Source of the DNA: Bacteroidales bacterium
GTDB taxonomy: Bacteria > Bacteroidota > Bacteroidia > Bacteroidales > PUMT01
Reading direction: 5' to 3'
Length of the DNA: 64,000 nt
Assembly (NCBI GenBank): GCA_007132225.1
Contig: SLPB01000045.1
Coordinates: 11,940 to 75,939 of the forward strand
Part shown: positions 1 through 64,000 of the stretch, piece by piece
Position numbering within the stretch: position 1 is the stretch's first letter
Layout of the letters: the number at the start of each line of letters is the position of its first letter
Position numbers and translations under genes: made by a program
Notes under the pieces: model-generated
The model's input: the letters and a program-made list of their open reading frames with translations, nothing else
Database searches by the model: none
What the model was told of the DNA's origin: nothing

Positions 1-639
1 ATGCTTGGTTTTCTATATTCATGGGATCAAAACAGAAAATACATAACAAGAAGAAGATATACAGCCTTTAGCAGGGATGGCGGTTCATGGAAAGAATTCA
101 GCTATGTTGAAGACAATCAGGACTACAGATTAAATGAGATTGCCGGCGCATGGTGCGGCGAAAACAGGATTATTGCTTTGCAACGGGATGATGAACGAAA
201 ACCGGGGCATCCACTTGTACAGGTTGTAAGTTATGATAATGGGCGGACGTGGACTGAACCTGTGCCGACAAATATACCTCCAAAACAACATTGGGGAGCT
301 GCACCGGAAATTATTTACGATCAGAAACGTGACCTTCTGATAGCCCTGAGCAGTGATCGTTATTCCCGTCCGGATGAAGAGAATAGTGTTTTTATTTACA
401 CAGCATCTCCGGAGGAGGTAATAAGTAACCCCTGTGGCTGGACCCTGCAACATGAACTTAGGCGACCCTGGGCTGCTTTGGGGTTTGAAGAGGACCGACC
501 ACTAAACCAAAACCTGTATGGTTACAACACGATCGCCCAAATCAATAAAGATGAATATCTTATTGTTTTTACCGAGAGGGCGCGGATGCATGGAGCAGAA
601 CAGGCAGATCTTTACTATTTCAAAATGATAATTAATTGA
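1..639 (+). CDS. C-terminal fragment of a BNR/Asp-box (sialidase-fold) protein; the 5' end lies outside the window
   Basis: The ORF is open from base 1. It has two Asp-box motifs (SRDGGSW, SYDNGRTW) typical of BNR-repeat beta-propellers. Stop at 637-639. Confidence 0.6.
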   Translation: MLGFLYSWDQNRKYITRRRYTAFSRDGGSWKEFSYVEDNQDYRLNEIAGAWCGENRIIALQRDDERKPGHPLVQVVSYDNGRTWTEPVPTNIPPKQHWGAAPEIIYDQKRDLLIALSSDRYSRPDEENSVFIYTASPEEVISNPCGWTLQHELRRPWAALGFEEDRPLNQNLYGYNTIAQINKDEYLIVFTERARMHGAEQADLYYFKMIIN

Positions 640-802
640 GAAAATTATACTTTTCATTTATCCGCAACTTGTAAATATTTTATAAACAAACGTTAGAGAA
701 AAAAACTTCCATTTTTTATTTCTAAGCCAGTTAACATGGATTAACTTTACTGAAATTGAATAAAAAAACCTTTGTAAGTTTTCAAATTAATGATAACAAG
801 CC

Positions 803-1561
803 ATGAGAGATAAAAGTGAATTAAACTTAGCTGTACTTATTGATGCAGATAATATACCCTATTCAAATATTAAAGGGATGCTTGACGAGATTGCAAAGTT
901 TGGAATTCCTTCAATAAAAAGAATATATGGCGACTGGACTAAAAACACTGTCGCCGGATGGAAACCGGCATTGCTGGAACATGCAATAACCCCGGTACAG
1001 CAGTATAGTTATACTACAGGCAAAAACGCAACGGATTCGGCAATGATAATAGACGCAATGGATATTTTGCATAGTCAGAAAGTTGACGGCTTTTGTATTG
1101 TCTCCAGCGACAGCGATTTTACCAGGCTTGCTATAAGACTCAGGGAATCGGGAATGATGGTGATAGGTATAGGTGAAAAAAAGACACCGAATCCCTTTAT
1201 TGTAGCATGCGACAAATTTATATATATTGAAATAATCGGGGCCCCCGAACCACCCAGGAAAACTGCAAAAACAACAGCCACACCTGCTGCAGAGACCAAA
1301 ATAAAGCTTGATCCCATAGATGCTAAGTTCATTAAATTATTGAAAAGCTCAGTTGAAGATATAGCTGATGATGATGGCTGGGCAGCCCTGTCGGCTGTCG
1401 GAGCGCTAATCAATAAAAAGAAGCCGGACTTCGATCCGAGAAATTATGGCTTTCAAAAACTATCGCTGCTTATAAAATCACTTAAAAAACAGTTTGAAGT
1501 TGCAGAGAAAGAAGACGATAAGAGCCGGGCCAAACACGTCTATGTAAGAATTAAAAAATAA
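803..1561 (+). CDS. NYN (LabA-like PIN-fold nuclease) domain protein with a C-terminal OST-HTH/LOTUS-like domain
   Basis: The N-terminus (LAVLIDADNIP...YGDW...DSAMIIDAMD...IVSSDSDFTRLA) matches the acidic catalytic-residue pattern of NYN domains. The C-terminal ~70 aa (GWAALSAVGALINKKKPDFDPRNYGFQKLSLLIKSL) resembles OST-HTH. A Pro/Thr/Ala linker joins them. Confidence 0.75.
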   Translation: MRDKSELNLAVLIDADNIPYSNIKGMLDEIAKFGIPSIKRIYGDWTKNTVAGWKPALLEHAITPVQQYSYTTGKNATDSAMIIDAMDILHSQKVDGFCIVSSDSDFTRLAIRLRESGMMVIGIGEKKTPNPFIVACDKFIYIEIIGAPEPPRKTAKTTATPAAETKIKLDPIDAKFIKLLKSSVEDIADDDGWAALSAVGALINKKKPDFDPRNYGFQKLSLLIKSLKKQFEVAEKEDDKSRAKHVYVRIKK

Positions 1562-1655
1562 TTAAGCTGCCTTGATTTTGAAATCATGGGGAAGATTCTT
1601 TAAAAAACAGGTGCCTTTAGAAATGTATATTGAATTTAAAGAAAAAATATGCTAA

Positions 1656-1673
1656 ATTTACTTTCTAGTAAAT
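1656..1673. promoter_or_regulatory. Candidate operator: inverted repeat ATTTACT-n4-AGTAAAT about 30 nt upstream of the fur-like start
   Basis: Perfect 7-bp arms at 1656-1662 and 1667-1673, read directly from the sequence. The AT-rich palindrome sits where an autoregulatory Fur/PerR box would be expected. Confidence 0.3.
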
Positions 1674-1704
1674 AGGAGTAATTCTTATTTAAAAACCACT
1701 ACTT

Positions 1705-2130
1705 ATGGATCGTAATGAATTACACACCAGACTAAAAGACAAAGAACTAAAAATAACTCCTCAAAGAACAGCTGTTTATGAAACCCTGATAAAGTTAAAT
1801 TCCCATCCCAGTGCCGATGTTATTGCCCAATATGTCAGGCATGATCATCCTAACATAGCAACCGGCACTGTTTATAAGATCCTGGAAACTTTTCACAAAA
1901 AAAATCTAATTAAAAAAGTAAAAACCGAAAAAGATATTATGAGGTATGATGCCAGGATGGATAACCATCATCATATTTATTGCGAAGACTCCGAAAAAAT
2001 AGAGGACTATCATGATAATGAACTGGATGAATTGCTTGAAAATTACTTTAAAAAAAAGAATATCCCGGGTTTTAATATTTCAGAAATTAAAACCCAGATA
2101 GTGGGAAAGTTTCAGAATAACGAAAACTAA
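1705..2130 (+). CDS. Fur-family metalloregulator, PerR-like by context (adjacent to katG)
   Basis: The Fur winged-helix signature ITPQRTAVYETL...HPSADVIAQYV...ATGTVYKILETF is present, plus the HHH-x-x-C regulatory-site region (NHHHIYCED). The gene sits immediately upstream of katG on the same strand. Confidence 0.85.
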   Translation: MDRNELHTRLKDKELKITPQRTAVYETLIKLNSHPSADVIAQYVRHDHPNIATGTVYKILETFHKKNLIKKVKTEKDIMRYDARMDNHHHIYCEDSEKIEDYHDNELDELLENYFKKKNIPGFNISEIKTQIVGKFQNNEN

Positions 2131-2184
2131 GTGCATTTTTGATCTTAAGTCTAAATAATCCATGATACTCCGTTTTACTAATAA

Positions 2185-2221
2185 AAATGCATAAGAAATT
2201 AGAATCAATTATTATGCATTT
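2185..2221. promoter_or_regulatory. Candidate operator or hairpin: perfect 10-bp inverted repeat AAATGCATAA-n17-TTATGCATTT between fur-like and katG
   Basis: Arms at 2185-2194 and 2212-2221 are exact reverse complements. A second palindrome, CTATGC-n5-GCATAG, lies at 2256-2272. All share an ATGCA/TGCAT core. Confidence 0.35.
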
Positions 2222-2303
2222 AAAAAATCAGGCAACTATCAGCTTCGGGAATTCTCTATGCAAAAAGCATAGCTGTTATGACCGATTAAAATTTAAAAAA
2301 TAA

Positions 2304-4496
<2,193 letters not shown>

Positions 4497-4568
4497 CCAA
4501 CCCAGATGCTAATTAGACCTCACCCATCACCATAAGTGCCATGCTATCTGCCATTGCACGTCACAGCA

Positions 4569-4604
4569 AAAGGGGGATAGCTTGATAAGCTATCCCCCTT
4601 TTAT
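4569..4604. terminator. Bidirectional intrinsic terminator between convergent katG and argJ
   Basis: Perfect 15-bp stem AAAGGGGGATAGCTT (4569-4583) / AAGCTATCCCCCTTT (4587-4601) with loop GAT. An A-tract on one side and a T-tract on the other allow function on both strands. Confidence 0.75.
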
Positions 4605-4643
4605 TACGTATTTAACGAAGTAGACGGGCATTATGGCCAGACA

Positions 4644-5855
4644 CTATGTTGTATAAACAGAATTAAACAGGACATAATCAGTTGTCATATCAGTTCCCCA
4701 TCCCCTGGCGGCTGATTTGCCATTATGAAGGTCAAGTTTGATTTTAAGATGAGATTCCCGTAATAATTTTTTTAGATAATTACGGTCATATTCCAGGGGA
4801 ATGCCTTTTTTGAGAACCTGTACGTCTTTTTTGTCGGCACCTAGGTAAAGATCTGCTTCTTCATAGTTAAATGGCAGGCCGGCATTTCCGGCTGCACTGA
4901 TGATCCTGCCCCAATTGGGATCCCGTCCAAACATAGCTGTTTTAACCAGGGTGGAATCTGATATTTCCCTTATCATTTTTCTGGCATAATCTTCACTGGG
5001 TGCGTTAAGTATTTCATATTCAATAAATTTTGAGGCTCCTTCACCATCCAAAACAATTTGCTGAGCAAGATGCTCCATCATCTTTTCCAGGTTTTCTTTA
5101 AACACCTTATAATCAGAATCTTTTTTGGTTTTCAGGACCTCATTTTGTGCCAGCCCGTTAGCCAGTACAACAACCATATCATTAGTTGAGGTGTCTCCGT
5201 CAACTGTTATCATATTAAATGATTTTTTAACAGCATCACTGACAGCTTCCTTTAAAAGATTAGGCTCGATGGCAACATCCGTTAAAATAAATGCAAGCAT
5301 TGTGGCCATATTGGGATGTATCATTCCCGAGCCTTTGGCAATAGCTCCCATATTTATCTCACGTCCATCCACTTCAAATTCCACAAACCCTTCTTTCGCA
5401 AAAGTATCAGTAGTTAATATTGCATTGGCGGCAAATGTACCTGCAGTGGATTTATTTGTGAGCTTTTTAACATTTTCACGTATCCCATTAACAATATCCC
5501 CGGTTGGAAAAGGCACGCCAATTACTCCGGTAGATGCGACCATGACCAGTTCTTTCTTTATGCCCAATTCATCGGCCATAGTTTGTGCCATGGCTTCTGC
5601 ACCCTCCCTTCCCTGCTCACCTGTAGCGGCATTGGCATTTCCGGCATTGATAACAATTGCCTGGGCCATACCATCAGATATATGCTTTTTGGTTAATTTA
5701 ACAGGTTCTGCCACTACCTGGTTCAAGGTAAATGTTGCCGCTGCACTTGCCGGAACTTTCGAGAAGATAATTGCCAGGTCCCTGCGCATTGACTTAACTC
5801 CTGTATGCGCTCCCCAGCAGGTTATGCCTCTTACGTTTGTGATATTTTTAATCAT
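4644..5855 (-). CDS. argJ: Bifunctional ornithine acetyltransferase / N-acetylglutamate synthase ArgJ
   Basis: 403 aa. It contains the autoproteolytic site motif PNMATMLAFILTD and ArgJ family sequence throughout. Confidence 0.95.
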   Translation of the reverse strand: MIKNITNVRGITCWGAHTGVKSMRRDLAIIFSKVPASAAATFTLNQVVAEPVKLTKKHISDGMAQAIVINAGNANAATGEQGREGAEAMAQTMADELGIKKELVMVASTGVIGVPFPTGDIVNGIRENVKKLTNKSTAGTFAANAILTTDTFAKEGFVEFEVDGREINMGAIAKGSGMIHPNMATMLAFILTDVAIEPNLLKEAVSDAVKKSFNMITVDGDTSTNDMVVVLANGLAQNEVLKTKKDSDYKVFKENLEKMMEHLAQQIVLDGEGASKFIEYEILNAPSEDYARKMIREISDSTLVKTAMFGRDPNWGRIISAAGNAGLPFNYEEADLYLGADKKDVQVLKKGIPLEYDRNYLKKLLRESHLKIKLDLHNGKSAARGWGTDMTTDYVLFNSVYTT

Positions 5856-5998
5856 TTTTTCAGTAAATAATGGTGCTTAATAATGTGCCTGGAATATGAT
5901 TTTGAATCAGTCCTGCAATTTGTCAGGGTAACCATAAATCTATGTAAAGCTATGTAAATGGACTGATTTAATTTAAAAATTCTGAGATATTAACAATA

Positions 5999-7036
5999 TC
6001 AGGGATTCAATGGCACCTGATTGAGCCCGGTGCTTTCCCCGAGTCCAAACATAATGTTCATATTCTGTATTGCCACCCCTGAGGCGCCCTTGATCAGGTT
6101 GTCAATAACGCTGATAACGATTACCATATTGGTACGTTCATCATAGACCGGGTATATATCACAATAATTGCTGCCTCTGACATCCTTGGTTGCAGGTGCC
6201 TGTTTGCGCAACCTCACAAAAGGTGCCCCTGAATAGAAGCCTTTATAAATATCCCTTAATTCATCTTCATCTAACCTCTTTGTGGGGCGCGCATATATTG
6301 TGGAAAGTATACCCCGGTCAACCGGAAGCAAATGGGGCGTAAACTGTATTAAAGTTTCTTTTCCGGAAGCCCGGTTCAGGATTTCCTGCATCTCAATAGT
6401 ATGGCGATGCCGTTTCAGTCCATATGCCTTAAAATTATCATTAACATTGGAGTAAAGATTAACTGCCTTTGCAGTAATACCTGCACCGGTAACCCCTGTT
6501 TTAGAATCAATAATCAGAGGATCAGCATTTACAATACCCTCCGACAATAAAGGGGCAACTCCCAGAATGGCACTCATGGGAAAGCAGCCTGGATTTGCAA
6601 CCAGTGTTGCATTTCTGATCTCATTAAAGAATAGTTCGGGACAGCCAAAAACAGCTTTCTCCATACCCTCAGGGTAAATATGATCGGTTCCGTACCAATC
6701 CTTATAAACAGAGGCAGAACTTAACCGAAAATCACCTGAAAGATCAATTATCTTAAATTTTTGATCACTGAACCGTTTAACAAAATCCATTGATACACCG
6801 TGCGGCAAAGCAAGAAAAACAAGATCCAGCTCATAATCCAGTATCTGATTTAATGATATAAGTTTTTGGTCGGCTATACCCTGCAAAAAAGGGTGTACAT
6901 CAGATATTAATTCCCCGGCCCTGGATTCGGAAGTAATAACCGAAATATCCACACCTGGATGATTCGTGAGAATACGGACCAGCTCTGATCCGGTATAACC
7001 TGTTGCACCAATAATTCCTATTTTCTTTTTATCCAT
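5999..7036 (-). CDS. argC: N-acetyl-gamma-glutamyl-phosphate reductase
   Basis: 345 aa. It has the N-terminal Rossmann motif IGIIGATGYTGSEL and the catalytic Cys region ANPGCFPMS. Confidence 0.95.
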   Translation of the reverse strand: MDKKKIGIIGATGYTGSELVRILTNHPGVDISVITSESRAGELISDVHPFLQGIADQKLISLNQILDYELDLVFLALPHGVSMDFVKRFSDQKFKIIDLSGDFRLSSASVYKDWYGTDHIYPEGMEKAVFGCPELFFNEIRNATLVANPGCFPMSAILGVAPLLSEGIVNADPLIIDSKTGVTGAGITAKAVNLYSNVNDNFKAYGLKRHRHTIEMQEILNRASGKETLIQFTPHLLPVDRGILSTIYARPTKRLDEDELRDIYKGFYSGAPFVRLRKQAPATKDVRGSNYCDIYPVYDERTNMVIVISVIDNLIKGASGVAIQNMNIMFGLGESTGLNQVPLNP

Positions 7037-7186
7037 TTGAATAAATTATAGTTTGCAATGTTTTTTTTCATGCATCTTTTATTACTTGAATCATCCACTT
7101 GCCAAATCATACAAAAAGACATTTATAAAGCATGGATAATCAGCGATTAAAGCACCGTGTAGTGGCACCGCCCAGGATGCAGTATA

Positions 7187-8371
7187 TCAGATCCCGTCCA
7201 ATGACTTTTTCAGAACCTCCACAACTTTTCCCAAATCCTTAAAACTAATGTTTAAAGGAGGAAGCAGCCGCAATACATTTCCGGCAGTAGCGTTGGCAAG
7301 GACACCATTTTCAAGCATTTTCTGCACCAATGGCTTAGTTTCAAAATTAAACTCCACCCCTATCATAAGACCTTTGCCCCGGATTTCAATAATATCGGTA
7401 TTGTTCAAGGCCATTAGCTGCGATCTTATCCAATTTCCTTTTTCTTCTGCCTGGTGCAGAAGATTTTCTTCTTCTATCACCTGAATTGTTGCTAATGAGG
7501 CAGCACAAACAAGAGGATTCCCGCCAAAGGTAGTCCCGTGATCCCCAAAGTTAATGGCTGAGCTGACTTTCTGGCTGGAAAGGATTGCACCAACCGGCAC
7601 ACCTCCTCCCAATGCTTTGGCCAGGGTCATGATATCAGGTTCCACACCGTAATGTTCCTTGGCAAACATCCTGCCGGTTCTTCCCATACCGCATTGGATC
7701 TCATCAAAAATCAAAACAATATTCCTTTCATCACAAAAGGTCCTTAAATCTTTTATAAATGACGGGTCAGCCACATTTACCCCTCCCTCACCCTGTATTG
7801 GTTCGATTATGATGGCTGCTGTATCATTATCGGCAGTTTTCATTAAAGATTCCATATTGCAAAAGGGTACCTGGGAAAATCCATGGGGAATGGGACCAAA
7901 CCCTTCCTGCATTTGTTTTTTTCCCGTTGCAATGGTTGCCAGCGTGCGGCCATGAAAAGAATTTTCAAAGGATATGATATTCCCGCCCCTGCCAATGCTG
8001 TGTGCGTATTTCCTGGCAATCTTTATTGCACCTTCAACAGACTCTGCACCGCTATTGGTTAAAAACACCCGGTCAAGGCCTGATATTTCTGTCAGTTTCT
8101 CGGACAGCCTGACTTGTGGATCACTCAGAAAAAAGTTTGAAATATGTATTAGTTTTCCGGCCTGTTCCCGGATAGCCTTTACCACTGCGGGATGGCAATG
8201 CCCGACACAATTAACTGCAATACCACCAATAGCATCAATATATTTGTTTCCTTCCACATCCCAGACATAAGAGCCTTCTCCACGTTCAATAGTGAGGGCA
8301 AACCTTTTGAATGTTTGCAAATAATATTTTTTATCAAGTTCCTGGTATGAAATATTTAATTTTTTTTCCAT
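7187..8371 (-). CDS. argD: Acetylornithine aminotransferase (class III PLP aminotransferase)
   Basis: 394 aa. Motifs are FLTNSGAESVEGAIK, DEIQCGMGRTG and the PLP-Lys region TLAKALGGG. It sits between argC and argB. Confidence 0.9.
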   Translation of the reverse strand: MEKKLNISYQELDKKYYLQTFKRFALTIERGEGSYVWDVEGNKYIDAIGGIAVNCVGHCHPAVVKAIREQAGKLIHISNFFLSDPQVRLSEKLTEISGLDRVFLTNSGAESVEGAIKIARKYAHSIGRGGNIISFENSFHGRTLATIATGKKQMQEGFGPIPHGFSQVPFCNMESLMKTADNDTAAIIIEPIQGEGGVNVADPSFIKDLRTFCDERNIVLIFDEIQCGMGRTGRMFAKEHYGVEPDIMTLAKALGGGVPVGAILSSQKVSSAINFGDHGTTFGGNPLVCAASLATIQVIEEENLLHQAEEKGNWIRSQLMALNNTDIIEIRGKGLMIGVEFNFETKPLVQKMLENGVLANATAGNVLRLLPPLNISFKDLGKVVEVLKKSLDGI

Positions 8372-8519
8372 TTATAAATTGTTTCTGAAATTTTTGTCCA
8401 TCACCTCCGGATGAAAAGTTTATAACGCCTGATAGTGTAGAGTTTACATGAAACCAAATAATCAGGTTTTAACAAGGGTAATAACGATGGTTCAAATAAA
8501 CAACCAATTACTGCATTGG

Positions 8520-9344
8520 TTATTTTCTGATTATTGTTCCGGTCATTTTGTTCTCAAAAAGTTGTGTTATCTGCTCAGGAACCGTTCCGTTAATAATCCT
8601 TGCTGATTCAGCTCCATTTTCCAGGGCAATTTCGCAGGATTCAATTTTCGGAATCATACCTCCCTGAATAATCCCCTTTTCTTTCAATTCAGCTAATTCC
8701 TCTATCCTTATCTCACGAAGCATGGAATCCGGATCAGTCATATCAAGAAGCAGTCCATCCACATCGGTCAACACTATGTACTCTTTTGCTGCAACAGCAC
8801 CGGCAACATGACCGGCAAACATATCTCCATTAATGTTATAGTCATTACCTTTATTATCAGCTGCTATACATGTAAGAACCGGAATGAAGTCATTCTCCAG
8901 AAGTATATTAATTAAGGCAGGGTCTACAGAGGCTACATCACCAACCTGTCCTAAATCGACCGTCTCTTCTTTACCATTCACCCTGATTACGTGCATTCGT
9001 TTTTTGGCAATCACGGTTTGCCCGTCTTTGCCTGACAACCCCACAGCCTTGTGTCCCAGGGAATTGATTATTGACACCAGGCTGCCGTTGACTTTGCCCT
9101 TTAATGCCATTTCCACATATTCCATTGCTTCAGGCGTTGTCTTTCGCTGGCCGTCAATAAACTCAGATTGAATATTGGCTTCATTTAGGATATTCTTAAT
9201 AAAGGGTCCACCTCCGTGAACAATCACAACATGAAACCCCTTTTCTTTAAGGGAGCTGATATTTTTTAATACCTGGATTTTAAGTCCGGGATCAGTCATT
9301 GCGTTACCGCCATATTTAAATAATAATGTTTTTTTTGGAATCAT
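8520..9344 (-). CDS. argB: Acetylglutamate kinase
   Basis: 274 aa. It carries amino-acid kinase family motifs: KYGGNAM, VVIVHGGGP, NINGDMFAG. Confidence 0.95.
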   Translation of the reverse strand: MIPKKTLLFKYGGNAMTDPGLKIQVLKNISSLKEKGFHVVIVHGGGPFIKNILNEANIQSEFIDGQRKTTPEAMEYVEMALKGKVNGSLVSIINSLGHKAVGLSGKDGQTVIAKKRMHVIRVNGKEETVDLGQVGDVASVDPALINILLENDFIPVLTCIAADNKGNDYNINGDMFAGHVAGAVAAKEYIVLTDVDGLLLDMTDPDSMLREIRIEELAELKEKGIIQGGMIPKIESCEIALENGAESARIINGTVPEQITQLFENKMTGTIIRK

Positions 9345-9636
9345 GATTTTTGCATATGATCAAAGGTTAAACCGGAAAGAGAAGTAAATGATTCCCGAGT
9401 AATTTATCTGTAAAGGTATAGAAGCGTAAAAAAGTTTCCAAATTAACTTATAAAATAAAAGCTTGAACAAAAACCTGCTCCCGGTATCGCTCCAGCTTAA
9501 TATCCGGTATCATCACATGATAATAGATATAATTCATGATGAGTATACTATAATTTCCTCCTATAAAAATACTATTTTTACAATTATAGATGAACAAAAC
9601 AGATAATGAATCCCGGCCTGGCAAAATTTACATATT

Positions 9637-10737
9637 ATGAAAGTTTTATCTATCATCATTGCCATATTATGCCTGATAGGTGCACCATTGGCGGGAGTTC
9701 ACCTGTCCGGAGAATCAGTAGCTGATTACCTGCATTTTCCTCCGGTCAATATTTTCCTGACCATAGATCATGCACCCTTCTCATGGAATGCTTTTATTTT
9801 TATCCTGGTCCTCATTATTATGGTGATGGTCCCGTTTTTGAAAAAGATTTTTTCATCAAAGGAAAAATTACCGGAAAAAACTCCCTTTAAGAACCGTTTC
9901 CCCGGCTGGGGATGGATCGGAGTTATTATTCTTGCTGCCGGATGGATACTTGCGTGGACCCGTTTCTCCTGGTTCGCTCACTTTCAAACACATACATTTA
10001 CAATTCCCTGGATAGGCTACATTATTCTGGTTAACGCCTTTACTTATATGCGCAGCGGCAGGTCCATGATAACCCACCAGGGCAGGTATATGATGCTTCT
10101 CTTGCTGTTCAGTGCAATCTTCTGGTGGTATTTTGAATTTCTCAACCAGTTCGTACAGAACTGGTATTATATTAACGTTGAAACCCTGGGAAGCACGGAG
10201 TATTTCTTGTATGCAACCCTGCCTTTTGCAACAGTGCTGCCGGCTGTGACCGGCACAAGAGATCTGCTGTTTACTTTCCCCAGGGTTAGCGCCGGCCTGG
10301 ATGATTTTTTCAGAGTTAACATCAAACACCCCCGTCGTACTGCTTTTGTCGGGGGACTGGCGGCTTTACCGGGACTGGCACTTATCAGCGTTTGGCCAAA
10401 CTATCTCTTCCCAATGCTGTGGCTGGCACCCCTGGTAATAATAGCAGCCATAGTGGTCATTAACCAGGGAGACAGAGTTTTTAAAGAGGTGGCAGGCGGG
10501 GACTGGCGTAATATTTATCTTCTGGCATTGTCTGCTCTGATATGCGGCTTTTTCTGGGAAATGTGGAATTTTAACAGCTTTACAAGATGGGAGTATTCGG
10601 TGCCTTTTGTGGACAGGTTCTATGTTTTTGAAATGCCGGTGCTGGGTTATGCCGGTTACCTGCCTTTCGGACTGCAATGCGGGTTGGCCGCGTGGCTGAT
10701 CAAACAGATGGTGAAATCCCCCAAATTATCTGATTGA
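9637..10737 (+). CDS. Uncharacterised polytopic membrane protein (about 9-10 predicted TM segments), Trp-rich
   Basis: 366-aa ORF with hydrophobic segments along its whole length. I recognise no family. Two similar aromatic motifs, FWWYFEFLNQFVQNWYY and FFWEMWNFNSFTRWEY, suggest an internal duplication. Confidence 0.6.
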   Translation: MKVLSIIIAILCLIGAPLAGVHLSGESVADYLHFPPVNIFLTIDHAPFSWNAFIFILVLIIMVMVPFLKKIFSSKEKLPEKTPFKNRFPGWGWIGVIILAAGWILAWTRFSWFAHFQTHTFTIPWIGYIILVNAFTYMRSGRSMITHQGRYMMLLLLFSAIFWWYFEFLNQFVQNWYYINVETLGSTEYFLYATLPFATVLPAVTGTRDLLFTFPRVSAGLDDFFRVNIKHPRRTAFVGGLAALPGLALISVWPNYLFPMLWLAPLVIIAAIVVINQGDRVFKEVAGGDWRNIYLLALSALICGFFWEMWNFNSFTRWEYSVPFVDRFYVFEMPVLGYAGYLPFGLQCGLAAWLIKQMVKSPKLSD

Positions 10738-10850
10738 GCCGTTCTTTAATTTTTATTTGAGGCTTTTCCGGAAGAGCTTCCTTTAAAATTTTTTGATACT
10801 TTTATGGTTCGAAAAAACCGTTCCGGCATAATTATTAGTAATCAAATAAA

Positions 10851-12902
10851 TTGATGATCATGACCAAATACCGGGTTACAATACTGTTAATTTTAATTTT
10901 TAGTTACTTAAATATCTCAATGACCCAATCTCAGGAAGAAAATCGCAGCCTTTCGGCTGAAGTTTTATGGGAGATGAAAAGAGCAGGCTCTCCGGTTATA
11001 TCTCCCGGTGGACAATGGGTGGTCGCACCTGTTACAAGCTATACAGTTGATGATGATAAGAGCCATACCGACCTGTGGCTGTTCTCATCAGACGGTTCTG
11101 TCGAAAGACAACTGACCATGTCAGGTTTTGCCGACGGTCAGCCGGTATTCAGTCCGGATGGTTCAACAATGGCTTTTGTCAGCCGCCGCGATCAGGATGA
11201 TGCATTTCAGATCTACCTGCTTCCTTTAAAGGAGCCCGGCGAAGCTACCCGGCTGACTGAAATACCCACCGGGGTAAGCGCTCCGAAATGGGCAGATGGT
11301 TATATTTATTTCATAAGCAGCATATGGCCCGGGAAGAGCTGGGAAGAGATGAAAGAGATGGTTAAAGCAGAAAAGGATAAAAAATTATCGGCCCGAACCT
11401 GGAACAAACTTCCTTATTCTCACTGGGACCAGTGGATAGATGAGGAGAGGCAGGCGCATCTTTACAGGATACCCGCCTCAGGTGGCGAAGTGGAGCCAAT
11501 AACCCTTCCCACCGGATGGGAACTGCCCCGGTCCGCCCAGGGCCCTTCCAGCTATGATGTTGCATCCGACGGTTCCCTGGTGGCATTTTCATCCGACAGC
11601 AAAAAAGATGGTGTTGATCCGGAGCTGGATATTTTTCTGGTCAGTCCGGGCAGCACCGAAGTAATAAACATTACGGAAGAAAATATAGCAGCTGACGGCA
11701 ACCCCCTTTTTAGTCCCGACAGCCGCTACCTGGCATTTAACCAGCAGAGGATAAAAGGTTTTTATGCCGATACCAGGAGACTGATACTGCATGATCTGGA
11801 GAGCGGGCAACAGAGGGAGGTGACGGGAGACTGGGACAGGTCCGCCGACGGACTGGTATGGATGCCCGATGGATCAGGGTTGTATGGAGCCATTGATGAT
11901 GCCGGAACCAGGAGGATCTATCATATTGATATTTCGGATGGAACACCCAGGGCAGTGACGGGTGACACGGACTTTTCCGGACTCGATGTATCTGATAACG
12001 GAACACTGGTGTCATCCAACCAGAGCTTCATGTACCCTCCAAGAATAGTGGTTGTCGATCCCCAAAGCGGGGAAGTTAGAAGAATCGACACCATCAACGA
12101 TGATATTCTTGCCGGAACAGATATGGGAACCTATGAATCGGTGACCTATAAGGGGGCTGACGGACAGGATATACAGATGTGGGTGCACTATCCTCCGGGA
12201 TTTGATAAAAACAAACAATACCCACTGTTCCTGCTTATTCATGGAGGGCCCCACAGCGCTATAACCGACGGGTTCCATTTCCGCTGGAATGCACAAACCT
12301 TTGCTTCATGGGGTTATGTAACCGCATGGCATAATTTTCATGGCTCGTCGGGATTCGGCCAGGAATTTACCGATGCCATAAATCCGGACTGGATAACTAA
12401 GCCCTATACAGACACAAGAAATGCTGCAGAATGGTTTGCCCAAAAGCCCTGGATTGATGAAACGCGTATGGTCGCGGGTGGAGGCAGTTACGGCGGTTAC
12501 CTTTCAAGCATTCTTCTTGGCAGGGAACACCCTTTTAATGCACTTTTGATACATGCCCCGGTATATAATTTTTACAGCCAGATGGCAAGTGACTTTGCAG
12601 TGCATTCAACAAGGTTCGGCGATTATTGGGAAGATCCTGAAATTTACAGGAACCTTTCCCCGCACTATTACGCAGAGAACTTCGACACCCCTGCCCTGAT
12701 CATCCACGGCCAACAGGACCTCAGGGTGCCGGTGGGACAGGCATTTGAACTGTTCCGTACCCTGCAGCACCGCAGGGTGGATTCAAGGCTGATCTATTAC
12801 CCCGATGAGAACCACTGGATACTTAAACCTAACAATTCCATTTACTGGTACTCGCAGGTAAAGGAATGGATTGAAAAATATGCAGCCCCGGGAGGAAGAT
12901 GA
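10851..12902 (+). CDS. S9-family serine peptidase (prolyl oligopeptidase / acylaminoacyl-peptidase type) with an N-terminal beta-propeller; secreted
   Basis: It has a signal-like N-terminus and propeller repeats (FSPDGS.. x3). The C-terminal alpha/beta hydrolase has the nucleophile motif GGSYGGY and the HGxxD (IIHGQQDLRV) and H (DENHWI) triad regions. The true start is probably ATG 10854 or 10860. Confidence 0.9.
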   Translation: MMIMTKYRVTILLILIFSYLNISMTQSQEENRSLSAEVLWEMKRAGSPVISPGGQWVVAPVTSYTVDDDKSHTDLWLFSSDGSVERQLTMSGFADGQPVFSPDGSTMAFVSRRDQDDAFQIYLLPLKEPGEATRLTEIPTGVSAPKWADGYIYFISSIWPGKSWEEMKEMVKAEKDKKLSARTWNKLPYSHWDQWIDEERQAHLYRIPASGGEVEPITLPTGWELPRSAQGPSSYDVASDGSLVAFSSDSKKDGVDPELDIFLVSPGSTEVINITEENIAADGNPLFSPDSRYLAFNQQRIKGFYADTRRLILHDLESGQQREVTGDWDRSADGLVWMPDGSGLYGAIDDAGTRRIYHIDISDGTPRAVTGDTDFSGLDVSDNGTLVSSNQSFMYPPRIVVVDPQSGEVRRIDTINDDILAGTDMGTYESVTYKGADGQDIQMWVHYPPGFDKNKQYPLFLLIHGGPHSAITDGFHFRWNAQTFASWGYVTAWHNFHGSSGFGQEFTDAINPDWITKPYTDTRNAAEWFAQKPWIDETRMVAGGGSYGGYLSSILLGREHPFNALLIHAPVYNFYSQMASDFAVHSTRFGDYWEDPEIYRNLSPHYYAENFDTPALIIHGQQDLRVPVGQAFELFRTLQHRRVDSRLIYYPDENHWILKPNNSIYWYSQVKEWIEKYAAPGGR

Positions 12903-12985
12903 ATTAAAAAGAGCAAAGTTTACATGGGGTCAATGAGCGTTTTTTTTACAAGGACAAATATGAGGGCGGACATTATGGACCGGCA

Positions 12986-14869
12986 CTAATTAAATTTTTT
13001 GCGCTGTATCCTGATGGCGTTAAAGATGGCAGCAAGGGCAACGCCCATGTCGGCAAATACCGCTTCCCACATACCGGCAATACCCATTGCCCCCAGTCCC
13101 AGAAACAACGCCTTGATAACAAAGACCAGCCATATATTCTGCCACACTATACGGCTGGTTTCACGGGAAACCTGAACCGCCGTGGCAATCCTTGAAGGCT
13201 GGTCTGTCTGTATCACCACGTCGGCCGTTTCAATTGCCAAATCGCTCCCCATGGCTCCCATGGCAATGCCGACATCGGCTTCCGCTATGGAAGGTGCATC
13301 ATTAACCCCGTCACCGGCAAAGGCAACAACGCCTTCGTTTCGACTGACATATTCCTTGACTATTCCGGCTTTTTCTTCGGGCAGGAGGTCTCCGTGTGCA
13401 TGGTCAATACTGAGCTCAGATGCAATTGCCAAGGTAATTGTGTCCTTGTCCCCCGACAAAATGGAGATATCTTTCACTCCTAATCTGCGGAGCTTTTCAA
13501 TAGCTTGCCTGCTGTCTTCCTTTATCTCATCGGCAAGCACAAAATATCCTGCATAACGATTATCAACAGCAACATGAATGCAGGTAAAAGGAATAGATCC
13601 TGTTTCGGGAAGAACCCTGACTTTGTTCTTATCCATCAATTTATTATTACCTGCAAGCAACTTATGTCCGTTAACCGTACCCGTTATGCCCATGGCTGAA
13701 TGCTCTCTCACCTCTCCGGTGCGGGCATCACCGGAATTAATACCTGTGTAATCAACTATAGCTCTTGCTACCGGATGGTTCGAATGGCTTTCAAGAGCCG
13801 CGACCAGTTTAAGAAGCTCTTCCCGGTCAAATTCAACGGGTTTAAATTTCCTTACAGAGAAAGTACCCCTGGTGAGAGTCCCGGTTTTATCTATCAGTAT
13901 TGAATGCAGGTTCCTGAGCCTGTCGAGATAATCAGCGCCCTTGAAAAGGATCCCGTTCTTTGAAGCCGCACCAATGCCTCCGAAATAACCAAGCGGAATT
14001 GATATGTAAAGTGCACAGGGACATGCTATTACCAAAAAAACAAAAGCCCTGTAAACCCACTCTTCAAATTGGTAAACCTCAACAAAAATCCAGGGCAGAA
14101 ATGTAACCATCAGTGCCATTGCCATTACCCCTGGAGTATAATACCTGGCAAACCTGCGCATAAACCTTTCTGTGGGAGCTTTTCTCTGGTTTGCCTTCTC
14201 AACCATGTCAAGTATCCTGGAAAGGGAGCTGTTGCTGAAAGTGGCAGTAACCTCTGCTTCTACAACACCTTCGAGGTTTATCGAACCGGCAAGGACTTTT
14301 TCTCCCCTGTAAACAGAAGTTGGCTTGCTTTCTCCGGTAATTGCCGATGTATTGAGTATTGCCCTGTCCGAATTAAGCTCCCCGTCCAGAGGTATTTTCT
14401 CTCCCTGTTTAATGAGCAGGCTCTCCCCCGGCAAAACCTCTTCAGGTTTTACCACAATCCATTGGTTTTCCCGTCTGACAGTAGCCTGGGCCGGCCGGAC
14501 ATCCAGCAACGCTTTGATATTTCCCCTGGCCCGGCTGACTGCATTCTCCTGGAAAAGCTCACCAACTTCATAGAAAAGCATTACCGCAACCGCCTCGGCA
14601 TATTCTCCTATAATAAAAGCACCAAGAGTTGCAACCGACATCAAAAAAAATTCGTTGGCAAAATCCAGTCTGGCCAGTTCCCTTCCGGCCCTTAACAATA
14701 CAGGCCCTCCCACCAGCATATATGCAAATGCATACCAGTACAAAGGAATAATACCGGTAAAAAACCCGGCTCCGGAGAAACTCATTGCAAGGCCGCCAAT
14801 CAGCATAACCCCGCTGATAACTGCAGGTACATATTGCCTTTTGAATAGCATAATCAAAAATTTACTCAA
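12986..14869 (-). CDS. P1B-type heavy-metal ATPase, Zn/Cd/Pb-like (P1B-2), without an N-terminal metal-binding domain
   Basis: 627 aa. Motifs: CPC in the TM segment (VIACPCALYISIP), DKTGTLT, SNHPVARAI, GDGVNDAP, and a C-terminal TM motif FADMGVAL with the Asp typical of ZntA/CadA-type pumps. Confidence 0.88.
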   Translation of the reverse strand: MSKFLIMLFKRQYVPAVISGVMLIGGLAMSFSGAGFFTGIIPLYWYAFAYMLVGGPVLLRAGRELARLDFANEFFLMSVATLGAFIIGEYAEAVAVMLFYEVGELFQENAVSRARGNIKALLDVRPAQATVRRENQWIVVKPEEVLPGESLLIKQGEKIPLDGELNSDRAILNTSAITGESKPTSVYRGEKVLAGSINLEGVVEAEVTATFSNSSLSRILDMVEKANQRKAPTERFMRRFARYYTPGVMAMALMVTFLPWIFVEVYQFEEWVYRAFVFLVIACPCALYISIPLGYFGGIGAASKNGILFKGADYLDRLRNLHSILIDKTGTLTRGTFSVRKFKPVEFDREELLKLVAALESHSNHPVARAIVDYTGINSGDARTGEVREHSAMGITGTVNGHKLLAGNNKLMDKNKVRVLPETGSIPFTCIHVAVDNRYAGYFVLADEIKEDSRQAIEKLRRLGVKDISILSGDKDTITLAIASELSIDHAHGDLLPEEKAGIVKEYVSRNEGVVAFAGDGVNDAPSIAEADVGIAMGAMGSDLAIETADVVIQTDQPSRIATAVQVSRETSRIVWQNIWLVFVIKALFLGLGAMGIAGMWEAVFADMGVALAAIFNAIRIQRKKFN

Positions 14870-14906
14870 AATAACAGAAAAATAAATATTAGTACATATA
14901 ATTAGT

Positions 14907-14914
14907 TATATTTG
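14907..14914 (+). promoter_or_regulatory. Candidate Bacteroidota -7 promoter box (TATATTTG matches TAnnTTTG) upstream of the Cys-rich leader ORF
   Basis: It matches the TAnnTTTG consensus exactly and lies 22 nt before the mini-ORF ATG. I saw no clear -33 TTTG. Confidence 0.35.
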
Positions 14915-14935
14915 TTCAATCAATCAGGAACCATA

Positions 14936-15022
14936 ATGCTCAATTACGCCCAAGTTCTTTGTATCTGTTGCTGCGAATCGACTACTTCAAGCTGTCGGGA
15001 GGGTTTTGTTTTATTCAGGTAA
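14936..15022 (+). CDS. Candidate leader peptide, 28 codons: MLNYAQVLCICCCESTTSSCREGFVLFR (5 Cys, 3 consecutive)
   Basis: ATG at 14936 and TAA at 15020. Cys codons are at 14960-62, 14966-74 (TGT TGC TGC) and 14993-95. It is followed by a terminator hairpin and then the mccA-like gene. It is too short to appear in the supplied ORF track. Confidence 0.45.
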   Translation: MLNYAQVLCICCCESTTSSCREGFVLFR

Positions 15023-15048
15023 CAGTTCAAATATTATACAAATCCTTT

Positions 15049-15079
15049 AAAGCCCTTCAGCCAACTGCAGGGCTTTTTT
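15049..15079 (+). terminator. Intrinsic terminator/attenuator 15 nt upstream of the mccA-like start codon
   Basis: 12-bp stem AAAGCCCTTCAG (15049-60) / CTGCAGGGCTTT (15065-76) with one mismatch and loop CCAA. The T-run at 15074-15079 continues from the 3' arm of the stem. No + strand gene lies upstream except the mini-ORF, so it is positioned as a cis-regulatory attenuator. Confidence 0.65.
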
Positions 15080-15093
15080 AATACTATAATTCT

Positions 15094-16068
15094 ATGCAAA
15101 ATTCAGTTTTAGATTTAATAGGGAACACCCCAATGGTAAAACTATCCCAATTTGATACAGGAGCCTGCAATCTTTTCCTGAAGCTGGAAGACAGAAATCC
15201 TGGTGGATCTGTAAAAGACAGGATAGCTCTTTCAATGATAAATCACGCCGAAAAAAATGGTCTGATCCGGCCGGGCTCTTTACTTGTTGAAGCAACGGCA
15301 GGAAACACAGGTCTGGGACTGGCCCTGGTTGCTGCAATAAAAGGATACAGGTTGCTGCTGGTTATTCCCGATAAAATGAGTAAAGAAAAAATACTTCATC
15401 TGAAGGCAATGGGAGCAGAAGTAAAGATAACCCGCTCTGATGTGAATAAAGGACATCCGGAATACTATCAGGATATGGCAGAGAAAATTGCCATGGATAC
15501 CAGTAATTCCTATTATGTAAATCAGTTTGAAAACCCAGCAAATCCCCTGGCACATGAGAAAACAACCGGTCCGGAAATTTTCCGGCAAATGGATGGCAAG
15601 GTAGATGCGATAATCTGCGGAATCGGCTCTTCCGGCACGCTAACCGGACTGACCCATTATTTTCAAGGGGTCAAACCAGATGTGGAAATGATAATAGCAG
15701 ATCCGGAAGGTTCTGTAATAAAAGACTATGTAACCACAGGAAGTTTTGGGAGGGCCGGTTCATGGATGGTGGAGGGAATAGGAGAAGATTTCATACCCAC
15801 TATTGCAGATTTTTCCCTGGCCAAAACAGCATACACTGTAAGTGACCAGGATAGTTTTACTACAGCCCGGGAATTATTGAGAAAAGAAGGCATCCTTGCC
15901 GGTTCTTCAACAGGAACGCTCCTTGCTGCAGCATTGAGGTATTGCCGTGAACAAAGAGCACCAAAGAATGTTGTTAGTTTTGTATGCGATACAGGTAATA
16001 AATACCTTGCCAAAATGTTTGACGATTCCTGGTTAAAGGCAAAAGGATTAAGTACTGATATTAGGTAA
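15094..16068 (+). CDS. PLP-dependent cysteine synthase / cystathionine beta-synthase family enzyme (MccA/CysK-like, no CBS domains)
   Basis: 324 aa. It has the PLP-Lys motif KLEDRNPGGSVKDR, the ATAGNTGLGLA loop and the GIGSSGTLTG phosphate-binding loop. It is paired with a cystathionine gamma-lyase gene. Confidence 0.88.
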   Translation: MQNSVLDLIGNTPMVKLSQFDTGACNLFLKLEDRNPGGSVKDRIALSMINHAEKNGLIRPGSLLVEATAGNTGLGLALVAAIKGYRLLLVIPDKMSKEKILHLKAMGAEVKITRSDVNKGHPEYYQDMAEKIAMDTSNSYYVNQFENPANPLAHEKTTGPEIFRQMDGKVDAIICGIGSSGTLTGLTHYFQGVKPDVEMIIADPEGSVIKDYVTTGSFGRAGSWMVEGIGEDFIPTIADFSLAKTAYTVSDQDSFTTARELLRKEGILAGSSTGTLLAAALRYCREQRAPKNVVSFVCDTGNKYLAKMFDDSWLKAKGLSTDIR

Positions 16069-16166
16069 TAGTGAATTAAAAAGACATAAAAATTTTAATG
16101 CTTAGCTAATACAGTATAACAAAATATTATAATCCAAAAACAAATTAACCCATAAATACCTATACC

Positions 16167-17303
16167 ATGCAATTTAAAACCAAGGTTATACATGCAGCCC
16201 AACAGGCCGATATTAGTACAGGGTCCGTTGTAACTCCCTTACACCTTACTTCAACATACAGGCAGGAAGAAGTAGGTATTCATAAAGGTTTCGAATACAG
16301 CCGCACCGGTAATCCTACACGGAAAGTCCTGGAAAACTGCCTGGCTGAACTGGAAAGTGGTAATTTCGGCCTTGCCTTTGCTTCAGGAATGGCAGCCGAG
16401 CATGCAGTTATATCTACCCTCAGCCCCGGAGATCATATCGTTGCATGCGGTGATATGTACGGTGGGACCTACAGGTTATTTGAAGAAGTTTTTAAACCAC
16501 TGGGCATGAAATTTAGTTATGTTGGATGGGAAGCCGGAGAATTTGAACAGGCAGTGAAAAAAAACACAAAGCTTTTCTGGATCGAATCGCCTACCAATCC
16601 GTTAATAAGGCTGATAGATATCAGGGCTGTATCAGATATTGCAAAAAGAAACCAGATAAAGCTTGTAATGGATAATACCTTTGCAACTCCCACTTTCCAG
16701 CAGCCTTTGCTGATGGGAGCCGACCTGGTGGTACACAGTGCTACAAAATACATCGGAGGCCATTCCGATCTGATCGGAGGAGCTTTGGTAGTAAATGACG
16801 AAGACTGGTACAACAAATTGAAATTCCTGCAGAATTCTGTTGGGGCCATTCCCGGGGCTTTCGACAGCTGGCTGATGCTCAGGGGAATAAAAACCCTGGC
16901 AATCCGTATGAAGCAGCATGCGGAAAATGCCCTGGAAATAGCAACATTCCTCGAAGATCATCCCGTGGTTTCCGAAGTTTATTATCCCGGTCTTAATACA
17001 AGTCCTTACTATGAACTGGCAAACAGGCAAATGACCGGATTTGGAGGCATGGTTTCATTTAAACTTAAAGACGGCAACCTGGAAACAGCAAACAGATTCT
17101 TCAAAAAGCTTAAAATCATAACTCTCGCAGAAAGCCTGGGGGGTATTGAATCGCTGATAAATTATCCCGCTGTTATGACTCACGGATCCATTCCGGAAAA
17201 GCAGAGAATGGAAATAGGTATTACAAATGATCTTATAAGGTTATCGGTGGGCATTGAAGATGCAGGTGACCTGATTGATGATTTATCAGGTGCACTCTCG
17301 TAA
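16167..17303 (+). CDS. Cystathionine gamma-lyase / gamma-synthase family PLP enzyme (MccB/MetB/MetC-like)
   Basis: 378 aa. It carries the Cys/Met-metabolism PLP family motifs YSRTGNPT and the PLP-Lys region VVHSATKYIGGHSD. Confidence 0.9.
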   Translation: MQFKTKVIHAAQQADISTGSVVTPLHLTSTYRQEEVGIHKGFEYSRTGNPTRKVLENCLAELESGNFGLAFASGMAAEHAVISTLSPGDHIVACGDMYGGTYRLFEEVFKPLGMKFSYVGWEAGEFEQAVKKNTKLFWIESPTNPLIRLIDIRAVSDIAKRNQIKLVMDNTFATPTFQQPLLMGADLVVHSATKYIGGHSDLIGGALVVNDEDWYNKLKFLQNSVGAIPGAFDSWLMLRGIKTLAIRMKQHAENALEIATFLEDHPVVSEVYYPGLNTSPYYELANRQMTGFGGMVSFKLKDGNLETANRFFKKLKIITLAESLGGIESLINYPAVMTHGSIPEKQRMEIGITNDLIRLSVGIEDAGDLIDDLSGALS

Positions 17304-17347
17304 GAATTGTTAGTTAAACTATAACAGCCAGAGCTTTTCTGTTATGT

Positions 17348-17374
17348 AAGATCAGAAGAATCAGGATCTTTTTC
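17348..17374 (+). terminator. Weak candidate terminator after the gamma-lyase gene
   Basis: 6-bp stem AAGATC (17348-53) / GATCTT (17365-70) with an 11-nt loop, followed by TTTC. The stem is short, so confidence is low. Confidence 0.3.
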
Positions 17375-17422
17375 GCCCTGTTTTTCCGGTCTGTTGAGAA
17401 ACCGTAACCCTGAATAAAAGGG

Positions 17423-18019
17423 TTATTGAGTATAAACCATCCTGAATTCTACCGTAACTTCATCATGAGTGCGGATCGTGCCGAACATCAGTGTAGGGGG
17501 ATCAATATCAAAATCCGTCATTTGCAGATCTTTGGTTCCCGCACAAACAATTTCATCGGCACCGTTTATACATGTAGCTTCAACACTGATACGGCGGGTT
17601 ACACCGGATATGGTTAAATCACCTGTGGCTGTAACTTCATATTCATCTCCGTTTCTTTGAATAGTCCCGTTATCATTACTGCGAAATGTAATCTCGGGAT
17701 GGTTCTCAGCGTCCATTTCCTCGTGAGCCATTCTCTGAAGCCTGGATCTTTCACTTTCCAGAGTTGTTTTTTCAAGGATAAAAATAACTGATTCCAGCGA
17801 CTCAAGAGTCTCTCCGTTACCGGTAGAAAAGACAGCTTCACTCATTAACGTTTCGGAATGAAGTTCCCAGTCGTGCAGGGAAGATGTTCCAATTACAGTT
17901 ATATGAGAATCGCCGGTAGAAGTGTATGTAAGTGACTGAGTCATGGTATCAGGAATAACCAATATCCATGCTAAAATCATAATAAACAGTAATTTCTTGT
18001 TTTTCATAATTTTTTTCAT
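17423..18019 (-). CDS. Secreted YceI-like (lipocalin-fold, polyisoprenoid-binding family) protein, paralogue 1
   Basis: It has the signal peptide MKKIMKNKKLLFIMILAWILV. It is clearly paralogous by eye (extent not computed) to the 22343-22930 product: shared HDWE, HPEITFR, ATC-x8/9-C and DPP motifs. The track ORF extends to 18070, but 18019 or 18007 give a canonical signal peptide. Confidence 0.7.
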   Translation of the reverse strand: MKKIMKNKKLLFIMILAWILVIPDTMTQSLTYTSTGDSHITVIGTSSLHDWELHSETLMSEAVFSTGNGETLESLESVIFILEKTTLESERSRLQRMAHEEMDAENHPEITFRSNDNGTIQRNGDEYEVTATGDLTISGVTRRISVEATCINGADEIVCAGTKDLQMTDFDIDPPTLMFGTIRTHDEVTVEFRMVYTQ

Positions 18020-18108
18020 AATTTTTGAATTATTAACAACAACCATTACTATTAAAAACCAGGATGTCAACTTTGTTACATTGGGCTTTAATTAATCCAA
18101 TCACCATA

Positions 18109-20199
18109 TTACTTGTTTACATTCATTTTCGATTTTAAAAATTGCGCATTAATAGCTACAATCACTGTGCTGGCACTCATTAATATAGCTCCCACTGCGG
18201 GACTGATCAGGATGCCGGCAGTATATAAAACACCTGCAGCAAGTGGTATTGCCACTACATTATAACCGGTTGCCCAGATAAAATTCTGGATCATTTTCCT
18301 GTATGTAGCTTTACCGAAAAGGATCAGCGAAGCAATATCATTTGGATTGCTGTTCACCAGGATAATATCGGCCGTTTCTGCTGCAACATCCGTTCCGGAA
18401 CCCACTGCAATGCCAACATCGGCGGCAGCCAGTGCAGGTGCATCGTTAATCCCATCACCGGTCATGGCTACAAATTCCCCTTGTTGCTGAAATTCTTTCA
18501 ATTTTTCCAGTTTCTGATCCGGCAGAATTTCTGCAAAATAACCGTCCAGTCCAAGTTCATCACTAACACTTTTTGCCACCCTTTCATTATCCCCGGTAAT
18601 CATATATAGCTTCATGCCGCTATTCTTCAATGTTTTGACCGCCTCATAGGATTCTTCACGGATTTCATCTGCCATGGCAATAAAGCCCGCCAGCTTATCA
18701 TCTTCCATTACGAAAACCACCGTTTCAGCCTCATTTTTGTATGCTTTATCGGGTATTTCGATGTTTTTTTCCTTAACAAAATCAGGACTAACCACTTTAA
18801 TCTTTTTGCCATTAACATCGGCTTCAATTCCTTTACCGGAAATGGCATTAAAATTTTGCGCTTCGTCAGTTTGTATATCCTCATCCTTTACTTTCTTCAT
18901 TATACCTGCTGCCAAAGGATGTTCAGATTTTCCCTCGAGTGACCCGGCCAACCGCAATATTTGCGTGTCATCAAAATCCTCATTTAATGACCCATAACGG
19001 GTAACTCCAAAGTTTCCTTTGGTAAGGGTACCTGTTTTGTCAAATACCAGAACGGATATTTTTCTTGAATTTTCAAAGGCAGTCCGGTTTCTGATAAGCA
19101 AACCGTTTTGTGCCGCCATGGAAGTGGAAATTGCTACCACCAAAGGTACGGCAAGTCCCAGGGCATGGGGACAGGTGATTACCATTACCGTGGCCATTCG
19201 CTCCAATGCAAAAACAAAAGGCTGACCCACAATTAACCAGGTGGCAAGAGTTCCAAAGCCTACCGTAAGGGCAATAATGGTAAGCCAAAAAGCAATACGG
19301 TCGGCAAGATTTTGAGTTTTGGATTTTTTACTTTGTGCATCCTTCACCATGTTGATAACCTTGCTTAAATATGCATCTTCACCCGTTTCACCAACACGTA
19401 CTTTTAGCGAGCCGTTACCGTTTACAGTTCCCCCGATCACTTTATCATCTTTTGATTTTTTAACCGGTTGGGATTCACCGGTGACCATGGACTGGTTTAT
19501 ATTGCTCTCGCCTTCGGTAATTTCACCGTCAACCGGTATTTTTTCGCCGGGGCGGACTAATACCAGGTCGTCTTTATTAAGCTGGTCGACTTTAATATCC
19601 CTGGTTTCGCCATCTTTTAAGAGGTGCGCCTCGGATGGCATCAATTCAACCAGTTGCTGCAAAGACCGTGAGGCGCCAAGCACCGATTTCATTTCAATCC
19701 AGTGGCCAAGCAACATTATATCTATAAGAGTGGCAAGTTCCCAGAAAAAGGTACTGCCCTCCACCCCGAAAGTGGTTGCAGTGCTGTAACCCCAGGCCAC
19801 GGTTATGGCGACCGCTATCAGGGTCATCATTCCCGGTTGCCTGTTTTTCAGCTCATCGGCCAATCCACTCAGAAAAGGCCATCCACCATAGAAATAAACA
19901 ACCGTTGAAAGGGAAAAAAGGATGTATTTATCAACATTCGGGAACAGTACAAATTCAAATCCCAGCAGTCCCTGAAGCATGGGGGATAACAGCAGGATCG
20001 GTATGGTAATAATAAGGGAAACCCAGAAACGTTTCCGGAAATCCCTTATCATCATTTCATGATGACCGGTATGATCATGTGAGCCGTGATCATGGCCATC
20101 GTCATGTTTATCATGTTGTTCATGATTGTTCTGATTCGCCTTATGATCATTATGGTCATGTTCATTTTTATGGTTATTATGATCATGCGTTTTGCTCAT
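18109..20199 (-). CDS. copB: CopB-type (P1B-3) copper-translocating P-type ATPase with a His-rich N-terminus
   Basis: 696 aa. About 19 His fall in the first 50 aa (HDHNNHKNEHDHNDH...GHDHGSHDHTGHH). It has a CPH motif in the TM segment (ITCPHALGLAVP), plus DKTGTLT, SEHPLA and GDGINDAP. Confidence 0.9.
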   Translation of the reverse strand: MSKTHDHNNHKNEHDHNDHKANQNNHEQHDKHDDGHDHGSHDHTGHHEMMIRDFRKRFWVSLIITIPILLLSPMLQGLLGFEFVLFPNVDKYILFSLSTVVYFYGGWPFLSGLADELKNRQPGMMTLIAVAITVAWGYSTATTFGVEGSTFFWELATLIDIMLLGHWIEMKSVLGASRSLQQLVELMPSEAHLLKDGETRDIKVDQLNKDDLVLVRPGEKIPVDGEITEGESNINQSMVTGESQPVKKSKDDKVIGGTVNGNGSLKVRVGETGEDAYLSKVINMVKDAQSKKSKTQNLADRIAFWLTIIALTVGFGTLATWLIVGQPFVFALERMATVMVITCPHALGLAVPLVVAISTSMAAQNGLLIRNRTAFENSRKISVLVFDKTGTLTKGNFGVTRYGSLNEDFDDTQILRLAGSLEGKSEHPLAAGIMKKVKDEDIQTDEAQNFNAISGKGIEADVNGKKIKVVSPDFVKEKNIEIPDKAYKNEAETVVFVMEDDKLAGFIAMADEIREESYEAVKTLKNSGMKLYMITGDNERVAKSVSDELGLDGYFAEILPDQKLEKLKEFQQQGEFVAMTGDGINDAPALAAADVGIAVGSGTDVAAETADIILVNSNPNDIASLILFGKATYRKMIQNFIWATGYNVVAIPLAAGVLYTAGILISPAVGAILMSASTVIVAINAQFLKSKMNVNK

Positions 20200-20222
20200 A
20201 AGCAGCTCTCATTAAATGGTCA

Positions 20223-21485
20223 TTAAAAGCTTATTGCAGCTTCAACTACTAAACCACTGAATTCCGCACCGGCAAATCTGCCAGTCCATGCATCACCTTC
20301 ATAGCTTTGAGTGACATATTCAATCTTGGTAAGGATATTTCTGGTTAGAAACCACCCACCGCCAATATTGAGGCGACTGATTTCAAGATCCTGATCGGCG
20401 CTTTCCCTTTGTTTTCCAATGACAGAATTATATCTTGCTCCAATATAAAAATTTTCAGCAGGGCCAAACCGGTAAAGCAATTCGCCGGCCAGTTGGGTAA
20501 AAGCCCCCTCTTCATCCTGGGGATCTGTAAATTCGGCATTACCGTTGGCATGTTCCAGAATTCCAAAGAACTCAAGTCCCCTGTACTTTACAAAGGGATT
20601 AACCTGCAGGGCGGTTAATTTTGTGAAGCGGGCATTGTACCTTGGTAAAAAGTTTCCTCCCTGCTCATCAGTGTGAATAACATCGTGATACCTTGCCCCT
20701 GACCGGTCACCACCATATAACCATGTTCCCGTGCTTGTCCCGTTGTTTATGTACCAGGAACCGGTAAGCCTTACCCTCAGATCCTGATCAAGATATTTAT
20801 CAAAACCTAGTTTGCCATAAAAGGATGGCTCATTATCTCTGCCATTTACGATTACACTTTGATTCAATTTTCCGTTTGTAAGCCCGATTACTGCAAGCAG
20901 TCCGTTTCTTTGCACGGTTACTTCTCCAAAAGCCTCGGTAGAAAAAGAATCCATTATATAATTACCCACGAACGGATTAAAAATTGTCCTTGCATTATCA
21001 CTTCTCCGAAAATGCGCATCACCATAATTGAATTCATCCAGCCCTATTGTTACTGTTGTAAACTGCATAATATTCTCCAGAAATCCCGGCTGAATAAAAT
21101 TAAGACTGCTTACCTGCATGTGGCCGCCTTTTATCCAGGCTTCAGGATGATGCCTGGATGACAAAAAAGTTCTAAGATGCATTCTCATACCTTCTGCTAA
21201 TTGTACATCCAGGTTTAAATTGGCTGAGGGCAGGTTGAAATCAGCACCAAGATCAACCAGGGTACCGGCTGTATTGGTTTGATCCAATCCCTGGAATTGC
21301 ATTGAAAAATCGCCACCAACACGAACAAAGAATTCTTCATAAGCAACCGTATCCAAAACAGGATCTTCAAAAACATTTATACCTCTCTGGTCATTTGGAC
21401 GCCAGTTTTGTAGGTCACGATACTGTGCTGTAATTGTAGTTGTTATAAAAAGAGTTAGCAGAATTAAAACTTTTGACTTTTGCAT
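20223..21485 (-). CDS. Uncharacterised outer-membrane beta-barrel (porin-like) protein
   Basis: 420 aa. It has a signal peptide (MQKSKVLILLTLFITTTITAQ), alternating amphipathic strand patterns and a C-terminal aromatic residue (..EAAISF) typical of OMP barrels. Confidence 0.65.
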   Translation of the reverse strand: MQKSKVLILLTLFITTTITAQYRDLQNWRPNDQRGINVFEDPVLDTVAYEEFFVRVGGDFSMQFQGLDQTNTAGTLVDLGADFNLPSANLNLDVQLAEGMRMHLRTFLSSRHHPEAWIKGGHMQVSSLNFIQPGFLENIMQFTTVTIGLDEFNYGDAHFRRSDNARTIFNPFVGNYIMDSFSTEAFGEVTVQRNGLLAVIGLTNGKLNQSVIVNGRDNEPSFYGKLGFDKYLDQDLRVRLTGSWYINNGTSTGTWLYGGDRSGARYHDVIHTDEQGGNFLPRYNARFTKLTALQVNPFVKYRGLEFFGILEHANGNAEFTDPQDEEGAFTQLAGELLYRFGPAENFYIGARYNSVIGKQRESADQDLEISRLNIGGGWFLTRNILTKIEYVTQSYEGDAWTGRFAGAEFSGLVVEAAISF

Positions 21486-21652
21486 GATTTTCTAATTTTG
21501 GATTTAATAATTAAAACTTTAAGATTCTTACTTCAAATGTTAATAATTCAGTTAGCTCTCATATTCCCTGAAAAATAAATTTAATTTAGCTAACACCCGG
21601 GGAGGGCATTTTGTTAATGGAATTTGCAAAAAATTAATATGAAAATAATCAT

Positions 21653-22324
21653 TCAATCCAGTCTTGATATTGCTACAGGATGTACAATGTAATTAAAGCG
21701 GACAGTAATTTCATCATTAACTTTCACCAGGCCCAGGAAAGGTGAGGGAGGAGTAATTCCAAAATCCGACATATTCAGGTCTGCACTGCCTTCAAAGCGG
21801 TATTCCATTGCTTCATATCTTTGCCAGTCTATAATAAGTTCCAGGGTATCTGTATGGCCGTTTATGGTAATTGCGGCGTTTGTCCTAAAATTCCCGCCAT
21901 CTGATGAGAGATTTCCATTGGTTAGCATTGCCTCAATTAATTTAATCTCTATCCTAGAATTCTCTTCTCCTCCAAGGGCTTCATACATATCACGTTTCAT
22001 TCTGGAATTTTGACAATTAAACGAACTTATATCAATTAATAATTGTGCATCAGAAAAATTTACCAGATCTTCACCAGGATTGAAATCCACCAATATTACT
22101 CCATTTGAAATACCACTTTCCGCAACACATTGAAATGAATTGATATTGGTTGTACCTGCAAGAGCCATCCAGCTGTTTCTGTTCACAGAATATGATATAA
22201 TGCTACTTATTTCTGTATTTTTCACATCACTGCTCCCGGCATTAGCGCCCTGGTTAAATGAAAACAAAAAAACGAGAACTAGAACTGTATTTATATAGAT
22301 GTATTTTTTGTTGCTCATAATCAT
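21653..22324 (-). CDS. Secreted protein, distant YceI-like paralogue (uncertain)
   Basis: 223 aa with a signal peptide. It shares the C-terminal pattern D-F-x-I-x-PP...V-x-D-E-I-T-V with the flanking YceI-like genes. Two Cys occur in N-S-F-x-C contexts. Confidence 0.5.
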   Translation of the reverse strand: MIMSNKKYIYINTVLVLVFLFSFNQGANAGSSDVKNTEISSIISYSVNRNSWMALAGTTNINSFQCVAESGISNGVILVDFNPGEDLVNFSDAQLLIDISSFNCQNSRMKRDMYEALGGEENSRIEIKLIEAMLTNGNLSSDGGNFRTNAAITINGHTDTLELIIDWQRYEAMEYRFEGSADLNMSDFGITPPSPFLGLVKVNDEITVRFNYIVHPVAISRLD

Positions 22325-22342
22325 ATCATACTACTTTATTGT

Positions 22343-22930
22343 TCATCGGGCATACACTATGTTATAGCTGATTGTAACCTCATCTCCTGTACGAAGTGCT
22401 CCCAGCATCATTACAGGAGGATCAATATTATAATCGGTCATTTTTAATTTTTGAGAGCCTGAGCAAATCAGCTTTTTATCATCTCCGTTTACACAGGTTG
22501 CTCTGACGTTAATCTGGCGCGTATTACCTGCAATTGTGAGTTCTCCATTAGAAATAATTTGATAATTATCCCCGTTCTTTTCAAACCTGCCCGTTCCGTT
22601 TGTACGAAAAGTAATCTCGGGATACCTGCCGGCATTAAGTGCATCATAGGCCCTTCGGTCAAGTCCCGATTTATCGCTTTGGAGAGTTCTTTTTTTCAGA
22701 CTGAAGGATACCGATTCAAGTTGTTCAGGTTGTCCATCATCATTCATTTTAAACCGGGCTTCACTGTTAATAGTCTCAGATATCATTTCCCAGTCATGTA
22801 TTGTTGAGGAGCCCTTTACCATTATATATGAATCACTAGTGGGTTTGTATATTTGAGTCCGGGCTTGCAGACCATGTGTCAACAAAACAATGCAGGCAAC
22901 CAGAATAATCTTAAAAGTTGTATTTCTCAC
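22343..22930 (-). CDS. Secreted YceI-like protein, paralogue 2
   Basis: 195 aa with a signal peptide. It shares the motifs STIHDWE, YPEITFR, ATCVNGDDKKLIC and YNIDPP with the 17423-18019 product. Confidence 0.7.
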   Translation of the reverse strand: MRNTTFKIILVACIVLLTHGLQARTQIYKPTSDSYIMVKGSSTIHDWEMISETINSEARFKMNDDGQPEQLESVSFSLKKRTLQSDKSGLDRRAYDALNAGRYPEITFRTNGTGRFEKNGDNYQIISNGELTIAGNTRQINVRATCVNGDDKKLICSGSQKLKMTDYNIDPPVMMLGALRTGDEVTISYNIVYAR

Positions 22931-22967
22931 GAGTAAATATTTATATTGTTAACAAATTATTAATCAC

Positions 22968-23414
22968 TTATATATGAAATATTAATTCTTCCTGTTTTGT
23001 ATCCAATTCAAACTGGTCTCTTACCAGATCATTTATTGTTATTGATTTAAGATAATCAGTGATCACCATGTTAAGTCCCTGCCACAAGTTCCGTACTGCA
23101 CACTTTCCTTCCCTGCTGCAAGTACTCTGAGGCAATAAGCAATCAACAACTGACAGCCGGGAATTAAAAGCTGAATGAATGTCATAGGCAGTAATTCTTT
23201 CAGGTTCCCTGGTTAACCTGTATCCGCTTTTTTTACCAGATACATTAGCAACAAGTCCTGCTGATTTCAAGCCTGTAATTATCTGATCCAAATACTTATA
23301 TGATATCTCCTGGTTCAGGGAAATATCTTTTTGAAAAATATCCTTTTCGGACTTATTAAAGGCCAATTCCATTATAGTTCTGATCCCATACCTGGTTTTA
23401 GTATTGACTTTCAT
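22968..23414 (-). CDS. Rrf2-family transcriptional regulator with a putative Fe-S cluster-ligand Cys triad
   Basis: 148 aa. The N-terminal wHTH TRYGIRTIMELA...ISYKYLDQIITGLKSAGLV is typical of Rrf2. It has C-x6-C-x5-C (CLLPQSTCSREGKC), as in IscR/NsrR-type members. Confidence 0.9.
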   Translation of the reverse strand: MKVNTKTRYGIRTIMELAFNKSEKDIFQKDISLNQEISYKYLDQIITGLKSAGLVANVSGKKSGYRLTREPERITAYDIHSAFNSRLSVVDCLLPQSTCSREGKCAVRNLWQGLNMVITDYLKSITINDLVRDQFELDTKQEELIFHI

Positions 23415-23435
23415 GACTTTAAATACTTTACTATT

Positions 23436-23458
23436 TATCCTATTCTTTTTGTAGGATA
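23436..23458. promoter_or_regulatory. Candidate Rrf2 operator: TATCCTA-n9-TAGGATA, 22 nt upstream of the rrf2 start
   Basis: Perfect 7-bp inverted repeat at 23436-42 / 23452-58, read directly from the sequence. It is in the promoter-proximal position of the first gene of the cluster. Confidence 0.3.
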
Positions 23459-23636
23459 CAAATGTATAATTTTTCTTTGTTTAATTAAAATAATCGGCGT
23501 TAAAAAAAAATAATTATTCACTTTGCTCAGTAATAATTAGTATTAAATATTTGTTTCATCAATAAATCTGCTTTAATTTGCAGATCTTCTTTTAAGGAAA
23601 AATATTACTGTTTTTCTATCTAAACAAAACCTGGAT

Positions 23637-24014
23637 ATGTTTTTTTCCGGCCTGTTTTCAACAAGTATTCCTTATATTATCCTGGCTGCTGTTTATTCAG
23701 TCAGCCTGGGAGTATACTCGGTCTATTATATTAACAATAAAGTTTTCAACAGTAATTTTCCTGAAAAGGAGATTAAAGTATCGGGAAAAACTGAAATAAA
23801 CTTCGCCGATTATAATTTTGAAGATTATGCATGGTATAAACAGGTCTATGATAATTCCAATTCTTCTTCAATCCCTCCATACTCAAAACTAAAACAAGTA
23901 TTATCACCGGTGAAGCCGATTTTTATCCACCTTATAAGTAACCGAATTGAGAATTCAGAATTCAAATTGTTTTCAAGGCCCCCCCCTGTTTTTTTACTCC
24001 GTATTCTTCACTAA
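23637..24014 (+). CDS. Hypothetical small membrane-anchored protein (weak call)
   Basis: 125-aa ORF in an AT-rich gap. It has one N-terminal hydrophobic segment and a low-complexity N/S-rich remainder, with no recognisable motif. Confidence 0.3.
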   Translation: MFFSGLFSTSIPYIILAAVYSVSLGVYSVYYINNKVFNSNFPEKEIKVSGKTEINFADYNFEDYAWYKQVYDNSNSSSIPPYSKLKQVLSPVKPIFIHLISNRIENSEFKLFSRPPPVFLLRILH

Positions 24015-24094
24015 ATTTATGCATACTTTGGTATTTATGTTCTATCAGGCAAATAAACACCAGCTTCGCACAATTTAAATTTTTCATGTTTTTG

Positions 24095-24109
24095 AATCAG
24101 ATTCTGATT
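24095..24109. promoter_or_regulatory. Candidate operator: palindrome AATCAG-ATT-CTGATT about 70 nt upstream of hemA
   Basis: Perfect 6-3-6 palindrome. The extended 19-mer GAATCAGATTCTGATTATC matches the classical Fur box GATAATGATAATCATTATC at 12/19 positions, counted by hand. Confidence 0.3.
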
Positions 24110-24177
24110 ATCTCTTCCCTTTCCTGAGGATTTAACCAGCGTCTGCATGTAAAGCAGGTATTCAATTAATAATTATT

Positions 24178-25428
24178 ATGATCGGTGTATTAGGAATAAA
24201 TCATAAAACAGCATCCCAGGATGTTCGCCAGCTCTTTAGCTTTGCAAGAGGGGAGATCATATACTTTTCCGAACTGGTCAGGCGAAAGACTGAAATTTCA
24301 GAGATTGTAGTGCTTTCCACCTGTCACCGGACAGAATTGTACTATTATGACAACACTTTCAACAGGAAAATCGCTAAAGTGCTGACCGGCCTGTTACATG
24401 ATTTTAAAAAAGTATCCGGAAACCACGAGGAACACTTTTACAAATACAGCGGGGTTGCCGCAGTGAAACATCTTTTCAGGGTAACCTCAGGAATGGATTC
24501 AGTTGTAATTGGTGAAGATCAAATCGTAAAACAGGTAAAGGATGCCTATATGTTTTGCACAGAAGCAGTACTGACAGAGGCTGTTCTTATGCGCCTTTTC
24601 CAAAAATGTTTTGAGACAAGCAAGCGGGTTCGTACCGAAACCACTCTTCAGCAAGGGCCCACTTCATTAAGTAAGGTCGCGGTTGATTTATGCTGCAGGG
24701 TATTTGATGATCTGTCTGATAGAACAGTATTGTTCATAGGATCTGGAGAAACTGGCCGGCTGGCACTTCATTATATGTTTAAACTGGGTGTGACAAAAAC
24801 CTATGTTTCAAACCGCACTTATGATAATGCACTGGCACTGGCACGGGATTATGGTGCCACCGCTTTAGATTTCAATAAATTCAGGGACATTTTGCCAGAA
24901 TGTGATATTGTTATAGTGGCAACCGGTGCACAGGAACATTTTATAAGCAAATCAGATGTAGAGAAAGCACAGGATGAAAGGGATCACAGCAGACAGCTTT
25001 ATATTGACCTCTCGGTTCCGCGCAATATTGAAACTTCAATCTCAGCTATAAAAAATATTCAGCTCCATGGGGTTGACGATATGCAGCGAATCTTTGATGA
25101 AGTTTCTGTTAAACGTACATCAGGAATTGAACATGCAACCAGTATAATAAACGAAATGGCGGAAGAATACATGCACTGGTACGATTGCCTGTCACTAAGC
25201 CCGATTATTAAAACAATCACAAAAAATATGCAAAAGGTGCGGGACAAAGAGATGAACGCTTATAAAAAAACCGAAGATATCCAAAACTTCCAGGTAATAG
25301 ATGAGTACACAAACCGCATAACACAAAAATACATCAGAATGCTGATCAGGAATCTGAGAAATGCCTCAAAAGATAAGCCCTCTGCACATTCTATGAATAT
25401 TGTCAATAAATTATTTAAGTTTGAATAA
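24178..25428 (+). CDS. hemA: Glutamyl-tRNA reductase
   Basis: 416 aa. It has LGINHKTA, the catalytic Cys context LSTCHRTELY, and the NADPH domain GSGETG. Confidence 0.93.
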   Translation: MIGVLGINHKTASQDVRQLFSFARGEIIYFSELVRRKTEISEIVVLSTCHRTELYYYDNTFNRKIAKVLTGLLHDFKKVSGNHEEHFYKYSGVAAVKHLFRVTSGMDSVVIGEDQIVKQVKDAYMFCTEAVLTEAVLMRLFQKCFETSKRVRTETTLQQGPTSLSKVAVDLCCRVFDDLSDRTVLFIGSGETGRLALHYMFKLGVTKTYVSNRTYDNALALARDYGATALDFNKFRDILPECDIVIVATGAQEHFISKSDVEKAQDERDHSRQLYIDLSVPRNIETSISAIKNIQLHGVDDMQRIFDEVSVKRTSGIEHATSIINEMAEEYMHWYDCLSLSPIIKTITKNMQKVRDKEMNAYKKTEDIQNFQVIDEYTNRITQKYIRMLIRNLRNASKDKPSAHSMNIVNKLFKFE

Positions 25429-25458
25429 CTATTTCAGTAACCTGCCAAAAACAAATTC

Positions 25459-26385
25459 ATGACCGGAAGTAAGATAATAATTGGAACCAGAGGAAGCAGG
25501 CTTGCAATGTACCAGGCAGAACAGGTGAGGGCAAAAATCAGGAAAGTCAATCCAGGTATAAGCCCAGAGATAGTGATAATTAAAACCAAGGGTGATAAGA
25601 TACTCGATGTTGCTCTTTCCAAAATAGGGGGTAAGGGTTTGTTTACCAAAGAGCTTGAATATGCCCTGACCGGCAAAAAAATCGACATGGCCGTGCATAG
25701 TCTCAAAGATCTGCCGACCGATCTGCCGGAAAGATTCACAGTTGGTGCCGTTCTGGAACGTGCTGATTTCCGCGATGCACTGGTCAGCAAAAATAATAAA
25801 AAGTTAAGTGAGCTCAGTGCCGGCGACAGGATAGGCACCTCCAGTCTCAGGCGTCAGGCCGGCTTGCTCCATTTAAATAAGGAGCTGCATGTTACAGATA
25901 TCAGGGGCAATATAAATACTCGCCTGCAAAAAATGAAAGAGGGGCATTATGATGCAGTCATTATGGCTGCAGCAGGCCTCATAAGGCTGGAAATGGAAAA
26001 TCATATCACAGAAATACTGGATCCTGAAACTTTCATTCCTGCAGTAAGCCAGGGAATTATTGCTGTTGAGATCCGTACCGGTGATGAACATACCCAAAAG
26101 ATCTGTGACGCCATCAATCACCGGGAAACCTGGCAGGCTGCCTGCATGGAGAGAGCATTCCTGAACACCCTGCAGGGCGGATGCCAGGTACCCGCGGGAT
26201 GCTATACAACCCGAAATGAATCGGCAGTTTCCATTACCGGTTTTGTGGCTTCACCGGACGGGAGAATCTATCTTAAAGAAAATATGGAAACCCCTTTCGG
26301 TAAAATGGAAGAAACCGGCAGATTATTGGCCCGCAAGCTTATAGCACGGGGGGGAGACAAGATTCTTAAGGAGATAAGGCCATAA
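25459..26385 (+). CDS. hemC: Hydroxymethylbilane synthase (porphobilinogen deaminase)
   Basis: 308 aa. It has IGTRGSRLAMYQA, AVHSLKDLP and the cofactor-Cys region GGCQVP. Confidence 0.95.
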   Translation: MTGSKIIIGTRGSRLAMYQAEQVRAKIRKVNPGISPEIVIIKTKGDKILDVALSKIGGKGLFTKELEYALTGKKIDMAVHSLKDLPTDLPERFTVGAVLERADFRDALVSKNNKKLSELSAGDRIGTSSLRRQAGLLHLNKELHVTDIRGNINTRLQKMKEGHYDAVIMAAAGLIRLEMENHITEILDPETFIPAVSQGIIAVEIRTGDEHTQKICDAINHRETWQAACMERAFLNTLQGGCQVPAGCYTTRNESAVSITGFVASPDGRIYLKENMETPFGKMEETGRLLARKLIARGGDKILKEIRP

Positions 26386-26444
26386 CTTAGTAAGGAAAAT
26401 CATCAAGTGCCGGATCAATTAAGTTTGGGAAAACATAAATTTCT

Positions 26445-27230
26445 ATGGGTGACAGAGGTATAACAAAACAGATCAAAGGGAAATTATTTATTTCAACACG
26501 GCCAGCTGGAAGGTCTGCAAAATTGCGGAAACTTCTGGAAGAGCAAGGTGCAAAGCTGATTGAGATGCCTATGATCGACATCCGTAAATCCCCCCTGTCA
26601 ATCCGCGAACTGCAGCTAATAAAAAACACGAAGCAATTTAACTGGATAGTTTTTACCAGTTCCAATGGTGTCAGAGGATTTTTTGAACAGCTTAAAAGTA
26701 TATCCGGAAGTTATAAAACAGGCGGCATGACTAAAATTGCTGTAATTGGAAAAGATACAGGTATGGAACTCAGTAATTTTGATCATGATGCTGACTATGT
26801 CAGCACCAGGTCTACCGGAAAGGCCTTTTCCGCTGAGCTGCACAAGATGTTCAGGGGAGGAAACTATAAAATTTTGCTGCCGGCGGGTAATCTTGCCCGT
26901 TCAACAATTGAAGACAGGCTCAGTGATATTGCGGATGTTGTCCGGGTAAATGTTTATAATACAGAAATGCCCGGCTGCATAAATTATGAAGCTCTTAAAT
27001 GCATTGAAGATGATAAATATGAAATGATAATATTTACAAGCAGTTCCGGTTTTAATAATTTTTGCCTTATATCCGGGGATAAGATTAATATTAAAACGCT
27101 GAGGATAGCCTGCATCGGAAGTACAACTGCTGAATCTCTGGCACGAGCCGGTGTCAGTCCGCTGGTAATAGCAACAAAAATGAATTCCAGGGGAATTGTG
27201 GAAGCAATAACGGATTATTACAAAGTTTAA
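26445..27230 (+). CDS. hemD: Uroporphyrinogen-III synthase
   Basis: 261 aa. It shows the HemD pattern (TRP...L...G......P.I; FTSSNGV; repeated FTSSSG half) and sits between hemC and hemB. Confidence 0.85.
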   Translation: MGDRGITKQIKGKLFISTRPAGRSAKLRKLLEEQGAKLIEMPMIDIRKSPLSIRELQLIKNTKQFNWIVFTSSNGVRGFFEQLKSISGSYKTGGMTKIAVIGKDTGMELSNFDHDADYVSTRSTGKAFSAELHKMFRGGNYKILLPAGNLARSTIEDRLSDIADVVRVNVYNTEMPGCINYEALKCIEDDKYEMIIFTSSSGFNNFCLISGDKINIKTLRIACIGSTTAESLARAGVSPLVIATKMNSRGIVEAITDYYKV

Positions 27231-27256
27231 AATACAAATTATAAAATCCCATAATA

Positions 27257-28225
27257 ATGAGTTTTCCTGCAACAAGACTTCGCCGCCTGAGAAAATCGGC
27301 CGTAACACGAAATATGATCAGGGAAACAAGGCTGAACAGGTCAAACCTTGTTATGCCCTTGTTCGTGAAACATGGTAGCAACATCATGAACCCGGTCACC
27401 TCCATGCCGGGCAATTACCAGTTTTCGGTCGACCGGCTGACTGAACATTGTAAAATGTTAGCCGGCAGCGGTGTGCAGTCGGTACTGCTTTTTGGTATCC
27501 CTGAGAAAAAAGACGAGACCGGTGATGTTGCCTCCTCCCCCGATGGAATTGTTCAGCAGGCAATCAGGTCACTCAAGAACGAGATACCCGGGTTGTTTGT
27601 AATAGCGGATGTATGCAATTGTGAGTATACTGTACACGGCCATTGCGGCACTATCATAAATGGTGACGTAGATAATGATTCAACGCTCACCACACTGGCC
27701 AGGCAGTCCCTGTCACTTGCCCTGGCCGGCGCAGACATGGTGGCGCCAAGCGATATGATGGACGGCCGGGTAGCGGCAATAAGGAAAGTGCTTGATAACA
27801 ACAACTTTCACAACCTGCCCATAATGTCCTATTCTGCCAAGTACTCTTCGGCATTTTACGGACCTTTTCGCGAAGCTGCTGAAAGCAAGCCTGAATTCGG
27901 AGACCGTGCCACATACCAGATGGATCCTGCCAATAAAGATGAAGCACTTCGTGAGGTCGCCCTGGATGTTGAAGAGGGTTCAGATATAGTAATGGTAAAG
28001 CCTGCACTTGGTTATCTGGATATAATAAATGAAATAAAGGGCAATTTCAACATCCCGGTTGCAGCCTATAATGTAAGTGGTGAATTTTCTATGGTAAAGG
28101 CTGCTGCTGAAAAAGGATGGATTGATGAAAAACGGATCGTAATGGAAATACTAACTTCAATAAAACGGGCCGGGGCCGACATAATAATTTCATATCATAC
28201 CAAGGATATTATTGCAGAGTTATAA
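27257..28225 (+). CDS. hemB: Porphobilinogen synthase (ALA dehydratase), Zn-type
   Basis: 322 aa. It has RLRRLR near the N-terminus, the Cys-rich Zn site DVCNCEYTVHGHCG, and the active-site Lys regions MVKPA and SYSAKY. Confidence 0.95.
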   Translation: MSFPATRLRRLRKSAVTRNMIRETRLNRSNLVMPLFVKHGSNIMNPVTSMPGNYQFSVDRLTEHCKMLAGSGVQSVLLFGIPEKKDETGDVASSPDGIVQQAIRSLKNEIPGLFVIADVCNCEYTVHGHCGTIINGDVDNDSTLTTLARQSLSLALAGADMVAPSDMMDGRVAAIRKVLDNNNFHNLPIMSYSAKYSSAFYGPFREAAESKPEFGDRATYQMDPANKDEALREVALDVEEGSDIVMVKPALGYLDIINEIKGNFNIPVAAYNVSGEFSMVKAAAEKGWIDEKRIVMEILTSIKRAGADIIISYHTKDIIAEL

Positions 28226-28265
28226 ATAAACAGTTTTCATCAAAATTTAAACAATACTGAATTTT

Positions 28266-29555
28266 ATGCATACAGAAAAAAGTGAAAAAGAATTCAGCCG
28301 TGCATTGAAAATCATCCCGGGTGGTGTTAATTCTCCGGCAAGGGCATTAAGGAGTGTTGGCATAAGCCCCCTGTTTATAAAAAAGGCAAAAGGTTCCAGG
28401 ATATATGACATAGACGGGAATGAGTTTATCGATTATGTGGGTTCATGGGGGCCGATGATACTGGGACACGCACATCCTGAGGTTATAAATTCCGTATGCG
28501 AGACAGCCCGTCTTGGCACCAGCTTCGGTGCACCTACAATAGCTGAGACAGAGATGGCAGAACTGATAATGGAGATGATGCCTTCGATGGAAAGTATCAG
28601 GATGGTAAACTCGGGAACAGAAGCTACAATGAGTGCCCTGAGGCTTGCCCGCGGATTTACTGGCCGGGATATAGTTGTTAAGTTTGAAGGCTGTTATCAC
28701 GGCCATGGCGACAGTTTTCTGATTAAAGCCGGTTCCGGAGCATTAACCTACGGAGAGCCCGATTCTCCGGGTATCACCAGAGGCACTGCAAAAGATACAC
28801 TGATTGGAGGGTTCAATGATACCGGGTCAGTGGAAAACCTCTTTGCAATGCATGGTGACAAAATAGCCGCTGTTATAATTGAACCTGTAACAGGCAATAT
28901 GGGAGTTATTGAGCCGGAAAAACACTTTATTCAAACCATCAGGAACTTGTGTAGCTGGTATGGTGCTATTCTCATTTTCGATGAGGTGATGACAGGGTTC
29001 CGGATATCAGGAGGCGGAGCCCAGGAGATGTTGGGTGTCACACCTGATCTCACCACCCTGGGCAAGATAATTGGCGGGGGGTTACCTGTGGGAGCCTACG
29101 GAGGAAGAAAGGATATTATGGAAAAGCTCTCCCCTTCGGGCCCGGTTTACCAGGCAGGGACTCTGTCGGGCAACCCCGTAGCCATGGCTGCGGGATTAGC
29201 AACCCTCAAATATATAAACAGAAACAAAAATTTCTATAATGAACTGGAAAAAAAATCGGCAGCACTTGAAAAAGGGTTGCGTGATAATTTTCAAAAGACA
29301 GGTGTGCCGGGAGTTGTAAACCGTGCGGGATCTATGTTTACAATGTTCTTTACTCCAGGGAACAGGGTGAATTCGTACGGGGATGTAATGACCTGTGATA
29401 CGGAGTTGTTTGCCCGTTACTTCAATGAATTACTGAAGGAAGGTATCTACCTGGCACCATCACAGTTTGAAGCATGTTTTGTTTCATCAGCCCACACTCA
29501 CAGTGATATCCAACAAACAATCGACAAATGCCACAAGGCGCTCACACGGATTTAA
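28266..29555 (+). CDS. hemL: Glutamate-1-semialdehyde 2,1-aminomutase
   Basis: 429 aa. Motifs: IPGGVNSPARA, FDEVMTGFR, and the PLP-Lys region TTLGKIIGGGLPVGAYGG. Confidence 0.95.
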   Translation: MHTEKSEKEFSRALKIIPGGVNSPARALRSVGISPLFIKKAKGSRIYDIDGNEFIDYVGSWGPMILGHAHPEVINSVCETARLGTSFGAPTIAETEMAELIMEMMPSMESIRMVNSGTEATMSALRLARGFTGRDIVVKFEGCYHGHGDSFLIKAGSGALTYGEPDSPGITRGTAKDTLIGGFNDTGSVENLFAMHGDKIAAVIIEPVTGNMGVIEPEKHFIQTIRNLCSWYGAILIFDEVMTGFRISGGGAQEMLGVTPDLTTLGKIIGGGLPVGAYGGRKDIMEKLSPSGPVYQAGTLSGNPVAMAAGLATLKYINRNKNFYNELEKKSAALEKGLRDNFQKTGVPGVVNRAGSMFTMFFTPGNRVNSYGDVMTCDTELFARYFNELLKEGIYLAPSQFEACFVSSAHTHSDIQQTIDKCHKALTRI

Positions 29556-29590
29556 TTGAGAACAGGTAAATCCCAGTTATTTATTACAAT

Positions 29591-30646
29591 ATGATTAATA
29601 AACAAAAAACAAACCCAAATGAGTCACTACTGCTAAAAACCATGGCAGGGAAGAATACCGGCAGACCACCTTTCTGGTTCATGAGGCAGGCAGGCAGGGT
29701 CCTGCCTTCCTACAGGCTCCTTAAGGAAAAACACTCTCTGTGGGAGATGATGAGCACCCCGGAGACAGGGGCAAGTGTAACACTGCTTCCGGTCGATGAC
29801 CTGGGTGTGGATGCTGCCATTCTCTTTTCGGATATTCTCATGGTTCCCTATGCAATGGGAATGGGTTTTGAATTTACAGAAAACGGACCGGTGTTCTCTT
29901 CGCCGCTGGCAGGAAGCACCGACCCCCTTGCCAGGCTGAACCCTGACCCCTCAAAACTTGGTTTTGTCTACAACATAATCGACAAGGTGATGGCTGCCAA
30001 ACCAGAATCAATACCACTGATCGGTTTTTGCGGGGCACCTTTGACTGTGATGTGCTATATGATACAGGGTCTGGGAAAAAAAGCCGATTTCCCGGAAGCT
30101 GTGAAGTTTATGTATGAAAACAGATCCCTCACCCTGAAAATAATTGAAAGCGTTACCGAAGTTTCAATTGAGTATGTAAAGGGGCAGATCAAACATGGGA
30201 TAGATGTGTTCCAGCTTTTTGATACTCATTCAGGATTGCTGCCGGTAGATCTTTACAACGAATTGTTCATCCCGTCAATAAAAAAAATAGGCAGGGTAGT
30301 CAGAGAGAGTAATATCCCATTTATCTATTTTCCAAAAGGACTGGGGGTGGGGATTGAAACGGTAACTCCCGATATGTGCGATTATCTGAGCATAGACTGG
30401 CATATCCCCATAAAAAAGGCAAGAAAAATGGTCCACCCGGAAATAGGCCTTCAGGGCAATCTCGATCCGCGGTTGTTATACTCGAGCAAAGAGGAGATAG
30501 AGGTGCAGCTGGAAAAGTATATATATTTCGGCAAATCAAACCGGAACTGGATATTTAACCTTGGGCACGGGTTTATTAAAGACACCCCTTTTGAGAATGC
30601 AAAGTTTATGGCTGACTGGGTCAGGGAAGCGGACTGGAACAGGTAG
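29591..30646 (+). CDS. hemE: Uroporphyrinogen decarboxylase
   Basis: 351 aa. The P-x-W-x-MRQAGR signature is present (RPPFWFMRQAGRVLPSY). The rest is consistent with the URO-D family. Confidence 0.93.
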   Translation: MINKQKTNPNESLLLKTMAGKNTGRPPFWFMRQAGRVLPSYRLLKEKHSLWEMMSTPETGASVTLLPVDDLGVDAAILFSDILMVPYAMGMGFEFTENGPVFSSPLAGSTDPLARLNPDPSKLGFVYNIIDKVMAAKPESIPLIGFCGAPLTVMCYMIQGLGKKADFPEAVKFMYENRSLTLKIIESVTEVSIEYVKGQIKHGIDVFQLFDTHSGLLPVDLYNELFIPSIKKIGRVVRESNIPFIYFPKGLGVGIETVTPDMCDYLSIDWHIPIKKARKMVHPEIGLQGNLDPRLLYSSKEEIEVQLEKYIYFGKSNRNWIFNLGHGFIKDTPFENAKFMADWVREADWNR

Positions 30647-30741
30647 GGTGACAGCAATTAATACCTGTTGTCAACACATGTGCTGGTTTGCCACTAACAG
30701 GGATTGAAAAACTATCACCAACAACTATATGCAGTGACAAA

Positions 30742-32115
30742 ATGAATGAAAACCTGATAAAAAAATACAATACTCCGGTACCACGTTATACCAGCTATCC
30801 ACCTGCCAACTATTTTGAAGATACATTTTCGGCAGATGATTACCTGGCTGCGGTAAAACATTCGAATAACTGGCAACCGGAACAGGTTTCTATCTATTTT
30901 CACATCCCCTTTTGTAAAAAAATGTGTCATTACTGTGGCTGTAACTCTTGCCGGATTTCAGACGTGCAGAGTGTGAAACGCTATTTTAATACCCTAAAAA
31001 CCGAGCTGCGCATGGTTTCCGGACATATTGACAAAAACAGGAAAGTATCTCAGATCCATTTCGGGGGCGGAACACCAAATTCCGTTCCCCCTGGATATCT
31101 GGCTGAACTAATGAACCTGGTAAAGGAAAACTTTTCACTGAGTCACTCACCGGAAATAGCTGTCGAATGTAACCCGGCATACCTGGATGCTCCATACACC
31201 AAGAAATTGATAAAGGCGGGATTCAACCGTTTCAGCCTGGGAATCCAGGATTTTAACATCCATGTATTGAATAAGGTAAACAGGGATCAACCATTAATTC
31301 CCGTAACAGACCTGGTCTCTTATATCCGGTCGGAGAATCCGCAGGCAAGGGTAAATCTTGATTTTATTTACGGACTGCCCGGACAGACAAAAAAAGGATT
31401 TGAAGATACTATCAACAGGGCAATTGAGATCAAACCTGACAGGCTGGTCACTTTTTCATATGCTCATGTGCCCTGGGTAAACAAGGCGCAAAAAATACTT
31501 GAAAAGCAAGGATTGCCTGATAATGATGAAAAGGCAGCAATGTATCGGGTGGCGCATGAACAGATGACCACTAACGGTTATAAAGCAATCGGCCTTGACC
31601 ATTTTGTACTTGAGCAGGATGAGTTGTATAAGGCACTGGAATCCGGCAGGCTGCACCGCAATTTCCAGGGATACTGCACCAGGGAAACGACAGGTCAGGT
31701 TTATGCTTTCGGGGTTTCAGGCATAAGCCAGCTCCAGCGTGCATATGCACAAAACAGCAAATCAATCGACGAGTACACAGACTCGGTGGCCAGAGGTTTG
31801 CTCCCGGTAAAAAAAGGTTATGCCCTCAACAATGCAGAGATAATAATACGCGAAGTAATTACAACGCTGATGTGCAACAAACAGATAAACTGGCCCGGAT
31901 TGTCAAAGCAACTGGGAATCAGCGTACCTGAGATTCTGAATGCTGTCAGTTACAACCAGGATCTGCTCAGGCAGTTCAAAGAAGATGGCATTGTTGATTA
32001 TTCTGCCGATTCGATAAAAGTTACCAGGGAAGGCTCGCTTTTCATAAGAAACGTAGCAGCCCTGTTCGATCCGTTAATGGCCACCACTAATAACAAATTT
32101 TCCAGATCTTTCTGA
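30742..32115 (+). CDS. hemN: Oxygen-independent coproporphyrinogen III oxidase (radical SAM)
   Basis: It has the N-terminal HemN motif VPRYTSYPPANYF and the radical-SAM cluster motif PFCKKMCHYCGC. The track ORF begins at TTG 30688, but ATG 30742 fits the conserved N-terminus. Confidence 0.93.
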   Translation: MNENLIKKYNTPVPRYTSYPPANYFEDTFSADDYLAAVKHSNNWQPEQVSIYFHIPFCKKMCHYCGCNSCRISDVQSVKRYFNTLKTELRMVSGHIDKNRKVSQIHFGGGTPNSVPPGYLAELMNLVKENFSLSHSPEIAVECNPAYLDAPYTKKLIKAGFNRFSLGIQDFNIHVLNKVNRDQPLIPVTDLVSYIRSENPQARVNLDFIYGLPGQTKKGFEDTINRAIEIKPDRLVTFSYAHVPWVNKAQKILEKQGLPDNDEKAAMYRVAHEQMTTNGYKAIGLDHFVLEQDELYKALESGRLHRNFQGYCTRETTGQVYAFGVSGISQLQRAYAQNSKSIDEYTDSVARGLLPVKKGYALNNAEIIIREVITTLMCNKQINWPGLSKQLGISVPEILNAVSYNQDLLRQFKEDGIVDYSADSIKVTREGSLFIRNVAALFDPLMATTNNKFSRSF

Positions 32116-32117
32116 AA

Positions 32118-33509
32118 ATGAATAAGAATAATAATCCAGATGTAATAATCGCCGGAGCAGGCCTGACCGGACTCACTGCAGCCTGGCACCTGGGGAAGAT
32201 GGGCCTGGAGGTTGTTGTTCTTGAGAAGAATAACCGGCCGGGAGGGGTGATACAGACATTCAGGGAAGATGGCTTTGTTTTTGAAGCCGGTCCTAATACC
32301 GGGGTGCTCTCCCATCCGGAAGCAGCTGAGCTTTTTGAAGAGCTGGGGGATCTGTGTAAGCTTGAAATTGCAAACCCGGATGCTAAAAGAAGGCTAATAT
32401 GGAAATCAGGAGAGTGGCAGGCCCTTCCCGCAGGGCTGATCAGCGCAATTAAAACTCCATTATTTACCCCCGGTGATAAGCTCAGGATATTTAGCGAACC
32501 ATTCCGGCCAAAGGGGACAGATCCTTTTGAAACTCTGGAAAGACTTGTTTTGAGACGGCTTGGCAGAAGCTATCTGGATTATGCTGTTGATCCATTCATT
32601 TCAGGCATATACGCAGGTGATCCCTCCAAACTGGTTACCCGGTACGCCCTGCCAAAACTCTATGCACTTGAGCAGAATTATGGAAGCTTTATCGGGGGAG
32701 CCCTGAGAAAGAAGTTTGAGTCTGTTGATGAGAGAATGAAAAAAGCAACCAAAGATGTTTTTTCTGCTGAAGGGGGACTGAGTTCTCTTACAGATGGGCT
32801 TGCCGCCGGCATCGGGGCCGGCAGGATCGTGCTGAACGCAGAAAACACCATTGTTAATCCACATAAGGAAGGCTTCCGGGTAAATTACAGGACCGGAGGC
32901 CACAGCTTTGAAATTACAGCACCTTATGTTGTTTCAACTGTAGACAGCCAAATACTTCCCGGCCTCTTACCTTTTCTTCGGGAACAGGACCATTCAGACA
33001 TAACGCAACTTGAATATGCTGCAGTGACACAGGTGATAATGGGTTACAAAAACTGGAAGGGGATGGAGCTGAATGCTTTCGGGGGACTGGTTCCTTCAAA
33101 AGAACAAAGGGATATTCTCGGGGTACTGTTCACATCCTCCTTTCTTAATAACAGGGCGCCGGAAGACGGAGCACTGTTATCGGTCTTCCTTGGTGGCTGC
33201 AAGAGGCCCGGCCTGGCGGACCTGGAAGAGGACAAGTTGAAGGCGCTGGTGTACAAAGAGATTCAGGAGATGCTCCGGGTTAAAGACCCTGAGCCGGACA
33301 TTTTTCGGATATTCCGCTATAAAAGAGCCATACCGCAATACGGAAGATCATCTGAAAAGAGGTTAAAGGCTATAAGTAATATTGAAAATAAATATAGTGG
33401 ACTAGTCCTGGCAGGCGCAATTCGTGACGGCATCGGTATGGCCGACAGGATCAGGCAGGCTAAAAATATTGCAGAGGTAATAGCAAAAGATAAAGCTGCA
33501 AAGATATAG
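32118..33509 (+). CDS. hemY: FAD-dependent protoporphyrinogen oxidase (HemY/PgoX type)
   Basis: 463 aa. It has the dinucleotide-binding motif VIIAGAGLTGLTAA...VLEKNNRPGG and lies between hemN and hemH. No hemQ/chdC gene is in the window. Confidence 0.85.
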   Translation: MNKNNNPDVIIAGAGLTGLTAAWHLGKMGLEVVVLEKNNRPGGVIQTFREDGFVFEAGPNTGVLSHPEAAELFEELGDLCKLEIANPDAKRRLIWKSGEWQALPAGLISAIKTPLFTPGDKLRIFSEPFRPKGTDPFETLERLVLRRLGRSYLDYAVDPFISGIYAGDPSKLVTRYALPKLYALEQNYGSFIGGALRKKFESVDERMKKATKDVFSAEGGLSSLTDGLAAGIGAGRIVLNAENTIVNPHKEGFRVNYRTGGHSFEITAPYVVSTVDSQILPGLLPFLREQDHSDITQLEYAAVTQVIMGYKNWKGMELNAFGGLVPSKEQRDILGVLFTSSFLNNRAPEDGALLSVFLGGCKRPGLADLEEDKLKALVYKEIQEMLRVKDPEPDIFRIFRYKRAIPQYGRSSEKRLKAISNIENKYSGLVLAGAIRDGIGMADRIRQAKNIAEVIAKDKAAKI

Positions 33510-33601
33510 TCAGTGTCGCAAAAGATAACGGGCAAATTCATTCAGACATTATGCACCGGCATTTACAGGTAATTGCATTTTACCATTAAACAGGCTCTTG
33601 T

Positions 33602-34627
33602 ATGAGTTATTCAAAGACTGCTGTAGTATTGATCAATGTAGGAACACCTGATTCAACCTCGGTAAAGGATGTTAGGAAATATCTTTCCGGTTTTCTGAAC
33701 GATCCAAGGGTAATAGATATTCCATGGCTCCTGCGAAAGCTACTGGTAAATTTGATCATTGTTCCTTTCCGGGCTCCAAAATCCGCAAGGCACTACAGGT
33801 TGCTGTGGACAGACAATGGATCACCCCTGCTCTATTATGGTATAAGTGTAAAGGAAAAACTGCAGGATCAGCTTGGCAATAATTTCCGGGTATTCCTGGC
33901 GATGCGCTATGGGAACCCCAACCTTAAAAAAGTGCTCTCAGAGATCAACGCAACAGGTTATTCAAATATCATTGTGTTGCCTCTCTATCCCCATTATGCA
34001 TCTTCAACAACCGGAACGGCCGTGGAAATGATCATGCAGCAGGTAATGAACTGGGAAGTTATTCCGGGAATTCAATTTATTAACCAGTATTATGATAACA
34101 AGGAATTTATTGATGTCTGGGTAAAAAAAATCAAATCGTGTAATTACCGGGAATACGATCATATTGTCTTCTCATACCATGGTTTACCCCTCAGGCAGCT
34201 TAACAAGATCCATCCTGGTATTGACTCCTCCACATGTACCTGTAAAATTAAGATGCCTGAACACGGCAAATACTGTTATAAAGCAACATGTTATGAAACC
34301 ACCAGGCTAATTGCAGCAAAGCTCGGGCTAGAAGAGAAAGACTATTCTGTCAGTTTCCAGTCCAGGTTTTCTGATAACTGGATGAAACCTTTTACTGACG
34401 AACTGCTTAAGCGTAAGGCAAAGGAGGGGGTAAGCAATATCCTGATGATTGCCCCTGCATTTGTTGCCGATTGTCTTGAGACTACAGTTGAAATAGGAAT
34501 TCAATACAGGGATCTGTTTATAAAATCGGGGGGCAATAAGCTTCATTATGCGGGAAGTCTAAACGATATGCCGGAATGGATCAATGTCCTGAAAAACATA
34601 ATCATGATACCGCGTAAATCAATATAA
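33602..34627 (+). CDS. hemH: Ferrochelatase
   Basis: 341 aa. Ferrochelatase family motifs: LINVGTPDS, PLYPHYASSTTG, FSYHGLP. Confidence 0.93.
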   Translation: MSYSKTAVVLINVGTPDSTSVKDVRKYLSGFLNDPRVIDIPWLLRKLLVNLIIVPFRAPKSARHYRLLWTDNGSPLLYYGISVKEKLQDQLGNNFRVFLAMRYGNPNLKKVLSEINATGYSNIIVLPLYPHYASSTTGTAVEMIMQQVMNWEVIPGIQFINQYYDNKEFIDVWVKKIKSCNYREYDHIVFSYHGLPLRQLNKIHPGIDSSTCTCKIKMPEHGKYCYKATCYETTRLIAAKLGLEEKDYSVSFQSRFSDNWMKPFTDELLKRKAKEGVSNILMIAPAFVADCLETTVEIGIQYRDLFIKSGGNKLHYAGSLNDMPEWINVLKNIIMIPRKSI

Positions 34628-34639
34628 TGCCGGCAAATA

Positions 34640-34963
34640 TCAAAGAAGCCCCAGATCCAGCAGTGCCTCTTCACTCATCATGCTCTTGTCCCATGGCGGC
34701 TCAAAAACCAGGTTTATAACAAGATCATCAACCCCTTCGATATCCCTTATCTTTTCATTTATCTCGGCCATCAACTCATCTACCATAGGGCAGTTGGGGG
34801 CTGTGAGGGTCATAACAATCTCCACTTTCCCTTCATCTTCAACGATTATTTCATAAATAAGACCAAGGTCGTGTATATTAACCGGAATCTCCGGGTCATA
34901 TATAGTTTTAAGAACAGCCTCTATCTTACTTTCAAGTTCAGGATAATTATTTTGTGATTCCAT
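34640..34963 (-). CDS. SUF-associated DUF59/MIP18 family Fe-S assembly protein (SufT-like)
   Basis: 107 aa. It has the motifs DPEIPVNIHDLGLIY and LTAPNCPM with the conserved Cys. It is the last gene of the suf operon. Confidence 0.8.
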   Translation of the reverse strand: MESQNNYPELESKIEAVLKTIYDPEIPVNIHDLGLIYEIIVEDEGKVEIVMTLTAPNCPMVDELMAEINEKIRDIEGVDDLVINLVFEPPWDKSMMSEEALLDLGLL

Positions 34964-34968
34964 AGTTA

Positions 34969-35406
34969 TTATTTCTTACTGCTTTTGGCCTGCCAGGCCA
35001 GAGCATAAAGTTTCATCTGCTTTATCATTGCAACCAGTCCGTTCGACCTGGTAGGAGAAAGATTTTCCTTTAACCCGATTCTATCAATGAAATAAAGTTC
35101 GGTATTAATTATCTCCTCCGGCGTCCTTCCAGAGAGAACGCGTATAAGGAGAGCTATAATGCCTTTGGTAATAACAGCATCACTGTCGGCAGTATAAACA
35201 ACCTTTCTGTCTTCCATCTCTGCCCTGAGCCAAACCCTCGACTGGCAGCCTTCAATCAGGTATTGCGGTTTTTTGTATTCTTCATCAACAACAGGAAGAG
35301 ACTTGCTGATGTCTATAAGGTAGTTATACTTATCCAGCCAGTCCTCAAAAACCTCAAACTCATCAATGATCTCATCCTGAATTTCCGTAATTGTTTTTTC
35401 TGCCAT
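34969..35406 (-). CDS. sufE: Cysteine desulfuration protein SufE
   Basis: SufE family, with the conserved persulfide Cys context IEGCQSRVW. The track ORF starts at TTG 35412, but ATG 35406 is more likely. Confidence 0.85.
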   Translation of the reverse strand: MAEKTITEIQDEIIDEFEVFEDWLDKYNYLIDISKSLPVVDEEYKKPQYLIEGCQSRVWLRAEMEDRKVVYTADSDAVITKGIIALLIRVLSGRTPEEIINTELYFIDRIGLKENLSPTRSNGLVAMIKQMKLYALAWQAKSSKK

Positions 35407-35412
35407 AATCAA

Positions 35413-36633
35413 TCAGCTAAACATTTCTTTTACTTTTTCAACTGCTTCGCAAAGACGGTCTATCTCTTTACGGGTGTTATAAAAGGCCAGTGAAGCCCTT
35501 ACAGTTCCACCTATCCCGAATCTCTCCATAATGGGCTGGGCACAATGATTACCGGTGCGTACAGCTATACCATGCTTATCAATTATCATGCCGGCATCAT
35601 AGGGATGTATGCCTTTAAGAACAAAGGAAAGCACACCAATTTTTTCTTTTGCCCTGCCAAAAAGATATAACCCTTCAATCTCAGAAAGACGGCGGGTTCC
35701 ATATTCCAGGAGATCCTTTTCATATGCAGCGATCTCATCGAGCCCTTTCTCTTTTAAATATTCCATTGCAGCTCCCATGCCTATAGCCCCGATGTAGTTA
35801 GGTGTACCGGCTTCAAATTTAAAAGGAAGAGAGTTAAATGTTGTTTTTTCAAAACTTACCTGGTCGACCATTTCGCCACCGGTCTGGTAAGGGGGAATCT
35901 CTTCCAGAATCCCCTCTTTCCCGTACAAAACTCCAATACCGGTTGGCCCATACATTTTATGGCCGGAAAAAACATAAAAATCCGCATCCAGCTCCTGCAC
36001 ATCAACTCTTAAATGCTGAATGGCCTGGGCCCCGTCAATAAGAACAGGTACACCTTGACTATGAGCGATTTCAATTATCTGCTTTACCGGGTTTACGGTG
36101 CCAATTGAATTTGCAACATGGGTGACCGCAACAATGCGTGTTCTTGGAGAAAGGAGTTTCCTGTATTCCTCAAGCAGAAGTTCACCATTGTCATTCATGG
36201 GAATAACCCGGAGTTTTGCCTTTTTCCTTTCACAAAGCATCTGCCATGGAACAATATTGGCATGATGTTCAATGGCAGAGATAATGATCTCATCCCCCCT
36301 CCTGATAACTTTCTCTCCAAGAGTGTAAGCAACCAGGTTAATGCCCGCTGTAGTTCCCGGCGTGAATATTATCTCATGATCATGGCGTGCATTGATGAAA
36401 TTCCGGACAGTTTCCCTGGCAGCTTCAAAATCATTTGTTGTAATATCGCTGAGATAATGAACACCCCGGTGAATATTACTGTTGGTTTCCCTGTAAACCT
36501 TATCCATCCTCTCAATAACCTTCAGTGGTTTCTGGGTGGTGGCTGCATTATCAAAGTATACAAAAGGCCTGTTGTGAACCTTACGCTGGAGAATGGGAAA
36601 ATCGTTCCTTATATTATTGATATCAAAAGTCAA
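35413..36633 (-). CDS. sufS: Cysteine desulfurase SufS (class II)
   Basis: 406 aa. It has the PLP-Lys region FSGHKMYGPTGIG and the catalytic Cys loop RTGNHCAQP. Confidence 0.95.
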   Translation of the reverse strand: MTFDINNIRNDFPILQRKVHNRPFVYFDNAATTQKPLKVIERMDKVYRETNSNIHRGVHYLSDITTNDFEAARETVRNFINARHDHEIIFTPGTTAGINLVAYTLGEKVIRRGDEIIISAIEHHANIVPWQMLCERKKAKLRVIPMNDNGELLLEEYRKLLSPRTRIVAVTHVANSIGTVNPVKQIIEIAHSQGVPVLIDGAQAIQHLRVDVQELDADFYVFSGHKMYGPTGIGVLYGKEGILEEIPPYQTGGEMVDQVSFEKTTFNSLPFKFEAGTPNYIGAIGMGAAMEYLKEKGLDEIAAYEKDLLEYGTRRLSEIEGLYLFGRAKEKIGVLSFVLKGIHPYDAGMIIDKHGIAVRTGNHCAQPIMERFGIGGTVRASLAFYNTRKEIDRLCEAVEKVKEMFS

Positions 36634-36753
36634 AATAAATTATTTTCTAAAACATCCATAAAAAAAGTTTCAAGCACAGTTATAATCATAAAAAGGAAGT
36701 TCCGCGCGGTAATACAAGATCAAAATATAACAGGTATATAAAATTACAAAATT

Positions 36754-38121
36754 CTATCCGCACTGCATTGCACAATTGTTGCAGCGGCTAAGTTCCCCGC
36801 GGAGCCGTTTGTTAACCAGATCGTCTATTCTCTCCTGCAAAGCCGGAACTTTAATGTTTTGAATTACCTCATGGGCAAAAGCAAACATGAGCAATAGCCG
36901 TGATTCACGATGGTTGATCCCCCTTGAACGAAGGTAAAAAAGAGCACTTTCGTCGAGTTGCCCCATAGTTGATCCGTGACTGCACTTAACATCGTCGGCA
37001 TATATTTCAAGTTGCGGATGAGAATACATTTTGGCATCATCAGTCAGCAATATATTGTTATTTGACTGGTAAGCATTTGTTTTTTGTGCATCGCGCCGAA
37101 CCAGTATCCGGCCGGTAAACGAACCTGAAGCATAATCATCAAGGACACCTTTATACAGCTGGTTGCTGAAACAATTGGCACTTGCATGGTCAATGTGTAC
37201 AAAATTGTCAATATACTGCCCCTTATCGGACAAATACAAGCCCGTACTTTGATTTTCGGCATGTTCGCCGTTCAAAGTGACAAACAGGTTATTCCTTATA
37301 AATCCCCCATGCAGGGATATGGTGCTCGCAGAGAGCCTGGACCTGGTTTCCTGGTGACTGAAGGAGTGTGTGATCTGGGCAGAACCATTATGCTCATTTT
37401 GTATACGGGTCAGACTTACCTGAGCCCCTTCAGCGGTATAAACCTCATTTACTGAATTGGTAAGGAACCGTTGTGCAGAAAGGCTGTGATCACAAACAAC
37501 AATTTTCATTTCTGAATCCTTTTCAGCAATAAAAAGGTTCCTGTGCTGGGCCATCAGGTCATTATCGGATATCATTATGTTTACAACCTGCACGGGCTTT
37601 TCAACTTTAACCCCTTTGGGAACATAAATAAATATTCCATCCTGTGCAAAAGCAGTGTTTAGAGCCACCAAACCATCCTTTGAGCCAATTGCATAGTTAT
37701 TGTAATGTTTTTCTATAATATCCGGATATTTTCTGGATGCTTCGGCCAGGCTACCCGCAATAATTCCACCGGGAAGCTCTTTAATCAATTGTCCATCATT
37801 GTAATACCGCCCGTTTACCAAAAGGAGAAGATTAGTGTCAAGGTCAGGAACATCGCAATGAAAAATATCACGAATATCTATGCTCACCTTGTTTTCTCCA
37901 AACTGTTTTTCAAGGTCATTCCTGAAAACGGATTCAATATCAGCATAACGATACTCTTCGCTTCCCTTAACGGGAAAACCTAGCTGCCCTAGCCGTTTTA
38001 CGGCAAAATCCCTGTGAGTATTCAACAGGGGAGCAGAATTGGCAGATATCTCATCCGCCCTGTCTCTGTACAAATTGAGAAACTGATCCGTAAGAGATTT
38101 TTTTTCAGCTATAGTACTCAT
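36754..38121 (-). CDS. sufD: Fe-S cluster assembly protein SufD
   Basis: 455 aa. It has a SufB/SufD family beta-helix core and the C-terminal motif HGSTMGQLDESALFYLRSRG. It sits between sufC and sufS. Confidence 0.9.
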   Translation of the reverse strand: MSTIAEKKSLTDQFLNLYRDRADEISANSAPLLNTHRDFAVKRLGQLGFPVKGSEEYRYADIESVFRNDLEKQFGENKVSIDIRDIFHCDVPDLDTNLLLLVNGRYYNDGQLIKELPGGIIAGSLAEASRKYPDIIEKHYNNYAIGSKDGLVALNTAFAQDGIFIYVPKGVKVEKPVQVVNIMISDNDLMAQHRNLFIAEKDSEMKIVVCDHSLSAQRFLTNSVNEVYTAEGAQVSLTRIQNEHNGSAQITHSFSHQETRSRLSASTISLHGGFIRNNLFVTLNGEHAENQSTGLYLSDKGQYIDNFVHIDHASANCFSNQLYKGVLDDYASGSFTGRILVRRDAQKTNAYQSNNNILLTDDAKMYSHPQLEIYADDVKCSHGSTMGQLDESALFYLRSRGINHRESRLLLMFAFAHEVIQNIKVPALQERIDDLVNKRLRGELSRCNNCAMQCG

Positions 38122-38150
38122 ATCTTTTTTTTTCTGAACTTACCATGTAA

Positions 38151-38906
38151 TCAAAGATTAACCTCTCCCTGGCGTATCAATTCATAACCCTTCTCCTCCA
38201 GCAAAACAGCAAGTTCTTTTCCTCCTGATCTTACAATTCTGCCCCTATATAATATATGCACAAAATCGGGTACTATGTAGTCAAGCAACCGCTGGTAATG
38301 CGTAATTACAATAGTCGCACTATCAGGTGATTTAAGATTGTTAACTCCCCTGGCCACAACTTTAAGCGCATCTATATCAAGGCCGGAATCGGTCTCATCG
38401 AGAATAGCAAGTTTTGGTTCAAGCATAGCCATTTGAAAAATCTCATTCTTCTTCTTTTCCCCCCCGGAAAAGCCCTCATTTACAGATCTGTTGGTCAGGG
38501 AAGAATCAATCTCGACCAGTTCTTTTTTCTCTCTCATTTTTTTCAGAAACTCGGAAGCTGAAAGCGGTTTTTCCCCCCTGTGCTTGCGCATCTCATTAAT
38601 GGCTGTTTTCATAAAGTTCACCATGCTTACACCTGGTATCTCTATGGGATACTGGAACCCGAGGAACAAACCCTCTTTGGCACGCTCTTCGGGAGACTTA
38701 TCCAGAAGATTTTCCCCGTTATACATGATGCTTCCTGAATCAACACTGAAAAGATCCCTGCCTGCAAGTATAGATGCCAGGGTGCTTTTCCCGGACCCGT
38801 TAGGACCCATAATGGCATGAACTTCACCCGCTTTAACTTCCAGGCTGACTCCTTTAAGTATTTTCAGCCCCTCAATCGAAGCTACTAAGTCTTTGATAAC
38901 TAACAT
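38151..38906 (-). CDS. sufC: Fe-S cluster assembly ATPase SufC
   Basis: It has Walker A GPNGSGKST, the ABC signature FSGGEKKK and Walker B LAILDETDSGLD. ATG 38906 (MLVIKDL...) fits the family N-terminus better than the track start at 38957. Confidence 0.95.
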   Translation of the reverse strand: MLVIKDLVASIEGLKILKGVSLEVKAGEVHAIMGPNGSGKSTLASILAGRDLFSVDSGSIMYNGENLLDKSPEERAKEGLFLGFQYPIEIPGVSMVNFMKTAINEMRKHRGEKPLSASEFLKKMREKKELVEIDSSLTNRSVNEGFSGGEKKKNEIFQMAMLEPKLAILDETDSGLDIDALKVVARGVNNLKSPDSATIVITHYQRLLDYIVPDFVHILYRGRIVRSGGKELAVLLEEKGYELIRQGEVNL

Positions 38907-39003
38907 TATATTAAATATTTGTATAATTTTTATTTGAAAAAAACTACGATAGAACAATTTTCTATTTTAATGGTCATTGCATTGGGAAATAGATGCAGCA
39001 TTA

Positions 39004-40452
39004 TCAGCCGACACTTCCTTCAAGGCTTATTTGCAGAAGCTTTTGTGCTTCTACTGCGAACTCCATTGGAAGTTTATTCAGCACCTCCTTGGCATAGCCA
39101 TTTATTATAAGCCCTATGGCATCTTCCGTTGCAATTCCGCGCTGATTGCAATAAAAGATCTGATCCTCGCCTATCTTGGAGGTGGTGGCTTCATGCTCAA
39201 TGATAGCGGACTGGTTACCAGATTCAATGTAAGGAAAGGTATGTGCCCCGCATTTATCACCAAGCAGAAGAGAGTCACACTGGCTGAAATTTCTTGCATT
39301 CTGAGCTCCGGGTAAAACCTTTACCAATCCCCGGTAACTGTTATTACTCACCCCTGCGCTTATACCCTTGGATACAATAATACTTTTGCTGTTCTCCCCT
39401 ATGTGTATCATTTTGGTGCCGGTATCGGCCTGTTGATGATTATTGGTCACGGCAACCGAATAAAACTCTCCTGTAGTATTTTTCCCCCTTAGTATACAGC
39501 TGGGATACTTCCAGGTAATTGCAGAGCCGGTTTCAACCTGGGTCCAGGATATCTTTGAATTGTCCCCTTTACATATGCCCCGCTTGGTTACAAAATTGTA
39601 AACTCCCCCTTTCCCCTCCTTGTTACCCGGGTACCAATTCTGAACAGTTGCATATTTGACCTCTGCACTCTCCATTGCAACTATTTCAACAATGGCAGCA
39701 TGCAGCTGGTTCTCATCCCGCATGGGAGCTGTGCATCCTTCCATGTAACTTACATAACTGTTATCTTCAGCCACAATCAATGTTCGCTCAAACTGCCCGG
39801 TATTTGCAGCATTGATTCTAAAATAGGTAGAGAGTTCCATCGGGCACCTGACTCCTTTGGGAATATAACAAAATGATCCGTCACTGAATACTGCAGAGTT
39901 CAATGCTGCAAAATAATTATCGGTATAGGGTACAACCGAACCCATATACTTTTTAATCAGATCGGGGTACTCTCTTACCGCTTCACTGAATGAACAAAAA
40001 ATGATTCCCCGTTCGGCAAGTGTCTCCTTAAAGGTTGTCTTGACAGAAACACTGTCCATCACCGCGTCTACAGCAACTCCCGAAAGATGCTTCTGTTCCT
40101 CCAGGGGTATTCCCAGCTTATTGAAAGTTTCCAGGAGATCCGGATCAACTTCATCCAGACTGGTCAGCTTTGCCTTTTGTTTGGGGGCAGAATAATAAAT
40201 CTTGTCCTGGTAATCTATTTCAGGTATATTCAAATGAGCCCATAGGGGCATTTTCATTGTTAGCCAGTGGCGATATGCCTTTAGCCTGAATTCCATCATG
40301 AATTCAGGCTCATTCTTTTTAGCCGAGATCATTCTTATTACATCCTCACTTAATCCCCTGGCAATTGAGTCCTGTTCAATATCGGTATAAAAACCATATT
40401 TATACTCACCGGAGGTTAAGTCTCCAAGTATCTGGTCCTGTTCCTTTTGCAT
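39004..40452 (-). CDS. sufB: Fe-S cluster assembly scaffold SufB
   Basis: From ATG 40452 (MQKEQDQ...YKYGF...) it gives a 482-aa SufB of normal length. The extra 63 upstream codons in the track ORF look like a stop-free AT-rich run. Confidence 0.95.
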
Positions 40453-40602
40453 ATAAACTGATAACCTTTCATTTATTATTAAAAAAGATTGTAATACCTT
40501 TGCATTTGGCTCGCTCCAAGACTTATTCAGCGTGATAATTCCCTGCAGAGCCAGGAATGCCTTTGGAATTAATCTAAATAAGTGCAAAGTTAGTAAAAAT
40601 AG

Positions 40603-40627
40603 TAACAAATAGTAGTGGTATTTGTTA
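40603..40627. promoter_or_regulatory. Inverted repeat TAACAAATA-n7-TATTTGTTA in the divergent sufB/thiL control region
   Basis: 9-bp perfect arms at 40603-11 / 40619-27. It lies about 150 nt upstream of the sufB ATG and about 70 nt upstream of the thiL ATG. Confidence 0.25.
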
Positions 40628-40693
40628 AATACGGTATTCATTATACTGTATACTATAGCAGCAAAAAGAAACTTTTTAACTCACTGGATCATT

Positions 40694-41740
40694 ATGAATG
40701 AAGAAGATAAAACAATTTCTGAACTGGGCGAATTCGGCCTTATCAGGCATCTCACCCAAGATATACGGCTAAAAAATCCCGGCACCCTGAAAGGGGTTGG
40801 TGATGATGCAGCAGTATTAGACTACACGGGAAAACTTGTTGTTGTTACAAGCGATATGCTCCTGGAAGGTATCCATTTCAACCTGATGTATACCCCAATG
40901 AAACATCTGGGCTACAAAGCCGTTGTATCAAATATATCGGATCTGTACGCGATGAATGCCATTCCAAAACAAATAATTGTCTCCCTGGCATTTTCAAAAA
41001 AACTCACCCTTAAACAGATTGAAAACCTGTATGCAGGAATAAAACTAGCGTGCGACAATTTTAATGTGGATCTGGCAGGAGGGGATACATCAACATCACT
41101 TACAGGTATGGCAATAAGTATAACAGCACTGGGGGAGGGTGAAAAAGAGAGGTTGGTTTACAGAAGCGGAGCAAAGAAGAACGACCTGATTTGTGTAACC
41201 GGAGATCTGGGTGCCGCTTACCTGGGATTGCAGCTTCTGGAAAGAGAAAAAAAGATTTTTCTTGAAAACCCTGAAATAGAACCCCAACTGGAAGGTTATG
41301 ATTATGTTCTTCAAAGGCAGCTAAAACCTGAACCGAGAGCAGACATCATTGAATTTTTCAGGGAAAACAATGTTTCCCCTTCTGCTATGATAGATATATC
41401 TGACGGACTCTCTTCAGAAATACTGCACATCTGCAACGAATCCAAAACCGGTTGCAAGCTTTTTGCTGAGCATATACCTGTTAATCAGGAAGCTGAGAAT
41501 CTTGCAGCAGAATTCAATATAACTCCAATTGTAGCAGCGCTAAATGGAGGAGAGGATTACGAATTACTTTTTACAATATCGCCGGGTGAGTTTGTAAAGA
41601 TAAAGGACAACAAAAATATTAAAACAATCGGGCATATAACTGACAGGGAAAACGGACATCACCTTATAACTTCCGATGGCACATTCATCCCCCTGCAAGC
41701 TCAGGGCTGGGACACTTTCGAAAATATAACAGATAAATAA
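40694..41740 (+). CDS. thiL: Thiamine-monophosphate kinase
   Basis: It carries the AIR-synthase-fold ThiL motifs GEFGLI and GVGDDAAVL. ATG 40694 is preferred over the track start at 40622. Confidence 0.9.
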   Translation: MNEEDKTISELGEFGLIRHLTQDIRLKNPGTLKGVGDDAAVLDYTGKLVVVTSDMLLEGIHFNLMYTPMKHLGYKAVVSNISDLYAMNAIPKQIIVSLAFSKKLTLKQIENLYAGIKLACDNFNVDLAGGDTSTSLTGMAISITALGEGEKERLVYRSGAKKNDLICVTGDLGAAYLGLQLLEREKKIFLENPEIEPQLEGYDYVLQRQLKPEPRADIIEFFRENNVSPSAMIDISDGLSSEILHICNESKTGCKLFAEHIPVNQEAENLAAEFNITPIVAALNGGEDYELLFTISPGEFVKIKDNKNIKTIGHITDRENGHHLITSDGTFIPLQAQGWDTFENITDK

Positions 41741-41936
41741 TCCACCCCCGGTTTATTTTTGGTGTAAGTAAATGCAGTCCATAAAAATATGGTAAATATT
41801 TCCCGTTAATAGGCCAGCATAACAACCCTGAAAAATAAATTACAGACAGAAGGAAAAATACAGTGGAATTCCCGGTATATTCAGTTCTGGCCTTTAAAGA
41901 ATAATATGGAAATGGAAGCTGGAGAAACTGGAAGGA

Positions 41937-42746
41937 TTAAAAATCATCTTCGTCAGGTTTCCCGTTTTCCACATCATACCCTTTAATTATTCCCCTTGTG
42001 GAATTTTTAACAAAACTAACTATGTTTTCCCTCTCATCACTTACCGGAAATTCATTTACAATTCTTTCGAGTGCCTGTGAGGTATTTAAACCTTTCTGAT
42101 AGAGAACCCTTAAAATATCCTGTATATTATAAATGGTATCGTTGGAAAATTTTCTTCGGCGCAAACCTATAGTGTTAACACCCACATATTGAATCGGTTC
42201 TCGGGAGGCCCGGATATAGGGAGGAATATCCTTTCTCACCTTGGATGCACCTCCAACCATACTGTGAGCACCAATCCTGCAGAACTGGTGAACCGCGGTC
42301 ATCCCCCCGATGATTGCAAAATCCCCAACCTCGATCTCACCGGCAAGGCCAACACTGTTTACCAGTATGCAACCGTTGCCGATAACACAATCATGAGCAA
42401 CATGAACATATGCCATCAACATGGTATTACTTCCGACCACTGTTTTACTCTTTGCAGCAGTGCCCTTGTTAATAGTCACACATTCACGAATAATTGTATT
42501 GTCGCCTATTTCGGCAATTGTTTTTTCCCCTCTATATTTCAGATCCTGCGGAATACCTGATACCACAGCGCCCGGAAATATTTTACAATTGTTCCCGATC
42601 CGGGCTCCGTCCATAATGGTTACATTAGGTCCGATCCATGTACCATCTCCTATCACTACATCCTGTGATATGGTTGAGAATGATTCAACTATAACATTTT
42701 TGCCTATTTGGGCATCCGGATGAATTTGATTAAATGCTTTTTTCAT
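41937..42746 (-). CDS. lpxA: Acyl-ACP--UDP-N-acetylglucosamine O-acyltransferase
   Basis: 269 aa. It has hexapeptide repeats, the LpxA C-terminal helical domain and an IHPDAQIG start. Confidence 0.95.
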   Translation of the reverse strand: MKKAFNQIHPDAQIGKNVIVESFSTISQDVVIGDGTWIGPNVTIMDGARIGNNCKIFPGAVVSGIPQDLKYRGEKTIAEIGDNTIIRECVTINKGTAAKSKTVVGSNTMLMAYVHVAHDCVIGNGCILVNSVGLAGEIEVGDFAIIGGMTAVHQFCRIGAHSMVGGASKVRKDIPPYIRASREPIQYVGVNTIGLRRRKFSNDTIYNIQDILRVLYQKGLNTSQALERIVNEFPVSDERENIVSFVKNSTRGIIKGYDVENGKPDEDDF

Positions 42747-42770
42747 CTTATAAATATTACCTGCATTTTT

Positions 42771-44168
42771 TTAAGTTTTAGTCTTGACAATCTGGGCCAT
42801 CATCTCTCCTTCCATAACCAGATTTTCACCAACGAATGCCTGACCAAACATATATGCTATCCCCCTGCGGAGGGGGCTCCGGTATTCAAGCTTAAAGACA
42901 AGCGTGTCACCGGGCACAACTTTGCGTTTAAATTTCACCTTATCAATTTTTAAAAAATAGGTGGAGTAATTCTCAGGATCGGGTACGGAACTAAGTACCA
43001 GGATACCACCTACCTGGGCCATCGCTTCAACCTGAATGACACCAGGCATAATAGGCTCCCCGGGAAAATGGCCAATAAAAAAGTCCTCGTTCATGGTAAT
43101 ATTTTTGACCCCGATAATTGTGGAATCGGTCATTGCAACGATTTTGTCAACAAACAAAAATGGCGGCCTGTGAGGCAGAATACCCATTATCTGGTTCACA
43201 TTATAAAAGGGTTCAGCTTTCGGATCAAAAGCAGGAAACTGGTGCTTGGTCTCTTCCTGTCGTATTATGCTTTTGACCTTTCTTGCCAATTGGTTATTTG
43301 CATAATGTCCCGGCCGGCTGGCAACAATTTTACCTTTTAAAGGGCGCCCGATCAGGGCAAGGTCACCCAAAATATCCAAAAGTTTATGACGTGCAGGCTC
43401 ATTGCTAAAATACATATCCAGATTATTCAGCACCCCTTCGGAATTTCTTTTTATCCTGGGTTTATTAAAAAGATCTGCAATACGGTCCAGCTCTTCCTGG
43501 GGTACCTCCTTATCAAGAATGACAATTGCATTTTCAAGGTCACCGCCTTTTATCAGGTTATTTTTCAGAAGAAACTCCAGTTCATGAAAAAAAACAAAAG
43601 TCCGGCAGGGTGAAATCTCATTTTCAAAATCCTGAAGTTTAGCCAGAGATGCATACTGATGACCCAGTACTTTGGAATTGTAATCAATCATGACATTAAC
43701 TGAAAACTTGTCATCAGGAAAAATTATTATTTCAATACCTTTTTCATGGTCGGAATAGACAATCTTCTCCTTTATTTCATAATAATTTTTATTTGCTAGC
43801 TGTTCAATCAGTCCTGCCTCCTTCAAAGCTTTTACTACAAATTTGGAGCTGCCATCAATAATGGGTGCTTCAGGTCCGCTGATCTCCATAAGAACATTAT
43901 CAATCTCCAGGCCATACAAAGCTGCCATGATATGCTCAATGGTTCCTATCCGCACACCATTTTCTTCAATCGTAGTGCCACGTGAAGTATCGGTAACAAA
44001 TTCGGCTGATGCATGTATAACAGGTTTATCCTCAAGATCAATCCTTTGAAAAGCATATCCATGATTCTCCGGTGCTGGCTTAAAGGTTAAATCAACCTGC
44101 AAACCAGTATGGAGACCCTTTCCACTCAATGTAACCGGCTTTTTTATTGTTTTCTGCTTTTTAGACAT
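42771..44168 (-). CDS. lpxC: Bifunctional UDP-3-O-acyl-GlcNAc deacetylase / 3-hydroxyacyl-ACP dehydratase (LpxC-FabZ fusion)
   Basis: The N-terminal LpxC region has QKTIKKPVTLSGKGLHTG and TIEHIMAAL. The C-terminal FabZ hot-dog has LPHRPPFLFVD and HFPGEPIMPGV. The fusion is characteristic of Bacteroidota. The start is probably ATG 44168. Confidence 0.95.
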   Translation of the reverse strand: MSKKQKTIKKPVTLSGKGLHTGLQVDLTFKPAPENHGYAFQRIDLEDKPVIHASAEFVTDTSRGTTIEENGVRIGTIEHIMAALYGLEIDNVLMEISGPEAPIIDGSSKFVVKALKEAGLIEQLANKNYYEIKEKIVYSDHEKGIEIIIFPDDKFSVNVMIDYNSKVLGHQYASLAKLQDFENEISPCRTFVFFHELEFLLKNNLIKGGDLENAIVILDKEVPQEELDRIADLFNKPRIKRNSEGVLNNLDMYFSNEPARHKLLDILGDLALIGRPLKGKIVASRPGHYANNQLARKVKSIIRQEETKHQFPAFDPKAEPFYNVNQIMGILPHRPPFLFVDKIVAMTDSTIIGVKNITMNEDFFIGHFPGEPIMPGVIQVEAMAQVGGILVLSSVPDPENYSTYFLKIDKVKFKRKVVPGDTLVFKLEYRSPLRRGIAYMFGQAFVGENLVMEGEMMAQIVKTKT

Positions 44169-44504
44169 TTCACTCGTATAAAATATGGTTATAAATCTAT
44201 TTAACAATATAGTGCATATTCACACAACGGTTAATATGCTTTTAATCAACAGATCCTTCATGTTTACACCTTGTATTTTGTATGATCAGGTAGCATAAGG
44301 GATTAAAAGGTATAAATTGCTGGAAATTTTTATCCCGGATCGTGTAAGCGCCTGCAAGGCAGGCCTCAAGGATGCATCAGGATTTATTTACTATTTAAAA
44401 AAACCGCAATATACAAAATTTCAAATAAATATAACCGGTTAACCGAATCAGCAATCAACCGGTTAATTTGTTCTATCCTTGCATTTTAACTAAACCCGGG
44501 CGGG

Positions 44505-45545
44505 TTAACTATTTTTTTTCAACTCCGCAATATCATTCTCAATCTTTCTCAGTTGCTGGTATAATGCAGGTAATTTTTTAAATAAAACATAAGAACGCTG
44601 GTAACTGCCATACTTAAAAGCGGGAGAGCCCTGAATAACCTGATCATCTGCATTAATGCTGCTTGAGACACCGGATTGGGCAGCAATTTTTACTCCATCG
44701 GCAATTCTCAGATGCCCCACTATCCCTACCTGTCCGCCGATCATACACCTGGCCCCGACTTTTGCCGATCCGGCTATACCGGACTGGGCAGCAATTACTG
44801 TATGTTCTCCAACCTCAACATTATGTGCAACCTGAATAAGGTTATCCAGTTTAGCACCTGTTCGAATTATTGTTGACCCGATCATTGCCCTGTCAATGGT
44901 GGTATTTGAACCAATTTCAACATGATCTTCCAAAATAACGTTACCTGTCTGAGGAATTTTTTTATAATTTTGGTCCGTCCGGGGAGCAAATCCAAAACCA
45001 TCACTCCCAATAACAGCACCGGCATGTAAAATGCATCCATTTCCGACATGACAATTCCGGTAAACTTTAACCCCGGGATGAAGCACCGTGTTATCACCAA
45101 TAAAGACATTCTCACCTATAAAAACCTGTGGGTAAATTTTTACATTATTCCCAATTACACAGCCTGAAGAAATTACTGAATAGTGCCCGACATACACTCC
45201 TTCACCTGTTTTGGCGGATGGTGCAATGTATACATCCTTATCAATGCCCGAGGGAAGCGGTGTCATCTCTTCCCTGAGCTGCAGTAGACTTGCAATTGCC
45301 TGATAAGCATCTTCTACACGGATAATCGTGCACGAAACGGGTTTGACAGGCATAAAACCCTTGTTTACAAGAACAACAGATGCATCAGTCTCGTAAATAT
45401 ATTTTTCATATTTGGGGTTGGCAAGAAAAGATAGTGTTCCCGCTTTACCATCTTCGATCTTTGAAACATCATCAACAATAACTTCGGGATCACCTTCTAC
45501 CTCACCTTTTAAGTATTCAGCTATCTGATTTGCTGTAAATTTCAT
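44505..45545 (-). CDS. lpxD: UDP-3-O-acylglucosamine N-acyltransferase
   Basis: 346 aa. It has the N-terminal LpxD domain ([17 protein letters not shown]), a long hexapeptide-repeat region and a C-terminal helix. Confidence 0.93.
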
Positions 45546-45720
45546 AATTATTTTAGTTATTTTAAATTATTAGTTTTAGGGATCTTACCATGATGATATT
45601 ATATGGTAAAAATATTGAAAATACTGTCCGGGACGATCCATGCTTTATACATCTCTTTTTGTGTTACACAGTAACTTGGGGCATCATGCTTATAATTTTA
45701 TAATCAGCAAATTATTTCTA

Positions 45721-46980
45721 CTACCCCAGGTCTTTCGGATAGCAAAGAAAATATTTTTTAACGGTTTTTGATAACACCGATACATTAAGCATATCTGAAG
45801 CTACGGAGATATCAGCAAGTACCCCGGTATTAAAAAGAATTCTGATTTTCTCATCTTCAGCACGATAGGCATAGTTGGAAATATTACCGGAATAAACAAA
45901 ATATCCCGTTTCATCAAATGGGACATCATATTGAGAAGCTGCCGCCTGACGAAGTTCTGTTATTGTGTTTTGTGAAAAATCAGTTTCATTAAATTCCAGC
46001 CGGTACAATGACCTTCCTGTAAACCATCCTGAAAGTAATGAGAGAATTCTGTCTGGATGCCCGGACCAAACTTTTGCTGCACTCATTATATCATCATCAT
46101 CAAGATTTACGAAATTATTTATCAGTTGCTTAACGGCAGGAGAATCGGAAAAAATATTTACAGAAGAAAAGTTAATATTGTCCTCGAGAAAAAACTTAAG
46201 ATAGGGAGAAGAAAATAACTTTTCACCATTCACTACAAGTTCCCGTGCACGTTTTAAAACCATTGTAAGTAAGATTTCAGCTGCCAAAACTGTCTTATGA
46301 AAATAAACCTGCCAGTACATTAAACGCCTGGCGATTAAAAATTTCTCAATGGAGTATATACCCTTCCCCTCAACAACAAGCTGATCCTCGTAAACATTCA
46401 GCATTTTTATTATGCGGTCTGATCCGATAACTCCTTCAGTTACACCGGTATAAAAACTGTCCCGTTTAAGATAATCCAGTCGGTCCATATCCAGTTGCCC
46501 GGTCACCAGCTGATGCAAAAATCTTTTGTGATAACGGTCTGAGAAAATATCCATCGCCAAAGATAATTTCCCTCCGAATTGCCCGTTTAGTTCATTCATA
46601 AGCAGGACAGACATGTCTTCATGTGGAATTGCTGGTAAAAGTGAGGGTTCAAGTGTATGGGAAAAGGGGCCATGGCCGATATCATGAAGCAGTATAGCTA
46701 TCAGTGCAGCTTCCTCTTCATGAAAGCTTACCTGGTGATTTTTTGATCTAATCACACCAATGGCCATTTCCATCAAATGCATTGCGCCAAGAGCATGCTG
46801 AAACCTGGTATGTGTGGCACCCGGGTATACTAAATTTGTCATACCCAGTTGCCTTATCCTTCTGAGTCTTTGAAAGTAACTATGTGAGATCAGATCAAAA
46901 ATCAAATCCGATGAAATCCCAATGAAGCCATGAACCGGATCGTTGATAATCTTTCTCTTATTAAAATCAGGCCTCTTCAA
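45721..46980 (-). CDS. HD-domain metal-dependent phosphohydrolase (dGTPase/SAMHD-like superfamily)
   Basis: 419 aa. It has the HD signature TRFQHALGAMHL...LLHDIGHGPFSH...DRLDYLKRD. Confidence 0.85.
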   Translation of the reverse strand: MKRPDFNKRKIINDPVHGFIGISSDLIFDLISHSYFQRLRRIRQLGMTNLVYPGATHTRFQHALGAMHLMEMAIGVIRSKNHQVSFHEEEAALIAILLHDIGHGPFSHTLEPSLLPAIPHEDMSVLLMNELNGQFGGKLSLAMDIFSDRYHKRFLHQLVTGQLDMDRLDYLKRDSFYTGVTEGVIGSDRIIKMLNVYEDQLVVEGKGIYSIEKFLIARRLMYWQVYFHKTVLAAEILLTMVLKRARELVVNGEKLFSSPYLKFFLEDNINFSSVNIFSDSPAVKQLINNFVNLDDDDIMSAAKVWSGHPDRILSLLSGWFTGRSLYRLEFNETDFSQNTITELRQAAASQYDVPFDETGYFVYSGNISNYAYRAEDEKIRILFNTGVLADISVASDMLNVSVLSKTVKKYFLCYPKDLG

Positions 46981-47130
46981 ATATTTAAATTTTATTCAAC
47001 CAGGGTAACAAACAACCTGATAAATATGGAAATTTGTAATTATTTAATTTCTATCAGGTGCAAAATTAAACAAGTTTTACGATTTTTTTTTGGCATAAAT
47101 ACCAAAAGCACTAATTTTCAATCGTATATT

Positions 47131-47162
47131 TTTGTGTTTTAAAGTATTATTTTTTAATTTTG
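47131..47162 (+). promoter_or_regulatory. Candidate Bacteroidota sigma-A promoter for rimP-nusA-infB (-33 TTTG, -7 TAATTTTG)
   Basis: TTTG at 47131-34 and TAATTTTG at 47155-62 (exact TAnnTTTG match), 20 nt apart. It lies about 75 nt upstream of the rimP ATG. Confidence 0.45.
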
Positions 47163-47187
47163 CACGTTGAATGTTGGAAGGTTATTT

Positions 47188-47215
47188 AAAATAGGGGACT
47201 GGAGTCCCCTATTTT
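47188..47215 (+). terminator. Terminator-like leader hairpin (candidate attenuator) 20 nt upstream of rimP
   Basis: Perfect 13-bp stem AAAATAGGGGACT (47188-47200) / AGTCCCCTATTTT (47203-15) with a GC core GGGGAC/GTCCCC and a 3' U-rich arm. It lies between the predicted promoter and rimP. Confidence 0.5.
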
Positions 47216-47235
47216 AATACCAAGAGATAAACAAA

Positions 47236-47703
47236 ATGATTGACAGGGAAATAATATCAGGGATAGTGGAGAAACAACTGGCAGGCAAGGATCTGTTTAT
47301 TGTAGATATTCTGGTAGACCCGGCAAACAATATCAGGGTATTCATTGACAGTGATAAAGGGGTCACCGTAAAAGACTGTGTCGATTTAAACAGAGCACTG
47401 GAAGAAAACCTTAACCGGGATGAAGAAGACTTTCAGCTGGAAGTTTCTTCTCCGGGCCTTTCGGAACCACTGAAAGTTATGCAACAATACCGGAAAAATA
47501 TCGGGCGTGACATTGAAGTGATTACGAAAGAGGGACAAAAGCACGAAGGCAGGTTAATTGAATTAACCTCTGACGGGCTGATAATGGAAGAAACCATTAA
47601 GGTAAAAAGTGAGAATAAAAAGCGTCCGGAAACCAGAACTGTAAAAACTAATTTTGACTTTGATTTTATTAGCTCAACAAAGGTTTTGATATCATATAAA
47701 TAA
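47236..47703 (+). CDS. rimP: Ribosome maturation factor RimP
   Basis: 155 aa. It has RimP family sequence (LEVSSPGLSEPL motif) and sits immediately upstream of nusA. Confidence 0.9.
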   Translation: MIDREIISGIVEKQLAGKDLFIVDILVDPANNIRVFIDSDKGVTVKDCVDLNRALEENLNRDEEDFQLEVSSPGLSEPLKVMQQYRKNIGRDIEVITKEGQKHEGRLIELTSDGLIMEETIKVKSENKKRPETRTVKTNFDFDFISSTKVLISYK

Positions 47704-47722
47704 CTGGATAAAGTTTTAAAAG

Positions 47723-48961
47723 ATGGAAAATTTGAATTTCACAGAACCGTTTTCTGAGTTCAAGGAATTGAAAAGTATAGACCGCGCCACGATGATGAGC
47801 GTGCTTGAGGATGTGTTCAGAAGCATGCTGATTAAATATTACGGAACTGACGAGAATTTTGATATTATTATAAATATAGACAAGGGTGATTTCGAAATAT
47901 GGAGAAACAGGGAAGTAGTTGAAGACGATGACCTGGAGGACCCAAATTTACAGATTACCCTTTCGGAAGCAAAGAAAATTGATCCCGATTATGAAATGGG
48001 AGAGGAAGTGACTGATGAGGTAAAACTTGCTGATTTTGGTCGCAGGGCTATACTGGCACTAAGGCAGAATCTCACATCAAGGATCATGGAGCTGGAAAAG
48101 AATAATGTGTATCTTAAATATAAGGACCGAATAGGCGAGATTGTAACAGGTGACGTTTATCAGGTTTGGAAAAGGGAGATATTGGTTATTGATGATGAAG
48201 GCAATGAACTTATACTGCCGAGAGCAGAGCAGATACCCACTGATTATTTCCGGAAAGGAGATACTTTAAGGGCAATTGTTATGAAGGTTGAAATGAAAAA
48301 CAATGTCCCTCTCATAATTCTTTCAAGGACATCTCCTGTGTTTCTGGAAAGGCTTTTTGAACTTGAAGTGCCGGAAATATATGATGGTCTGATTACAATA
48401 AAGAAGATTGTACGGGTGCCGGGAGAAAGAGCAAAGATTGCAGTTGAATCCTACGATGACCGTATAGATCCGGTTGGGGCCTGTGTTGGCATGAAAGGTT
48501 CCAGGATACATGGAATTGTACGGGAACTCAAAAATGAGAATATCGATGTTATTAACTTCACCACCAACACACAACTTTATATCTCAAGATCATTGAGCCC
48601 GGCCAGGATTACCTCAATTAAAATTATTGAAGAAGAAAAGAAGGCTGAAGTTTTTCTCAAACCCAATGAAGTATCCCTGGCAATTGGAAAGGGAGGACTA
48701 AACATCAAGCTTGCAGGACAGCTCACCGGTTACGAGATAGATGTATTTAGGGATACCGAAAGCGAAGATGATGAAGATGTTAATCTTGATGAGTTCAGTG
48801 ATGAAATTGAAGCCTGGGTAATTGAGGAATTGAAAGCAGTTGGCTGTGATACAGCAAAGAGCGTTCTTGAACTTTCGATTGAAGATCTGGTAAAAAGGAC
48901 TGATCTGGAAGAAGAAACAATCCGGGAAGTTCTGAAGGTTCTCAAGGCTGAATTCGAATAG
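47723..48961 (+). CDS. nusA: Transcription termination/antitermination factor NusA
   Basis: 412 aa with S1 and two KH domains ([25 protein letters not shown]) and an acidic C-terminal region. Confidence 0.95.
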
Positions 48962-48981
48962 TTTTCAAAATACATATAACC

Positions 48982-48998
48982 ATCCCTTCGGGGATTTT
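48982..48998 (+). other. Small UUCG-tetraloop hairpin followed by UUU between nusA and infB
   Basis: ATCCC-TTCG-GGGAT then TTT, read directly from the sequence. The stem is only 5 bp, so function is uncertain (processing site, pause site or weak attenuator). Confidence 0.25.
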
Positions 48999-49019
48999 AA
49001 AAAATCGGGAATTTACAGT

Positions 49020-52000
49020 ATGTCAGATGTGTTTAAAACAAAGAGACTTAGTAAAGTAGCAAGAGAATTTAATCTGGGAATTAGCACCATTGTGGATTTT
49101 CTCCGGAAAAAGGGACATGATATTGATGCAAATCCCAACACAAAGGTCTCTGAGGAACAATATAATATGCTTCTCAAAGAATATAGCTCTGAAATAAATG
49201 TTAAAAAGGAATCTGAGAAAATCAGCCTTAGAATTGCCCGCGAAAAAAAGGAATCTGTTTCAATTACTGATGAAGAAAAAGAGGAACCCTCTGTGCAGGA
49301 TGAATCTGATATTGCCGGAGTTGAAGATGAAGTTTTAATAAAAGATACGCAAGCAAAAAAACCTTCTCAACCAGAGCGGCCCAAAACAGTTTCAAAAACA
49401 AAAGAAGCTGCAGCTAAGACCGGGGAAGAAGAAAAGCCGGAGAAAAAAGAACCTGCAATCCAGGAAGAAACCAAAAAAATAGCGGCCGAACAGGAACCCG
49501 CCGCAGAAAAAAAAGAAGAAAAAGAGACCCAGGCACCAGGCTTAAAGATTGTGGGCAATATTGACCTGGATGCACTGACCAAAAAGAGCCGCACGGCAAA
49601 AAAAGAAAAAGAGCCTTCATCCAAAGATCCTGAAAAGGAGAAGACCGCTGAAAAACCGGCTGAAGAAACAGCTGAAAAACCGGTTGAAAAAACAGCTGAA
49701 GAACCGGCTGAGGAAACAACTGCAAAGCAGGTTGAAGAAAAAGCTGAAGAACCGGCTGAAGAAAAAGCTGAAAAACCAGCTGAAGAAAAAGCTGAAAAAC
49801 CAGCTGAAGAAAAAGCTGAAAAACCGGCTGAGGAAACAGCTGAAAAACCAGCTGAGGAAACAGCTGAAAAACCGGCTAAGGAAACAGCTGCAAAGCAGGT
49901 TGAAGAAAAAGCTGAAGAAGCTCCTGAAAAACCAATAGGGGAGTCCGGGGAGATAAAGCTCGCTGATGATTTTGTTTTTAAACATAAAGTAAAAAAGCTT
50001 GCCGGTCCTACCGTAGTTGGAAGGATTGATCTTCCTGAACAAGAAAAGAAAAAACCTGTTGCCTCTTCAAGCGATTCAGAACGAAACAAGAAAAAGAAAA
50101 GAAAACGAATCCGCAAAGAAGCGCAAAAACCATCTGCCGAATCAAAAGAAATATCAGCAGGTAAGCAAAGTGTGAAACAACCTGCTACTGAGCAGCAAAA
50201 ATCAAAAGTCCGGAAAAGTAAAAAAAGACCTGTAAGGCACGAAATAAGTGATGAAGATGTGCAGAAACAAATAAAAGATACTTTATCCAGACTTACTACC
50301 AAGGGTAAGTCCAAAGGAGCAAAATACAGGCGGGACAAACGCGAATTGCTTAGTCAGAAGCATCAGGATGAGACTGAAAAACAGGAACAGGAGAAAAAAA
50401 TTCTCAAGGTTACTGAATTTGTTACTGTCAATGAACTGGCCACGATGATGGATGTATCTGTAACTGATATTATCTCTTCATGTATGAGCCTGGGTCTGTT
50501 CGTGTCAATAAATCAACGCCTTGATGCCGAAACCATAGCACTGGTTGCAGAGGAATATGATTATCAGACAGAATTTGTAAGTATTGACCTCCAGGAAACA
50601 ATAGCAGAAGCAGATGAGATTGAAGATGAAAGCCTGCTAACCGAACGTCCCCCGATTGTTACAGTAATGGGGCATGTTGATCATGGTAAAACCTCATTAT
50701 TGGACTTCATACGTCATGCCAATGTTATTGCAGGGGAAGCAGGTTCAATTACACAGCATATCGGGGCTTACAGTGTTGAGCTCGACAATGGGAAGACAAT
50801 AACCTTTCTTGATACCCCGGGCCATGAGGCATTTACAGCTATGAGAGCAAGAGGGGCAAAAATAACTGATATTGCAATAATAGTAATAGCTGCCGACGAC
50901 AGCGTTATGCCCCAGACCGTAGAAGCAATAAACCATGCACATGCTGCCGGAGTACCCATAGTATTTGCAATTAATAAAATAGACAAGCCGGGAGCAAATA
51001 CTGACAAGATTAAAGAGCAACTTGCAAACATGAATTTCATGACTGAGGATTGGGGTGGTAAATACCAGTCTCAGGAAATATCAGCAAAAAACGGGATAAA
51101 TATTGAGGAACTACTGGAAAAAGTTTTGCTGGAGGCAGAAATTCTTGAACTTAAAGCCAATGCCCAGAAAAAAGCCTCCGGGACAGTAGTGGAGTCAGAG
51201 CTTGACAAGGGACGGGGCTACATAACAACTTTACTGGTTCAGACGGGAACACTTAAGCTGGGCGATATTGTGCTTGCCGGAGTAAATTATGGCCATGTAA
51301 AAGCCATCCAAAATGAGCGCGGCAAAGCTATTACTGAAGTCGGACCGGCAACACCTGCGTTGATCCTTGGACTCAATGGGGCGCCCCAGGCAGGGGACAA
51401 TTTCAACGTGATGTCGAGTGATAAAGAAGCCAGGGATATTGCCAACAAGAGAGAACAGCTGCAACGCGAACAGGGATTACGTACCCATAAACATATTACC
51501 CTTGATGAAATTGGCCGGCGCATCGCCATTGGTAATTTCCAGGAACTTAATATCATTATAAAAGGTGATGTGGATGGATCAGTCGAGGCTTTATCCGATT
51601 CCCTTATTAAACTCTCTACTGAAGAGATTCAGGTGAGAATAATCCATAAAGCTGTCGGACAAATCTCGGAATCAGACATACTTCTTGCTGCTGCTTCCAA
51701 TGCCATTGTCGTGGGTTTCCAGGTCAGGCCCTCTATGGCTGCCAGGAAACTTGCAGAAAAAGAAGAGATAGATATCAGGCTTTATTCCATTATCTACGAT
51801 GCAATTAATGAGATTAGATCGGCCATGGAAGGAATGCTGTCGCCTGAAATAAAAGAAGAGGTGGTAGCCACACTGGAAGTCAGAGAAACCTTTAAAATAA
51901 CAAAGGTCGGTACCATAGCAGGCTGTTTCGTAAAAGATGGAAAGATACACCGAAATACCAGAATTCGCCTTATAAGAGATGGCATAGTCATTTACACGGG

Positions 52001-52151
52001 AGAACTTGGATCTCTCAAAAGATTTAAAGATGATGTAAAGGAGGTGAATTCAGGATACGAATGTGGCCTCAATATTGCCAAATACAATGATATAAAGGTT
52101 GGAGATATCATAGAAGGCTTCCGGGAAGTCGAGTATAAAAAGACACTCTGA
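49020..52151 (+). CDS. infB: Translation initiation factor IF-2 with a long repetitive acidic/lysine-rich N-terminal region
   Basis: 1043 aa. The GTPase motifs are [14 protein letters not shown] and NKID. The conserved C-terminal domains are present. The N-terminal ~440 aa are low complexity. Confidence 0.97.
49647..49934 (+). repeat. In-frame tandem repeat array inside infB: 24 units of 12 nt (tetrapeptides [12 protein letters not shown]...)
   Basis: 288 nt read as 24 consecutive GCTGAA(A/G)AAnnn-type units. The 24-nt unit GCTGAAGAAAAAGCTGAAAAACCA is repeated almost exactly three times at 49757-49828. A higher-order repeat (A/T)[10 protein letters not shown] occurs twice. Confidence 0.9.
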
Positions 52152-52188
52152 TACCAGGGGAAAAATTAAACCTTATTAAAGTATGCTC

Positions 52189-52569
52189 TCAGGTTTCAAC
52201 AAGAGCCTTATAATCTTCTGCTGTGAGCAAACCGTCAAGCTGAGAAGGATCTGATATTTTAATCTTTATAATCCATCCATCACCATAAGGATCTTTATTA
52301 ACTATATCAGGGGTGTCCTCCAGTTTAGGATTAACATCTGTAATCTCTCCCGCAACAGGCATAAACAAATCAGAAACTGTCTTTACAGCTTCAATAGTGC
52401 CAAATATTTCGTCCTTATCCAGTGACTCGCCCCGGGTTTCTATTTCAATGAATACTATATCGCCCAGCTCACCCTGAGCAAAATCTGTAATTCCTACAGT
52501 TGCTTCACCGGATTCATGGCGAACCCATTCATGGTCTTTTGTGTACTTTAATTCATTAGGAATACTCAT
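52189..52569 (-). CDS. gcvH: Glycine cleavage system H protein
   Basis: It has YTKDHEWV and the lipoyl-Lys motif [11 protein letters not shown] 52569 gives a typical 126-aa protein. The track ORF extends to 52608. Confidence 0.93.
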
Positions 52570-52613
52570 AATAATAATATTTTGATGATGTAATTTGAAT
52601 TTTGTCAATTACC

Positions 52614-52621
52614 CAAAATTA
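52614..52621 (-). promoter_or_regulatory. Candidate -7 box (TAATTTTG on the minus strand) for gcvH
   Basis: The reverse complement of 52614-52621 is TAATTTTG, an exact TAnnTTTG match, about 45 nt upstream of the gcvH ATG. Confidence 0.3.
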
Positions 52622-52654
52622 AGGATTTTTTAACTAATACACCAAAATAAAATA

Positions 52655-55600
52655 CTATTGAATAAGAGTAAATCTCAAACTGAACCCAAAGCTGGTATTG
52701 GTTATTGGGTAGGAAAGACTTACAATAGGCCTGTTTATAACACGATCAAAAAACACCCTGATATCAAAACGGTTACTTATAACATAATCGGCCGATGAAT
52801 TGATCGATATAACAGTTTGTCCTGCTGTTGGCTGCACACCCTCTTCAGCAAGTCTCCTTACAATTGTAAGATTCTCCCTTATAGAAAGATCAGCCCTGAC
52901 ATTAAGGTCACTTCTCAATTCCCTCTGTGTGCCTCCAGAGCGGTAAATAATCTGGAGGTCCCTGAACCGGTAGCCCAGTCCAAAAATAATTTCCTCACTC
53001 TGGATTTCGGATATCTGGTTGTTTGCAAAACTCAGCGAGACTGTCCGGGATTTTCTCAGCTCAGCTCTGGAAGTCAGGTCATTATTCCATGTAATATCCA
53101 GGTTTATTAAGGGATTAAACTGTTCACTTATAGCAACTGATGATATATCATACTCGGGAATGAAATTACCCCTCACATTATCCCGCACGAACCTGTAAGC
53201 ATCCTCTCCCCCGGCATAACTAAGGTTGGTCATATAATTAGACATACTGTAGGTTGAACGATAAGAATGATTAATATTTGCTGTTCGCATAATCCGGTTA
53301 AGTAATGGTACCCGTGAAAGACCATCATATACAATTCTCCAGTTGGGCATAGGTATAAGGGGAAATGTATTTAAGGTTACCCTTTGAGGATCCATTCCGC
53401 CATAGGCAGCCATAAATGCGGGCATTAATACATCCTGTGAAAGTCCATCAAAACCGTCAGGAAAACCATCCTCATCCAACTCTCCCGGATTGTAATCTGC
53501 CGGAAGCCGCCTTTCTTCAACAAGTCTGCCGGCAATTACACTCCTGAATCTGGTAAAGTCCTCATAAGCCTTGGAATAATAAGAATTTTCTCCGGCCGGT
53601 CTTTCAAAAGCGGTTCTCCAGGATATAAAAGTCATATTGAAATTTCCGGTATTTATTTTGTTGCTTGCATTAAAATTTCCAAACCTGTCAGCATAATAAT
53701 ATTCCTGCATATTTTCCACAAAAGTTCGACTTGCAGAAACATCAATACGTAATCCGGAAATTGGCTCAATGGTGCTCCTTAGATTAAAAGTATTACTATG
53801 GCTCATCATAAAAGGTTCATTAAGGGTAGTATCCGTGGTCATCCATCCTCTTCTTATAGATTTTCGGGCAAAATCAGGGTCCTGGTAACCAAAAACAAAG
53901 GGAAATCCCGGAGCAATAGCATCATTGTGTGCCCGGGTACCAAGCCAGTCGGTTTGTGGCAAATATCCGTGCATTATTGTACCGTCTGTATGTGAATAGG
54001 ATAACCCAATATTCCGGACTGACATAACAAGCCTGGAAGAATATTCAGCAAGTTTACTTAAAAGAGTTTCCCGAACCTCAACATTTCCTTCAACCATGAT
54101 GGTTGCACCTTCTATATCTCTATCGGCAGTGAAAGTAATCCTTCTATCATTAATAATCTCGGTTCTGCCCCTCACGGGCCTTCCCTGATTATCCAACACC
54201 CTGATAACCACCTCCTCAGTGTTCAGGTTATGATTAACAGTATATGCTTCCCCGGCAGTAATATTAATATTGCTGCCTTCATGCCTCACCCGCCTGAACT
54301 GGGGTTGAGCAGACTGAACAGGCTGGCCGGAGGTCCTGCTCCGTATCTGGCGGTCTTTTTGATTAATCCTTTCCAGGTATCCGATTTTATTATAAAGATT
54401 AACCAGATTAAACTGTGAGTTCAACTGTGTAGTATTACTGTTTTCAATAACATTGCCCAGATTGATGTTTACTGAATCAGGCAATATCATACCTGCATCC
54501 CAGCCATAAGAGGCATTATACCTTGCAGTAATATTGACCCAGTTAAAAACCGGTATCTTATTAATAGGGACGTTGTATGTTAAATTGGCAGAATGATAGT
54601 ACTGAGTGGTGCGTCCCAGGTTACGCAGATTTATTAAAACTGAATCTTTCCACTGCTGGTAACCACCGGGATCCCTGTACCGGTCTACTATACCTTCGGG
54701 CTCATCTATGCGGGCGGTGTTAGTGGCGGAAAACTCAAAACGCAGTTGCCTGGTAAGATCAAACCTGAGATCATAAAACCTGTTCCAGCGAAAATCCTTT
54801 TGGTGGGTTGGTGTGATAATAAAACCGGGATTATTAACATTTCTGAGCTGGGTGGCATGATAATACCGGTCCAGATCTGTTCTGAAGGAAAGGTAGGAGG
54901 GAGAATAATAAAAATTAAAATCCCTCAGCAGTCTTAATGCGGGAGAACTAAAAATATTCCAGTTACTAAATGGTGTTACATTCTGGGGCTGGGCAGTATA
55001 GCTGTAATTGAGCCCGCCACGGAAATTACGTTGAACCCGGTAGTCCGTATTTATATTTCTTCCATACATCTCACTAAATGAATAGTTCAGAGACCAGTTG
55101 CTGATATTGTAAAACCTTGGTTTATCAGTATCTCTGGCAAACTGCACATTTGTAAAATTCAGACTCCTCCTCCGGGTATAATCCTGTGCGATATCCCTAA
55201 TTGAATCTCTCTCTCTTCTGGTCTGAGCAGCATCAAGGGCATCCCTGAGGGGAACATCCGGATCAAGGGGATTATATTTTGGATTTATAAAACCCTCTGA
55301 ATATCCTAAATACAAAGGAATCCGGACACCTGAATCTTCAGGAAAAAATTTACCGAGTTCAAGGTTGGATGAAATATCATATTGATTAATCTGCTCCTGC
55401 ATTCTTTCGTTTACTTTTTTCTCGATACTCCCAAATCCGGACTGACTGGTAGCTCCTGCAAAAGTAAAATTACCAAGATCAGCCAGCCTTGCACTGAACC
55501 GGGCGTTGGCAGCCCATCCACTTTCATCATTAAAATTGGAGAGGCGAAGCTCATTTACCCATATCTCACCTGATTTGGTTAACCCGTCATCACCCGGCCG

Positions 55601-58600
55601 TGGGTTGGATTGGCGGCCGGGATTACGTATACCTATCATCATGGTACGCACATAACTCAGGTTGGGATTACCGACTACCGACATTCGATTATCACCGTCC
55701 ATCTGCGAAAAAACAGTTGAAACGTTAATACCAGTTCCGGGATTTTGCATTTGCAGATTCCTTTCCTGCTTTAACTGCTGAAAAATATCAAGTTCAATAT
55801 CCAGCCTGTTTTCATCGGGCCACACTATAAGCCTGTCGCTCTCCCTGTTGTTGTCGTAACGTCCTGAAGGGGTAACTTTTAAAGGTATCTCATATTCATA
55901 ATAGTTATTTCTGTAATCTGTCCCAAGCCTGATAAACATGGTAAGATCACCATCACCGAGATTTTCCCCGGTCAGGGCAGCCGCATGTACTTCCATCTGA
56001 ATTCTCTTATATTGCCTGATGTCAAGATTAAGATTTTTAAAAGCAGCTCTTGCATCCCCATCCTCAAGGTTTTCAACCTTCAGCAGCATGGATTGCTCAT
56101 TGAGCTGCTGCAGCTGTGGATTGGTAGGATCAATAACCCTGTCAATGCCTGGTGGCAGGACATAATTAACGGGTGTCTTGCTTGCATTTTCTTCTATATT
56201 TACAGAAGAAATATCAAATAATCCACCCTCCGGTTCCGGATGTGCCAGGCCTTCCTGCCCTTCCATCAGTGAAAGATTGTATTTTCTCCACTCACTTCTT
56301 ACAAGATCAAGTTTGGCAAATCTCATAATTACAGGTTCTTCAAAACCTTTAAGGAACATGCGCATAAAACGTATTGATTTGAAATCCTGTATAGGACCCA
56401 CTGACCTTTCATATTCAGATAACGGTATTTTGAACTGGTACCAGTTTACAGAAGATTGTTCACCATTGGGGAAATTTACTGTAGTACGAACTGAATCTAC
56501 AACATAGTTATGCCCCACACGCATATCTTCCGGTCTAATACTTACCCTGTACTGATAATATGCTTCTGACTTATTGAGTGTATTGTCCCGGTTAAGATCT
56601 TCGGTATTTGGCAGAGTAGTAGCAGATGTTGGAAACCTTTCGGGCGACTGTTCTGATGTAGGCGAGTTCCCTTCCATACCATTATAATATTTATACCTCT
56701 CCAGAATATCAGCCTCCTGATCATCCCATTCCCTGCCCCTGAAATATCTGTAATTATCACTGGAGGGATCTTCCCAAGAACTAAGCCATGCAGGTGAATC
56801 CTGTCCAAAAAGCTGGGCAATCTCATCAAGATAGTCTGAAAAAAAGGAACGTTCATCAACAGTGCGTAAACCATTCAGTCCGACATCCTGAAATTCACGG
56901 GCCTGCGGATTATTGTCAAAGGCATTTACAAGCGACTGCTGGGTTGGTACCCGCCCCCAGACGGTTGTGTCAACATCTGTAACCTCTTCACTGATTGGCA
57001 AACCATTTTCAAAGCTCTTGCGGCCGTCTTTCAGAATATCTTCCGAAACATTCCCAAGGTTAATGTAAAAGTCCCCGCCGCCGTATTCAGCTGCATGCTC
57101 AATAAAAGGATCCATAAGCCAAAACTCTACATACTCAATATTTGCTGCCTCGAAGTCTGTAGTTGAAAGCGCCCGCATTATACCTCCCCAGCGGCTGCCG
57201 GGATTCATCAACCTGCCGCTGGCATCGATGCCTGCAGAGTATTCGGTAGGCGCTACATCATAGTTATACGGGCCCTTCTCCCAGGGATAATAGTTTAAAT
57301 TCAAAACGGGAATATTCGTCGGAATGCCGCTGGGGGTCTCCCTTGCAGGAAAAAGTTCCCTTTCAAAAACCTCCCTGACAAAATGACTGGATTGCAACTC
57401 AGGGTTATTCTTTATATGATCAGGTGTAGCAGAAGTATTCCGTAAAAAGAGCGGATCAATCACGTACCAGGCCATAAGGGCCCGGTTAAATCCATATGCG
57501 AGATCATTGGAGAGGGCTGCTTCAGGAAAAAGAGGCTGTCCCTCCGGAGTGCTTGAAATAACCCATGCACTGGGAGTTTTAAGATCTATAGTGGTAGTTG
57601 TTGCCTCAAAATCGTCAATATAGGATACCCCTGCCCTGCCTAATGCCCGGGAATGTCCTGGTACCAGGTGTGCAAATTCACCCTGGAATGATATACTGGA
57701 AACTTCGTTTGTTTGTATAAACGGTAACCTGTCGACCATACTGGTCAAAAACCTGGACTCTCTGTGGTAGGAGGTGTTCACGCCCCAGATCGTATTGGAT
57801 ATAGGTTCGTTACCAAAACTTACCTTTTGGGTGAGTGGTCGCTCTGTAAGATTGAGAATAGTAGCCCCCACATTGAAATTGTCGGTGACACGGTAATCAA
57901 GATGTGTTCCCACAAGGGTTTTTGTCTGTATATCAAAAAGCTCCTGACTTTCAAGTGATATCCTTATTGGCGTGCCGGATTCGAGCAGGCCCTCGTTAAT
58001 TATCTGTACTCTCCCTAAAGAATAATCAACCGTATAGTCTACATTCTCCGTTAACTGTACACCACCGGCAGTAACATTTACAGACCCCCTTGGAACGTTC
58101 ATTGCATTCAAGGGGATCTCAGAACCTGTTGAGGACTGGTACGTGCCGGAAAGCATAAATTTGTTCTTTTCTGCAACCTGCCGTGCCCTGGTCCTGGTGG
58201 AATCATAAAGTTCCTGGAATACAAATCTTTCAGCCAGGGCATCATCACCAAATTTTCTTCTCAGGTGAGAACCAAAAGGCTCCAGCACGGGAAAAATAAT
58301 GCGCCCGTTATCTGAATTGATAGTTACACCTTCAATAAAGTCAAATGAACCGTCAGGATAAGGATCAAGCTGTGAGTTCAGATTATCCAGATTCATGACC
58401 CGTAACAGCTGCTGGTCCTGTATCTGTCCTGCGGGAATATAATTTAAAGCACTACCTGTCTGATCATCGTTATACAGTATATCCAATACAAAATTACTCC
58501 GGTTTACCTGCCATGCCCCGATTGAGTAAATATTTTTCATCATAAGATCCCAAGTCGGCATTCTGGGGGTAAGATTTGTGCCTTTTACAAGTTTAACAAT

Positions 58601-60118
58601 AAGAGCTTCGGGTGCCGTTATACCCTCACTGGAAAACTCACCAACCCTGAATGTCTCCCCTCCCATCGTATATTCAAATGCTACTGCCAAAACCTCATCA
58701 GCATTTAGTGCTGTATTAAGTGATATATATCCAAGCCTTGTATTAACCCTGTAATCACGGGAAGAAAGTTTTCTCGCATTCTCAATTTCTTCATAATCCT
58801 GTCCTACCATAAAATCAGGGGCAAGAGGCTGAAGTGTTGTATTCACCTGGTTTATATTTCTTATCCCCCCGTAGCTGGTTGTCATTAATTCATACAGGTT
58901 GTTAAGTGAGTTCCTCGGCTGATTCCCACGTTGTAATGGATCTTGTGTGAACAAATCTCCTGAAAATATATTATCACGATTCTCTGCCAGATCCATAAAA
59001 GCAATGATGTTTCTGGAGTTATCAAAATTATTCGTCTTATTGGTTACCCACACTTCAACTCTTGTAATATTAATACCTGAACTGATCACAGGCAGGTTAC
59101 GCAGTGAAGCCTCATAAGTATCCCTGAAATAATGCGAAAGAAAGAAATGCCTGTTGGCATCGTACTCATCAGCATAAACATTAAATTCCTGTGTCTGGGC
59201 ACCTCCCCGTACTTCAATGACTGAAGATTTTCCTTTCTGCTGAGAAAAGACGCTGGTAACCGTCAGGTTTCCAAACTGCAATTCAGTTTTCAGGCCAAAC
59301 AGGCTCTGGCTTCCTGTAATAAGTGACCCTGGCAGGGGCAATGTAACATTTCCTGCCTCTATCCTTTTAATAATCTCATCCTCGCTCCCGGAATATTCAA
59401 GTTTTGTCTGATTCTCAAATTCAAACATGGCCTCAGTGTTATAATTAATCCCCAGCCTGACCCGGTCGCCTATTGTACCGGCAACATTCATCTGTATCTT
59501 TTCCTGGAAATCAAATGTCGTTACACTTCTTAACTCCTCCTGTATATCGGGTCTTTCATTTTTCACTGTATTAATACCAAAAATAAGTTCAGCCGATCCC
59601 TGCGGCTGAATATTAACAACATCGCTCCCAAAAATCATATCAATAGCATCTCCCCCTATTGTCAGTCCTGGTAGGAATTCAGTTCTCGCATCCTCCGCCT
59701 GCCCCCGGGACCGCTGCTGCCAGTATTCACTCATAGACCTCTCCATTTTGTAGGAACGGTATTCCTGAAAAGTCATAATCCCGGGATGCCCGATTTCAAT
59801 CTGACCAAACTTTTGGCGAAAAAGGTAAGAATTTGTATTACCATCATACTCAGTTGTCAGCCTGAAATTATGAGGTAAAAGATGTATTGATAATGGTGAT
59901 GAGGCGCTTGTTTTGAAAGAGTTGCCGGAAGGGGGGTCAGCTATTGCTGGGTTCTCAGTATAAGGTGTGGTTTCATTTTCAATCTGGAATATCTCCGAAA
60001 ATTGATCAAAATCCTGAGATCTGGTTGCACTGCCCGGAGTTAAAATAAATACCCAAAACAATAATCCCCAATAAGATGCGCTGGAATATTTTGATGCGTT
60101 ATCCAATAGAAAAACCAA
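52655..60118 (-). CDS. sprA: SprA, the giant outer-membrane translocon of the type IX secretion / gliding motility system
   Basis: 2487 aa. Its size and sequence character match the Bacteroidota cell-surface protein SprA (very large beta-barrel; N/Y/F/R-rich strands; C-terminal ...SLRFTLIQ). The track ORF begins at TTG 60118 and the first in-frame ATG is more than 100 codons downstream. Confidence 0.92.
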   Translation of the reverse strand: MVFLLDNASKYSSASYWGLLFWVFILTPGSATRSQDFDQFSEIFQIENETTPYTENPAIADPPSGNSFKTSASSPLSIHLLPHNFRLTTEYDGNTNSYLFRQKFGQIEIGHPGIMTFQEYRSYKMERSMSEYWQQRSRGQAEDARTEFLPGLTIGGDAIDMIFGSDVVNIQPQGSAELIFGINTVKNERPDIQEELRSVTTFDFQEKIQMNVAGTIGDRVRLGINYNTEAMFEFENQTKLEYSGSEDEIIKRIEAGNVTLPLPGSLITGSQSLFGLKTELQFGNLTVTSVFSQQKGKSSVIEVRGGAQTQEFNVYADEYDANRHFFLSHYFRDTYEASLRNLPVISSGINITRVEVWVTNKTNNFDNSRNIIAFMDLAENRDNIFSGDLFTQDPLQRGNQPRNSLNNLYELMTTSYGGIRNINQVNTTLQPLAPDFMVGQDYEEIENARKLSSRDYRVNTRLGYISLNTALNADEVLAVAFEYTMGGETFRVGEFSSEGITAPEALIVKLVKGTNLTPRMPTWDLMMKNIYSIGAWQVNRSNFVLDILYNDDQTGSALNYIPAGQIQDQQLLRVMNLDNLNSQLDPYPDGSFDFIEGVTINSDNGRIIFPVLEPFGSHLRRKFGDDALAERFVFQELYDSTRTRARQVAEKNKFMLSGTYQSSTGSEIPLNAMNVPRGSVNVTAGGVQLTENVDYTVDYSLGRVQIINEGLLESGTPIRISLESQELFDIQTKTLVGTHLDYRVTDNFNVGATILNLTERPLTQKVSFGNEPISNTIWGVNTSYHRESRFLTSMVDRLPFIQTNEVSSISFQGEFAHLVPGHSRALGRAGVSYIDDFEATTTTIDLKTPSAWVISSTPEGQPLFPEAALSNDLAYGFNRALMAWYVIDPLFLRNTSATPDHIKNNPELQSSHFVREVFERELFPARETPSGIPTNIPVLNLNYYPWEKGPYNYDVAPTEYSAGIDASGRLMNPGSRWGGIMRALSTTDFEAANIEYVEFWLMDPFIEHAAEYGGGDFYINLGNVSEDILKDGRKSFENGLPISEEVTDVDTTVWGRVPTQQSLVNAFDNNPQAREFQDVGLNGLRTVDERSFFSDYLDEIAQLFGQDSPAWLSSWEDPSSDNYRYFRGREWDDQEADILERYKYYNGMEGNSPTSEQSPERFPTSATTLPNTEDLNRDNTLNKSEAYYQYRVSIRPEDMRVGHNYVVDSVRTTVNFPNGEQSSVNWYQFKIPLSEYERSVGPIQDFKSIRFMRMFLKGFEEPVIMRFAKLDLVRSEWRKYNLSLMEGQEGLAHPEPEGGLFDISSVNIEENASKTPVNYVLPPGIDRVIDPTNPQLQQLNEQSMLLKVENLEDGDARAAFKNLNLDIRQYKRIQMEVHAAALTGENLGDGDLTMFIRLGTDYRNNYYEYEIPLKVTPSGRYDNNRESDRLIVWPDENRLDIELDIFQQLKQERNLQMQNPGTGINVSTVFSQMDGDNRMSVVGNPNLSYVRTMMIGIRNPGRQSNPRPGDDGLTKSGEIWVNELRLSNFNDESGWAANARFSARLADLGNFTFAGATSQSGFGSIEKKVNERMQEQINQYDISSNLELGKFFPEDSGVRIPLYLGYSEGFINPKYNPLDPDVPLRDALDAAQTRRERDSIRDIAQDYTRRRSLNFTNVQFARDTDKPRFYNISNWSLNYSFSEMYGRNINTDYRVQRNFRGGLNYSYTAQPQNVTPFSNWNIFSSPALRLLRDFNFYYSPSYLSFRTDLDRYYHATQLRNVNNPGFIITPTHQKDFRWNRFYDLRFDLTRQLRFEFSATNTARIDEPEGIVDRYRDPGGYQQWKDSVLINLRNLGRTTQYYHSANLTYNVPINKIPVFNWVNITARYNASYGWDAGMILPDSVNINLGNVIENSNTTQLNSQFNLVNLYNKIGYLERINQKDRQIRSRTSGQPVQSAQPQFRRVRHEGSNINITAGEAYTVNHNLNTEEVVIRVLDNQGRPVRGRTEIINDRRITFTADRDIEGATIMVEGNVEVRETLLSKLAEYSSRLVMSVRNIGLSYSHTDGTIMHGYLPQTDWLGTRAHNDAIAPGFPFVFGYQDPDFARKSIRRGWMTTDTTLNEPFMMSHSNTFNLRSTIEPISGLRIDVSASRTFVENMQEYYYADRFGNFNASNKINTGNFNMTFISWRTAFERPAGENSYYSKAYEDFTRFRSVIAGRLVEERRLPADYNPGELDEDGFPDGFDGLSQDVLMPAFMAAYGGMDPQRVTLNTFPLIPMPNWRIVYDGLSRVPLLNRIMRTANINHSYRSTYSMSNYMTNLSYAGGEDAYRFVRDNVRGNFIPEYDISSVAISEQFNPLINLDITWNNDLTSRAELRKSRTVSLSFANNQISEIQSEEIIFGLGYRFRDLQIIYRSGGTQRELRSDLNVRADLSIRENLTIVRRLAEEGVQPTAGQTVISINSSADYVISNRFDIRVFFDRVINRPIVSLSYPITNTSFGFSLRFTLIQ

Positions 60119-60130
60119 TAAGTTAAGTAT

Positions 60131-60712
60131 CTAGAGTTTCTTTAAGGCTTTCTTTATCAGATCCTCTACCGTCGTATCCTCTTCCTCAGATAGTAATTGG
60201 CTTATTACCTTCTCAACTGCATTCTTGGGGAATCCGAGCATTATTAAAGCAGATAACGATTCTTCCCTTATAGTATTGCCTGAAGCAGTAAATATTTCTT
60301 CACTTCCGTAAAGTTTACTTACTTTCTCTTTAAGATCCAGAATTATCCTCTGAGCAGATTTGAGACCGATACCTTTTACACTTTGCAAAACTTCGGCATT
60401 GCCTCCTGCAATGGCTTTATGTATTTCAACGGGTGATAATGATGATAACATAACCCTTGCAGTGTTGGCGCCTATACCTGAGACAGTGATCAGTAACCTG
60501 AAAAGCTCTCTCTCTTGCTTATCTGCAAAACCAAAAAGCAAATGTGCATCTTCTCTGATAACCTGGCATATAAATATACGTGAAGAGGGTTTGCCGCTAA
60601 GCAGGGAATAAGTATTAAGCGATATATTTACAAAATAACCCTTACCTTCGTTATCTATTACAAGATGCGCCGGAGTGAGCTCAATAATATTACCGGAGAT
60701 ATATTCATACAT
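60131..60712 (-). CDS. ruvA: Holliday junction DNA helicase subunit RuvA
   Basis: 193 aa. It begins MYEYISG, has HhH motifs (VSGIGANTA, VKGIGLKSAQRI) and a C-terminal domain III. Confidence 0.95.
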   Translation of the reverse strand: MYEYISGNIIELTPAHLVIDNEGKGYFVNISLNTYSLLSGKPSSRIFICQVIREDAHLLFGFADKQERELFRLLITVSGIGANTARVMLSSLSPVEIHKAIAGGNAEVLQSVKGIGLKSAQRIILDLKEKVSKLYGSEEIFTASGNTIREESLSALIMLGFPKNAVEKVISQLLSEEEDTTVEDLIKKALKKL

Positions 60713-60804
60713 TGTTGTGGAAGTTATTAAAACTATTAAAAATAATCAGGGCCAAAAGATGCTCATAATGTGTCAAAAATAATAAATCATTACGAACAAC
60801 CTAA

Positions 60805-61986
60805 ATGCAAATCTTTGAAAATACAGAAATCGCTTTTAAACACAGAAGTGATAAAGAACTGAAAAAAGCCGCTATACTTTTCAGATATATGAAAAATCCG
60901 GTCATTGTAAAAATAGCCGGAATATTGGCAAATTTGGGCATCCGGTTCAATTTGCCGGTTAAATGGCTGGTTAAACCAACAATATTCGATCATTTCTGCG
61001 GTGGAGAAAGGCTTGAAGAATCCCGGGAACTGATTAATTTTATGGCAAAATTCAATGTCCGCTGCGTACTTGACTATGCAGCTGAAAACCAGAAATCGGA
61101 AGATGAAATACAAGCTGTTATAAATGAAATAATCAGAACCATGGATTTTGCTGTAAATAATCCTTCTGTTCCCTTTTCCGTATTCAAGCCTTCAGCTCTT
61201 GCACCGGTTCAGATTCTGGCAAATGCCGGTTCAGGCGAAATCTCTGCAACCCGGCATTTACCGGAAATAGAAAAATTCAGGAACAATGTTAAAACACTTT
61301 GCCAGGCTGCCTTTGAAAGAGGGATACCGGTTATGATTGATGCGGAAGAAAGCCATTATCAGGATATTGTAGACAAAGTTGCCATTGAAATGATGGAGTT
61401 GTATAACAAAGAGAAAGCAATTGTTTTCAATACAATACAAATGTACAGACACGACAGGCTGAATTTTCTTAAAGATTGCCTGGGATTTTCTCAACAGAAG
61501 AATTATCATCTTGGTTTAAAAATAGTCAGGGGTGCCTATATGGATCAGGAAAGGGCACGTGCCCGTAAAATGGGATATCCCTCTCCTGTTTACGCGGACA
61601 AACAAAGCACGGACAATGCCTTTAACTCGGCTATATCACTTTGTCTTGAAAACATTGGCAATACAAGTCTTTTTGTTGGCACTCACAACGAGGAAAGTCT
61701 TCTGTTTCTGACAGACAAAATGAATGAATATAATCTGAAAAAAGATGATCAGCGCATATACATCTCTCAATTGCAGGGTATGAGTGATCATATCAGTTTT
61801 AATATGGCACATGAGTCATACAATGTGGCCAAATATCTTCCGTATGGTCCGTTCCAATACCTGCTTCCTTATCTTATCAGAAGAGTTGAGGAAAACAAAT
61901 CGGTTACGGGTCAGGCAGGAAGGGAACTGCAATTTATCAGCAGAGAAATCATAAGAAGGAAATCATTAATAAACAAAAAACAATGA
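60805..61986 (+). CDS. Proline dehydrogenase (monofunctional PRODH family)
   Basis: 393 aa. It has TIM-barrel PRODH motifs (IDAEES, VRGAY, QLQGMSD, YLPYGP...YLIRRVEEN). Confidence 0.85.
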   Translation: MQIFENTEIAFKHRSDKELKKAAILFRYMKNPVIVKIAGILANLGIRFNLPVKWLVKPTIFDHFCGGERLEESRELINFMAKFNVRCVLDYAAENQKSEDEIQAVINEIIRTMDFAVNNPSVPFSVFKPSALAPVQILANAGSGEISATRHLPEIEKFRNNVKTLCQAAFERGIPVMIDAEESHYQDIVDKVAIEMMELYNKEKAIVFNTIQMYRHDRLNFLKDCLGFSQQKNYHLGLKIVRGAYMDQERARARKMGYPSPVYADKQSTDNAFNSAISLCLENIGNTSLFVGTHNEESLLFLTDKMNEYNLKKDDQRIYISQLQGMSDHISFNMAHESYNVAKYLPYGPFQYLLPYLIRRVEENKSVTGQAGRELQFISREIIRRKSLINKKQ

Positions 61987-62477
61987 CAATAGACAATCAA
62001 AAACAGGCAGTTAATCTAAGAATACAGAAATCCATCGCACTTCTGATATTGATAATTGCATTGGGATTAATATATTTTGCAAATATATTGCCTCACAGCA
62101 TATACGGATTAAACAGAAATGAGATTGCGGTTTTAATCCTGGTAATATTTGTTTCGTTTTTCATTTTACATTACCTTAGAAATCATAATTATATATATTA
62201 CTCAGATACCGGCAATAAATTGATATTGCGATATTTTTCACTTCGCCCGTTTGAAGAAAAAAAAAATGCCATTGAATTCAATAAGAATGAATTGCACAAT
62301 TTTGAAATAAAAAAAACTATGCCCGGTATCAATAAAAGCATAATTATTTACAGAAAAACAACCAAGGGGATAGCCAAATATCCTCCTGTAAGCCTTACAG
62401 CACTCAGTAAGACTGATCAGGAAAAAATGATGGCCTCACTGCAAAGGCTGATCATGGCAAACCAGGCAGGGGCATAA
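61983..62477 (+). CDS. Hypothetical small membrane protein (two N-terminal TM segments plus a soluble C-terminal domain)
   Basis: 164 aa. Its start overlaps the PRODH stop in ATGA (61983-61986), suggesting translational coupling. I recognise no motif. Confidence 0.5.
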   Translation: MTIDNQKQAVNLRIQKSIALLILIIALGLIYFANILPHSIYGLNRNEIAVLILVIFVSFFILHYLRNHNYIYYSDTGNKLILRYFSLRPFEEKKNAIEFNKNELHNFEIKKTMPGINKSIIIYRKTTKGIAKYPPVSLTALSKTDQEKMMASLQRLIMANQAGA

Positions 62478-62662
62478 AAAAATATTACATAGCCATTCTC
62501 TATCCGGGTCTTTTTGTGTGTTTTGGTAAATGGATCACCCATGAGAAAAGTCATTGATCTCCATGAGGAAAATCATAAGCCAGGGGAATAGTTTTAATTT
62601 ATTTTTGTATATACCTTAAAGGTTTTGCACATAAACCCAAAGATCATTTAAAACATACCATC

Positions 62663-64000
62663 ATGAATGTAGACAAATTATTGATTGAGCTCGAAAAAAA
62701 GCATTCCGGTGAATCTGAATACCTTCAGGCAGTTGGCGAAGTACTTGAATCAATTGAGGATATATATAATCAGAATCCTCAGTTTGAATCGGCAGCCATA
62801 ATTGAACGGCTCATTGAACCTGACAGGGTTCTTACCTTTAAGGTTGCCTGGGTGGATGATCAGGGTCAGGCACATGTCAATATTGGCTACAGGGTACAGT
62901 TCAACAATGCTATTGGTCCGTATAAAGGAGGACTTCGCTTTCACCCCAGCGTGAACCTGAGTATCTTAAAATTTCTAGGGTTTGAACAGACCTTTAAAAA
63001 TTCACTGACAACACTCCCCATGGGTGGAGCAAAGGGGGGATCAGATTTTAATCCGAAAGGTAAATCAAATGCAGAGATAATGCGGTTCTGCCAGGCTTAT
63101 ATGCTTGAATTATGGAAAATAATTGGCCCCGACACTGATATACCTGCAGGCGACATAGGAGTTGGAGGCAAGGAGATAGGTTACATGTACGGAATATATA
63201 AAAAACTTTCCAGCGAACATAACGGCGTTCTCACAGGTAAAGGGAGAAACTGGGGAGGCAGCCTGATCAGGCCGGAAGCAACCGGTTTTGGTACTGTTTT
63301 TTTTGCTGAAGAGATGCTAAAAACCAAAAATGAATCATTTAAAGGCAAAATTGTGAACGTTTCAGGATTTGGGAATGTGGCCTGGGGAGCAATAAAAAAG
63401 GCAACCGAACTGGGAGCCAGGGTTATGACCATCTCCGGCCCCGATGGTTATATATATGATCCGGATGGTATTTCCGGGGAAAAAATAGATTACCTGATGG
63501 AATTAAGGGCATCAAATCAGGATATTGCAAAACCATATTCATATGAGTTCCCTGATGCCCAGTTCCATGAAGGTAAACGCCCCTGGGAGGCAAAGTGTGA
63601 TATAGCTCTTCCATGCGCCACACAAAATGAGCTTGATGAGACAGATGCAAAAATGCTTGTTCAAAATGGATGTATCTGCATTTCTGAAGGAGCCAACATG
63701 CCTTCAACACCCGAAGCAATTGAAATATTTCTTGAAAACAAAATTCTTTACGGTCCGGGTAAAGCCGCAAACGCCGGAGGTGTATCTACTTCGGGACTTG
63801 AACAAACACAGAATGCAATGAAGCTGAGCTGGACAGCAGAGGAAGTTGAAGAGAAGCTCAACCTTATAATGAAAAACATTCATGAGTCCTGCGTAAAATA
63901 TGGTAAAGAGCCTGATGGATATGTAAATTATATGAAAGGGGCAAATATCGCCGGTTTTATGAAAGTGGCAAATGCCATGCTGGATCAGGGAGTTATTTAA
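62663..64000 (+). CDS. gdhA: NADP-specific glutamate dehydrogenase
   Basis: 445 aa. It has the catalytic Lys motif LPMGGAKGGSDF, the dinucleotide-binding GFGNVAWGA, and a stop codon at 63998-64000. Confidence 0.95.
   Translation: MNVDKLLIELEKKHSGESEYLQAVGEVLESIEDIYNQNPQFESAAIIERLIEPDRVLTFKVAWVDDQGQAHVNIGYRVQFNNAIGPYKGGLRFHPSVNLSILKFLGFEQTFKNSLTTLPMGGAKGGSDFNPKGKSNAEIMRFCQAYMLELWKIIGPDTDIPAGDIGVGGKEIGYMYGIYKKLSSEHNGVLTGKGRNWGGSLIRPEATGFGTVFFAEEMLKTKNESFKGKIVNVSGFGNVAWGAIKKATELGARVMTISGPDGYIYDPDGISGEKIDYLMELRASNQDIAKPYSYEFPDAQFHEGKRPWEAKCDIALPCATQNELDETDAKMLVQNGCICISEGANMPSTPEAIEIFLENKILYGPGKAANAGGVSTSGLEQTQNAMKLSWTAEEVEEKLNLIMKNIHESCVKYGKEPDGYVNYMKGANIAGFMKVANAMLDQGVI

Follow-up and report, generated by a model that had tools for sequence, protein, structure and literature searches.

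In the 64-kb stretch of DNA analysed here (the window), an operon of a cystathionine beta-synthase-like (cbs-like) and a cystathionine gamma-lyase-like (cgl-like) gene is preceded by what is most likely a ribosome-mediated transcription attenuator that reads charged tRNA-Cys, an interpretation offered in a preliminary description of this DNA and now supported by comparative evidence. The mechanism itself is conventional, leader-peptide attenuation being a textbook one, and Cys-codon sensing has precedents. To our knowledge, cysteine is not among the amino acids classically listed for attenuators, the only Cys-codon leaders that have been studied experimentally are mycobacterial ones that act on translation and are devoid of terminators, RNA-level regulation is poorly mapped in Bacteroidota, and the reverse-transsulfuration genes of this phylum have no known regulator. 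The family of leaders described here would be a terminator-based cysteine attenuator in Bacteroidota, of which, as far as we found, there is no earlier description, Cys-codon leaders being already known elsewhere.

Reading the window sequence directly, we located the parts of the leader in order on the plus strand. A Bacteroidota-type -7 promoter box, TAtaTTTG (TATATTTG, 14907-14914), matches TAnnTTTG exactly, as had been reported, and ends 21 nt ahead of the ATG (14936) of a leader ORF of 28 codons plus a TAA at 15020-15022 (14936-15022), the product of which would be MLNYAQVLCICCCESTTSSCREGFVLFR. With transcription predicted to start a few bases past the box, this distance implies a 5' UTR of ~15 nt for the leader transcript. 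The five Cys codons originally counted in the ORF are indeed present, at codons 9, 11, 12, 13 and 20, and the proposed ribosome stall site (14960-14974) comprises TGT at codon 9, an ATC, and TGT TGC TGC at codons 11-13. The gap that holds the leader, given at first as 224 nt, has this length only if the divergent ORF upstream starts at TTG 14869; with the likelier start at ATG 14851 it measures 242 nt.

Neither short ORFs nor hairpins that resemble terminators are rare, and the two could in principle have come together by chance in an AT-rich intergenic region. An ATG-initiated ORF of 12-45 codons with a run of at least three Cys codons is expected by chance 0.62 times per 64 kb when both strands are considered and ~0.001 times in the leader gap on one strand; the leader ORF is the sole ORF with a Cys run of at least three in the 64-kb window, and neither a scan for such ORFs nor a covariance model revealed a second copy of the leader elsewhere in the window. 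That the fold energy of the whole leader is unremarkable (z = -0.87) and that a terminator-pattern scan did not pick up the hairpin would suit a fortuitous origin. Nevertheless, the low expectation for the gap, the retention of the same order and spacing of parts in 13 leaders across diverged genomes, and the recovery of the window leader by a model built without it (E=2e-10; see below) effectively refute chance co-occurrence, which we regard as extremely improbable.

The intrinsic terminator (15049-15079, plus strand) is made up of a 5' arm (15049-15060), a CCAA loop, a 3' arm (15065-15076) and a T6 tail (15074-15079). Its location, loop and T-run are as first given; in place of 12 pairs, the stem has 11 bp and a single U.C mismatch (15057/15068), because of which the pattern scan missed the hairpin, and the distance between the T-run and the cbs-like ATG at 15094 is corrected from 15 to 14 nt. 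The hairpin (15049-15076) has a predicted energy of -14.0 kcal/mol, and the MFE structure of the window leader contains it, as does the centroid. Since the gene upstream is transcribed divergently, the terminator cannot serve it and, as the preliminary description had argued, has nothing but the leader to terminate.

The genes on either side give the leader its context. The first regulated gene (15094-16068, plus strand) encodes a 324-aa PLP enzyme of the cystathionine beta-synthase/CysK family that matches Pfam PALP, matches TIGR01137 and PRK10717 below their cut-offs and is devoid of the C-terminal pair of CBS domains; its best solved relatives are cystathionine beta-synthases. The second (16167-17303, plus strand) encodes a 378-aa, cystathionine gamma-lyase-like protein of the Cys_Met_Meta_PP family, whose best solved relatives are cystathionine gamma-lyases, and in relatives the cgl-like gene always follows the cbs-like gene. 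The family assignments and solved relatives uphold the earlier description of an mccA/mccB-like reverse-transsulfuration pair. The most probable role of the operon is the production of cysteine, starting from homocysteine or methionine. A protein look-up did not find an exact record of the 324-aa protein; a 311-aa, N-terminally shorter call of it (P0001) led to the near-identical contig L161. The divergent gene upstream (12986-14851, minus strand) encodes a heavy-metal (Zn/Cd-type) P-type ATPase with TIGR01525 and TIGR01512 matches above cut-offs, and the same divergent arrangement is found in L161-L168 and L174-L178. Loci with the divergent ATPase share a conserved AT-rich motif upstream of the leader promoter. 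In 9 of the 10 loci for which context was available, the operon has heavy-metal ATPase, HMA, YHS or CusB genes as neighbours. We also considered whether having the leader goes together with having lost the C-terminal CBS (Bateman) domains and rejected this, as L187, which encodes a full-length CBS of 456 aa, keeps a CCCC leader and a terminator.

Conservation was assessed in a sample of 12 protein clusters in which the CBS-like protein has 75% identity or more to that of the window, and which yielded 13 distinct leaders. In all 12, among them Maribellus comscasis and a cluster of Draconibacterium (Prolixibacteraceae), cbs-cgl is preceded by the layout seen in the window, with an ORF containing a Cys run, a G-rich segment and a terminator. 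The arrangement recurs in 12 independent leaders besides that of the window. The preliminary description had made its reading depend on conservation of the mini-ORF and its Cys codons, and these are kept in every sampled relative at or above 75% identity. The layout is absent from the sampled relatives with 72% identity or less and from proteobacterial relatives. Among 160 loci from genome and metagenome scans, it was found upstream of L001 only, the leaderless remainder being 65-72% identical and belonging mostly to Proteobacteria, with a few Bacteroidota and others. Leader hits in L017, L053 and L137, all from GC-rich genomes, have no terminator, look like chance matches and were set aside. 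When the window sequence was left out in building a covariance model, the model still matched the window at 14966-15080 with 68.6 bits (E=2e-10). The next match (1176-1276, minus strand; 19.3 bits, E ~0.1) lies antisense within an ORF and was discarded as spurious.

The aligned leaders differ in length and detail and agree in a small set of positions. The start codon is ATG in 12 of 13 and TTG in the remaining one (L176), and the ORF has 21-32 codons in the 12 leaders other than that of the window. Three to four consecutive Cys codons occur in 13/13 leaders, always within codons 10-15, and vary only between TGT and TGC, so that TGTTG.TG. is invariant in the alignment apart from T/C wobble. The other invariant columns lie in the start codon (TG of A/TTG), in the G-rich segment (GG), in the terminator (GC core) and in the T-run. 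Outside the Cys run the leader peptides differ almost everywhere, and among close relatives the non-Cys codons have undergone 13 non-synonymous as against 2-5 synonymous changes. Fixed Cys codons in an otherwise free peptide point to constraint on codon identity and not on the peptide. A TAnnTTTG box precedes the leader ORF at a similar distance in L162, L163, L174, L178, L169 and L179, and lies much farther upstream in L176. Spacing is likewise confined. The G-rich segment lies 14-23 nt past the end of the Cys run in 13/13 leaders, which, by the established size of the ribosome footprint, is just past the footprint of a ribosome stalled on that run; in 12 of 13 it is contained in the ORF, the exception being L182, where the stop codon is at or before the segment. 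The leader stop codon is followed after 19-48 nt by the terminator, and the latter is followed after 10-38 nt by the gene ATG. In L179 two complete leader units stand in tandem, an arrangement known for other attenuators and riboswitches. All leaders have a terminator, with hairpin energies from -8.7 to -24.9 kcal/mol across the set and a T-run of 5-8 in 12 of 13; the hairpin of L176 is the one without a T-run.

These comparisons also bear on whether the ORF might be a genuine small gene encoding a micropeptide rich in Cys, such as a metal-binding one linked to the efflux genes nearby, with the hairpin as its own terminator and cbs-cgl expressed by leaky read-through. The presence of metal genes (ATPase, HMA, YHS, CusB) next to the operon in most loci would fit such a peptide, as would the 3-6 cysteines carried by each leader peptide and the further Cys near the C-terminal part that several of them have in common. 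Against this, the peptide, of 21-32 residues, is not conserved beyond its Cys run, and most of its substitutions are non-synonymous and of a radical kind (such as E to L, R to W and F to S); conservation in its C-terminal half follows the nucleotides that pair with the terminator and not the reading frame, and in L182 the ORF ends before the G-rich segment is reached. Moreover, 10-38 nt between the terminator and the cbs ATG leaves no room for a separate promoter, and the tandem copies in L179 suit a regulator better than a peptide gene. We therefore consider a micropeptide gene very unlikely, and return to attenuation as the preferred reading.

The G-rich segment is the candidate antiterminator strand (region 2). 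In the window, GGAGGGTTTT (14998-15007, plus strand) pairs in silico with AAAGCCCTTC (15049-15058) of the terminator 5' arm over 10 bp including 2 G-U pairs, in full agreement with the pairing first proposed. Between the final Cys codon of the run and the segment there are 23 nt, and from the segment to the stop codon 13-22 nt; a longer alternative register of the strand spans 14991-15009. The duplex of region 2 with the 5' arm amounts to -13.9 kcal/mol, as compared to an average of -6.3 kcal/mol for shuffles of the upstream region, 1% of which reach the observed value. In 13/13 leaders the terminator 5' arm is able to pair with its own G-rich segment, with matched differences between leaders (GUGGAAGG/CCUUUCAC, UGUGGAGGG/CUCUUCACA, AAGGGC/GCCCUU), and cognate pairs of segment and arm are stabler than swapped ones (permutation p=0.0008). 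In a column-wise covariation test, run on a MAFFT alignment in which several sequences are out of register, the antiterminator does not exceed its shuffles (60.8% paired vs 60.7%), and the core pairs hardly vary among leaders. For the terminator, 86.8% of alignment cells are paired, a modest excess over shuffles, 19 of 500 of which reach this value, and the RNAalifold consensus structure contains the terminator only.

Of the two structures, the energies of which the preliminary description had proposed to compare, the alternative duplex amounts to -13.9 kcal/mol, and the terminator usually wins at equilibrium. When a ribosome was placed on the Cys codons in equilibrium folds, the terminator still formed in 11 of 12 leaders, such that ribosome masks alone do not switch the structure. 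Since the terminator mostly prevails at equilibrium, the switch would have to be kinetic, as it is in classical attenuators. Furthermore, the G-rich segment lies 16-30 nt ahead of the stop codon in several leaders (L169, L179b, L176) and a ribosome parked at the stop would miss it there, so that termination by a non-stalled ribosome would need either timing or pairing of regions 1 and 2, the latter being predicted in most relatives, although not uniformly.

From the arrangement of these parts, the following course of events may be proposed. A ribosome would load on the leader ORF (14936-15022) as the transcript emerges. With Cys-tRNA plentiful, it would pass the Cys codons and 14998-15007 and reach the stop codon, upon which the terminator at 15049-15079 would fold and transcription would end 14 nt before the cbs ATG. 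With Cys-tRNA scarce, it would stall with a Cys codon of 14960-14974 in the A site and its leading edge short of 14998-15007, leaving the G-rich segment free; once the 5' arm is made, the segment would pair with it, no terminator would form, and RNA polymerase would enter cbs-cgl. Premature termination and its relief by cysteine shortage would thus be the predicted output.

An alternative is that the Cys codons are regulatory but that the output is another one, such as Rho-dependent termination, mRNA stability, translation of cbs, or a terminator under the control of some protein or sRNA that binds the G-rich segment. The near-identity of antiterminator pairing in real and shuffled alignments, the retention of the terminator in equilibrium folds and the missing T-run of L176 are all compatible with this, as are the conserved AT-rich motif upstream of the leader promoter in ATPase-divergent loci and the fact that mycobacterial Cys sORFs act on translation and not on termination. 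On the other hand, the hairpin is canonical and followed by a T-run of 5-8 in 12/13 leaders, the terminator does not overlap the start region of cbs, and translation in Bacteroidota is in general independent of Shine-Dalgarno pairing. In addition, the G-rich segment resembles the 3' arm of its own terminator and forms its most stable pairing with the 5' arm of the same leader. On balance, another output appears unlikely, and transcription attenuation remains the reading that we favour.

As for known RNA families, a search of the window region against Rfam 15 with E-values up to 10 returned no family at its gathering score, the best match, which is confined to the terminator, being Phe_leader with 17.7 bits (gathering score 55), and there were no gathering-level matches in the 12 related loci. 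The possibility, raised at the outset, that the region belongs to a known riboswitch or sRNA model thus finds no Rfam match in its favour, and the present leader differs from the Rfam leader families in having neither sequence nor model match to them. The finding of no conserved structure beyond the terminator is more in keeping with a leader peptide than with a riboswitch. The classical attenuators (trpL, hisL, leuL, thrL, pheL and ilv in Proteobacteria, and the Trp, His and Ile leaders of Bacteroidota/Flavobacterium) share with it a short ORF directly past the promoter, tandem codons specifying the amino acid that the pathway yields as its end product, a terminator immediately before the first structural gene, an upstream segment that pairs with the 5' arm, and the same proposed logic in which stalling leads to read-through. 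Unlike them, the present leader is proposed to sense cysteine and to control a cbs-like and cgl-like pair, its candidate antiterminator strand is located within the ORF, 7-30 nt ahead of the stop codon, and not past it, and pairing of regions 1 and 2 is not uniformly evident.

The preliminary description knew of no Cys-codon attenuator for cysteine-salvage genes in Bacteroidota. Cys-codon attenuators are described in other phyla (PMC1262725, bioRxiv 10.1101/834739, PMC8632094), and a full-text literature search found no published Cys leader in Bacteroidota. Trp, His and Ile leader-peptide attenuators are documented in Bacteroidota/Flavobacterium (PMC9723704 supplement). Polycysteine leaders were first predicted in mycobacteria by Seliverstov et al., and sensing of Cys codons by ribosomes was shown there by Canestrari et al. 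(bioRxiv 10.1101/834739). Like these sORFs, the present leader places a run of Cys codons in a short ORF upstream of a cysteine-metabolism operon, with reading of tRNA-Cys proposed here, and one predicted mycobacterial case likewise precedes a cbs gene. The mycobacterial sORFs lie on leaderless mRNAs, lack an intrinsic terminator and exert their effect on translation, exposing a ribosome-binding site that had been sequestered (bioRxiv 10.1101/834739). In contrast, the present leader has an implied short 5' UTR, a T-run terminator and no Shine-Dalgarno logic, and belongs to another phylum; its terminator ends 14 nt before the cbs ATG and excludes the start region, unlike in the mycobacterial mechanism. 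Comparable in layout is uORFC-8-2 upstream of cysS in Rhodobacterales, a computational prediction only (Brewer et al. 2021, PMC8632094), in which tandem Cys codons in a uORF are likewise followed by a terminator stem and U-run and attenuation is predicted. There, two Cys codons at positions 14-15 lie inside the first stem, the gene is cysS and the host is alphaproteobacterial (PMC8632094), whereas here the gene is cbs-like and the Cys codons are in no conserved stem by RNAalifold; no similarity between the two was detected, i.e., there was no Rfam hit at any threshold used.

That heavy-metal efflux genes recur beside the operon is a hint of a tie between thiol supply and metal stress, and we tentatively raise the possibility that the Cys attenuator is the sensing arm of a metal-stress module, a reading that we consider less probable than not. 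Under it, thiophilic metals (Cd, Zn, Cu) would drain free cysteine and thiols, charging of Cys-tRNA would decrease, and the resulting stalling on the leader would turn on methionine-to-cysteine conversion beside the efflux genes. If true, this would explain why leader-cbs-cgl adjoins metal genes as varied as those for a P-type ATPase, HMA/YHS and CusB/CzcB proteins, and the leader peptide would be an indirect sensor of metals or thiol depletion. Regardless of the metal link, the leader offers a testable handle on cysteine sensing in Prolixibacteraceae, for which Maribellus comscasis, as a named species, is a natural test organism, and the seed alignment and covariance model can be used for annotating the element in genomes.

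The leader parts proposed in the preliminary description were found in place when window positions 14700-15200 were read: a promoter -7 box (TATATTTG, 14907-14914, + strand) matching TAnnTTTG, a 28-codon leader ORF encoding MLNYAQVLCICCCESTTSSCREGFVLFR (ATG at 14936 to TAA at 15020-15022, +) with Cys at codons 9, 11, 12, 13 and 20, and the G-rich pairing segment GGAGGGTTTT (14998-15007, +). These are followed by a terminator hairpin (AAAGCCCTTCAG, a CCAA loop and CTGCAGGGCTTT; 15049-15076, +) leading into a T6 tract at 15074-15079, with 14 nt between the tract and the ATG of the next gene (15094). The hairpin and T-run were thus as described, but the stem is not a perfect 12-bp helix, consisting instead of 11 pairs and one U.C mismatch, because of which a simple terminator scan missed it; ViennaRNA retains it in the MFE as well as the centroid structure (-14.0 kcal/mol). 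Judging from shuffled sequence, 64 kb should contain, counting both strands, 0.62 ATG-initiated ORFs of 12-45 codons with a run of at least three Cys codons; the window contains exactly one, the leader ORF. The gene on the other side, encoding a heavy-metal P-type ATPase (12986-14851, -; TIGR01525 and TIGR01512 above cut-offs), is transcribed divergently, so the terminator cannot belong to an upstream gene, in agreement with the original argument. The gene 3' of the leader encodes a cystathionine beta-synthase (CBS)/CysK-family enzyme, whose best solved relatives are CBS, and the second a cystathionine gamma-lyase (CGL)-like enzyme, whose best solved relatives are CGL.

Two scans of genome and metagenome collections returned mostly proteobacterial CBS genes (63-70% identity), none of which had the leader; the exception was L001 (77% identity), with MNKTLSIKNITNSCCCCLFLKHVEGGNHISVY and then a terminator. 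A protein search led to a clade of relatives with CBS at 75-83% identity, for which we examined DNA representing eleven clusters as well as DNA retrieved with the window's own protein. All of these loci have a short Cys-run ORF and then a terminator immediately 5' of the cbs-like gene, and the Cys-rich mini-ORF is kept in every examined relative at this identity, the outcome expected of a conserved attenuator. The predicted peptides are MPEYAQYLCICCCLYNTSGCWEASVQSG (L162), MLKYAQCPCICCCSYATSGCWEASVQSG (L173), (L)NYTQYNCICCCLLTTSGCQGGTPYICIK (L176, TTG start, hairpin without T-run), MTSESIKNISACCCPINYACWAAA (L163), MFEFFLNNRSCCCPFSGCKGAA (L174), MSESILNNCACCCPIVYPGAV (L178), MNKTLSIKNITNSCCCCLFLKHVEGGNHISV (L169, Maribellus comscasis), MINISTYIHGISCTCCCLIFKQ (L182), MMSCNSNDQMVACCCCYYPKNRKESIV (L187, before a full-length CBS with Bateman domains), and, in L179, MINRSLSINNMMCMCCCMLVQHVEGDIML and then MRNIFSNVYACCCTCKIIAWRGYCIVQI, two complete leader-terminator units in tandem (2150-2500) 5' of a single cbs-cgl pair. 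The named carriers are M. comscasis and a Draconibacterium sp. (Prolixibacteraceae, Marinilabiliales). L176 is atypical (2323-2500): its leader appears to start with TTG, its very strong hairpin (-24.9 kcal/mol) lies 38 nt from the gene, and its termination mode may differ from that of the other leaders. Around the locus, a metagenome contig (L161; ENA ERZ27301262, contig k141_3268517) is nearly identical to the window; its leader differs by one non-synonymous change at codon 7 (GTT to TTT, Val to Phe), all regulatory parts being identical.

The element is absent from low-GC relatives at ≤72% identity, namely four Bacteroidales loci (L002, L081, L082 and L083) and Flammeovirga L011. Three of these at 70% identity (L002:1-252, L082:860-1157 and L083:1200-1500) share an upstream region of ~250 nt that has no Rfam match and contains the start-less frame TGT AGT TGT GGA GTC TGC TGC; this region may be what is left of a Cys leader, or another kind of regulator.

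Whole-leader alignment revealed invariant columns at two of the three start-codon positions (A/TTG), in TGTTG.TG. of the Cys run, at GG in the G-rich segment, in the terminator GC core and in the T-run. Wobble variation in the Cys codons is limited to T and C. Compared with L162 or L173 (CBS 81-83% identical), the window leader shows 13 non-synonymous and only 2-5 synonymous codon differences, the replacements often being radical and the Cys codons changing only synonymously. At the sequence level, a pattern of this kind characterizes regulatory codons rather than a functional peptide. Spacing is constrained to 27-42 nt from ATG to Cys run, 14-23 nt from the end of the run to the G-rich segment, 19-48 nt from stop codon to terminator and 10-38 nt from terminator to structural ATG, the last being too short a distance to hold a separate promoter. 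When a covariance model was trained on the twelve other leaders, with the window sequence left out, it matched window 14966-15080 (68.6 bits, E=2e-10), the next-best match in the window being 19.3 bits, antisense within an ORF. No Rfam 15 family, riboswitch and sRNA models included, matched the window leader region, and none reached gathering level in 12 related loci.

We next consider the alternative pairing. For each leader, we folded the stretch that begins 10 nt past the Cys run and ends at the loop of the terminator, representing the RNA available with the ribosome stalled and the 3' arm not yet made. In these folds every leader joins its G-rich segment to the 5' arm of its terminator, with duplex energies of -8 to -15 kcal/mol that a fraction of 0.000 to 0.27 of shuffles reached. 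Lineage differences match on both strands (GUGGAAGG with CCUUUCAC, UGUGGAGGG with CUCUUCACA, CGUGGAGGG with CCCUUCACG, AAGGGC with GCCCUU, and GGAGGGUUUU with AAAGCCCUUC), and upstream regions are more stable with their own arm than with those of other leaders (permutation p=0.0008). In a column-wise test on a MAFFT alignment with several sequences out of register, the antiterminator did not outperform shuffles (60.8% of cells paired), and its five core pairs hardly vary; the terminator had 86.8% of cells paired, a value reached by 19 of 500 shuffles. The proposed antiterminator pairing is possible in every leader, but when the Cys codons were masked by a ribosome, equilibrium folding still gave the terminator in 11 of 12. 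The switch therefore has to be kinetic: as in classical attenuators, the antiterminator, being transcribed earlier, would also form earlier. In the folded free RNA, most relatives pair the G-rich segment with N-terminal codons; the window's fold joins its Cys codons to the stop-codon region, and GAGG to an upstream CUUC. In these models, such pairings plausibly represent a region 1:2 element, not uniform across leaders. A second register is possible in the window, pairing 14991-15009 with 15037-15060.

What the analysis shows is the parts, their order, conservation and spacing, the in silico pairings and the identity of the regulated genes. Comparative evidence argues strongly for the attenuator interpretation first put forward, and the element is probably a ribosome-mediated attenuator that senses charged tRNA-Cys and controls the cbs-like/cgl-like operon. 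Transcription would start from the -7 box and the leader ORF would be translated; when charged tRNA-Cys is low, the ribosome would stall at the Cys codons, allowing the G-rich segment to pair with the terminator 5' arm (the 2:3 helix) and read-through to follow, whereas cysteine sufficiency would lead to termination at the T-run. The codon 20 Cys (14993-14995), also kept in L162, L173, L176, L163 and L174, directly abuts the antiterminator strand, which a ribosome stalled there would cover.

The Trp, His and Ile/aromatic pathways of Bacteroidota have documented attenuators of the leader-peptide type (PMC9723704 supplement; also PMC7366714). The element appears to work like classical attenuators, with which it shares the short leader ORF, the tandem regulatory codons, the intrinsic terminator before the first structural gene and the spacing of these parts. 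It does not belong to the experimentally studied Cys-codon leaders of Mycobacterium smegmatis, which are leaderless sORFs and control translation by exposing a masked ribosome-binding site (bioRxiv 10.1101/834739), nor to the uORFC-8-2 motif, a predicted Cys-codon leader with terminator 5' of cysS in Rhodobacterales (PMC8632094). A full-text literature search, in which subscription journals were thinly covered so that an earlier description is possible, found neither a cysteine leader in Bacteroidota nor a Cys leader with terminator before cbs-cgl.

Of the 10 leader-bearing loci whose upstream context is available, 9 have a metal efflux or binding gene as neighbour, and L187 is the single exception. 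Six have a divergent Zn/Cd-type P-type ATPase (the window, L162, L163, L174, L176 and L178), and the others encode YHS and HMA proteins (L169:1210-2052, Maribellus), an ATPase with an HMBD domain and an HMA protein (L179:1-1927), or OEP and CusB/CzcB with an HMBD domain (L182:1-2196). That the neighbours differ in type between lineages suggests a functional link and not inherited synteny alone. The arrangement also hints at a connection between cysteine supply and metal stress at these loci, a tentative idea that we hold to be rather unlikely. On the other side of the operon, a convergent YceI-family gene (window 17423-18070, -) lies 3' of cgl, a position kept in L163-L166, L176 and L178. Finally, an AT-rich motif resembling AAATT[A/T]A[T/C]TC[A]AAT[T/A]AA (window 14856-14877) occupies the equivalent place in L162, L163, L174, L176 and L178, in most cases ~30 nt 5' of the leader -7 box, between the ATPase gene and the leader promoter, where it may serve as an operator, as an UP-like element or as the promoter of the ATPase gene.

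Follow-up and report, generated by a model that had tools for sequence, protein, structure and literature searches.

The six minus-strand genes rrf2-yceI-yceI-barrel-copB-yceI of the window (the whole stretch of 64,000 nucleotides that was analyzed) are best explained as an Rrf2-autoregulated envelope operon with metal-efflux pumps attached in the bacterial family of the window, a reading that includes a single transcription unit and to which we assign a probability of about 0.6. Genome comparisons show a conserved core of four genes, encoding two YceI-like proteins, an outer-membrane barrel and Rrf2, with its own operator across Bacteroidales, and they show that this operon unit and the operator are inherited together. 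An initial annotation had read the locus as an envelope-spanning metal or redox-stress module. Its choice of regulator, the pairing of YceI with the barrel and the recurrence of metal genes held up, while an orphan barrel, copB as a member of the unit and copper-specific sensing did not.

Layout of the locus and probable limits of the transcription unit

The open reading frames of the window confirm the six genes at the coordinates first assigned to them, which leave gaps of 37, 18, 167, 23 and 89 nt, the last being 38 nt with the alternative start (Table 1). The last gene, yceI-3, lies in an open reading frame spanning 17423-18070 with an internal ATG at 18019, which is the preferred start. 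While the six genes stood, the range drawn around them did not, as just outside it lies another P1B ATPase gene that belongs to the same theme. Two adjacent hairpins begin at the yceI-3 stop codon, with a minimum free energy of -13.4 kcal/mol (z = -3.0; none of 200 shuffles as stable), and probably mark the end of the transcription unit. In the same folding test, no such structure was found in the internal 167-nt and 89-nt gaps (z about +1). Since the gaps are short, the internal spacers unstructured and a stable double hairpin present only after the last gene, the six genes were taken as one transcription unit. A partial -7-like box (AACATTTG) is located within the 167-nt gap ahead of the barrel, where a second promoter could lie.

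Table 1. Genes and regulatory elements of the locus (window coordinates)
Feature	Position	Strand	Basis
ZntA-like P1B-2 ATPase, CPC motif, no N-terminal metal-binding domain	12986..14869	-	TIGR01512
Two adjacent hairpins, beginning at yceI-3 stop codon	17387..17425	-	folding energy
yceI-3, third YceI-like gene	17423..18019	-	PF04264, 50.3 bits
copB, P1B-3-type ATPase (His-rich N-terminus, CPH, YN-x4-P, MSxST)	18109..20199	-	TIGR01511
Porin-fold outer-membrane beta-barrel (predicted), 420 aa, signal peptide, C-terminal Phe	20223..21485	-	AF2, Foldseek
yceI-2, divergent YceI-like, second subfamily, two conserved Cys (F-x-C ... F-D-C)	21653..22324	-	PF04264, 32.1 bits
yceI-1, secreted YceI-like, GTSxHDW subfamily	22343..22930	-	PF04264, 52.9 bits
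rrf2, 148-aa Rrf2-family putative repressor, C92-x6-C99-x5-C105	22968..23414	-	PF02082, TIGR00738
Operator, perfect palindrome TATCCTA-n9-TAGGATA	23436..23458	.	sequence, conservation in relatives
Bacteroidota-type -7 promoter box TACATTTG, immediately upstream of operator	23459..23466	-	read from sequence

Regulator, operator and encoded proteins

The Rrf2 protein belongs to the Rrf2 superfamily, scoring 112.3 bits against PF02082 (cut-off 30) and 114.7 bits against TIGR00738 (cut-off 73.3). The C-x6-C-x5-C triad that had been pointed out is real, as all 33 homologues keep C92, C99 and C105; the three cysteines fall after the wing, as in the Fe-S-binding subgroup (IscR, NsrR, RirA), and the protein most probably holds an Fe-S cluster. 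Its scores remained below the cut-offs of the equivalog models for IscR (TIGR02010, 108.4 against 207.55 bits; NF008110, 75.9 against 275), NsrR (37 against 182), RirA (53 against 193) and CymR (NF047409, 90.2 against 195). IscR, followed by CymR, nevertheless gave the best of these sub-threshold NCBIfam matches, and the nearest solved structures are likewise IscR and CymR. The reported absence of a classical copper sensor was borne out, with no CsoR or CueR found in the 96%-complete genome.

The -7 promoter consensus of Bacteroidota is TAnnTTTG, and nearly all related loci have a TAnnTTT(G/A) box directly adjoining the palindrome. The palindrome was confirmed at 21 nt from the rrf2 start codon; its conserved form across relatives is (T/A)TCCTA-n9-TAGGA(T/A), and the 23-bp operator is predicted to overlap the transcription start. 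Chance alone would be expected to give the window a match to the 14 palindromic positions if up to three mismatches are allowed. The exact palindrome is the sole site in the 3.32-Mb genome at one mismatch or fewer and also the only CCTA-n9-TAGG site of the genome adjoining a -7 box. Because the site occurs once in the genome, the regulon appears to be local. In at least 15 relatives the operator stands upstream of whichever gene opens the operon, be it rrf2 or another. Five genomes of the same genus or family keep the box-then-operator arrangement ahead of rrf2, and among 11 genomes of other families that have rrf2 last, at least 9 carry the operator ahead of the first yceI, the site being degenerate in two (L134 and L136). 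Since it is found upstream of the first yceI where rrf2 is last, the operator travels with the operon promoter and not with rrf2. That it accompanies the YceI-barrel promoter wherever rrf2 sits supports Rrf2 as the regulator of the cluster.

More than 7,590 homologues refute the description of the barrel as an orphan. No match was found to the barrel of the window in Pfam or NCBIfam, to its profile among PDB sequences, or, at E <= 1, to 57 members of its family in Pfam except for weak generic OMP_b-brl hits. The family is conserved to an unusual degree: identity is 54-78% across the 80 best-matching loci, drawn from several orders, and numerous His, Asp, Glu, Arg and Lys positions are invariant. 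The AF2 model (pLDDT 80.9, pTM 0.81, about 18 strand segments) gave 263 PDB matches at E <= 0.001, nearly all porins among the top 50 listed and with OprO/OprP as the best (E about 1e-12, TM about 0.6). On this model, the barrel is predicted to adopt the general porin fold (16-stranded-type closed beta-barrel).

The Pfam search called for by the initial annotation placed Rrf2 and all three YceI-like proteins above the cut-offs (for PF04264, a gathering score of 23.7 bits) and left the barrel without a match. YceI-2 and YceI-3 are 23% and 44% identical to YceI-1, respectively. Of 71 YceI proteins encoded next to a barrel, about 91% keep the HDW motif, and the consensus of the YceI-2 subfamily was drawn from 36 homologues downstream of barrels. 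YceI-1 matched TT1927b, YceI and PA0423 among PDB sequences. The model NF002994 for the Escherichia coli YceI equivalog (cut-off 232) gave 30.8 and 27.3 bits, and no match for YceI-2. YceI proteins of solved structure bind polyisoprenoids or quinones and not metals (PMC8981238). The earlier assumption of metal carriage by the YceI proteins is unsupported, and the Cys pair of two paralogues is not conserved across the family.

Among P1B ATPases, class P1B-3 is defined by CPH in the metal-binding helix together with a His-rich N-terminus in place of an HMA domain. By its translated sequence CopB is of this class, as it contains VITCPHALG, GYNVVAIP and LMSASTV, carries about 20 His among its first 50 residues and scores 627.8 bits against TIGR01511 (cut-off 397). 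Its gene begins 23 nt past the barrel, leaving no room for a promoter. The ZntA-like ATPase has the features of P1B-2 (TIGR01512, 491.7 against 313.5 bits; IACPCAL in the alignment) and stays below the cut-off of the ZntA 'exception' model (413 against 1240). In the window, a convergent cbs-cgl pair separates this gene from the cluster; in congeners, a ZntA-like pump follows the barrel, and that of G014 is 69% identical to its orthologue in the window. By this comparison, the ZntA-like ATPase is the ancestral pump partner of the cluster. In G014, a DesA-like desaturase is located between barrel and pump.

Conservation, proposed mode of action and competing explanations

The usual gene order across Bacteroidales is yceI-barrel-yceI-rrf2, with rrf2 leading in some families. 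In at least 13 other genomes the barrel stands between two yceI genes and together with rrf2 in one operon, and YceI and barrel are adjacent at 69 of the 80 best-matching barrel loci from several orders, which supports the proposed pairing. The barrel was found in 35 and the Rrf2 clade in 21 of 251 Bacteroidales genomes; both occur in 14 of these, against 2.9 expected (P = 5e-9), and lie adjacent in at least 11 of the 14. The synteny analysis retained the rrf2-yceI-barrel unit and removed copB from it, as congeners have the ZntA-like pump there instead. A copy of copB, 80% identical, is found downstream of a barrel in a Mariniphaga MAG, and in L004 and L006 the gene after the barrel is a 194-aa orthologue of yceI-3 (65-72% identical). 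Judged from these gene orders, copB and the third YceI gene are clearly lineage-specific later insertions, CopB being a recent add-on.

The link to metal efflux recurs independently, as the YceI-barrel pair is found in heavy-metal islands of other Bacteroidota, where YceI-barrel-YceI is co-directional inside CsoR-like/HMA/MerT/HYC_CC_PP/CzcA/TolC islands. The barrel tree gives at least six separate origins for the czc context and at least six for the P1B context. No metal pump was found within about 5 kb of the four-gene unit in 14 Bacteroidales genomes outside the family of the window, and no metal gene within 6 kb at 53 of the 80 best-matching barrel loci.

The Rrf2 clade also has other cargo. 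At least six genomes have a homologue immediately upstream of PALP and Cys_Met_Meta_PP (cysK/cbs-cgl-like) genes, and three of them, L112, L117 and L122, keep the full operator; in congeners rrf2 comes right after sufBCDSE-sufT, and in G040 it precedes hemACD and hemB. Because the clade thus also heads cysteine-synthesis or heme genes, copper-specific sensing is unlikely, and the signal is likely to be damage to Fe-S clusters or thiols and not copper itself. This cargo fits a signal of cysteine or Fe-S supply no less well than one of metal.

For the autoregulated operon we propose that a Bacteroidota-type promoter drives transcription and that the palindromic operator covers the start site. 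An Rrf2 dimer would bind the operator and repress its own operon; upon loss or modification of its cofactor or thiols it would leave the DNA, and the operon would be expressed. Likely triggers would be thiophilic metals (Cu, Zn, Cd), oxidants, and iron or sulfur shortage. The conserved cargo is an envelope module, predicted to consist of an outer-membrane channel with a porin fold and, in the periplasm, YceI-like proteins of two kinds. Inner-membrane metal-efflux pumps, the ZntA-like one being ancestral, have joined this module in the family of the window, and CopB and a third YceI were added to the operon in this genome. The module may help to dispose of, or protect against, metal delivered to the periplasm by the pumps. 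It is conceivable, if improbable, that YceI-porin-YceI forms a dedicated envelope route for thiophilic metals with Rrf2 as a generic 'soft-metal damage' sensor. The highly conserved, His/Asp/Glu-rich porin would then let periplasmic metal delivered by P1B or RND pumps out of the cell, HDW-type YceI proteins would be the periplasmic carriers, and Rrf2 would read the loss of its own Fe-S cluster.

The cysteine, suf and heme neighbors of the Rrf2 clade would also be expected of a nutrient-supply regulon, in which a CymR/IscR-like Rrf2 senses cysteine or Fe-S sufficiency, a source of sulfur or iron is taken up across the outer membrane by the OprO/OprP-like porin and the YceI proteins at low supply, and the P1B pumps are neighbors under their own control. 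The sub-threshold matches to IscR and CymR and the anion specificity of OprO and OprP, the best structural matches of the barrel, agree with this. We nevertheless regard such a regulon as unlikely, since no operator-like site (present motif only) was found before suf, hem, cbs-cgl or the ZntA-like gene in the window, copB lacks room for a promoter of its own, and YceI-barrel recurs in metal-efflux islands under CsoR-like or two-component control.

A role in outer-membrane lipid or quinone homeostasis appears quite improbable. Here the YceI proteins would carry polyisoprenoid or quinone lipids with the barrel as outer-membrane partner, Rrf2 would sense redox or electrophile stress, and the metal pumps would simply be part of the same general response to envelope stress. 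At the conserved YceI motif region, HDW stands where other residues are usual, the E. coli YceI equivalog score is far below its cut-off, and the predicted barrel has a general-porin fold, not a FadL- or LptD-like lipid-transport fold. These points weigh against the passing of the YceI Pfam threshold by all three proteins, with polyisoprenoid-binding TT1927b and E. coli YceI as nearest solved structures, the binding of ubiquinone-8 by YceI-like domains (PMC8981238) and the sensing of quinones or oxidants by some Rrf2 proteins (PMC11672702); the desaturase, a further point in favor, is a neighbor in one genome only. That rrf2-yceI-yceI and barrel-copB-yceI3 are unrelated units, joined by rearrangement and adjacent without shared function, is highly improbable: the partial box in the 167-nt gap and the late insertion of copB and yceI-3 would suit it, but synteny, with YceI-barrel adjacency across several orders and the barrel in one operon with two yceI and rrf2, largely refutes it.

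Significance and relation to known systems

Taken together, promoter box, operator, putative Rrf2 repressor and three envelope proteins define a compact, widespread regulon. Our literature search found no description of this combination, and the putatively self-regulated YceI-barrel-Rrf2 unit appears to be previously undescribed. A barrel family with thousands of members and no Pfam model gains a predicted fold, a putative regulator, regular partners and a metal-resistance setting that recurs. Little is understood of how Bacteroidota move metal ions across the outer membrane once these have been pumped into the periplasm, and Rrf2 proteins stand outside the recognized metal-efflux regulators; a 2024 review of metal sensing lists ArsR, MerR, CopY and CsoR as efflux regulator families, with Rrf2 absent from the list (PMC11672702). 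If the dedicated metal route were true, Rrf2 would become a fifth such family, and the barrel would represent a family of metal channels new to the outer membrane. For experiments in cultivable carriers, a direct handle is offered by the operator and the three-Cys site.

The regulator shares the PF02082 fold family with IscR, NsrR, RirA and RsrR, and with IscR and other Fe-S Rrf2 repressors also a three-Cys cluster-type motif in the linker region and, as proposed here, an autoregulated gene. It differs from the IscR group in the C-x6-C-x5-C spacing and the lack of a His three residues past the last Cys. Its regulon would be a single operon of envelope and metal-pump genes, whereas IscR-type regulons comprise isc or suf, and suf in the window has no site of the present motif. 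Compared by hand with the IscR type-2 operator (AxxxCCxxAxxxxxxxTAxGGxxxT, quoted in PMC4169559), the CC and GG doublets are 13 nt apart in both, while the inner A and TA positions of the present operator are offset by one base. CymR, which as an Rrf2 protein regulates cysteine metabolism in Bacillus subtilis and Staphylococcus aureus, is the second-best equivalog match and a close solved relative, and the present clade precedes cysK/mccAB-like genes in other genomes. In B. subtilis, mccAB is a CymR target; characterized CymR proteins are not known to have the three-Cys site.

OprP and OprO, the phosphate- and diphosphate-specific porins of Pseudomonas aeruginosa, resemble the barrel in structure and size, but sequence identity is about 10% and the barrel does not match Porin_O_P. 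The YceI-like proteins are secreted, of about 170 aa when mature and of the same Pfam family as YceI, TT1927b and PA0423, which are lipocalin-like periplasmic proteins binding polyisoprenoids or quinones. Unlike these, they form distinct GTSxHDW or two-Cys subfamilies and are consistently paired with a porin-like barrel; the partner of yceI in E. coli is the cytochrome b561 gene yceJ. CopB shares its His-rich N-terminus, CPH, YN-x4-P and MSxST with the CopB-type ATPases of Archaeoglobus fulgidus and Sphaerobacter thermophilus and differs in that its gene lies inside a predicted Rrf2-controlled operon, between a porin and a YceI gene. In Cytophagales and Prolixibacteraceae, YceI-barrel-YceI is a recurrent passenger of heavy-metal islands (CzcCBA, HYC_CC_PP, MerT, HMA). 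Near the cluster of the window there is neither an RND pump nor an HMA protein nor a repressor of the CsoR-like kind; in place of the island-type regulators and pumps, the cluster combines the envelope genes with an Rrf2 regulator and P1B pumps.

Gene content and promoter of the cluster

The initial annotation described six co-oriented genes (rrf2, yceI-1, yceI-2, barrel, copB and yceI-3), and all six open reading frames were recovered at the coordinates it claimed, with gaps of 37, 18, 167, 23 and 89 nt between them. The family assignments were likewise borne out by profile searches, with 112 bits for Rrf2 (PF02082), 53, 32 and 50 bits for the three YceI-like proteins (PF04264, cut-off 23.7 bits) and 628 bits for CopB against TIGR01511, the model of copper-type P1B ATPases. 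The CopB translation contains the His-rich N-terminus and the CPH motif as well as YN-x4-P and MSxST motifs, while the barrel, a porin-like outer-membrane protein, gave no Pfam or NCBIfam match. YceI-1 and YceI-3 are 44% identical, YceI-2 and YceI-1 only 23%. A genome-wide count yielded three YceI genes, all in the cluster, four P1B ATPases and two Rrf2 genes. The second Rrf2 protein is 19% identical to the first and also carries three cysteines (C-x6-C-x4-C); its gene adjoins genes for a large membrane protein and a glycoside-hydrolase-like protein. The 760-nt intergenic region between rrf2 and hemA contains a candidate gene of 125 aa without Pfam or NCBIfam match, and an Rfam scan of positions 12500-24300 returned no match.

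The palindrome reported upstream of rrf2 is present and is the sole copy in the 3.32-Mb assembly when up to one mismatch is allowed; only one CCTA-n9-TAGG site of the genome adjoins a -7 box. Neither the window nor the genome has an operator-like site ahead of suf, hem, cbs-cgl, the ZntA-like gene or copB. A role of Rrf2 as the suf/hem regulator of this genome via the operator motif was rejected, since suf and hem lack such a site. Five related genomes, each from the same genus or family, keep (A/T)ATCCTA-n9-TAGGA(T/A) upstream of rrf2, directly preceded by TAnnTTT(G/A), the -7 promoter element of Bacteroidota. Because the palindrome directly follows this box, transcription should start within the left half-site, the geometry of a repressor. 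The motif was read from individual promoter regions, as a regex alignment of all promoters was noisy, and a scan with sigma-70 and terminator consensus sequences, which are ill-suited to Bacteroidota, performed no better than on shuffled sequences. RNA folding predicted two stable hairpins 3' of yceI-3 (z = -3.0) and no significant structure in the internal spacers, which fits a single six-gene transcript.

Positions of the features discussed, in the window or in the named genome (G), contig (C) and locus (L)
Feature	Sequence	Position	Strand	Remark
Six-gene cluster	window	17423-23414	-	
Barrel gene	window	20223-21485	-	420 aa
Palindrome TATCCTA-n9-TAGGATA	window	23436-23458		
ZntA/P1B-2-type ATPase gene	window	12986-14869	-	627 aa; CPC motif, no N-terminal metal-binding domain
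Candidate gene	window	23637-24014	+	hydrophobic N-terminus
hem operon	window	24178-34627	+	10 kb
Second Rrf2 gene, same genome	G000:C84	18461-18835 (L085 1495-1893)	-	
Duplicated promoter-operator segment	L129 (G254:C1)	8198-8288		
Barrel between two rrf2 paralogues	L137 (G200:C26)	5595-10137		
Split ZntA-like pump gene	L104 (G018:C21)	3973-5844		
Interrupted rrf2 orthologue	L100 (G016:C31)	8313-8750		
Two same-clade Rrf2 paralogues	L109 (G040:C6)	7902-11640 and 16632-18117		

The barrel family and its coupling to rrf2

The barrel had been regarded as an orphan, a view refuted by more than 7,590 homologues, none with a Pfam domain. The best-matching 80 genome loci, spread over several orders of Bacteroidota, encode proteins 54-78% identical to the barrel of the window. 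A Pfam search over 57 homologues assigned no family, a search of the PDB with the barrel sequence profile gave 0 matches, and by sequence the protein lies outside every described family. While AF2 prediction from the single sequence was unusable (pLDDT 30), the model built from a 57-sequence alignment was confident (pLDDT 80.9, pTM 0.81), and its Foldseek matches were almost all porins. The Pseudomonas aeruginosa porins OprO and OprP matched best (E ~1e-12, TM ~0.6), at 10% sequence identity. A signal peptide and a C-terminal Phe can be read in the translation, as is typical of outer-membrane barrels, and the alignment contains numerous invariant His and charged residues, including H103, H113, D150, D156, R160, R161 and D163.

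The association of the barrel with rrf2 was surveyed in 251 genomes of the order, in which an Rrf2 homologue (at least 46% identity) occurs in 21 and the barrel in 35. Both were found together in 14 genomes against 2.9 expected (P = 5e-9), with the two genes adjacent in at least 11 of the 14; three more genomes have the same adjacency with an Rrf2 protein of 41-44% identity. The usual gene order is yceI-barrel-yceI-rrf2, and where rrf2 stands last, the palindrome and -7 box precede the first yceI rather than rrf2 (G207, TATATTTGTCCTATCAATTCAATAGGAT; G116, TATTTTTGTCCTATCAAAACAATAGGATAAGTAGTA; G060, TATCCTACCAAATTGGTAGGAT, the last a perfect palindrome). The operator thus belongs to the promoter of the operon, a placement that would be expected of a dedicated autoregulator. 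As the flanks of the four-gene unit vary among families, the unit is self-contained.

At L129, the promoter-operator segment before yceI-barrel-yceI-rrf2 is duplicated in tandem, giving two identical TATCCTA-n9-TAGGATA sites 68 nt apart. The two operator copies at L137 lie before the barrel gene and before a divergently placed yceI, respectively. The rrf2 orthologue at L100 is interrupted by an in-frame TAA.

Metal genes near the barrel and the position of copB

Among the best-matching 80 barrel loci, 69 have a YceI gene immediately upstream of the barrel and 36 have a co-directional gene of a second YceI subfamily immediately after it; any other neighbour is common to at most 18. The upstream subfamily retains the motifs GTSxHDW, KS, D..Y.AL, G.LTIAG and PP, the downstream subfamily two Cys. 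Considered as a metal site of the family, the Cys pair found in YceI-1 and YceI-3 was rejected, as it is not conserved. CusA/CzcA-type RND pumps with TolC-like and adaptor genes occur near the barrel at 14 loci, and P1B ATPases and HYC_CC_PP proteins at 10 each; MerT-like, HMA, CsoR-like, MerA-like oxidoreductase and integrase genes are further neighbours. A typical string on one strand reads CsoR-like, HMA, MerT, YceI, barrel, YceI, HYC_CC_PP, CzcA, TolC. Metal genes lie within 6 kb of the barrel at 21 of the 53 loci having at least 5 kb on each side, and 53 of all 80 loci are without a metal gene nearby.

On the barrel tree, the czc contexts require at least six independent changes, and so do the P1B contexts. 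Near-identical barrels are found in different families, which indicates horizontal transfer with metal islands. Cases with branch lengths of ~0-0.03 are L050, L051, L052, L054, L058 and L060, and also L010 and L013. The islands at these loci carry CsoR-like, HMA, MerT, MerA-like, HYC_CC_PP, CzcA and TolC genes, and some metal islands contain an integrase (L009, L010, L013). They look like a horizontally spreading metal-resistance element that carries the module.

In relatives of the same genus or family (G014, G005, G012, G018), a single strand carries, in this order, sufBCDSE-sufT, rrf2, yceI, yceI, barrel and the gene for a P1B-2 ATPase of 621 aa, which has a CPC motif but lacks an N-terminal domain; only G014 has a DesA-like desaturase gene between barrel and ATPase. 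At L104, the post-barrel pump is split into two ORFs and may represent a frameshift or a pseudogene. The orthologue of this ATPase in the window is the ZntA-like gene (69% identical), which a convergent cbs-cgl pair separates from the cluster. Two close metagenome-assembled genomes (MAGs) show the same order as the window (yceI-yceI-barrel...yceI3, cgl-cbs, ZntA-like) but without copB, so that copB is an insertion between barrel and yceI-3. The nearest copB copy found is 80% identical and is preceded by a barrel and an HMA gene; it comes from a Mariniphaga MAG whose barrel falls into another clade. Three congeners have rrf2 ~180-230 nt after sufT, whereas in the window the hem operon separates suf and rrf2; as the congeners lack hem there, it was inserted or rearranged into this junction.

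The observation of the initial annotation was confirmed and its interpretation held in part. The regulatory architecture is well supported, and the idea that copB forms the core was rejected by synteny.

Possible signals read by Rrf2

The main rival explanation is that the operon would serve sulfur or iron supply under a CymR- or IscR-like regulator, and the genes next to related regulators bear on it. Same-clade Rrf2 genes precede PALP and Cys_Met_Meta_PP (cysK/cbs-cgl-like) genes at six loci (L101, L110, L112, L117, L122, L094); a complete ATCCTA-n9-TAGGAT-type operator is present at L112, L117 and L122, and its left half only at L101. In G040, from another family, one of the two paralogues directly precedes hemA-hemC-hemD and the other hemB, with only AGGATA half-sites visible upstream. 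The common denominator of these neighbours is cysteine, Fe-S and heme metabolism. Thiophilic metals damage these pathways, and copper, zinc and cadmium are toxic to Fe-S enzymes. Within the family of the window, the congeners link this regulator and operator to a Zn/Cd-type pump, and in the window a Cu-type pump is linked to them as well. Together, the neighbours of the Rrf2 clade and the differing pump types argue against a metal-specific sensor. We favour the reading that Rrf2 monitors Fe-S or thiol integrity indirectly, or that its three thiolates bind soft metals promiscuously; the C-x6-C-x5-C triad is kept in 33 of 33 homologues. This stress signal is plausible but unproven, and so, above all, is any biochemical role assigned to the porin and to the YceI proteins, for which the second rival is that the latter carry lipid or quinone in the classical manner.

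Searches of the literature on YceI proteins with copper or metals, Rrf2 with metal efflux and Rrf2 in Bacteroidota yielded no prior account of this operon. A 2024 review (PMC11672702) names ArsR, MerR, CopY and CsoR as the families of efflux regulators and assigns to Rrf2 proteins the sensing of Fe-S status, iron, cysteine, NO and oxidants. No CsoR or CueR scored above cut-off in the 96%-complete genome, whose HMA domains all lie on another contig together with a CopA-like pump. Rrf2 fell under the cut-off of the equivalog models for IscR, CymR, the SUF regulator, RirA, NsrR and HypR, and the nearest solved structures are IscR and CymR. Compared with the IscR motif AxxxCCxxAxxxxxxxTAxGGxxxT (PMC4169559), the operator described here has the same spacing of the CC/GG doublets, but its inner bases are displaced by one. 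The arrangement of the same-clade regulators before PALP and Cys_Met_Meta_PP genes, in turn, resembles that of CymR and its target genes.
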